The notes beneath the pieces were generated by a model that saw only the letters and a program-made list of their open reading frames with translations, did no database searches and was not told where the DNA came from. A DNA stretch of 32,000 nt. Origin: Acaryochloris marina MBIC11017 (GTDB taxonomy: Bacteria > Cyanobacteriota > Cyanobacteriia > Thermosynechococcales > Thermosynechococcaceae). A program made the position numbers and the translations under genes. Location of the stretch: NCBI RefSeq assembly GCF_000018105.1, contig NC_009926.1, positions 60,001 to 92,000 of the forward strand. The letters run 5' to 3'. The number at the start of each line of letters is the position of its first letter. Position 1 is the stretch's first letter. Positions 1-32,000 of this stretch are shown here, piece after piece.

Positions 1-2
1 TC

Positions 3-440
3 CACCTCACCTCTGAACACCTTGGCTTCCTCGCCTATCTCTACCCCAAAGAAGATCCAGAAGACGCACTGATCAAGCTCCTCGATAGTGCCCGAACCCG
101 AGCCATTCGCAGAGCAGAACAGCAAGTGAGAGTCCTTCATCTAGACCAGGAAGAACCCGAGGCCCCCGAGGAAGACCCCGAGGAACCCGTGAACTTGTCT
201 GGTGATGTGGTGGAGAATCCGATTGGGACATTGCAGGAGTTGTGTCAACGGCAGCAAATCTCTATGCCCAGCTATGAGTTTGAGACAATACCAGAAGGAT
301 TTCGCTGTTCAGTGCAGGCGATGGGCTTGCGGGGAGTTGGTGAGGGGGTGTCGAAGAAGAAAGCGAAGATGGGGGCTGCGAGGAAATTGTTGGGAAGGGG
401 TTGTTTTGGGATGGATAGAGAATCCCAGCAATCAGAATAA
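3..440 (+). CDS. 3' part of a gene whose 5' end lies outside the window; acidic Pro/Glu-rich linker followed by a dsRBD (DSRM-like) domain
   Basis: Frame 3 has no stop from nt 3 to TAA 438-440, so the GTG at 126 in the ORF track is probably internal. NPIGTLQELCQRQQISMPSYEFE..GFRCSVQA..GEGVSKKKAKMGAARKLL fits the dsRBD signature (N-terminal helix, GxG, KKxAK, AAxxLL). Confidence 0.6.
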   Translation, partial: HLTSEHLGFLAYLYPKEDPEDALIKLLDSARTRAIRRAEQQVRVLHLDQEEPEAPEEDPEEPVNLSGDVVENPIGTLQELCQRQQISMPSYEFETIPEGFRCSVQAMGLRGVGEGVSKKKAKMGAARKLLGRGCFGMDRESQQSE

Positions 441-1205
441 ATTAGGATTCATAAAGTCGTCGAGAGACCAATCTTTATGGGAATTATCTAGTACCCGAAC
501 ACTATTTTTATCCATTCCCTCATTGACCACCTTAGAACGAACTCTTTTAGGCTTTACTTGAATCCCAAATTGATTAAGCCAAGAAATATCTAGCTCCCAT
601 TCATACTTGCTTCTTTTGATCCAAACCTGAAACTGGTCATCGACATATTTTTGGGTTTTAGGCATCGTCCAGTGGTTGACTTTAGCGAGATGCTGATCAG
701 CAATCTCTCCTCTACCCTTTACATTAGCTAAACCCCTGTGTTTGACCTCATGACAGGATGGGCAAAGAGCGATTAACCCTTCCAACTTTTGGATATGCTG
801 GTCATCATCGTAGTGCCAAATTTCGTGACATTCAACAGGGTGCTTGGGTCCACGCCCACCACAAACCTCACAGCGATTATTAGCCTTCTCATATGTCATT
901 TTCCTTAGCTCATTCCAATCCTCTTTACTCACTTCAGAACGAACATTAGAGAACCAGCAGGATCGAGGGACTAATTCAATAGTCAATAATTGGCGTGGCT
1001 TAGCTTTCCCTTCTTTAGTGTTCTTCGCTTCAATCAGCCCTTGGCTTCTAAGGGATTCCATCACATCAACTAAGCCCAGTGGTTTGCATTGATAATATAA
1101 CCACCCTGGTTGATACCCCTTTGCTTTACGCTTAGCTTCCAACTCCAAAACCCGGTCGGTATCCAGAGTAGAAAATTTAGATAAATTAGGTTTTTCTGAT
1201 TGCAT
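432..1205 (-). CDS. HNH-type nuclease domain protein
   Basis: ATG at 1203-1205. CEVCGG..ECHEIWHYDD..LCPSCHEVKH is a CxxC/His/CxxCH zinc-finger HNH pattern. The 3' end overlaps the convergent ORF by 9 nt. Confidence 0.7.
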   Translation of the reverse strand: MQSEKPNLSKFSTLDTDRVLELEAKRKAKGYQPGWLYYQCKPLGLVDVMESLRSQGLIEAKNTKEGKAKPRQLLTIELVPRSCWFSNVRSEVSKEDWNELRKMTYEKANNRCEVCGGRGPKHPVECHEIWHYDDDQHIQKLEGLIALCPSCHEVKHRGLANVKGRGEIADQHLAKVNHWTMPKTQKYVDDQFQVWIKRSKYEWELDISWLNQFGIQVKPKRVRSKVVNEGMDKNSVRVLDNSHKDWSLDDFMNPNLF

Positions 1206-1469
1206 TTTCGATTATTTCAACTCTTCATGTTTAGCGTCAGCGATTGCATTAGTTTTGAGTAATCTAATGAAATTTTTAATTCAGAAAAGTATAAAAGCAA
1301 TATTCCGATTGAATAAGAAGAATTTGCTCTAGATCATAAATATATTTCAAGATTTAAGCTGTTTTAGGAATTTAAATAAAATTAAAATCGAGGTTATAGG
1401 AAAGGAAGTACTCTTTATTGGGGCTTTCAGCGAGTATTCTAGAAATCGTTCTCTTGGACAGGATTAATC

Positions 1470-2132
1470 GTGCCTTCGCCAACAGCCAATGATCATCAAG
1501 GACCGACCTCAGAGCCGATCAACCATTTGATTGACGAGCAGATGGATCAGATTACTGATCCCAATCTCCCGTTCATGGAGAAATTTGGTAGGGCGGCGCT
1601 TCAGGTTGCAATCGCTGTCCACGAAACAGAAGGCAGAGGCATGATATTGGGATTGCAGAGTCCCAGTTCCAAAAAGTTTGTCTACGTTCAGGAGGAGAAA
1701 ACTGCCATCGCATTGTGGATGACCGCCGTCTCCATTAAGCGCAAGGTCGCTCAACTGATTGAGCAATATGACCCTGATCGAGAAGCTGTGGTAGTCATGG
1801 TCGTTTCCCCGACCGTTCAGTTGTATCGAGCATCAGCAGGCAAGATGGACCTGGTTGAAATTCAAGAGGTGGAGCAAACCTCCATCAAACTACCCGCTGG
1901 TGTGAAGATTAAATCTGAACAACAGGGGCAGGTTTTTACCTACAACTTCACCCATCAGAAGTTAGGGAAACTGGGTCGAATTGTCGTCAAACCTCATCGT
2001 GGCAATCAAGCTCAAATTGACTACGAGCTAGCTGATACTGGATTTGATCCAAAAGCCAAACAGCGACAGGAAATTTTTGTCCCTCTTGCTCAGGAACTGA
2101 TGCAACGAATTGATCTTGGGTTGATGCGGTAG
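1470..2132 (+). CDS. hypothetical protein (no family recognised)
   Basis: 220-codon ORF with a GTG start taken from the track. It is divergent from the HNH gene across an AT-rich spacer and lies 68 nt upstream of the SepF-like gene on the same strand. The true start is uncertain. Confidence 0.45.
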   Translation: MPSPTANDHQGPTSEPINHLIDEQMDQITDPNLPFMEKFGRAALQVAIAVHETEGRGMILGLQSPSSKKFVYVQEEKTAIALWMTAVSIKRKVAQLIEQYDPDREAVVVMVVSPTVQLYRASAGKMDLVEIQEVEQTSIKLPAGVKIKSEQQGQVFTYNFTHQKLGKLGRIVVKPHRGNQAQIDYELADTGFDPKAKQRQEIFVPLAQELMQRIDLGLMR

Positions 2133-2200
2133 CTGCGGAACTATTGGCTCCTTCTAGTGTCATTGGGAGTAACCGATGAGGTACGATCCTAGGCTTGAGC

Positions 2201-2560
2201 ATGTATGAACAGACTGCCTGGAGTATTCACGAAACGCTGAGGATGTGCCTGGACTTGGTCGCAGAGGAGTACTGGTTTATGAACAATCTTCTTCCCTTTC
2301 AAGCAATATCGCCCCATAAAATCCGTGTGTTTCACCCCAAGTCATTTGAAGATGCTGAGAAAGCAATCAACGCGATGAAAACGGATGATATGCTCCTAGT
2401 GAATTTGGCGGCTTTAGAAACCAAGCTAGCTCAGAGGCTAACAGACTACTTGGCTGGTAGTACTTTTGCGCTGTCAGGAGAGCAAATGGAGATTGGTAGA
2501 GGCATTTTTCTATTTGCTCCACCATCATTCCTGATCTCAAGAATAATGGCTTCTGGTTGA
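2201..2560 (+). CDS. SepF-like (DUF552) core-domain protein, short form
   Basis: ATG at 2201 is preferred over TTG at 2195. RVFHPKSFEDAEKAINAMKTDDMLLVNLAALETKLAQRLTDYLAGSTFALSGEQMEIGRGIFLFAPP matches the SepF pattern (P.sfeDa..I, vNL, AqRl.DfLaG..yAl.G, iFlfaP). Confidence 0.65.
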   Translation: MYEQTAWSIHETLRMCLDLVAEEYWFMNNLLPFQAISPHKIRVFHPKSFEDAEKAINAMKTDDMLLVNLAALETKLAQRLTDYLAGSTFALSGEQMEIGRGIFLFAPPSFLISRIMASG

Positions 2561-2592
2561 ATCATGCACGCCTATACTCTACTGATCGCACA

Positions 2593-3378
2593 TCAGGTCT
2601 TCTTACGAGACTTTTGAGCCTTTGAGTTTGTTGCTTTAGATTCAGCTTGTAGGCTTGGATCGTAGATATAGCACATTGGTACGTTTGCTTTTTTCCAAAG
2701 ATTATTTTTAGCCCCCTGGTACATGGCGGCTTTAATCCTACCCCGCTCAGCTTTCTGATCATCTTTACTCAGTTCACCAAACAGTCTCACAATCAAATCA
2801 TCGTAATGCATGACTTTCCCAGGATTTTCCTGCATGATCTGTGTGATCGCATCAATTTTCTTCATCTGGTCATAGGGCTTGTTCATTGTCAGAACGCTGG
2901 ATGAAGGGCTGCTTGTTTTCTTCTGATTTTTCTTCTTTGCTGTTGCTTGAGATACAGCTTTCTTGGGAGTTGAGGATTTTCTCTTCCCGGATGAGGGCGA
3001 AGCTTTTGGAGCGGCTTTTTTTGGGGTAGCTTCAGCTTTGGGTTCTACGGTTCCCTTTGTCTTTGCAGTTGACGCTGGTTTCTTTGGAGTTGCAGACTTT
3101 TTCTTTGATGCAGCTTTTTGAGTAGTTTTCTTAGACTTGGCTTTAGGTTCTACTGTGTTGGTAACTGTTGAGTCTGGCGCTTCTGAATCTATTGAGTCTG
3201 CTTCACCTTGAAGGATTGAAAGGATATCAGAGCCTAACAATGGGTCTTCAATCAACGTATCCAGAGACGTGATTTTAGTCTTGAGTTGAGTTGTTTGAGC
3301 TTCTAGTTCAGCGAGTGTCTCCTGGTAGTGAGTCTTTAGCTCAAGGAGCACTGTGGAGTATTTGTTGTCAGCGGCCAT
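2593..3378 (-). CDS. coiled-coil / Lys-Ala-Pro-Thr-rich (histone H1-like) protein with a small C-terminal globular, possibly HARE-HTH-like, domain; paralog of 20912..21667
   Basis: ATG at 3376-3378. The N-terminal 60 residues are almost identical to the second copy. The central part is a KKxxxK/TPKK low-complexity tract. The C-terminus (DAITQIMQENPGKVMHYDDLIVRLFGE..) resembles winged-helix HARE-HTH modules. Confidence 0.7.
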   Translation of the reverse strand: MAADNKYSTVLLELKTHYQETLAELEAQTTQLKTKITSLDTLIEDPLLGSDILSILQGEADSIDSEAPDSTVTNTVEPKAKSKKTTQKAASKKKSATPKKPASTAKTKGTVEPKAEATPKKAAPKASPSSGKRKSSTPKKAVSQATAKKKNQKKTSSPSSSVLTMNKPYDQMKKIDAITQIMQENPGKVMHYDDLIVRLFGELSKDDQKAERGRIKAAMYQGAKNNLWKKANVPMCYIYDPSLQAESKATNSKAQKSRKKT

Positions 3379-3519
3379 AGTTTGTTATAGATCGGTGTAG
3401 TTTTAGCAAAGGTAAGAAAGCTAACCTATAGCATTCCCAGAATTATCTTCCTTTGTATCTAATCATTAATGGGCTAAATTCGGAATTTCTGGAAGGTTTA
3501 GACATTTTTCTCTTAGCAC

Positions 3520-3690
3520 TCAATCTTTGGGGTTGAGAAATATTGAAGCAGGCTCGAAATAATAGACTGGGGGATTCTTGAGTACCTAACTCATGCATTC
3601 TTTCCAAATGGGAGCCATCCAGCCTCCACCCGTCACTCCAGAACCACTCTGAGAGTTATTATCATTGCCTGTCCATCTTGGGTCTGTCGT
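3520..3690 (-). pseudogene. relic of the 3' end of a class A PBP gene (copy of the tail of 21808..23718)
   Basis: The minus-strand translation RWTGNDNNSQSGSGVTGGGWMAPIWKECMS*VLKNPPVYYFEPASIFLNPKD* aligns with AVWAGNDNYARIGSGATGGGWMAPVWREFMSEALKDTPVQYFEPPSKFPKPKG* of the intact PBP. It has an in-frame TAG and no upstream coding continuation. Confidence 0.7.
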
Positions 3691-3899
3691 AAATATTTAG
3701 ATTGAAGGATGGTCTGAAAAGCATAGCGGTTCATAGTGGCATGGATCATCAGGCGGAGTAGTGGATTTGTGACCCTTCTTAGCTAAACCTCAGCTTTTTC
3801 TCTAATGCCATTCTGCTTAAACTAGAATCATCCCCACCTAGCGATTGGTGGAATTCACCAATGATATCCATTTCTCCATCACAATAAGAGGAAGGCAGA

Positions 3900-4475
3900 A
3901 TGAGAGAACTGACGTATTTTGTAGCTTGCAGTGTGGATGGGTATATTGCACATATTGATGGTTCACACGACGGCTTTTCCCAAGATCCTGAATATTTTGC
4001 AGATGTCTTCGCCACATTTCCTGAAACCGTTCCATCTCACCTACGTGATGCATTGGGTGTTCATGGTGAGAACAAATGGTTTGATGTCGTTCTAATGGGG
4101 CGAAAGACCTATGAGATAGGGTTGAAGGAAGGTGTAACAAGCCCATACTCACACCTAAAGCAATACCTCTTTTCACGCAGTATAAATACAAGCCCGGATG
4201 AGAATGTTGAACTTGTGTCTAACAATACAATTGACTTGGTGACAAGTCTCAAGAGTCAATCAGGTAAGGGGATCTGGCTGTGTGGTGGTGGTGATTTAGC
4301 TACAACACTTTTTGCGCACCACTTGGTCGATCAACTCATTCTCAAGATCAACCCTTTTTTGATGGTTTCAGGTATACCACTTTTCTCAGGTGTGATTCAG
4401 CAGACGGCTTTAGAACTGACGGATCATAAAATCTATGAAAATGGTGTACTGCTTCTTTATTACCGAGTAAAGTGA
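3900..4475 (+). CDS. dihydrofolate reductase-family protein (RibD C-terminal domain type)
   Basis: AGGAAGG Shine-Dalgarno before the ATG. MRELTYFVACSVDGYIA..., VVLMGRKTYE and WLCGGGDLATTLF are typical of the RibD_C/DHFR-like family. Confidence 0.8.
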   Translation: MRELTYFVACSVDGYIAHIDGSHDGFSQDPEYFADVFATFPETVPSHLRDALGVHGENKWFDVVLMGRKTYEIGLKEGVTSPYSHLKQYLFSRSINTSPDENVELVSNNTIDLVTSLKSQSGKGIWLCGGGDLATTLFAHHLVDQLILKINPFLMVSGIPLFSGVIQQTALELTDHKIYENGVLLLYYRVK

Positions 4476-4838
4476 TTAATCATTTGATTTATTTGCATTA
4501 GCCCTAGACTGATGGAATCATCCAGTGCCTAGACCTCAGGAAAACTCTAACACTGACCTTTTGTTGTAGTTAGTCATAATAGGTTTAACAGCCAATATTT
4601 TTGGTTAGCTAGACAAAAATCCGAAACTATTTGTTATCAATGTGAATGCTCGGCTCGGCTAACTTATTGGAGAGTAGCCGAAGTCTACCCAGACTTGATG
4701 GTATCCCTTAATGTTGATTTGTGGCGTGATCTACCAATACTATGGTCTCACCTCATAGGAATCATCAGTCAAGCTTTACTCGTCGATTTAGTGTTCCAAC
4801 GCTCAAGAAAGAATCATTCTTGAAAATGGATATCTGTT

Positions 4839-6317
4839 ATGACAACTCACATCAATCCAGAAACAGAAGCTCTGGAACTGAACAGTCCAAAACCACGATC
4901 AGCCGCTGTAGAGCAGCCGTTTAATTGGCTGAAGCAGTGGTATCCAATCAGCCCGCTGAGTTATTTGGACAGCACTTGTCCCACTCCCATCACCATACTC
5001 GGCAAAAAGTTAGTTGTCTGGCACCATGAAAGACAGTGGACAGTGATGGATGATACTTGTCCCCATAAGTTGACACAGTTATCCCTCGGCAAGATTCAGG
5101 ATGACGGCACTTTGGTCTGCCGCCAGCATGGTTGGCAATTTGACTGTAGTGGGCAGTGTGTCAAGATTCCAATGCTGGCAGACTCAGGTTCCTCAGCAGC
5201 CGTTTACCGCAATGTGAGATCCCACGTATCCACTTATCCCACTCAAGTCGCCCAAGAACTGCTTTGGGTGTGGCTTGATTGCAGTTCAGCCGCTCAGGAA
5301 GAATGTCAGCAAAAGCAGCCTGCAACTCTACCAGACCCTAGTGAGCAATGGACTGAGGCCGAATGGCATCTCAGCGATGTCCCCGTCGGCTATACCGTCT
5401 CGTTGGAAAGCAGCCTTGACCCGTCTCATGCCCAATTTCTGCATGAGGGGATCTTCGGGTTTTCCCCAGCAACCGCGATGCCTATGCGCGACCTTGAACT
5501 AGAAGGTGAGATGAGTGCCGAGGATGGTTTTATGCTCAGGCATGGAGGCTACAATGCCTTTAATCAAGGTATGAGAGCTACACGCAGGTTTTGTCCACCC
5601 TGTGCCAATATGACTCAGTATCATTTGCCCACAGGTGGCATCCAGATCTTCCAATTGTATTTTGTCCCCACCACACCGGGCCATTGCCGATATATTGGGA
5701 AGTTTGCGATCGATACTCCTCCTCCTGCACCCCGATTCAACTTTTTTCAGTGGGCCAACCGCCAGTTATGGGGATTGCTACCTCAGGATGTGCAGGTGGG
5801 TCTCCAACATTTGGGAGCTTACAAACTCAGTGATCAGGACATCACTGCCATGCATGCCCAAGAGCAGAACGAGGCGGCAGACCCCGAACACCGCCGAACA
5901 TCCTTCTTCCCTACCCCTGCCGATCAGGGCATTCTAACTCTAAGAACTTGGTTCAAGCAATTTGCTGAGGGTGGACCTGCCACCAATACTCTCTATTCTG
6001 AGGGAGTGGAAACCACCAGCGATGAACAGCTCTACGATCGCTGGCATCGGCACACTAAACTCTGCCCCAGCTGCCGTCATTCGGTTGACAGGCTGGCGAA
6101 TGCTCAAAAACTGTGTCAGCGTCTGGCCATTGTATCTGCTGTTCTAGGGGCAGTGATGCTCTTGCTCCCCATCCTCCCCTTGCGAGTGAGTTTGGGATGC
6201 CTCGTGATCTCAATCTTTAGTCTTTTGGGCTACCAAGGACTATCCCAATTGCAACATCGCTTTATGAGCAGCATCCCACAGCAAGGAAGTCCAAAAATAA
6301 CACTCTATGCCGAATGA
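4839..6317 (+). CDS. Rieske [2Fe-2S] oxygenase of the PaO/Tic55 type
   Basis: Rieske motif CPHKLTQLS...CRQHGWQF (CxH..CxxH). Mononuclear-iron motif LDPSHAQFLHEG (DxxHxxxxH). C-terminal CPSC followed by a hydrophobic helix, as in PaO/Tic55/PTC52 relatives. Confidence 0.85.
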   Translation: MTTHINPETEALELNSPKPRSAAVEQPFNWLKQWYPISPLSYLDSTCPTPITILGKKLVVWHHERQWTVMDDTCPHKLTQLSLGKIQDDGTLVCRQHGWQFDCSGQCVKIPMLADSGSSAAVYRNVRSHVSTYPTQVAQELLWVWLDCSSAAQEECQQKQPATLPDPSEQWTEAEWHLSDVPVGYTVSLESSLDPSHAQFLHEGIFGFSPATAMPMRDLELEGEMSAEDGFMLRHGGYNAFNQGMRATRRFCPPCANMTQYHLPTGGIQIFQLYFVPTTPGHCRYIGKFAIDTPPPAPRFNFFQWANRQLWGLLPQDVQVGLQHLGAYKLSDQDITAMHAQEQNEAADPEHRRTSFFPTPADQGILTLRTWFKQFAEGGPATNTLYSEGVETTSDEQLYDRWHRHTKLCPSCRHSVDRLANAQKLCQRLAIVSAVLGAVMLLLPILPLRVSLGCLVISIFSLLGYQGLSQLQHRFMSSIPQQGSPKITLYAE

Positions 6318-6395
6318 GAAAACCATTGTTGATGTAGTTTTTTCAGAAGATATCGGGTGACCTGATCTTTATGTCTCCTTGTTGTTGAAACATAT

Positions 6396-6533
6396 CAGCG
6401 TCAGCAAATCTCTATGCCCAGGTATGGATTTGAGGTGATACCTAAAGGGGGTCACTGCATGGTGCTAGAAATGAGACTGTGGGGAGCAGGTAAGAGGCGG
6501 TCAAAGAAACAGGCGAAGGTGGGAGCTGCGTAG
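6396..6533 (+). pseudogene. decayed dsRBD-coding fragment, nucleotide-level copy of 246..394
   Basis: Translates to QRQQISMPRYGFEVIPKGGHCMVLEMRLWGAGKRRSKKQAKVGAA*, versus QRQQISMPSYEFETIPEGFRCSVQAMGLRGVGEGVSKKKAKMGAARKLL in the edge ORF. An in-frame TGA lies at 6363-6365, there is no usable start, and the N-terminal helix of the domain is missing. Confidence 0.65.
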
Positions 6534-6618
6534 GATTAGTTGGATAGATTTCGGTCAGATCGAGATAGAGTGATTATTAATCTTGAAAACACATTCTGAA
6601 AGACTTAAGAAGTGGAGA

Positions 6619-7269
6619 CTAATTGCGGTCAGTTCTGGCTTGTACTAAGATTTGGAGCACTTCTGCATCAGTAATCTGAGAAAAATCATCATACCAATAT
6701 CCTACTGACATAAGATATTGAGATTTTAGAGGACAAACGATTTGATCCACATCAGCTTCAAGTTCTTTGCTAGTCGATGTTGATGCGACAGGGACGGCAA
6801 CGATTAAAAAGTCTGGTTGCTTCCTTTGAACAAAAGCAATAGCTGCTCTCATTGTTGCTCCTGTGGCTAAACCATCATCCACCAAAATGACGGATTGATG
6901 GTTAATTCTTGGAAAAAATCGCTTGTGTTCATAAAGCTGTTCATATCGGAGTAAGGTTTGTCTTTCTTGAGTGGTAATCAGTTCAACCTGTTGATGGGAA
7001 ATCATAAATTCATCAATCATGGTCAGATTCAAAATGCGAACTCCGTTCGGAGCGATAGCACCCATTGCCAGTTCAGGGTGCTCAGGAACGCATAGCTTAC
7101 GAACAGGACAGACCTCTAAAGGAAGATGCAATGCTTGGGTAATTTCATAGGCCACCGGAACACCACCCCGAGGTAGTGCCAGAACCACTGATGATGAACA
7201 TTGAGCACAGTGTTGTAAATGTGTCGCGAGTTCTTTTCCAGCCTCAGATCGATTACGAAAGCGGAGCAT
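6619..7269 (-). CDS. phosphoribosyltransferase-family protein
   Basis: ATG at 7267-7269. PRPP-binding loop VILVDDGLATGATMRAA. N-terminal FRNRSEAGKELA..ALPRGGVPVA is typical of the putative-PRTase family. Confidence 0.75.
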   Translation of the reverse strand: MLRFRNRSEAGKELATHLQHCAQCSSSVVLALPRGGVPVAYEITQALHLPLEVCPVRKLCVPEHPELAMGAIAPNGVRILNLTMIDEFMISHQQVELITTQERQTLLRYEQLYEHKRFFPRINHQSVILVDDGLATGATMRAAIAFVQRKQPDFLIVAVPVASTSTSKELEADVDQIVCPLKSQYLMSVGYWYDDFSQITDAEVLQILVQARTDRN

Positions 7270-7483
7270 TATGATCTGGAATACCTTATTCTGCCCTTGC
7301 TGTTTGAGTGTATCACTGAGTTTTTGAGGATTAGAATCTCAGTCGTGGAGAAAATTCAGGGGGATTCCCTTTTGGTACCTGCATTAGCTAGAGGGTAAAA
7401 AGCTCTATCGGCATGAATGTTAGAGGGAGGGAATTACATTCGTGATCGTGGGTGTGGAGGAAGTGGAGAAATCTGAGCATATA

Positions 7484-7515
7484 ATCTCATAGCCCAAACC
7501 AATGAGCTATGAGAT
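7484..7515 (-). terminator. 10-bp perfect hairpin just downstream of the rbp gene
   Basis: ATCTCATAGC (7484-7493) pairs with GCTATGAGAT (7506-7515) around a 12-nt loop, 24 nt beyond the rbp stop. There is no U-tract. Confidence 0.35.
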
Positions 7516-7538
7516 AGATCCTGTAATACAAATTGTCT

Positions 7539-7826
7539 CTAGAAGAGATTCCCAGCAACGAAGTTATCACTACCCATTCTATTTACCCGAGGTTTTGCCT
7601 TATATACTGTGAGAGTCTTTCCCATCCACTCCCCCCCGTCCAGTTTTTTGATTGCTTTGGCTTCTTCAGCCTCATTATCCATTTCTATAAAAGCAAAGCA
7701 TTGCTTCTTGCCAGTCTCGCGGTCAATGGGGAGCTTGACCTGTTTAACGGCACCAAACTGTGAAAAAGCAGTTTTTAGATCCTGCTCTGTAATGGCATAA
7801 GAGAGGTTACCAACGAAAATCGACAT
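7539..7826 (-). CDS. rbp: RRM-type RNA-binding protein, short class without a Gly-rich tail, divergent RNP1
   Basis: RNP2 is IFVGNLSY. RNP1 is QCFAFIEM, against the consensus RGFAFVEM. The 95-residue protein is collinear with the second rbp at 30919..31206. Confidence 0.9.
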   Translation of the reverse strand: MSIFVGNLSYAITEQDLKTAFSQFGAVKQVKLPIDRETGKKQCFAFIEMDNEAEEAKAIKKLDGGEWMGKTLTVYKAKPRVNRMGSDNFVAGNLF

Positions 7827-7869
7827 GACTTATCATCCTAAATTATCAATGTGTGTAGAGATTTAGCTA

Positions 7870-7950
7870 TCGGTGTATGGGCTTGAAAATTAAACCGGAT
7901 AAAACCAGTCAATCTTGAAAGCAAACACTAAAACGAATGCTTGTACCTCA
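7870..7950 (-). promoter_or_regulatory. conserved rbp 5' leader element, shared with 31248..31327
   Basis: Blocks tcggtg, aattaaac, tgaaa.caaac, taaaac and cttg.a.ctca occur in the same order and at the same offset (44 vs 42 nt from the start codon) upstream of both rbp genes. Confidence 0.45.
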
Positions 7951-8272
7951 CTGCTGATGCAAGCTTATCCCTAATATTACTGACTGCTATAAGTTTCGTC
8001 TTGACAGACCTAGCAAAGGCGCACTTGTGGGAGTGCGCCAGACAAAATCACCTATGCAGATGTGTATTTAGCGAGATGCAAACTTGACAAGCATACATAG
8101 ATCTTAGCAAATTAAAATATAGATATAGATTGATTTTAGTCTATGTATAAAACAACGAAAACTTAAGGTTAAAGATGGCGAGGAAAGCATGGATGTACGT
8201 AAGTTTTACAACAATCTCCCTCCTCAAGAATCCTTACCGCTAAACTAACGGTGCGTTAGAGGACTCCCCCCC

Positions 8273-8884
8273 ATGACCACCCCCATCATCAGCCTCAACC
8301 CCAAGCCCATCCCTCAGACCACCCCAGGCCAACCCAAGCCCGCCCCTTCCGCACCCAAGCTCCTAAGCAAAACAGCCTTCCCAAAAAAGGCACCAGAGGG
8401 AACCCGACCAGCTAAGCGGGAACCAGGGAAAGGAGAGCTGAGAGAAATACGTCGGAGTGTTAGGCAACCTCCCCGATCAGCCAAACCTGAGTACATTCCT
8501 AAGACACGATCCTCAGAAGCTGCCCAGACTAGTCAACCGAGAACCCCTAGGATTTCAGCAGAGCTGGAGCGGCGATTCAGGAATCTGGAGCTGAGCCAGA
8601 AGAATTTGGTGGAGCAGACCAGGACGCGAGGGGAGCTGGAGTATCTGGCTGTTGCCAAGAATGGCTTCGGACGTTACTGGATTACTGTGGCTGGAACAGG
8701 GAAGCCTTTCGTGAGGGAATCGTTTGCTACACCGAGTTTCTGCTGGGAGTGTGTGGTTGAAATTGAGGAGAACTTTGAGATTGGGGAAGTGATTGAGCTG
8801 CGGCCAGGGGAGACTATGGAGCGGATTGAGGAGATGATTGGGGTGTGGTTGGAGCGGGAGAGGGTGGCTGGGATCTGGGGGTGA
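8273..8884 (+). CDS. hypothetical protein with a Pro/Lys-rich N-terminal half and an unrecognised C-terminal domain
   Basis: GAGGA Shine-Dalgarno before the ATG. High-GC ORF. Its first ~25 codons and 75-nt leader recur at 19668..19820. Confidence 0.55.
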   Translation: MTTPIISLNPKPIPQTTPGQPKPAPSAPKLLSKTAFPKKAPEGTRPAKREPGKGELREIRRSVRQPPRSAKPEYIPKTRSSEAAQTSQPRTPRISAELERRFRNLELSQKNLVEQTRTRGELEYLAVAKNGFGRYWITVAGTGKPFVRESFATPSFCWECVVEIEENFEIGEVIELRPGETMERIEEMIGVWLERERVAGIWG

Positions 8885-8947
8885 TTGAGCTACTCACAAA
8901 ATGCAGGTCTAATAATAAAGATTGTGATGAGACAGTAGTTCCCAAAG

Positions 8948-9859
8948 CTAAAATAAATAGCTATTCATAGCAAATTTAACTTCTAAAATCAGACGACTCC
9001 TCGACATAGGAAGAGTTAATTTGTGAAAACAATAAAAATCCTCAACAAAACCACAACCAGCTTTACCGTAGATATTTTCTATATTGTTATGACCATAATA
9101 ATTGATGATACCCATATCCGTAGAGTCTCTAGTTAAGGAAAATTGATCCTTCAGTCTTTTGTTTCTATGACTACCTTTGACAAAAACATGATTCCCCTCT
9201 GATACAGGCACATCAGTAAGGTAGAACATGAATTTTATAAAGCGATAGTCTTCTAGATCATAATGAAAATTGAAGAATCCTCTTACAGCCTCATTCAATG
9301 GTACGGTTACTGGAAAAGTCCATCGAATTTGACTATCTAATAGCACTGGAATTGTTTCTAAATATTTGGTAGCGATTTCTCTAAGCTTAGAATCATTTTC
9401 AAGTTTTTTAATAGCTGGGCATATTAGGGAACTATGAATATGATTAGCAGTAACGAAAATTTGTTGATACTTTAACTCTGACTTTTCTTTGTCTGACAGG
9501 GTGAACTTCAACTTAGGATTACTATTAGCATGATATTCTACTTGAGTTGAAAAAGCTAATACCTCATGTAAAATATCTGATGGTAAGTTAATTCCAAAGA
9601 ATAGACCATCTTTTTTCAAATGTTCAACAACTTTGTTGACATCAAGAGATGGAAATAATGTATTACCCCCTTGTTCTAAATCTTGATATATCTGAGCAGA
9701 AGAATGTTTAGTAACTAAGATTGCAAGAGATCTCAGTATTTGTATCCGAGTAGCACAAAACATTACAAACCACTTTGGATCTGCTATTGCTTGATAAGAG
9801 TATTGAAGACACTTTCGTTTAAGTTTCGACCAAAGACGTTGGTAGTAACCACTCATCAT
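8948..9859 (-). CDS. Fe(II)/2-oxoglutarate oxygenase-like protein (PhyH-like)
   Basis: FHYDLED (HxD), then GNHVFVKGSH (distal His), then SRSRLILEVKF (Arg) in the order expected for the PhyH/2OG double-stranded beta-helix fold. The gene is very AT-rich. Confidence 0.5.
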   Translation of the reverse strand: MMSGYYQRLWSKLKRKCLQYSYQAIADPKWFVMFCATRIQILRSLAILVTKHSSAQIYQDLEQGGNTLFPSLDVNKVVEHLKKDGLFFGINLPSDILHEVLAFSTQVEYHANSNPKLKFTLSDKEKSELKYQQIFVTANHIHSSLICPAIKKLENDSKLREIATKYLETIPVLLDSQIRWTFPVTVPLNEAVRGFFNFHYDLEDYRFIKFMFYLTDVPVSEGNHVFVKGSHRNKRLKDQFSLTRDSTDMGIINYYGHNNIENIYGKAGCGFVEDFYCFHKLTLPMSRSRLILEVKFAMNSYLF

Positions 9860-9935
9860 AGGCTATTCATCAGGAATGTCTCGCTGTTCATTAAATAACC
9901 TGAGTTCATAGAGAGTTGAGCAACACTCTATTGGA

Positions 9936-10550
9936 CTACCCTGTGATTGGAACATTGCGAAACATTTCTGTCTTTGGTATGACAATATCAATGGTGGTGG
10001 TTCTTTCGGGTATTTCAAGCCAAAAATAGCCCTCTGCTGATGCGTTAAGGGGAAGGGTCTGGAGTGTAATGAGGCCAGTTGAGTTGATGATTTGTTTATA
10101 CACTTCGTTGGTTTCTGAATGTCGAGCTTGAGTATCACTAAGATCAAATGTTTCATTCTTGGTCGCATTCTCTGCAAGGCGACGGAACCGGAGACGGACA
10201 TTTACAATATTGCGGGTGCCTTTCTCAGGGTGCTTAATACGCTTAACAGATATTAATTCGACGGTAGCTTTACTATTGAATGCTGGTTGGATAAATTCGT
10301 CTGCTTTGCTCTCTGAGACGCTTTGAGGCGCTTCAATTACAGTATTTGAATCAGGCACTGCTGTAGGTTCAGAGGAAATCCCTCCTAAAGGACTAGGATT
10401 TTTATCTTTGTCATGAGTAGGATCTTCCGATAGGTTTGCTTGTGGGTAAAGAACCCCACGTGTCGTCAAATCTAGATAGAGAACGGCCCCACTCATGAGT
10501 AAAGCGAGTGTAGAAAATACTAAAGCGATACCAGACAAGAAATTATTCAT
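9936..10550 (-). CDS. membrane-anchored protein with a beta-rich C-terminal (DUF4352-like) domain
   Basis: ATG at 10548-10550 (MNNFLSGIALVFSTLALLMSGAVLYL, an N-terminal TM anchor) is preferred over the TTG at 10595. A Pro/Ser linker is followed by alternating beta-strand-like sequence. It lies 76 nt upstream of the oxygenase gene on the same strand. Confidence 0.5.
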   Translation of the reverse strand: MNNFLSGIALVFSTLALLMSGAVLYLDLTTRGVLYPQANLSEDPTHDKDKNPSPLGGISSEPTAVPDSNTVIEAPQSVSESKADEFIQPAFNSKATVELISVKRIKHPEKGTRNIVNVRLRFRRLAENATKNETFDLSDTQARHSETNEVYKQIINSTGLITLQTLPLNASAEGYFWLEIPERTTTIDIVIPKTEMFRNVPITG

Positions 10551-10890
10551 GGTCTCACATAGATTGAAAACCCAAAAATAAAAATATGCAGACAAATGGA
10601 ACCCCTATTTAGGAGAAAACAGTTACTCCACACCCTAAGAGAACCTCTACCCTACATTGCTTTTAAGAAACTAAGGTTATTGCCATAGGCCGTTAAGTTC
10701 CTCTATTTTTCAGATGGCGAAGGTTCGAGTATACGGATATCTCTAGCCGAAACTACTGGGTAGTGTTTTGGTGATATGGGTTATTTCTCAGAGCCTACGA
10801 GGTAAAGGTGAATAATGTGAGAATTTTGCTTAAGCTAGTTTATCTACAGTTAGTTTGATACTGGTACGCTACTTTAGATGATTTGTATGT

Positions 10891-10899
10891 GCTTCCTGG
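10891..10899. repeat. left copy of the 9-bp target-site duplication GCTTCCTGG
   Basis: An identical 9-mer abuts the other IS end at 12042-12050. Confidence 0.8.
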
Positions 10900-12041
10900 C
10901 TCAGTACAGGACAAAAAGCTTGAAAGATTTATAGAGGTGGGGTTTCAATAGGATTACCACAATCCCTAGAAACCCCATGACACAATATAGCGAACTCAAA
11001 CGTGCACTCCAACCCCACCTGAACTGGCATGGTGCCCGTTTATCATTTCTGACCTTATTCTTGTTGGCCTTGTTCAAGGTAAAAACCGTTAACCTGAGCG
11101 AATTAGCACTGGGATTTGACGGGAGCGCTCAATCCGACTCCAAGTACAAACGTTTGCAACGTTTTTTTCGAGGGTTTGACATTGAGTATGAAACCATCGC
11201 CAAGCTTGTCATCGACTGGATGCAAATTCCACAGCCATGGGTTTTGAGTATTGACCGCACCACCTGGGAGTTGGGTACTCACTGCTTCAACATCCTCAGC
11301 ATTGGTGTTGTCCATGAGGGAGTTGCTTTTCCTCTGTTGTGGTGGATGCTTCAGAAGAAAGGCAACTCCAGTAGTGATGAACGGATGCAGTTTATTGACG
11401 CACTCCTGCATATCTGCCCTGATCCTCAAATCCGATGTTTGTGTGGGGACCGAGAATTCATTGGCCAGCTTTGGGTTCGCTATTTACGCTTAGCGCCACT
11501 CTTGCCATTTCGGCTCAGAATTCGAGCGACGGATAAAATTGAGCGCCAGGGCAAGGCCCTTCAAACCAAGGTGGTTTTTGCTCATCTTCAAGTGGGTCAG
11601 CGCCAGCGACTCAAAGGTGAATGTCGTGTATGGGGGCAGCCGGTTGCAGTGGAAGGACTGCGATTGGAAGATGGTGCGCTGCTGGTTGTGATTGGTCCGA
11701 CACAAGATGACCAGCTTATTGAGGATTATGCCTTGCGATGGGGAATTGAAACTCTATTTGGTATTTTCAAAACGCGAGGCTTTTGTCTTGAATCGACCCA
11801 CTTTACTGAGGTTGAACGCTTACGAAAGCTATTTGCTCTATTGACTTTGGCATTGTGTTGGGCGATGAAGACGGGGCTGTTTTTACATCAACTCAAACCC
11901 ATTGCACTCAAAACCCATGGACGTCGAGCAAAGAGTCTATTCCGTTTAGGATTTGACCATTTACGGCAGATGATTCTCAATCCTTCTCCCGATAATGAAC
12001 GTGAGTTTCTGAAAGCTTTACAACTTTTGTCCTGTACTTAG
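10900..12041 (+). mobile_element. intact IS4-family insertion sequence (1142 bp)
   Basis: Imperfect terminal inverted repeats: CTCAGTACAGGACAAAAAGCTTGAAAG (left) against the reverse complement of the right end, CTAAGTACAGGACAAAAGTTGTAAAG. A single transposase ORF ends inside the right IR. Flanked by a perfect 9-bp direct repeat. Confidence 0.85.
10977..12041 (+). CDS. IS4-family DDE transposase
   Basis: D in SIDRTTWE, D in CGDREFIG, and the Y-(2)-R-(3)-E-(6)-K signature in YALRWGIETLFGIFK. Confidence 0.9.
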   Translation: MTQYSELKRALQPHLNWHGARLSFLTLFLLALFKVKTVNLSELALGFDGSAQSDSKYKRLQRFFRGFDIEYETIAKLVIDWMQIPQPWVLSIDRTTWELGTHCFNILSIGVVHEGVAFPLLWWMLQKKGNSSSDERMQFIDALLHICPDPQIRCLCGDREFIGQLWVRYLRLAPLLPFRLRIRATDKIERQGKALQTKVVFAHLQVGQRQRLKGECRVWGQPVAVEGLRLEDGALLVVIGPTQDDQLIEDYALRWGIETLFGIFKTRGFCLESTHFTEVERLRKLFALLTLALCWAMKTGLFLHQLKPIALKTHGRRAKSLFRLGFDHLRQMILNPSPDNEREFLKALQLLSCT

Positions 12042-12050
12042 GCTTCCTGG
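12042..12050. repeat. right copy of the 9-bp target-site duplication GCTTCCTGG
   Basis: Identical to 10891-10899. Confidence 0.8.
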
Positions 12051-12222
12051 TTGTTTTAGGGTGACGCTTTGAGGCAGTTTTAGAGCTAGAGAATACGTAT
12101 ATCTTTCATGTAGCACAACAGAATTAGACCATTGCGCCAAATTTACTATTGACTAGGTTTCTAAAGACGTTTTCGATCTACTGATGATGGGTAGTTTCAG
12201 CCCTAGCGGCTAAGGTTACCCA

Positions 12223-12933
12223 TTACTGTTGGTTCGATGGGTGTGAATATGACTGGAAATTTAATAGTTGACTGTCGAATTTCTGTGCAAGTTTAGATGT
12301 GGTCATCGAAGGGATGTTGTCATTTAGGCGTCCAACAATTAGCATTGCACCTAAATTATTTCTTCGAAAAGCAACCATTTCAGAAAACAAGGAGACATTT
12401 CTCGCTTTTGCAATCACTGCCATACCAGTGGAAACTTGACCAATCTTTTGCGATAAGGAAGGGGCAACTCTTTGCTCAACAATATTTACTGAACCCAAAT
12501 AATAATTACTCTTTTTAATACCTGTCACAAACTTTTCTAAAGCACTCGGCTGCTCTAACCCTAGATCAAACATCTGAACAGCATTCTCATTATTTAGCGG
12601 GGTAACAAACCCAATGATGAGGGTCCATTGATTCAGATTCATGTAAGTGACTAAATCTCTGATCTGGATTTCGTTACTACCAAAGTGGTCACTAATGGTT
12701 GAAGATATGGCACCACGGATAAGTGAACTGATTGGGGTGGGGACTTCTCGAAATCCTGGAGGTAAATCTGATGCGACTAACTTTGGCGGACGAAGACTAC
12801 CTGCTGTATTGGGGATTGCTACAGCAGATTGCGGAGTAAAACACTTCAGTATGTATAAGTCAATAATTCCAGGTATTATTCCTATAATCAAACTAAAAAT
12901 TATTAGATTGGTAATTTTGGTAGTTTTATTCAT
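12223..12933 (-). CDS. hypothetical membrane-anchored or secreted protein
   Basis: ATG at 12931-12933 (MNKTTKITNLIIFSLIIGIIPGIIDLYIL, a TM/signal anchor) is preferred over the TTG at 12999. No family recognised. Divergent from the Deg protease gene. Confidence 0.5.
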   Translation of the reverse strand: MNKTTKITNLIIFSLIIGIIPGIIDLYILKCFTPQSAVAIPNTAGSLRPPKLVASDLPPGFREVPTPISSLIRGAISSTISDHFGSNEIQIRDLVTYMNLNQWTLIIGFVTPLNNENAVQMFDLGLEQPSALEKFVTGIKKSNYYLGSVNIVEQRVAPSLSQKIGQVSTGMAVIAKARNVSLFSEMVAFRRNNLGAMLIVGRLNDNIPSMTTSKLAQKFDSQLLNFQSYSHPSNQQ

Positions 12934-13208
12934 TGGAAAAAATAGTCGTCTCTGTTGTCTAAATGAGTGAGAGATCGGAACTGCGTTACGAAATATCAAC
13001 CTCTGAAAAATTGAAATTGCTCAAGTCAATAAAAACACTTTATAAGTAGGTTAAATCTTTTAAGCTAAGTTTGATATTAGCTTTAAGAAATTTCTTTAAT
13101 TCAAAGGGTGTGTTACTGATTGCTTGGGAGGTGAAACGCCGAGTCTATCACCGGCTTCCTTGCCTATGGTAAGTTCAAATTAATAGCAGCGTATGCTCTT
13201 GTTTCTGA

Positions 13209-14744
13209 ATGCACAATCCGATATCTAGGCATTTTAAGAAGGTCGTTCTCAGTCTACTCATCATCAATTTGATGGTATCCTGCTTTATTTTTAAGGCTGG
13301 AAACACTGAGCCATATAATGAGCAGCGGATTAGAGGAGCTATCGTTAAGGTTTATTCAGTTCGCAATAAGCCAGACTACCAGAAGCCTTGGGAAACAGTC
13401 ATTAAACGCAGTACTGGTTCTGGTTTTATCATCGCAGACAACAAAATTCTGACAAATGCCCATGTTGTTGCCGATCAAACCTTTGTTGAAGTTCGACGTC
13501 ACGGTCAAGCCAAGCGTTATAGGGCTCAAGTTGTCAGTGTTGCTCATGAAGTTGATCTAGCAATCTTATCGGTTAAGAATAATGCTTTTTTTTCAGGTGT
13601 AACACCCTTAGAATTTGCTGATCTGCCTGAGATTCGGCAAGAGGTTGCTGTCTATGGTTTTCCCACAGGTGGAAACGCTTTGAGCACTACAAGAGGCATT
13701 GTTTCACGTATAGAACATCAGTTTTATACTCATAGCAGCGAGTACTTTCTAGCCGCGCAAATTGATGCTGCAATTAACTCAGGCAATAGTGGAGGACCTG
13801 TTCTGGATGGCAATGGCCAAATTGTTGGTGTAGCGATGCAAGCAAGGAAGAGTGCTGACAATATTGGATATATGGTACCTGTACCCGTCATAAGACATTT
13901 TCTTCAAGACCTTGAGGACAAGACCTTCAACGGTTTCCCAGGCTTAGGACTCGTTTATCAAAAGATGGAAAACCCTGGCATGAAACGTAGCTATGGAATA
14001 TCCGAGAACTTAACTGGGATACTAGTTAGACATATTCTTTCAGAATCCCCTGCTGAAGGATTCATTCGTGCCGGAGATGTCATACACGCGATTGATGGAC
14101 ATGCTATTGCTGATGATGGCACAGTCGTATTTCGACAAGGAGATCGAACAAATTTTAATTACTATATAGATATTCATCAAGTGGGTGAGACAGTCAGTAT
14201 TGAATTTTTTCGAAATTCCAAGCTGAAGACAGTAATGCTCACTCTAAATAAACAAAAAAAAGATTTCCGACTAGTACCACTTGAGCAATACAATGAGCTA
14301 CCAAGATATTTTATATTTGGTGGAATTGTGTTTTCTCCATTAACTAAAAATCTCATTAAATCATGGGGAATTAACTGGTCAAAAACAGCACCCAAAGAGC
14401 TTTTGATAGAGCTGTCAAATTGGCCCTCTAGAGAGAAAATAGAGATCGTTGTTGCAACCCGAGTTCTTGGCTCTGAGGTGAATCGAGGCTACCATGGTAT
14501 TGCGGGTTGGATTGTTAAGGAAGTTAATGGAAAAAAATTTAAAGATTTTAGCGAATTTTGTCAACTCGTTACAACTTCAAATTCTCCTTTTGTTGCCTTT
14601 AAAGGTGCACGTAATTTTCAAATTGTTATAGACAAAAAGGAGGCTGAAGAAAGCCTTGATGAAATCCTGAAAAATTATCGAATTGGAGCAGCTTATTCTG
14701 AAGATTTAAAAATCCTTTCAGCTGTTGGAGAGCCGAATAGTTAG
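13209..14744 (+). CDS. S1C (Deg/HtrA) serine protease with a C-terminal PDZ region, resembling the DEG2/DEG9 subtype
   Basis: Catalytic triad contexts TNAHVV, DLAIL and GNSGGPV. N-terminal signal ending LMVSC (lipobox-like). GFPGLGLVYQKMENPGMKRSYG and YFIFGGIVFSPLT resemble the PDZ region of plant DEG9-type enzymes (from memory). Confidence 0.85.
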   Translation: MHNPISRHFKKVVLSLLIINLMVSCFIFKAGNTEPYNEQRIRGAIVKVYSVRNKPDYQKPWETVIKRSTGSGFIIADNKILTNAHVVADQTFVEVRRHGQAKRYRAQVVSVAHEVDLAILSVKNNAFFSGVTPLEFADLPEIRQEVAVYGFPTGGNALSTTRGIVSRIEHQFYTHSSEYFLAAQIDAAINSGNSGGPVLDGNGQIVGVAMQARKSADNIGYMVPVPVIRHFLQDLEDKTFNGFPGLGLVYQKMENPGMKRSYGISENLTGILVRHILSESPAEGFIRAGDVIHAIDGHAIADDGTVVFRQGDRTNFNYYIDIHQVGETVSIEFFRNSKLKTVMLTLNKQKKDFRLVPLEQYNELPRYFIFGGIVFSPLTKNLIKSWGINWSKTAPKELLIELSNWPSREKIEIVVATRVLGSEVNRGYHGIAGWIVKEVNGKKFKDFSEFCQLVTTSNSPFVAFKGARNFQIVIDKKEAEESLDEILKNYRIGAAYSEDLKILSAVGEPNS

Positions 14745-14819
14745 TAGGGATTGTATAAGGAGTATTCCCTTATTTAGAACTAATTTTTTACAATATTATC
14801 GAGGGTTAGAACGTGTCCT

Positions 14820-14848
14820 CAATCAAGTACTTGGATAGTACTTGATTG
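14820..14848. terminator. 12-bp perfect hairpin between the convergent protease and exporter genes
   Basis: CAATCAAGTACT (14820-14831) pairs with AGTACTTGATTG (14837-14848) around a 5-nt loop. No flanking U-tract on either strand. Confidence 0.4.
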
Positions 14849-14922
14849 AATTGGTGAACTAGGAGTTCCATTAAGATTCATTAGTAGTTTAGATTCAAAA
14901 AAATAGATAAATTCCTATAAAA

Positions 14923-16380
14923 TCAGAATAAGATTCTGAATATACCAAAACTACTTGTTATTGGCGCAAGAATATTTCGAAGATTATCACCAACCTTTGT
15001 CAGGCCAGACCGACCAACTACCACCACATCATTGTTCCGAAGGGCAGGATTGTTCTCCTCGTTCAGTGGCTGTTCTAAGTCAATCTTAATTTCTCTTTGA
15101 GTCACGGTTCCATCTGGATTTAAGCGAATGAGTTTTACTTTGCTTTTATTCGCTCTGCGATCATCAAACCCCCCTGCAGCTAACATGGCAGTATTAAGAG
15201 GGGTATTGGGTTGAATCTTGATTATTCCGGGCCGTTTGACCTCACCAACGACATTGACGTCAATAGTGGCGGGGGCAAAGCTTATTGTGGATAACTCAGT
15301 CAATTCGGCAGCAGATAAACCAACCGCTTTGGGAACAACGATGGTATCCCCAGCCTGCAAGGCGATATCCTGTGATAAGTCTCCTGCCTTGAGTAGTTCC
15401 CACAAATTAACGATTATCTCTTGAGGATTGCCATTGTGAGGGCGCCGGATAACTTTCACTTGGCGAATATCCGCTTCAGGTTTAATCCCTCCAGCTGTTT
15501 GTATGGCTTGAGTGACAGTGGGAAGTTCAGTGGAAGCGGCTTTAGCATTACCCAATGTGCCTGCTTCTTGGACATCTGCACTACCTGGACGGATGGTATG
15601 AGGACCAGGTCGGTAAACCTCTCCAATAATAGCGATGTTGATGGGTTCAGACCGATCTGAAGAAAAACTGGCATTACGTATGAGTAATGCGTTGGAGAAA
15701 TCAACGGTTGTAGTGGTCGGAATTATTACCGTATCTTTATCACGCAGTTGCAGATTTTGACTTAAATCTCCTTCTTGAAGCAGTTGTAATAAATTAACAC
15801 TGATGAATTGTTCTTTCCCATTCTCCTGTGGACGACGAACCTTAATTTGGCTGATATCAGCGGACTGGGATGCACCACCAGCAAGCTGGATCAGTTGGGT
15901 GACGGTAGGAATTTGGGTAGGAGATTCAACGGGATATGTACCAGGGTGCCGAACTTCTCCAGAAATAGCTAACGTGACCACTCGGGCATCCACCAAAACT
16001 ATGGTAATAAAAGGACGCCTATAGAATCGGATATATCGTTTAGCTATCTCTCGTTCAGCTATACCGATTGAGCGACCTTTGACTAACACACGACCAATTA
16101 GAGGAAGGCTCACCGTACCATCGACTAATACCCGGTAATTAGTGGTGAATAGATTGGGTTGTCCAAACATAGTGAGCTGTATTTCATCTCCAGGTCCCAA
16201 GATATAGGCCTGTTGATTGATTAAAGTATCACCAGCTTGGGTATTAGGATTTTGAGCGATAGAGTTAGATCTGATCGAAGAGTTTAACTTTTCTTTCGGT
16301 GAAATCTCAGCCATTGCAAGGCTTGGAGACATCGTAGAAAGGATCGTAATGAATGCAATGGTCTGGAGAGAGCGAATCAT
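14923..16380 (-). CDS. Wza-like outer-membrane polysaccharide export protein with repeated SLBB domains
   Basis: ATG at 16378-16380 gives the signal peptide MIRSLQTIAFITILSTMSPSLAMA. YILGPGDEIQLTMFGQPNL is a Poly_export motif. Repeated modules (V.V.GEV..PG...., TV.QAI..AGG, I...R) are SLBB-like. Confidence 0.8.
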   Translation of the reverse strand: MIRSLQTIAFITILSTMSPSLAMAEISPKEKLNSSIRSNSIAQNPNTQAGDTLINQQAYILGPGDEIQLTMFGQPNLFTTNYRVLVDGTVSLPLIGRVLVKGRSIGIAEREIAKRYIRFYRRPFITIVLVDARVVTLAISGEVRHPGTYPVESPTQIPTVTQLIQLAGGASQSADISQIKVRRPQENGKEQFISVNLLQLLQEGDLSQNLQLRDKDTVIIPTTTTVDFSNALLIRNASFSSDRSEPINIAIIGEVYRPGPHTIRPGSADVQEAGTLGNAKAASTELPTVTQAIQTAGGIKPEADIRQVKVIRRPHNGNPQEIIVNLWELLKAGDLSQDIALQAGDTIVVPKAVGLSAAELTELSTISFAPATIDVNVVGEVKRPGIIKIQPNTPLNTAMLAAGGFDDRRANKSKVKLIRLNPDGTVTQREIKIDLEQPLNEENNPALRNNDVVVVGRSGLTKVGDNLRNILAPITSSFGIFRILF

Positions 16381-16687
16381 CGTAGACACCCCAGCAGTAG
16401 ATCCACTTGGAAATAATATTAAGTATAAAACTATTGCTTATACATGAATATGACGTTTTGATTAGGATTTAAACTCAACCATACCATTCTTAAAATGAGT
16501 GAGGTGTTTTAAGATTATCAAGAGCGATTGAAATTGACCATCAACATCGACTAAAGCATTATTGCTATATCAAAAATTTCAGTTTTCTTTCTCTTAATTA
16601 GTCGATGCTTCTATTATTAAGGATAATTTGAGTACTGTTTGTCAATTAGTTAATGTATGAATCTAGTGAAAATATAAAATTACTCTA

Positions 16688-17674
16688 ATGCCAGGTTTAC
16701 AGAATATTCTTCTAGAATTCTATAACTATTTCGGTGAACTACCATTTATTGGAGTCACTCTCATACTCGTTGGTTTAGTTAGTTTTCGAGCTATTCCGAT
16801 GTCAACTGATTTGGCAACAAGCTCGGCTGCTGGCTTGGTAGGTTTAATATGGGGCAACTCTCAACGAACCCTCGTTATTAATTCAACAACTAATCTCCCA
16901 GAGTTAGGGATCATGCTTGTGTCATTATTTGGGCTAGGTCGACTAGGAGGAATTGCAACACCTCTTGGATCAAATTTATCCAACGTTTACTTAATCTTTA
17001 TTGTTTCACCTATAGTTTTAATTTGCAAATGGATTTTGATTAAAAATCCAAATCATATCAACAACTTGATGATATTAGCAAAGCTAGAAAAGCAATTGAT
17101 TCTCTGGCATGTATTTATGGCACTATTAATGTTCTTTTTTGCTAGTTTTGCCTACTTAATTTTAATGGGAGACTTTCAATTTATTCAGCATTCAGAAGGG
17201 AATGCCGTATTAGACATAATGAGTTTGGTAATTTCCATAATAGTTAGTTTATGCGGTGTTATTGTTTTTTTGATATTTGAGTCAAAACTAAAAAAACGTC
17301 GGCCAGAGCTATTTGAAGATATCGATGATACCAACTTTGAGGCAAGCTGGTCTCGCTTTTTTCTTGGCGTAATTATGTTGTGTTTATCTTGTTATATCTT
17401 GAATGACTTATTTGCAGTTTGGACCGAACTATTTCAGAACCATTTTGTAGAATTTAGCTTGTTCCCCACAATCCATTACTTTATTGGTAGCTTAATCTCT
17501 TCTTTACCAGAGATGTCTGTAGCGGTAGGTAATTATGAGCGACTTAGTAGCCCAGACTTAAATACTGCCTTAGGGTCTGCTAGCCAGTCATGTATGACCA
17601 ATTTGTTGATTGCTGGTTTAGGTAGTGTTATCGCTTTGGTGCTCTCAATGGTTGGGCTGCTTCAAGAGATCTAG
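16688..17674 (+). CDS. polytopic membrane protein, divergent CaCA (cation/Ca2+ exchanger)-like
   Basis: About 10 hydrophobic helices. Two alpha-repeat-like segments: TTNLPELGIMLVS..PLGSNLSNVYL and SSLPEMSVAVGN..ALGSASQSCMTNLLI. AT-rich. Confidence 0.5.
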   Translation: MPGLQNILLEFYNYFGELPFIGVTLILVGLVSFRAIPMSTDLATSSAAGLVGLIWGNSQRTLVINSTTNLPELGIMLVSLFGLGRLGGIATPLGSNLSNVYLIFIVSPIVLICKWILIKNPNHINNLMILAKLEKQLILWHVFMALLMFFFASFAYLILMGDFQFIQHSEGNAVLDIMSLVISIIVSLCGVIVFLIFESKLKKRRPELFEDIDDTNFEASWSRFFLGVIMLCLSCYILNDLFAVWTELFQNHFVEFSLFPTIHYFIGSLISSLPEMSVAVGNYERLSSPDLNTALGSASQSCMTNLLIAGLGSVIALVLSMVGLLQEI

Positions 17675-17790
17675 AAAGTGATGGGCAATGAGTATAACCT
17701 AATCAGGGCAAGTCCTTAGATGTAAAGGTGTTTACGCTATTTTCTAGAAACTGTTTCCAATAAATAGTAGACAAGTAAAATGAAGGATAT

Positions 17791-17952
17791 TTAATAGCTA
17801 AATATGGATAAGATCTGGCTAAGCATTCCTTCACCCGATATGATTTCAGTCACCCAACCTAATAGAAACCCAAGCATGGCGAGGCGACCATTTAAAGTCT
17901 CAGCGAAATGAGTGAAACCCCACATTGGTTGTAGTTCTGTGCTCATGTTCAT
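17791..17952 (-). CDS. hli: high-light-inducible protein (HLIP, one-helix CAB-like)
   Basis: Absent from the ORF track because it is under 60 aa. The hand translation MNMSTELQPMWGFTHFAETLNGRLAMLGFLLGWVTEIISGEGMLSQILSIFSY* contains the AE..NGR.AM.GF chlorophyll-binding motif. GAGG lies just upstream. An alternative start is at 17946. Confidence 0.8.
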   Translation of the reverse strand: MNMSTELQPMWGFTHFAETLNGRLAMLGFLLGWVTEIISGEGMLSQILSIFSY

Positions 17953-18124
17953 TACCTCAACCAAGAATTAGCAGTAAGTAAAGCATAGAGGAAAAACTAA
18001 TTTCTTAAGAGAGATTAATAACTTTTCAAAACTGAACTGGCAGTTGCTTTGTCGTTTGCAACATCAAGAATATGACATGCTGATAGTAAGTTTTGGCATC
18101 TTCGACCGCTAAGGAAGACAGTCA

Positions 18125-18592
18125 TTACTCGAATGATAGCTCAGCCTCGCTATATATCATCAGTAGTTGATTCCAACGAATTCGTTTTAAACCTTCCATA
18201 ATCCAGTCATCATCACTGCTATCTAGAGTCTCTAGCAAATGTTGAACGAGGTGTTGCAGGGTATGAGTCTGATCTTCTGCTAGGGTGGTTTTCAATGCTG
18301 GAGCGAACAAGAGGGGTTGTTGTTGTCTAGGTCGATAAATCAATAGAGGTTGATCGACCTCAGGTATCAGTTGAGTGCATTTGGGGCAAGGATGTGTCTT
18401 AAAGCTCCCCTCCACTATCTTCTGGATCAAGTCCGGCTGAGTAGATTGGTCCACAATCCACCAAACATTAACTCTTACACTTTGGTGACAGTGAGGACAC
18501 TCTACATCTGTGAATTTAGAATATGAGTGCTCCAAGGATCTCTTCTTTGGAGAATTGTTCTGGGTATCCTCTTGATCTATTTCAGACATCAT
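18125..18592 (-). CDS. CpXC-type zinc-ribbon domain protein
   Basis: ATG-ATG at 18587-18592 is preferred over the TTG at 18628. Paired motifs CPHCHQ...CPKC have the spacing typical of the CpXC domain. Confidence 0.55.
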   Translation of the reverse strand: MMSEIDQEDTQNNSPKKRSLEHSYSKFTDVECPHCHQSVRVNVWWIVDQSTQPDLIQKIVEGSFKTHPCPKCTQLIPEVDQPLLIYRPRQQQPLLFAPALKTTLAEDQTHTLQHLVQHLLETLDSSDDDWIMEGLKRIRWNQLLMIYSEAELSFE

Positions 18593-18705
18593 CTGAATCC
18601 TAGAATGAGCAAGCTGACGATAGGTCAACGATATAGGATTTAAGCATTATCCTAAAATCATTCTTCAACATTTCAATCAGTACTGTGAACAAAATGTTGA
18701 GGGGC

Positions 18706-19518
18706 TTAATTGAAGTTCTCCTCCATCCACTGAACCCCAAATTGGGTTAGAGACTGAGCATCCAATAGGTACGATCTTGCCCCGCCGACCTTTCCTGTCT
18801 GAGCAGGGTGGGTTGCCAAATAATCTTTGACGATAGTCTCGAAGTAGTTGTCTGGCCAGTCCACAATCCCATTAGTCGTATCAAATTCTTCAAAGTCCAT
18901 CCACACCCGTTGACCATTCTGGAGTATGGGCATTCGGTAGCGATCAATCCACTTATTAGGCACATCAGCCAAATGCTCAGCATGGTGGAGCAGGGTGACG
19001 TCACCAATAGGTGAACCCAGCAGAAGCACAGAGCCACTCACCTCACAGAGTTTTGCTAGCGGTGAACCCGGACCATCCCGATATTGCCAAGGCTGTTCGG
19101 CTGTGATCCATTGGGCAAGTTCACCCACCGCGACGTATGAGAACGGATGACGGCTCCTATGCGCACCTGGCCAAGTTCGGAGATATTCGGTGAGAATTCC
19201 CATTTCTCTCCAATCGGCCCGAGACTGAGACGGATCATAGGCTGGGCATTCGCACAGATAGGCTTCTTGCCTGTGTTTGGGCCATCGGGACAAATCGTAG
19301 GGATTATCTTCCCAGCTTGCCATCATCATTAAAGTGCCAGCGTCTGTTAGGAGTGACAGAATAGCTGCCAGCACAACATCTGGTCCACCCACAACCCATC
19401 CAATATTCCGAACAGAGGAATGAAGCATGATCGTCTGCTTCTTGCAGACTCCTAATTTCCTGAGATCTTGAATCAACTGGCTCTTAGTAATGAGCTGTTT
19501 CTTCTTCATGTGGCTCAT
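18706..19518 (-). CDS. aminoglycoside 3-N-acetyltransferase (AAC(3)/Antibiotic_NAT) family protein
   Basis: LIQDLRKLGVCKKQTIMLHSSVRNIGWVVGGPDVVLAAILSLLTDAGTLMM and LLGSPIGDVTLLHHAEH match the conserved AAC(3) N-terminal and central motifs. Confidence 0.8.
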   Translation of the reverse strand: MSHMKKKQLITKSQLIQDLRKLGVCKKQTIMLHSSVRNIGWVVGGPDVVLAAILSLLTDAGTLMMMASWEDNPYDLSRWPKHRQEAYLCECPAYDPSQSRADWREMGILTEYLRTWPGAHRSRHPFSYVAVGELAQWITAEQPWQYRDGPGSPLAKLCEVSGSVLLLGSPIGDVTLLHHAEHLADVPNKWIDRYRMPILQNGQRVWMDFEEFDTTNGIVDWPDNYFETIVKDYLATHPAQTGKVGGARSYLLDAQSLTQFGVQWMEENFN

Positions 19519-19667
19519 GATGAAGTTGTTGTTTGAAGCTTAAGATAAATCAAAAGGAATATCTACTGCAACTCGCTCTTGTCCTTCAGCCTTGACCTGA
19601 GACAGAGCTAGATCTTAGCGGGAATGGCGCTAACTACACCCAAGCTGATCAAGATGCGATCTCACCC

Positions 19668-19820
19668 GTAAGCTTTTACAACAATCCCTCTCCAATCGGT
19701 GAGCCTAGTCGATAAACTGGCTGTGTGTAGAGGACTCCACCCATGACTCCCCCAAACATCAGCCTCAATCCTAAGCCCGTGCCCAAGGCAATCCCACAAC
19801 CACCCAAGGCCACCCTCTAG
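19668..19820 (+). pseudogene. truncated copy of the leader and first ~25 codons of the 8273..8884 gene
   Basis: The 75-nt leader (cgtaag.ttttacaacaatc...tagaggactcc.cccATG) and MTPPNISLNPKPVPKAIPQPPKATL* parallel MTTPIISLNPKPIPQTTPGQPKPAP.... A stop lies at 19818-19820 and no downstream similarity was seen. Confidence 0.5.
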
Positions 19821-20173
19821 CTCTCTAGAACGGATTCTTTACTGACTTCCCCTACGACTGATTCCACAGGCTCCCCCGTGAACCCCTGGCATCGCTTTCG
19901 TAACTTCGGCTGACGGTAGCGATTGAGAAGATTCCGCTAGGGCATCGGTATGTACTCGATCAGGCTAGTTAAGCTCAAGGTTGGACAGCCCAAGGCTCTC
20001 ACAGATTTGCTTTGAGCCAATCATCACAGTGATGCTCACAGCCATTCTGGGTGTCTTGGTCTTTGGAAAAACCACCTCCGAGATAGATAACTCTGTCCTT
20101 AAGACTTGATGACGCAATTGCAAGATGGGATCGGGGATGGTCTGGTTGAAGGTAGTCAACTATCCATGTTGAT

Positions 20174-20413
20174 TTAGAAGGGTATTTGCATTTGCGTTCC
20201 GGTCCATTTCTGAATTTCTGAATCTTTGAGTGTTAGTTGAACAACACATATTTGCCGCTGGATATCCAATAGTTTACGAGCGAGACTAGCCTGTCCAATA
20301 GCCCGAGAGTCCTGTTCAGCTTGTTTAGCAGCAGCATGGGTCTGTGTTGCTAGATTCTTTAGACTCCGAATATGTTTCCCTAATTCATTATGTCCGTGCA
20401 TGGTGTCAGCCAT
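20174..20413 (-). CDS. small hypothetical protein (79 aa)
   Basis: The internal ATG at 20411-20413 is preceded by GGAGG with 6-nt spacing. The longer 110-aa version in the track has no Shine-Dalgarno. No family recognised. Confidence 0.35.
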   Translation of the reverse strand: MADTMHGHNELGKHIRSLKNLATQTHAAAKQAEQDSRAIGQASLARKLLDIQRQICVVQLTLKDSEIQKWTGTQMQIPF

Positions 20414-20911
20414 TTGGAACCTCCGATTGTCTGCGTTGGTGAGGTTGAGTCTTTTGATAGCTAAATAGTTCCCCGACAACTGATTGCTAAGGACATGGGA
20501 TCGCACAAATTAACTTTAATCGTCTGTGGAGTTAGTCTGCCGACCTGAGTGCGCTGCTTGTTGCTGCGACGATTAGAATTAATTACGAATGGATGGCTTG
20601 TCTGCAATCATTCCCATACGCAACGCTGTAAGGCATCGAAGAATTAGTCACGCGATAATCGATAATATACCGCCAGAAGAAATAATACCGTAAATACTAG
20701 GGTCAATGTGCCTAAATCTATTGCCCGTTCAGAGTTTATCTCGTTGATCTTGCAGCTTTTAGGAGTGGCACTCAGGAGTAATTCCCTTCGGATAGTCTTG
20801 ATTACAAGAATGATGGCATCCGCTTGATTTGTGTGAGGAGTCTTGGCTGAACCCTGCTATATCAGCAATCTCCCATCAGGACTTCTTAGGAGATTTCTGG
20901 GTTTTAGCCGT

Positions 20912-21667
20912 TTAGGATGCCTCAGGTTTAGCCTGTGACTTTTCCTCAGTGAAATAACTCATGGATTCTTTCGGATCTTTGCGCCAACGGTTTTTATAGA
21001 CGCCACTCTGCATGGTTTTGTACACTCGATCTCGCTCAGTCTTGAGGTCGTCTCCACTCAGTTCTCCATAAAGCTGCAAAACTAAGTCATCAACGTGAAC
21101 CGAAGTGCCTGCCTTTTCTTGCATGATTTGTGCGATGGCATCAGTCTTAAACATTTCAGTGTAGGGCCATTGCATTGGCCGACTGCTGGATGAAGCTTTA
21201 GTTGCTTTGGCTTGCTTTTTCTTTTTGGCCTGTCTTTGAGATGCTGCTTTCTTGGCAGTGGAAGGCTTCTTCATTGAGGTGGAGGGTGAAGCTTTTGAGG
21301 TAGCTGTCTTTGGAGTAGCTTCAGCTTTAGTTTCTACTGTTCCGCTTGTCTTAGCAGTTGAAGCTGATTTTTTTTGAGTTTTAGGCTTTTTGTTTGAAGC
21401 AGCTTTTTGAGTAGTTTTCTTAGCCTTGGCTTTAGGTTCTACTGTGTTGGCAACTGTTGAGCCTGGTGCTTCTGATTCTATTGAGGCTGCTTCACCTTGA
21501 AGGATTGAAAGGATATCAGAGCCTAACAATGGATCTTCAATCAACGTATCTAGAGAGGTGATTTTAGTCTTGAGTTGAATCGTTTGAGCTTCAAGTTCAG
21601 CGAGTGTCTCCTGGTAGTGAGTCTTTAGCTCAAGGAGTACTGTGGAATATTTGTTGTCAGCAGCCAT
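20912..21667 (-). CDS. coiled-coil / Lys-rich histone H1-like protein, paralog of 2593..3378
   Basis: Same N-terminus (MAADNKYSTVLLELKTHYQETLAELEAQT.QLKTKITSLDTLIEDPLLGSDILSILQGEA). Same upstream ~120 nt. Diverged C-terminal globular domain. Confidence 0.75.
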   Translation of the reverse strand: MAADNKYSTVLLELKTHYQETLAELEAQTIQLKTKITSLDTLIEDPLLGSDILSILQGEAASIESEAPGSTVANTVEPKAKAKKTTQKAASNKKPKTQKKSASTAKTSGTVETKAEATPKTATSKASPSTSMKKPSTAKKAASQRQAKKKKQAKATKASSSSRPMQWPYTEMFKTDAIAQIMQEKAGTSVHVDDLVLQLYGELSGDDLKTERDRVYKTMQSGVYKNRWRKDPKESMSYFTEEKSQAKPEAS

Positions 21668-21807
21668 AGTTTGTCGTAGATTAGTGTAGTTTTAGCAAAG
21701 GTAAGAAAGCTAACTTATAGCATTCCCAGAATTAACTTCCTTTGTATCTAATCATTAATGGGCTAATTTGGGATTTCTGGGGCGTTTAGAAATTTTTCCC
21801 GTAGTAC

Positions 21808-23718
21808 TTAACCCTTGGGTTTGGGGAACTTGGAAGGTGGCTCAAAATACTGAACAGGTGTATCTTTTAACGCCTCACTCATAAACTCTCGCCACACAGG
21901 AGCCATCCATCCTCCACCCGTTGCCCCAGACCCAATCCGGGCGTAATTGTCATTGCCAGCCCACACGGCCACTGAAAGTTGAGGCACATAGCCCACAAAC
22001 CAAACATCCCGCTCGGAGGAAGTGGTACCCGTCTTTCCAGCTGCGGGGCGACCAATCTGGGCTGCTACCCCCGTCCCTGATTGCACGACGGTTTGCAACG
22101 TACTGTTCACGGCAGCAGCAGCCCAAGGATTGAGCACCAACTTGGGTTGCGGGGTATTGTTAATCAACACTTTACCCGTAGGATCTGTGACTTGCAAAAT
22201 GGCTGTTGTTTTGGACTGCCAGCCATTATTGGCAAAGGTGGCATAGGCTGAAGCCATCTCTACGGGTGTTAAGTCTACTGCCCCTAAGGGAAGTGAAATC
22301 ACATTGGGGATCGGGCTGGTAATCCCTAATTTGCGACTGACATCTATCACATTCTTGATGCCTACTTTTTGCCCCATGACAATGGCAGGCACATTGCGCG
22401 ATTGCGCGAGCGCTTGACGAATGGACATCGAGCCCTGAAAGCTGCGGTCGTAGTTTTGAGGCTTATATCGCTGGAGCCCACCATCATTGAAGCTCACGGG
22501 AGAGTCTTTAACCATAGAGTCTGGGGTGTACTTCCCTGTTGCAAAGGCTGTGTAATACACCAAGGGTTTAAAGGCCGAGCCAGGTTGTCGATACGCTTGA
22601 GTCGCTCGATTAAATTCACTCTTTTTATTGTCCACTCCACCGACAATAGCCTTGATGAAGTGCGTTCTTGGATCAACCGCGACTAATGCCATTTGGTCTG
22701 CGGCATAGGCATAGTGTTGATGATTCCTGCGAACGGTCTCCTCAGCGATTTTCTGCATTTTCCAGTCGAGGGTCGTTTGAACTCGGAATCCCCCTCTAAC
22801 CAATGCCTCTCGACCAAATCTTTCCGTTAATTCTTGAATGACGGTATTGGTAACATCAGGAGCTTGGCTCCGTTGATAGGAGGTAATTTCTCCTAGAGTG
22901 ATTTTCTCAGCCCGAGCCGCTTCAGCTTCAGCGGGTGTAATCCATTTCAGCTCCTCCAAACGTCCGAGAACGATGTTCTGTTGTTCTTTGGCCAGGTCTA
23001 AATCCACAAATGGACTATACCCTTCTGGTGCTTTGATAATCCCAGCCATCATGGCGGATTCAGCTAAGGTCAGATCTTCAGCAGACTTATTGAAATAGCT
23101 CCGGGCAGCCGTTTCTACCCCATAGGTGTTATGGCCCCAATACACCTGGTTGAGGTACAACTGTAGGATTTCATCTTTACTGAGTAATTGTTCAATTCTC
23201 AGGGCTAGCACTGCTTCTGCGAGTTTGCGGCTAAAAGCTCTTTCTGGGGTCAGATAGAGGTTTTTAGCCAGCTGCATACTCAGGGTTGAAGCCCCTTGCA
23301 CCGTTTGGCCTGCCTGGTAATTGGTGATGGCTGCCCGTAGAATACCGACCGGATTAATGCCGTCATGCTGATAAAAGTTGCTATCTTCAATGGCGAGTAC
23401 AGATAGTTTTAGGTGGGGCGAGATTTTAGCTAGAGGGACGACCTGGCGATTCTCTTCCTCATGCAAGCCCGTGAGTAACTTGCCGTTGATGTCATAGATA
23501 TAGGTTGTTTCGTTGGGTGAAAAGCTAGCTAATGAAGTCACATCAGGCAGATCACGATAACTAATCGCTACCCCCATCAGTCCTCCTGCTAAGCCAGCAC
23601 TTCCTAGGAGGGTCAGGGTCAATATGGTGGTCAAGGTAGCATCGCCTATCCCCCTTAAAAAGAGGGTGGAGGTTGATCTAGAGGAGAAGTCCTGAGGAGA
23701 AGTGGCACTAGATGACAT
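21808..23718 (-). CDS. mrcA: class A penicillin-binding protein (GT51 transglycosylase + transpeptidase)
   Basis: EDSNFYQHDGI and RKLAEA are GT51 motifs. SAFKP (SxxK), SRN and KTGTT are transpeptidase motifs. ATG at 23716-23718 is preferred over the GTG at 23745. N-terminal TM anchor. Confidence 0.9.
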   Translation of the reverse strand: MSSSATSPQDFSSRSTSTLFLRGIGDATLTTILTLTLLGSAGLAGGLMGVAISYRDLPDVTSLASFSPNETTYIYDINGKLLTGLHEEENRQVVPLAKISPHLKLSVLAIEDSNFYQHDGINPVGILRAAITNYQAGQTVQGASTLSMQLAKNLYLTPERAFSRKLAEAVLALRIEQLLSKDEILQLYLNQVYWGHNTYGVETAARSYFNKSAEDLTLAESAMMAGIIKAPEGYSPFVDLDLAKEQQNIVLGRLEELKWITPAEAEAARAEKITLGEITSYQRSQAPDVTNTVIQELTERFGREALVRGGFRVQTTLDWKMQKIAEETVRRNHQHYAYAADQMALVAVDPRTHFIKAIVGGVDNKKSEFNRATQAYRQPGSAFKPLVYYTAFATGKYTPDSMVKDSPVSFNDGGLQRYKPQNYDRSFQGSMSIRQALAQSRNVPAIVMGQKVGIKNVIDVSRKLGITSPIPNVISLPLGAVDLTPVEMASAYATFANNGWQSKTTAILQVTDPTGKVLINNTPQPKLVLNPWAAAAVNSTLQTVVQSGTGVAAQIGRPAAGKTGTTSSERDVWFVGYVPQLSVAVWAGNDNYARIGSGATGGGWMAPVWREFMSEALKDTPVQYFEPPSKFPKPKG

Positions 23719-23938
23719 GGGTGTATTAATGGGCAACCTTAACACACTAAATTTAGAGTGTGAGGTTACTGATAAAAAATGACTGAGAAGCTTGCTATAC
23801 CTAAAGTCTGCCCATATTCAACAAAAGTTTTACGCTCGTTCTTAAAGAACCATCATCTCTGCAAAGTAACTCAACAATATGGGGATTTCATGAGTTAGTT
23901 AAACAACCCAGAGTATCGATGACTATGTTAACGACCCG

Positions 23939-26200
23939 TTAAAGAATTGCGGAAGCTAGTGATTCGTTGGCCTTGGGAACACCTCCCAAACGTCGCTCAA
24001 GCAAGGTGTATCGTTGCCTATCTTTGATCTGCCTGACGGCCATGCTAATTGCGTTCTTAGGACCAACGAGCATCGCTAGCTTTTTTGCCCTCGTAAGTCC
24101 CGTATAAAGCAGGTTTCGGCTGAGCATTATGTAATGCTGCATGTACATGGGCAAGATGACGACGGGATATTCTGACCCCTGGCTCTTATGAATGGTGACG
24201 GCCCAGGCTAACCCAATTTCATTTAAATCAGCCAAATCGTAGGAGACTGACCGCTCCGCATACTGAACCGTCACGGCAATTTCTTCTAGATTGATGGCCT
24301 CAATGACTCCCATATCGCCATTGAAGACCTCGCGGTTGTAGTCATTAACCTGTTGCAGCACTCGATCCCCCACCCGGAGTGTGAGTCCCCCTCGCGTGAG
24401 TTCAGCCTTGTCGGGATGAGGAGGATTGATCAACGCTTGTAAGACTTGGTTGAGCTTGCGAGTCCCCACTTCCCCACGGGTCATGGGACAGAGGACTTGC
24501 ACATCCCGTGCCGGCACATACCCAAGTTGAGGGATAAGGTCGTTGATTAACTCTTGAATGGCTTGAACTCCTTGCTCCGGTTCCGGTGCTCCTAACCAAA
24601 GGCAATCGGACATTGGAGATGGACTGACGGATTCTAACTGGGGGAACTGGCCTTGGTTAATACGATGGGCATTGCGGATAATGTGACTGGCTTGGGCTTG
24701 GCGGAAGATCTCCGTCAGTTCCATGACGGGAATCTGTTTAGCGGTGATCAGATCCAGCAAAACATTTCCGGGGCCCACACTGGGAAGTTGGTCCGTATCC
24801 CCCACGAGCAAGAGTTGAGTCTCTGGGCCAATGGCCTTGATCAAAGAGTTTGCTAAAAACAAATCCAGCATAGACGCTTCATCAATGACCACAGCATCAG
24901 CTACTAGGGTTCGCTCTGAATCCCTTTGAAACTTCATCGTTTTGGGGTCAAACTCCAAAAGGCGATGGATGGTTTTAGCTTCATGACCCGTGACTTCACT
25001 CAGTCGCTGAGCGGCTCGGCCTGTGGGAGATGCTAAAACGATTTCTTTTCCCATCGCCTTCCACAGCGCCACGATGGTCCGAGTCGTGAAGGTCTTGCCC
25101 GTTCCCGGTCCGCCAGTGAGAATCACGACACGCTCACTAGCAGCCAACTCCACCGCCTGCTGCTGTTGTTGAGAGAGATTAACATCCGTTTGGGCCATAA
25201 AGCGCTCTAGCCAGCTGCGAACGCGGTTCTTATCCACCTTGATTGGGTGAGCCAAGAGGTGGAGGAGTCGCCGGGATAGGTGAAATTCAGCCCGGAAGAA
25301 CGGCGGTGCATAACAAAGCAGCTCCGTCGAAGTTTCTCGCTCTATCTGTTCAACGATCAGCTCAGCATCTGAGATCATGGCATGGATCAGATATTCCACC
25401 TGGTCTGGCTTAGGGTGATACTCAGGGAGGGTCAGCTGCTTTACAGCGCGGTCAATCAGTTGTGGTTGAGGAAGATAGCAATGCCCTTCTTCTGATGATT
25501 CGCTGAGAACATGTAAAAGACCACTGCGATACCGGTATTCAGAGTGGGGTGAGATACCTAAGCTGCGGGCTATCTGATCTGCTGTGATAAAGCCAATGCC
25601 GTAAACATCCGTCGCTAGTCGATAGGGGTTATGGGTGACGGTTTCAATCGCCTCATCTCCATATTGCTTGAAGATTTTGACGGCATAAGTTGTTGAGACG
25701 CCATGCCCTTGGAGAAATACCATCACCTCTTTGATAGCTTTCTGGCTATCCCAAGCCGTCTGAATCATCTTGACTCGCTTCTTCGCAATGCCCGGTACTT
25801 CACTCAGACGGTCAATGTGATGCTCAATGATGTCCAGGGTATCCAGACCAAAGTGAGCGACGATGCGTTTAGCAGTGACGGGGCCGACCCCTTTGATCAA
25901 GCCACTGCCGAGGTACTTCTCAATTCCAGTAAGAGTGGCGGGTTTGGTTTCTTTGTATTGCTTGACCTGAAATTGAGGACCATATTTGGGATGGTCTCGC
26001 CATATTCCCTGGAGTTGAAGGGTTTGGCCCGCTTGGATATTGGCGAAGCTACCCACGATGGTAATCAATTCACGGGTTCTGGGAGCTTTCAATCTGGCAA
26101 CCGTATACCCAGATTCTTCAGAATGAAAGGTCAAGCGTTCTACGACCCCTTGTAGTTGCTCAATGGGGGGTGAACTCATCGTGGCAGAACCATTGGACAT
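23939..26200 (-). CDS. recD2: RecD2-like (RecD/TraA family) SF1B DNA helicase
   Basis: N-terminal HhH (GVGPVTAKRIV), Walker A GGPGTGKT, DEASM, VGDTDQLPSVGPG, TIHKSQGSEYP and LLYTGLTRAK. Confidence 0.9.
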   Translation of the reverse strand: MSNGSATMSSPPIEQLQGVVERLTFHSEESGYTVARLKAPRTRELITIVGSFANIQAGQTLQLQGIWRDHPKYGPQFQVKQYKETKPATLTGIEKYLGSGLIKGVGPVTAKRIVAHFGLDTLDIIEHHIDRLSEVPGIAKKRVKMIQTAWDSQKAIKEVMVFLQGHGVSTTYAVKIFKQYGDEAIETVTHNPYRLATDVYGIGFITADQIARSLGISPHSEYRYRSGLLHVLSESSEEGHCYLPQPQLIDRAVKQLTLPEYHPKPDQVEYLIHAMISDAELIVEQIERETSTELLCYAPPFFRAEFHLSRRLLHLLAHPIKVDKNRVRSWLERFMAQTDVNLSQQQQQAVELAASERVVILTGGPGTGKTFTTRTIVALWKAMGKEIVLASPTGRAAQRLSEVTGHEAKTIHRLLEFDPKTMKFQRDSERTLVADAVVIDEASMLDLFLANSLIKAIGPETQLLLVGDTDQLPSVGPGNVLLDLITAKQIPVMELTEIFRQAQASHIIRNAHRINQGQFPQLESVSPSPMSDCLWLGAPEPEQGVQAIQELINDLIPQLGYVPARDVQVLCPMTRGEVGTRKLNQVLQALINPPHPDKAELTRGGLTLRVGDRVLQQVNDYNREVFNGDMGVIEAINLEEIAVTVQYAERSVSYDLADLNEIGLAWAVTIHKSQGSEYPVVILPMYMQHYIMLSRNLLYTGLTRAKKLAMLVGPKNAISMAVRQIKDRQRYTLLERRLGGVPKANESLASAIL

Positions 26201-26292
26201 GGGTGGTTACCTCAATGTTAGATGCTGATCTTCTCTGAAGAAATGAACTCCATTGAAATGAAGGGGAAACGTTTTGTTTAAGACCGCCGAAA

Positions 26293-27366
26293 TCAAGCCG
26301 CTTCAACTTCAGCTAGAGGTGATTCATCTTCTTCACCATTTGTGTCAGCATGGGCTGCACAATCAGCTCCCAACGCCAACCTCTGGCGGACCTGTTGCTC
26401 AACTGCTTGTGCAAACTCTGGATGATCGGCAAAGTACTGAATGGTATTCTCTCGACCCTGACCAATATTGTCACCCTCATAGCTATACCAAGCCCCTTTG
26501 CGGACGATCACCTCTGCTTCCGCAGCCATGTCTACTAAGCAACCGATGGTGGATATTCCCTGCCCAAATAGAATGTCAAACTCCGCTAGCTTAAATGGAG
26601 GTGCGACCTTGTTCTTGGCGACCTTCACTTTTGCCCGGATACCATACATCTCCGTGCCTTTCTTCAAGGTCTGAACACGACGAATATCCAAGCGAACGGA
26701 CGCATAGAACTTGAGGGCGTTCCCTCCAGTGGTGACTTCGGGACTGCCATAAGTAACCCCAATCTTTTGACGGAGTTGGTTGAGGAAAATGACGGTGCTA
26801 CCTGACTTGCAAATGTTGCTGGTGATCTTGCGCAGGGCTTGGCTCATTAATCTGGCTTGCAAACCCATATGGGAGTCGCCCATATCCCCTTCAATCTCAG
26901 CCCTTGGAGTGAGAGCAGCGACGGAATCGACGACCACTAAATCAACGGCACTGGAGCGGACCAGCTGATCCACCACTTCCAGGGCCATTTCCCCAGAATC
27001 CGGTTGGCACACGAGCAACTCAGAGACATCCACTCCCAAAGCCGCGGCATAAACCGGATCTAAGGCATGTTCCGCGTCCACAAACGCTGCCACTCCCCCA
27101 GATTTTTGGATTTCAGCGATCGCATGGAGGGCCACCGTCGTTTTCCCGGAACTTTCAGGGCCATACACTTCAATGACCCGACCTTTGGGGAGCCCTCCGC
27201 CCAAGGCTAGATCCAGGGGTAAAGCACCTGTAGAGATGGTTTCAATCTGCATCCGAGCGGCATCTCCCAGCCGCATAATCGCCCCTTTGCCAAAGGTCTT
27301 TTCCACGTTTTTCATCACCAAATCGAGGGCTTTTTGCTTCTCGGTCATTTCCGTTTTGGCACTCAT
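26293..27366 (-). CDS. recA: recombinase RecA
   Basis: GPESSGKTT Walker [12 protein letters not shown]1/L2 loop regions and overall collinearity with bacterial RecA. Confidence 0.97.
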
Positions 27367-27408
27367 AAGGGGATCTCCAAAGGATCAAGATGGGGATGCT
27401 AGACCAAT

Positions 27409-27437
27409 ATAGTAATCTTGTACTAAAATGGTGTCAA
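27409..27437 (-). promoter_or_regulatory. sigma70-type recA promoter
   Basis: The minus strand reads TTGACA (27437-27432), a 17-nt spacer, then TACTAT (27414-27409). A GGAG Shine-Dalgarno lies 9 nt before the recA ATG. Confidence 0.55.
27411..27424 (-). promoter_or_regulatory. LexA-box-like palindrome overlapping the recA -10 element
   Basis: The minus strand reads AGTACAAGATTACT. It departs at one specified position from the cyanobacterial LexA consensus RGTACNNNDGTWCB as I recall it, and it lies within the spacer/-10 of the promoter above. Confidence 0.45.
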
Positions 27438-27482
27438 CATGATACTTTTATTCACGATTTGCCGCCTCACCGCGTGGTTGTC

Positions 27483-27686
27483 ATGGCGATAGAGACACTG
27501 ACTGATTTGGTAGGATTCCCAGATGGCTGGCTCGTTGGCGTCTCATGTTCCTTGGAGTGGGGATACCAGTGTTGGGTGATTACCCCAGAAAGGCAGGTCC
27601 ATACTGACGGTGAGTTCTATGAGAGTAGTTTTGTGGCTTTGTCTGCGGGTCGATTCTTGGTTGAGCATTCCTTGGAGGTGGAGTGA
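27483..27686 (+). CDS. small hypothetical protein (67 aa)
   Basis: The track ORF starts at 27390, but that stretch overlaps the recA promoter, so the internal ATG at 27483 is more plausible. Its stop overlaps the GTG of the next ORF (GTGA). No family recognised. Confidence 0.3.
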   Translation: MAIETLTDLVGFPDGWLVGVSCSLEWGYQCWVITPERQVHTDGEFYESSFVALSAGRFLVEHSLEVE

Positions 27687-28459
27687 AAAGTGAACCCATC
27701 GTTATGTCTTGGGAAGAGTATGAACTCATGCCTTGGCGGTTGGGCTGGAAGCATGAATATTTCAATGGGATGGCTTACCTCACGCCCAGACAGCAATCTG
27801 TTCTGACCGTCATCGAGGTTGCCCCCCGAAACGATACCCTTCAGTCCATCAAGATCCGACCTGTTGTGCCAACGGATGCAACTGAACTCAAGCATCTGTT
27901 CTTTGAGGTTTTTCACGACTCTGTTGAATATTGCAATTATGAAGAGCAGAATATTCAAGAATCAGCCCAAAGCTGTATTGATAACTATTTTGGCGCGGTC
28001 AAAGGTGAACCCTCAAAAGTGTCATGCGTTGCCACTTCAACAGAGGGGGAACTCATAGGAACAGCTCTAGTAATTGAGCAGCCTGAACGGCACCCCTATC
28101 TTCGTTTGTTAGGCATCTCCCCATCATGGCAACGCCGTGGTGTCGCAACCAACCTAATGGCGACAATACTCAACCAACTCGTTAACACCTCTTTTACCCA
28201 GCTAGAGAGTCGATATTTCCTAGCGAATGAAGCGAGTAGAAACTGGCACCATCAATTTGGATTCCAGGATCAGCTCGACTTATTTGTCGCTCGTCTGTTT
28301 TACCGGCATGCCCAGCATGAATTATGGCGGCAGGAAAAACTCGGTCAACTCTCGAAGATAGACCTGGCCCGTTTGGCATCTGAAGTCGAATACTGGCAGG
28401 CTGAAGTGGATCGTCAAGAAGTTGCCTTTGAATCAACTTACCCCCGTGAACTGTCCTAA
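27683..28459 (+). CDS. GNAT-family N-acetyltransferase with an N-terminal extension
   Basis: LIGTALVIEQ..YLRLLGISPSWQRRGVATNLMATIL matches the acetyl-CoA-binding motif A (Q/RxxGxA). An alternative ATG start is at 27704. Confidence 0.7.
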   Translation: MKSEPIVMSWEEYELMPWRLGWKHEYFNGMAYLTPRQQSVLTVIEVAPRNDTLQSIKIRPVVPTDATELKHLFFEVFHDSVEYCNYEEQNIQESAQSCIDNYFGAVKGEPSKVSCVATSTEGELIGTALVIEQPERHPYLRLLGISPSWQRRGVATNLMATILNQLVNTSFTQLESRYFLANEASRNWHHQFGFQDQLDLFVARLFYRHAQHELWRQEKLGQLSKIDLARLASEVEYWQAEVDRQEVAFESTYPRELS

Positions 28460-28540
28460 CAGATTGACTTCTCATCATCAACGGACAAAGCCCACCGCTC
28501 TGCATTAGAATGACCAAAAGTTTGTCCCAGTTAGCTACCT

Positions 28541-30844
28541 ATGCCTACTGCTACTTCTGAGAAGCTGATTCAGCTCCGAGCGCAGCTCCAAGACTGCACC
28601 AACCCTACTGCTGCCAAAATCCTCAAGAGTACGATTGTTAAACTTGAAGCCCAGCTTAGTTTAGGACAGGCTCAGACTAAGGTATCCAAGATTGACCAAC
28701 GGAAGGCAACACTAAAGAATTCAAATAAGCAGACCAAGCGGAAGGCAGTACAACAACAACCAATAACGCTGAAGCCTCCTTCACTGAATACAGTAGAAAC
28801 AAAACCTAAAGCGGAACCTCAGAAAGAACGACCCACACTACCCGCCCATGAGAAAACATTGTTAGCGGATGATGTACTGACGCAGAACGAAAATATTGCA
28901 ACTCAGAAAAGCCTTGAATCAAAGTCAGAAACATCCCCTAAGAGTAAGTCCCGTTTCTCCCCTGATGTCATTAAAGTAGCCAAGCGGCTGGTCCTCCCTG
29001 ATGAACTCTGGCAACGTCCTCAAGTCCAAGGCATCACCATCGATGGTCCTACTTCGCGGGACTTGGACGATGCCATCTGGATTGAAGCGACTGAGTCAGG
29101 GGCAGTCCTCTCCGTTCATATTGCTGATGTCTCTGAACTCGTGGAGATGGGCTCAATATTGGATAAGGTTGCACTCTCTCGCACAGTCACACGCTATTTC
29201 AGCAATGGGAATGCACCCATGCTGCCAAGACCCCTGTCTGAAAATAAGCTGAGCCTGCTGGAAGGTGAAGCCCGACCTACCGTTACCGTACAGGTTACCC
29301 TCAACCCGAACGCCCAGATGGTTGACGTCAAAATCTTTGAATCCTGGTTGGTGAGTCAAAAACGCTTTACCTACGCCGAAGCCTCCCAGCCTAAATCATC
29401 TACTCCTTTTCATAACACTCTGGAAATGGCTCACCAATGGGCCTCACATCTGTACCGAAATCGGCTGACATCAGGTTCGATTGGGGCGACCCAGACGGCT
29501 CAAGGCCAGTGGCTCACAGAAGAAGGCAGCCTTATCCAAGGTAAACTTCATCCAAGCCATATCCTCATTCAAGAATTTATGATCCTGGCGAACCTCGCCG
29601 TCGCTCAATGGCTAGCCGATCAGGATATCCCAGCGCTGTATCGGAATCATACCGCCAGAGCCATTGCCCCAGATCGGGAAACGATGTATCAAACGTTGTT
29701 GACGTTAGGGTCAAATGCAGCCATTCGTCAGCGGTTGCACAGTTGGATGAACCGGGCCGTGTATAGCCCCGTCTTAATAGGGCACTTTGCCCTGAACCTT
29801 CCCGCCTATTGCCACTTCACCAGTCCGATTCGCAGAGTCGCTGACCTGATCAACCATCGGATTGTCAAAGCCCGCCTCAAACATCAAGGCCTACCCTATA
29901 CCCAGTCTGAACTGGTGAAATTGGGACAGCATATTGCCCAGGTCAAGGATGAGCATAAAGAGCAGGCCTCGGAGTTTTTTAAAGCAGCCCATCAAAAGGT
30001 CTACCAGGAGCAACTTCAGACCCCCGAAGACTTAGCAAATCTCTCTGGGAAAGAATTCACACGACTCCTGAAATATGCGGTTGAGTCTCAGGGGGTTGAT
30101 CACCTTCGCAGTGAACTATTGACCCGGTTATACGCTGAGCAACTAGCCGTACAGGATCTCTACCTATTGCTCTTTCAGTCCAAAGAACTTGAGCTACATC
30201 AGCAAGTGATTCAGTATCTGTCTAGCCATATCCATGATGCGGCGAGTGTGATCACCATTGCCTCCAATCGAGAAGGGAACTGGGAAGCATTTAAATATCT
30301 AGAAGCGGAGAATAAACCACCATTCCATGTTTGGCTAGAGGTGAAAATTTCTGGAGACACTTTAACGACGATTCATCCCGCTACCCATTCCCGCAAACAA
30401 CCCGCTCGTCATCACGCTTGTTTGATATGGATAGAAGCTTATCTCCAGACTAGCTTAGTCTCACCAGAGCAACGAGCACAGCCAGTACTACCTGAGCCGC
30501 AGTTCAAGTCTGGTAATGAAGACATAAAACGAGTAACAGCACCCTTATCCAAATCAATGCATACGGCATTGGTGAAGCCCCTTAAGGAGGGGCAGAACTT
30601 TGTCGGGATGCTGGTTGATGTTTGTCAAACCTTAAGATGGGAGACCCCTGTGTACACAATGGACAGCTCCGATGAATGGTTTATCTGCGAGTGTGAGTTA
30701 TCGGTTTTAGGTCAGCAGCTTGAAGGGAGTGGGGTAGCAAAGAAGAAGAAATTGGCGAAGAGTATCGCCGCTAGAGAGATACTGGAGCAATTGAGAGAAC
30801 GAGGTCAACAGCAATTGCAAGAGTGGCTGGAGAGAGCAACTTAA
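28541..30844 (+). CDS. RNase II/R-family (RNB domain) exoribonuclease with a Lys-rich N-terminal tail and a C-terminal dsRBD
   Basis: RNB motifs ITIDGPTSRDLDDAIWIE and GHFALNLPAYCHFTSPIRRVADLINHR. C-terminal NFVGMLVDVCQTLRWETPVYTM..WFICECELS..GSGVAKKKKLAKSIAAREILEQL is dsRBD-like. No CSD or S1 sequence recognised. Confidence 0.85.
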   Translation: MPTATSEKLIQLRAQLQDCTNPTAAKILKSTIVKLEAQLSLGQAQTKVSKIDQRKATLKNSNKQTKRKAVQQQPITLKPPSLNTVETKPKAEPQKERPTLPAHEKTLLADDVLTQNENIATQKSLESKSETSPKSKSRFSPDVIKVAKRLVLPDELWQRPQVQGITIDGPTSRDLDDAIWIEATESGAVLSVHIADVSELVEMGSILDKVALSRTVTRYFSNGNAPMLPRPLSENKLSLLEGEARPTVTVQVTLNPNAQMVDVKIFESWLVSQKRFTYAEASQPKSSTPFHNTLEMAHQWASHLYRNRLTSGSIGATQTAQGQWLTEEGSLIQGKLHPSHILIQEFMILANLAVAQWLADQDIPALYRNHTARAIAPDRETMYQTLLTLGSNAAIRQRLHSWMNRAVYSPVLIGHFALNLPAYCHFTSPIRRVADLINHRIVKARLKHQGLPYTQSELVKLGQHIAQVKDEHKEQASEFFKAAHQKVYQEQLQTPEDLANLSGKEFTRLLKYAVESQGVDHLRSELLTRLYAEQLAVQDLYLLLFQSKELELHQQVIQYLSSHIHDAASVITIASNREGNWEAFKYLEAENKPPFHVWLEVKISGDTLTTIHPATHSRKQPARHHACLIWIEAYLQTSLVSPEQRAQPVLPEPQFKSGNEDIKRVTAPLSKSMHTALVKPLKEGQNFVGMLVDVCQTLRWETPVYTMDSSDEWFICECELSVLGQQLEGSGVAKKKKLAKSIAAREILEQLRERGQQQLQEWLERAT

Positions 30845-30860
30845 CCGCATAGAGAAAACT

Positions 30861-30894
30861 CTCTCCCAGTCCATTCTTCCTGAGACTGGGAGAG
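30861..30894. terminator. 11-bp perfect hairpin between the convergent RNB and rbp genes
   Basis: CTCTCCCAGTC (30861-30871) pairs with GACTGGGAGAG (30884-30894). On the minus strand it is followed by AGTTTTCTCT, so it is a likely rbp terminator. Confidence 0.55.
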
Positions 30895-30918
30895 CCCATC
30901 ATCGAATTTCAGATTGCG

Positions 30919-31206
30919 TTAAAAACGGTTTCGACCACTAAAGTTGTTATTACCTCTATTGTTCTCACGGGGTCTAGCCTTGTTCACTTTGAGTGTTCGC
31001 CCCATCCATTCAGCCCCTTCGAGTTCTTCAATAGCCTTGGATTCTTCGGCATCGTTGCCCAATTCAACAAAGGCAAATCCTCGCATTCTGCCAGTCTCGC
31101 GGTCTTTGGGAACATGAACGTTAGAGACGGCCCCATATTCAGCAAACACGGCCTGAATTTCATCTTGGGTAACGTCGTAAGAAAGGTTACCAACGTAAAT
31201 CGACAT
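30919..31206 (-). CDS. rbp: RRM-type RNA-binding protein, short class
   Basis: The ATG at 31204-31206 gives MSIYVGNLSYDV.. (RNP2) and RGFAFVEL (RNP1). The longer 134-aa track ORF adds a non-conserved extension. Confidence 0.9.
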   Translation of the reverse strand: MSIYVGNLSYDVTQDEIQAVFAEYGAVSNVHVPKDRETGRMRGFAFVELGNDAEESKAIEELEGAEWMGRTLKVNKARPRENNRGNNNFSGRNRF

Positions 31207-31247
31207 AAACAAATATCCAAAATCAATAAGGTGAGGAGATATAGATT

Positions 31248-31327
31248 TCGGTGCGCGGTCTTGGGAATTAAACTGGCGGATACCAAACAATTCTGAAAAC
31301 AAACGTAAAACCGATACTTGCATCTCA
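31248..31327 (-). promoter_or_regulatory. conserved rbp 5' leader element, shared with 7870..7950
   Basis: Same ordered sequence blocks at the same offset from the start codon as upstream of the first rbp gene. Confidence 0.45.
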
Positions 31328-31411
31328 ATTGCAATACTAACTGATCCCCAATTTTCCGTTTAGGTGAACTAATAAACTTTACAGATATTTAGGTTAGTAA
31401 AGATTAAAATT

Positions 31412-31528
31412 TTATCCCCAGATTTTCCCCACATTTCCCACAATATTTCCCATGTTATCCACATCTGATGGGATGATTTCCACAGGTCAATACTGTAGGG
31501 CTTGATGTTCAGCTATTTCTGTGGAATA
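31412..31528. promoter_or_regulatory. array of DnaA-box-like 9-mers
   Basis: TTATCCCCA at 31412, TTTTCCCCA at 31423, TTTCCCACA at 31434, a degenerate TTTCCCA core at 31446, TTATCCACA at 31455 (exact consensus), ATTTCCACA at 31476, and inverted TATTCCACA at 31520-31528. An AT-rich tract lies immediately 5'. Confidence 0.55.
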
Positions 31529-31792
31529 TTCTAGAAACTGAAGTCAGCTTATTCTATGATAGATATGGCTTTGAGGCCATTAAATGTATTTCAAAAATAG
31601 ATTGACATTCTCGTAGGTTGGTAGCAAGATATAACTCCCAGCGATAAGGCTTGCACTCAACTTAACAAGCTGAAGGGCGGAGGAGTTTTACCACCAGCTT
31701 GGTTAGCTCATGAGGGCAACATTTGTTGTGCTTAGTTTTTGAAATAAAAACCATCGTTGATAACCCTACTATTTGAGAAGAGTAACCACTTC

Positions 31793-32000
31793 ATGTCCAC
31801 TACGATTAGCATATTGGCCGATATCCCTGAAGAGCTACATGATGCCTTGCGAGGTTATTTAGACACCCATCCTGATTGGGATCAGAGTCGGGTTCTTTCA
31901 GCGGCGCTGTCGTTATTCTTGATGCAGAATGGCACAACAGATCGCCGTACAACTCGTGTGTATTTAGATAGTCTCTTTAGAAGAGAACTACCCACTGCCT
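31793..32000 (+). CDS. conserved cyanobacterial small protein (DUF2811-like); 3' end outside the window
   Basis: The hand translation MSTTISILADIPEELHDALRGYLDTHPDWDQSRVLSAALSLFLMQNG... resembles the DUF2811 family as I remember it. The frame is open to the window edge. Confidence 0.55.
   Translation, partial: MSTTISILADIPEELHDALRGYLDTHPDWDQSRVLSAALSLFLMQNGTTDRRTTRVYLDSLFRRELPTA

Follow-up and report, generated by a model that had tools for sequence, protein, structure and literature searches.

Why does a plasmid of Acaryochloris marina carry a tight row of DnaA-box-like 9-mers between a divergent rbp gene and a DUF2811 gene, and which process does that row serve? We addressed this in a stretch of 32,000 nucleotides of that plasmid (hereinafter the window), in which the rbp–DUF2811 spacer occupies 31207–31792 (586 bp). 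A preliminary description had proposed a candidate replication origin or DnaA-assembly locus, with a DnaA-regulated rbp promoter as the alternative. The positions and sequences that it gave for the boxes, from 31412 to 31528, were all verified (Table 1), as was their helical phasing, the starts of the direct boxes lying 11, 11, 12, 9 and 21 nt apart. It had also seen no dnaA or dnaN in view, and neither is among the flanking genes identified; those recognized in the window near the array are rbp, an RNB nuclease, a GNAT enzyme, RecA, RecD2 and DUF2811/DUF2949. No rep gene was recovered among the 18 window ORFs scanned against Pfam (every ORF of at least 350 aa and some smaller ones). Rfam gave no match for either the whole window (gathering scores) or 30800–32000 (E ≤ 1), a search of the window for tRNAs found none, and the exact-protein look-up returned no record for the RNB protein and P0142.

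Table 1. Features of the rbp–DUF2811 region, in window coordinates.
Feature	Position	Strand	Remark
rbp gene, 95-aa RRM protein	30919–31206	−	beside the cassette solely in the A. marina group
rbp 5′ leader with likely −10 TAGTAT (31334–31339)	31207–31339	−	presumed from conservation
AT-rich tract, 76% A+T	31357–31411		probably the region upstream of and overlapping the rbp promoter −35
DnaA-box-like 9-mer TTATCCCCA	31412–31420	+	distal, weak box
DnaA-box-like 9-mer TTTTCCCCA	31423–31431	+	extra box at half-spacing (+11)
DnaA-box-like 9-mer TTTCCCACA	31434–31442	+	TTAGCCACA or TTAGTCACA in relatives
Degenerate site TTTCCCATG, TTTCCCA core	31446–31454	+	three mismatches from TTTTCCACA
Perfect E. 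coli-type DnaA box TTATCCACA	31455–31463	+	TTCTCCACA or TTTTCCACA in relatives
Promoter-proximal "anchor" box ATTTCCACA	31476–31484	+	equivalent position is TTTTCCACA, nearly invariant (80 aligned arrays)
Inverted box TATTCCACA (plus-strand TGTGGAATA)	31520–31528	−	starts 44 bp past the start of the last direct box
DUF2811 promoter-like element	31602–31630	+	TTGACA 31602–31607, 17-nt spacer, CAAGAT 31625–31630
DUF2811 5′ leader, presumed, ~160 nt	31631–31792	+	conserved among Acaryochloris copies
DUF2811 gene, 70 aa, PF10929	31793–32000	+	cut by the window end; stop codon expected at ~32005

Counting as a match any 9-mer on either strand with at most one mismatch to TTATCCACA or TTTTCCACA, six matches lie inside 120 bp (31412–31528). 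When the whole window was shuffled 300 times with its dinucleotides preserved, the richest 120 bp contained three, and clusters never exceeded three in 2000 shuffles of the spacer alone, which bears out the claim of a density beyond chance. As also stated at the outset, the window holds a single other perfect TTATCCACA, at 15286. The window-wide total of matches is ordinary and the signal therefore lies in the clustering. Tandem Repeats Finder detects just a two-copy 11-mer; hence the array is no simple microsatellite.

Individual boxes can be equated with those of other copies. The chromosomal copy has four boxes, whose counterparts in the window start at 31412, 31434, 31455 and 31476 (0, 22, 43 and 64 nt). 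The window box at 31412, at −64 from the last box, pairs by its spacing with box 1 (TTTTCCCCA) of the chromosome; it had seemed unconserved because MAFFT placed an indel over it. The 31423 position reads TTCTCCACA in plasmid relatives of ~69% identity. Relatives do not conserve the degenerate site at 31446, which probably does not function as a box. The 35 bp separating the convergent boxes are not AT-rich.

When the conservation of the array was checked in relatives, the same array was found to precede DUF2811 in 79 of 80 other cyanobacterial species, with two to seven boxes per locus situated 230–750 bp upstream of the gene (79/80 loci) and those of the main cluster all co-oriented with it. 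Box density is 6.6/kb in the DUF2811 upstream region as compared to 0.53/kb in the flanks, and no further cluster of at least three boxes per 150 bp was encountered in 613 kb. The conserved layout consists of same-orientation TTTTCCACA boxes at 11, 21 or 22 bp, an inverted box ~45 bp further on, and then TTGACA. The box spacing is quantised at 11 bp (52 cases), 21 bp (55) and 22 bp (102). Across 80 aligned arrays, the last box carries 1.6–2.0 bits of information per position and the spacers 0–0.4 bits, and about 50 of the 80 display an inverted TGTGGAAAA or TGGGGATWW at +43 to +46; arrays with the inverted box include those from MAGs labelled Gloeobacterales and Thermostichus. The array was seen in every lineage sampled, Nostocales among them, and the close relatives of Nostoc PCC 7120 that possess it encode the identical DUF2811 protein. 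The genes flanking the cassette differ between loci on both sides, indicating joint inheritance of DUF2811 and the array, and the 25 most frequent nearest-neighbour Pfam families per side (80 loci; 47 and 69 families in total) include no replication gene. The array, its phasing and its conservation are observed directly, and its link to DUF2811 is exclusive and orientation-locked. Judging from these sequence patterns, the boxes have been maintained by selection throughout the phylum. We found no description of this array in the literature searched.

The divergent gene offers a different target: the array might regulate rbp, either via DnaA or via the curvature of phased T-tracts at a cold-responsive promoter. 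In the window, ~85 bp separate the presumed rbp start site from the start of the first box upstream of it, and the phased T4 runs, with their 11-bp steps, should bend DNA. However, the arrays occur without rbp nearby in 79 of the 80 other species (none of the 80 DUF2811 loci from other species has rbp in its vicinity), while four rbp paralogues on Acaryochloris plasmids, which lack DUF2811, have no array. The rbp leader and likely −10 are common to rbp paralogues without the array, and the distance from array to rbp promoter differs by ~40 bp between the plasmid and chromosomal copies. Selection also acts on the CCACA core, beyond the T-tract; this core is as conserved as the T-run, and we rejected curved DNA or the T-tract as a sufficient explanation. 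We therefore regard control of rbp as extremely doubtful, and the DnaA-regulated promoter suggested earlier was sought at the wrong gene: on the comparative evidence, the array belongs to the DUF2811 gene and rbp is apparently not its target. The tract at 31357–31411 is strongly AT-rich as described (76% as compared to 55% for the window, in the top 1.5% of 55-bp windows). Its assignment as an unwinding element fails, as it lies on the wrong (5′) side of the boxes, is unconserved (other Acaryochloris copies have indels within it or different sequence in its place) and agrees with an rbp promoter.

This bears on whether the array is a replication origin, be it a DnaA-assisted plasmid origin or a secondary or ancestral chromosomal origin always beside DUF2811. 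The array does contain a cluster of DnaA boxes, as an oriC would, and this dense phased cluster adjoins an AT-rich tract; the cassette is present on chromosomes and several megaplasmids, occupying the extreme end of the pMB01 record as deposited, and many cyanobacteria have multiple or ill-defined replication sites. In known origins, the unwinding region lies 3′ of TTATCCACA-oriented boxes. We accordingly looked for unwinding units in which a single box or an adjacent pair is followed within 16 bp, on the 3′ side with respect to the TTATCCACA orientation, by three or more DnaA-trios (NAN on the complementary strand). Behind the array boxes, trio-like runs reached at most two, as against five in the S. 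elongatus control; TTTTCCACATTTTCCACA was found neither in the window nor in 102 related loci, and no conserved AT-rich element lies 3′ of the array boxes, where an origin would have it. The A. marina chromosome, however, has a strong 7-trio unwinding unit elsewhere, at 3,125,962–3,126,005, and such units are also present in S. elongatus, T. elongatus and Gloeobacter. The supplement to PMC8287927 lists an oriC for the A. marina chromosome and other cyanobacteria, with abutting boxes, a GC spacer and DnaA-trios, whereas the array has no abutting pair, GC spacer or trios. An "oriC bordered by unknown genes" of T. elongatus BP-1 was considered as a further instance of this cassette and is probably not one, since the T. 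elongatus unit TTTTCCACATTTCCACA-GGCC-(CTA)4 does not occur within 4 kb of DUF2811 in three Thermosynechococcus relatives.

The plasmids themselves likewise argue against an origin. There are no plasmid-specific iterons beside an own rep gene, the repeat unit being the generic DnaA box as on chromosomes, and the flanking genes identified include no dnaA, dnaN or rep. Nor is the cassette on each replicon that it would serve: among Acaryochloris plasmid records, six carry it as compared to 13 with homologues of the replication initiator CyRepA1. In the S15 plasmid unnamed43 (144 kb), CyRepA1 is 7.5 kb from the array, and the cumulative GC-skew has a weak minimum at ~94.9 kb, ~17 kb from the array at ~77.3 kb, although cyanobacterial skews are often irregular; the skew of the 32-kb window is uninformative, the stretch being too short. 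We consider an origin very improbable. Of the initial proposal of an origin or DnaA-assembly locus, the origin part is thus set aside (no oriC unit, a misplaced AT tract, and CyRepA1 on related plasmids) and the assembly part is retained.

The retained part rests on the 9-mers matching the cyanobacterial DnaA box, on their phasing and on phylum-wide selection, from which we infer binding by DnaA. The array consensus TTTTCCACA agrees with the DnaA box in each of its nine positions and is the 9-mer of cyanobacterial oriC (PMC4674748), which the DnaA of three cyanobacteria binds in ChIP-qPCR (PMC7198777). The variable positions of the boxes are 1, 3 and 7, with the tolerance at position 3 being evident from the TTATCCACA/TTTTCCACA variants. 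Alternatively, the 9-mers might be bound mainly by a factor other than DnaA, such as DUF2811 itself as an autoregulator or a response regulator reading the 11-/22-bp direct repeats. Small DNA-binding autoregulators often adjoin direct-repeat arrays; in DUF2811, helices come after a short N-terminal segment, an arrangement that in the models could form a ribbon-helix-helix, and a G after the box is commoner than known DnaA-box consensus sequences predict. Against this, the consensus is a DnaA box throughout, with variation that includes the tolerated position 3; the same 9-mer builds the oriC unwinding unit in the same species, and searches of Pfam, NCBIfam and PDB sequences linked DUF2811 to no DNA-binding family, ribbon-helix-helix or otherwise. 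Hence, we judge another binder quite improbable and posit DnaA as the probable ligand. The literature searched yielded no genome-wide cyanobacterial DnaA ChIP or ΔdnaA transcriptome.

DUF2811 is a phylum-wide family of 65–75 aa proteins, for which the literature searched contained no publication. Its profile retrieved only DUF2811 itself and noise from Pfam (E ≤ 10), nothing from NCBIfam and no match among PDB sequences, and no phage homologues were found. Species lacking dnaA were absent from the named hits of a protein search. AlphaFold (two runs, 24 and 108 sequences) predicted three helices at a confidence (pLDDT 57–58) too low for comparing folds. Between the array and the ATG, 82 of 83 loci show an invariant TTGACA and a −10-like CAnAAT at 17–19 nt, and it is from this promoter-like element that the putative transcription start of DUF2811 is placed. 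The boxes of the window copy lie 75–190 bp upstream of the −35, none overlapping the promoter or leader, and the leader (31631–31792) has no DnaA box; for DnaA to repress directly here, the DNA would thus have to loop or the filament to extend. Extra boxes occur in the early transcribed leader of 33 of 79 loci, a four-fold enrichment (2.3/kb vs 0.53/kb; Poisson P about 5e-14, a statistic that ignores shared ancestry), and in one locus (L024) a box overlaps the −10 region.

The array has the attributes of a non-origin DnaA-box cluster, namely intergenic boxes away from oriC whose position and orientation are linked to the promoter of one gene. Most likely, then, it is a non-origin DnaA-assembly site that would couple DUF2811 expression to DnaA status. 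We propose, with a probability of roughly 0.55 for the explanation as a whole, that the array is a DnaA-binding platform within an ancient phylum-wide cassette of phased boxes, inverted box, TTGACA promoter and DUF2811, and that the window contains the plasmid copy of an rbp/DUF2811 module duplicated from the A. marina chromosome. DnaA would first bind the strong promoter-proximal box and then spread cooperatively onto the weaker boxes along one helical face, in 11- and 21–22-bp steps, with the convergent inverted box ~45 bp downstream bounding or bridging the complex. Occupancy of the platform would tune the DUF2811 promoter 75–140 bp downstream, the favoured direction being repression at high DnaA activity, so that the level of the DUF2811 protein would report DnaA status. 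As a side effect, each cassette copy would also sequester a number of DnaA molecules. The presumptive elements of this scheme are DnaA as the binder, the direction in which it regulates and what DUF2811 does, and the other conserved blocks of the cassette imply that regulation is probably more complex than proposed. According to PMC7198777, growth is normal when dnaA is deleted from Synechocystis, Nostoc 7120 or Synechococcus 7002; any DnaA-dependent output would hence be non-essential under standard conditions. The same source describes DnaA as dispensable for replication in Nostoc PCC 7120; the cassette is kept in Nostocales.

What is a side effect in this scheme could instead be the function, with the array acting as a DnaA-titration or DnaA-cycle locus comparable to datA/DARS, DUF2811 as a cofactor or passenger, and the promoter free of control by the boxes. 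Several phased boxes plus one opposite box, outside any origin and conserved as a block, would suit such a role, as would their rather large distance from the −35, and extra copies on large plasmids would raise the capacity in multi-replicon, polyploid cells. However, a pure titration site would not have to stay in one orientation and place with respect to a single small gene throughout the history of a phylum, the leader boxes in 33/79 loci suggest a transcriptional effect, and three to six boxes per replicon amount to a small capacity. We therefore consider titration or a DnaA-cycle role as the main function unlikely and favor the coupling of DUF2811 to DnaA.

Beyond this, we tentatively raise the possibility that the array, together with DUF2811, constitutes an ancient module for sensing DnaA that the Gloeobacterales-labelled MAGs already possess and whose protein might regulate replication initiation or the cell cycle. 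Cyanobacteria stand alone among the large bacterial groups in that their replication can often dispense with DnaA, which has sometimes been lost, and its function in the species concerned "remains unclear" in the words of PMC7198777. The array is a concrete candidate target for a role of DnaA apart from starting replication, and through it DUF2811 gains its first testable context. If the proposal is correct, it would be a conserved non-replicative DnaA output that explains the retention of dnaA in lineages such as Nostoc PCC 7120 and Synechocystis, whose replication does not need it. The cassette is also found on the Acaryochloris chromosome and on Nostoc megaplasmids, including pCC7120alpha at 80.1–80.6 kb, and BAB74960.1 is the product of a chromosomal DUF2811 homologue; megaplasmid copies would then tune dosage or the titration of DnaA in polyploid cells with several replicons. 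Origin predictors that score DnaA-box density may mistake the cassette for an origin, on chromosomes and megaplasmids.

Several known systems offer precedents for parts of this arrangement. RK2 oriV is a Rep-dependent plasmid origin with a short DnaA-box array near AT-rich DNA. Our array is likewise short, plasmid-borne and close to AT-rich DNA, but has no iterons or adjacent rep, occurs on the chromosomes of 79 species, and has CyRepA1 elsewhere on related plasmids. With the cyanobacterial oriC unit (TTTTCCACA-TTTTCCACA, GC spacer, CTA repeats; PMC8287927) it shares the 9-mer, the presumed protein and the organism; it differs in lacking the abutting pair, GC spacer and trinucleotide repeats and in not being beside dnaN/dnaA. 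E. coli datA and DARS1/DARS2 are non-origin box clusters of two orientations that control DnaA availability or nucleotide state (PMC10380432). These need IHF or Fis sites and are untied to any one conserved gene, whereas the array is tied to DUF2811; we know of no IHF in cyanobacteria. The likeness to datA/DARS is one of layout, with direct boxes and one inverted box outside the origin. The array also has counterparts of the E. coli oriC arrays in its same-orientation boxes, 11-bp period and high-affinity anchor from which weaker sites extend. There, same-orientation low-affinity sites 2 bp apart follow a strong R box and guide the cooperative growth of an ATP-DnaA filament (see PMC10325909). 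Unlike it, the array has mostly two-turn steps and is away from an origin, without an unwinding element or helicase-loading context. PMC4447404 and PMC7198777 describe eight intergenic non-origin DnaA-box clusters of B. subtilis, which lie beside genes that DnaA raises or lowers. As in those clusters, our consensus boxes are in intergenic DNA away from oriC and beside a specific gene. The B. subtilis gene sda, with its DnaA-regulated promoter, encodes a very small protein, as does the gene adjoining the array. The cyanobacterial system belongs to another phylum, involves an unrelated gene, and differs from the B. subtilis clusters in its phylum-wide conservation and megaplasmid copies; it is also more regular, combining an 11/21–22-bp phasing with direct boxes that weaken from the proximal to the distal end and with an inverted box convergent to them.

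The array of DnaA-box-like 9-mers at 31412-31528 was confirmed exactly on re-reading the window, its direct sites starting 11, 11, 12, 9 and 21 nt apart. Across the 32-kb window the total of box-like 9-mers is ordinary whereas their clustering is not, and the earlier impression of a density beyond chance holds: six boxes fall within 120 bp, whereas shuffling the window 300 times with dinucleotides preserved gave three at most, and shuffling the spacer 2000 times never more than three.

Features of the rbp-DUF2811 spacer and its surroundings (window coordinates)
Feature	Position	Strand or orientation	Remark
DDE-type transposase ORF	10977-12041		
rbp, RRM-type	30919-31206	minus	left neighbour of spacer
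Inferred rbp -10, TAGTAT	31334-31339	minus	kept in rbp paralogues
AT-rich tract	31357-31411		76% A+T
Direct 9-mers (n=5)	31412, 31423, 31434, 31455, 31476	same orientation	at most 1 mismatch from TTATCCACA or TTTTCCACA
Degenerate site (n=1)	31446		
Inverted box (n=1)	31520-31528	inverted	
Weak equivalent of GAGTTTTTAT..TTCGT block	31569-31590		
DUF2811 promoter-like TTGACA	31602-31607		
DUF2811 promoter-like CAAGAT	31625-31630		
DUF2811 gene	31793 onwards		right neighbour of spacer

The replicon, which we take to be plasmid pREB1 of A. marina MBIC11017, shares this module with plasmids pREC2 and pREC3 of strain MBIC10699 (near-identical) and with two plasmids each in strains 'Moss Beach' and S15 (~69% identical); as the divergent rbp/DUF2811 pair is also chromosomal in the latter two, the window contains a copy, duplicated onto a plasmid, of a chromosomal module. 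In the ~69%-identical copies the inter-box DNA has diverged, while the boxes are kept and lie nearer consensus than those of the window (TTCTCCACA, TTAGCCACA, TTCTCCACA, TTTTCCACA and an inverted TTTTCCACA). On the chromosome the boxes read TTTTCCCCA, TTATTCACA, TTTTCCACA and TTTTCCACA, with starts 22, 21 and 21 bp apart, a pattern matched exactly by the window boxes at 31412, 31434, 31455 and 31476, with 31423 and 31446 as additional half-step sites. Judged from sequence, the boxes are under selection.

Left of rbp lie genes for an RNB-type ribonuclease, a GNAT acetyltransferase, RecA, RecD2 and a penicillin-binding protein; the ribonuclease matches an Acaryochloris marina protein at 100% identity. 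The whole block (PBP1A-RecD2 helicase-RecA-small ORF-GNAT-RNB/dsRBD ribonuclease-rbp-DUF2811, about 20900-32000), comprising plasmid-borne paralogues of housekeeping DNA-repair genes, has near-identical duplicates on pREC2 and pREC3 (comparison loci L002 and L004). On plasmids a small DUF2949 gene follows DUF2811 (L001 880-1095, about 0.6 kb past the window end; L099 14331-14453), and pREC3 has an inserted group II intron reverse transcriptase between the two. Near the transposase ORF, ORFs 432-1205, 1470-2132, 2593-3378, 8948-9859 and 16688-17674 gave no Pfam match at E<=1e-5. The S15 plasmid unnamed43 (L097; 12798-13565 and 13749-16088) is a further case of core functions duplicated on Acaryochloris plasmids, with annotated paralogues of the response regulator RpaB, an RNB ribonuclease, Hsp70/GrpE/DnaJ, MreB-like proteins and sigma factors. 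The plasmid also encodes a CyRepA1-family plasmid replication protein (34560-38135), as do 12 other Acaryochloris plasmid records.

Comparison with the DUF2811 loci of 80 other cyanobacterial species indicates, at the sequence level, that the array belongs to DUF2811 and not to rbp. Two to seven same-orientation boxes occur 230-750 bp upstream of DUF2811 in 79 of the 80; in the sole locus without an array the sequence breaks off 268 bp before DUF2811. The upstream region has 6.6 boxes/kb versus 0.53/kb in the remainder of the loci, and no second cluster of at least 3 boxes per 150 bp was found across the 613 kb examined. The array is present in MAGs labelled Gloeobacterales and Thermostichus, in Thermosynechococcus and Acaryochloridaceae, and in Leptolyngbya-like forms, Chroococcidiopsis and many Nostocales, while the nearest neighbours change by lineage on both sides (MFS transporters, SfsA and HisIE among those upstream; response regulators, UPF0093 and PHP-domain proteins downstream). 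The preliminary description had offered a DnaA-regulated rbp promoter as an alternative; against it, rbp is near DUF2811 in none of the 80 loci, and four Acaryochloris plasmid rbp paralogues with the rbp leader but without DUF2811 have no array.

Alignment of 80 arrays on the last direct box shows that box to be near-invariant (1.6-2.0 bits at all nine positions, usually followed by G) versus 0-0.4 bits at spacer positions. Steps between boxes are quantised (11 bp, n=52; 21 bp, n=55; 22 bp, n=102), and box quality drops with distance from DUF2811, the distal box typically being TTTTCCCCA or TTTTCCTCA. About 50 of the 80 arrays have an inverted box (TGTGGAAAA or TGGGGATWW) 43-46 bp past the point where the last direct box starts. 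Downstream of the boxes, TTGACA is invariant in 82 of 83 loci and CAnAAT comes 17-19 nt after it; the leader from this -10-like element to the ATG varies from about 30 to 470 nt. Extra boxes populate the early transcribed region in 33 of 79 loci (2.3/kb versus 0.53/kb), one locus has a box overlapping the -10 region, and the window copy has none in its early transcribed region. Boxes, inverted box, promoter and DUF2811 gene (PF10929) form a cassette, which is complete upstream of DUF2811 paralogues on the Nostoc megaplasmids pCC7120alpha, HK-01 plasmid1 and N. flagelliforme pNFSY08 and at loci whose product is identical to the chromosomal DUF2811 of Nostoc PCC 7120 (BAB74960.1); it is absent upstream of the operon-embedded DUF2811 of a Leptolyngbya boryana plasmid.

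Further elements accompany the cassette. An AT-rich motif, TTTGCAATTCTTATC(A/T)TT, on the 5' side of the first box at a distance of about 10 bp (L045, L053, L084, L087, L013, L043 and others), is conserved among Nostocales, Leptolyngbya-like forms and Chroococcidiopsis as well as on Nostoc megaplasmids, and is absent from the window. A second conserved non-coding block, GAGTTTTTAT..GTAACAAAAA..CCCTGATT..TTCGT, lies between inverted box and promoter, 50-100 bp 5' of TTGACA in most DUF2811 loci, and partially resembles response-regulator operator half-sites. The promoter spacer is usually 19 nt with a conserved C-rich run, ACCCCACCCCC (L008 from 3862, L045 from 3803); in Acaryochloris copies, including the window, it is 17 nt without that run.

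The AT-rich tract, earlier proposed as an unwinding element, coincides with the stretch around the -35 element inferred for rbp and differs by indels between Acaryochloris copies. The rbp paralogues (window 31207-31339, minus strand; L092-L095) share a leader with GGGGATC(A/G)GTTAG(T/C)AT, likely the -10, which in the longer-leader copies (window, L089, L003, L092) is preceded by CTGTAAAG or TTGTAAAG at a distance of about 30-35 nt. The ~45 nt adjoining the start codon are conserved as far as the plasmid-borne rbp genes of Nostoc and Tolypothrix, and the leader matches no Rfam family.

That the array is a replication origin, as first suggested, is a reading to which the unorthodox replication of cyanobacteria lends some room. 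Cyanobacterial oriC is predicted beside dnaN or dnaA, with TTTTCCACA boxes (PMC4674748; PMC5987646); neither gene is among the 25 most frequent neighbour families listed per side of DUF2811. The S. elongatus unwinding unit reads TTTTCCACA-TTTTCCACA-GCCC-CTACTACTA..., with close variants in T. elongatus and Gloeobacter, and a strong unit with seven DnaA-trios (the trinucleotide repeats of that unit) lies on the A. marina MBIC11017 chromosome at 3,125,962-3,126,005 (PMC8287927 supplement, Pelliciari et al. 2021). The array has neither an abutting box pair, which is absent from the window and all 102 loci, nor a trinucleotide run (longest 2, versus 5 in the control). Published cyanobacterial origins unwind 3' of the TTTTCCACA orientation, whereas the AT-rich tract sits 5'. 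The S15 plasmid unnamed43 (144 kb), which carries the cassette, has its CyRepA1-family replication protein 7.5 kb off, ParAB elsewhere and a weak cumulative GC-skew minimum some 17 kb distant from the array. Among Acaryochloris plasmid records, 13 have a CyRepA1 homologue and just 6 the cassette; the wide spread of CyRepA1 genes suggests how these large plasmids replicate. With the hallmarks of an unwinding unit absent, the AT-rich tract misplaced, and CyRepA1 and the skew minimum elsewhere, an origin is unlikely; the other half of the original proposal, a DnaA-assembly locus, stands as the best explanation of the conserved DnaA-box motif.

The motif is a DnaA box at all nine positions, and DnaA of three cyanobacteria binds such boxes in vivo (PMC7198777). 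In layout, weaker sites of like orientation follow a strong anchor box along one helical face. This resembles E. coli oriC, where an anchor and weaker co-oriented sites guide cooperative ATP-DnaA oligomerisation. Given this motif and layout, a position and orientation fixed relative to one promoter and gene phylum-wide, and boxes inside the transcribed leaders of many lineages, the array is best explained as a putative non-origin DnaA-assembly site setting DUF2811 transcription. DnaA would assemble on the array and DUF2811 transcription would follow DnaA level or nucleotide state, with partial DnaA titration as a possible by-product of occupancy. We infer DnaA as the binder, as we do the sign of regulation and the role of DUF2811, whose monomer models are of low confidence and which has no relatives beyond its own family in PDB sequences, Pfam or NCBIfam.

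As replication in Nostoc PCC 7120 does not require DnaA, whose function there is described as unclear (PMC7198777), the cassette is a concrete candidate for DnaA's retained role. The literature searched, with many subscription papers outside its reach, holds no mention of 'DUF2811' and no description of a second conserved cyanobacterial DnaA-box cluster. In class, the array belongs with already known non-origin DnaA-box clusters or DnaA-controlled genes, and stands out for how regular it is, for its conservation throughout the phylum and for an uncharacterised partner protein; the closest precedents come from B. subtilis, in its DnaA-box clusters and the genes that DnaA regulates there (PMC4447404; PMC7198777).
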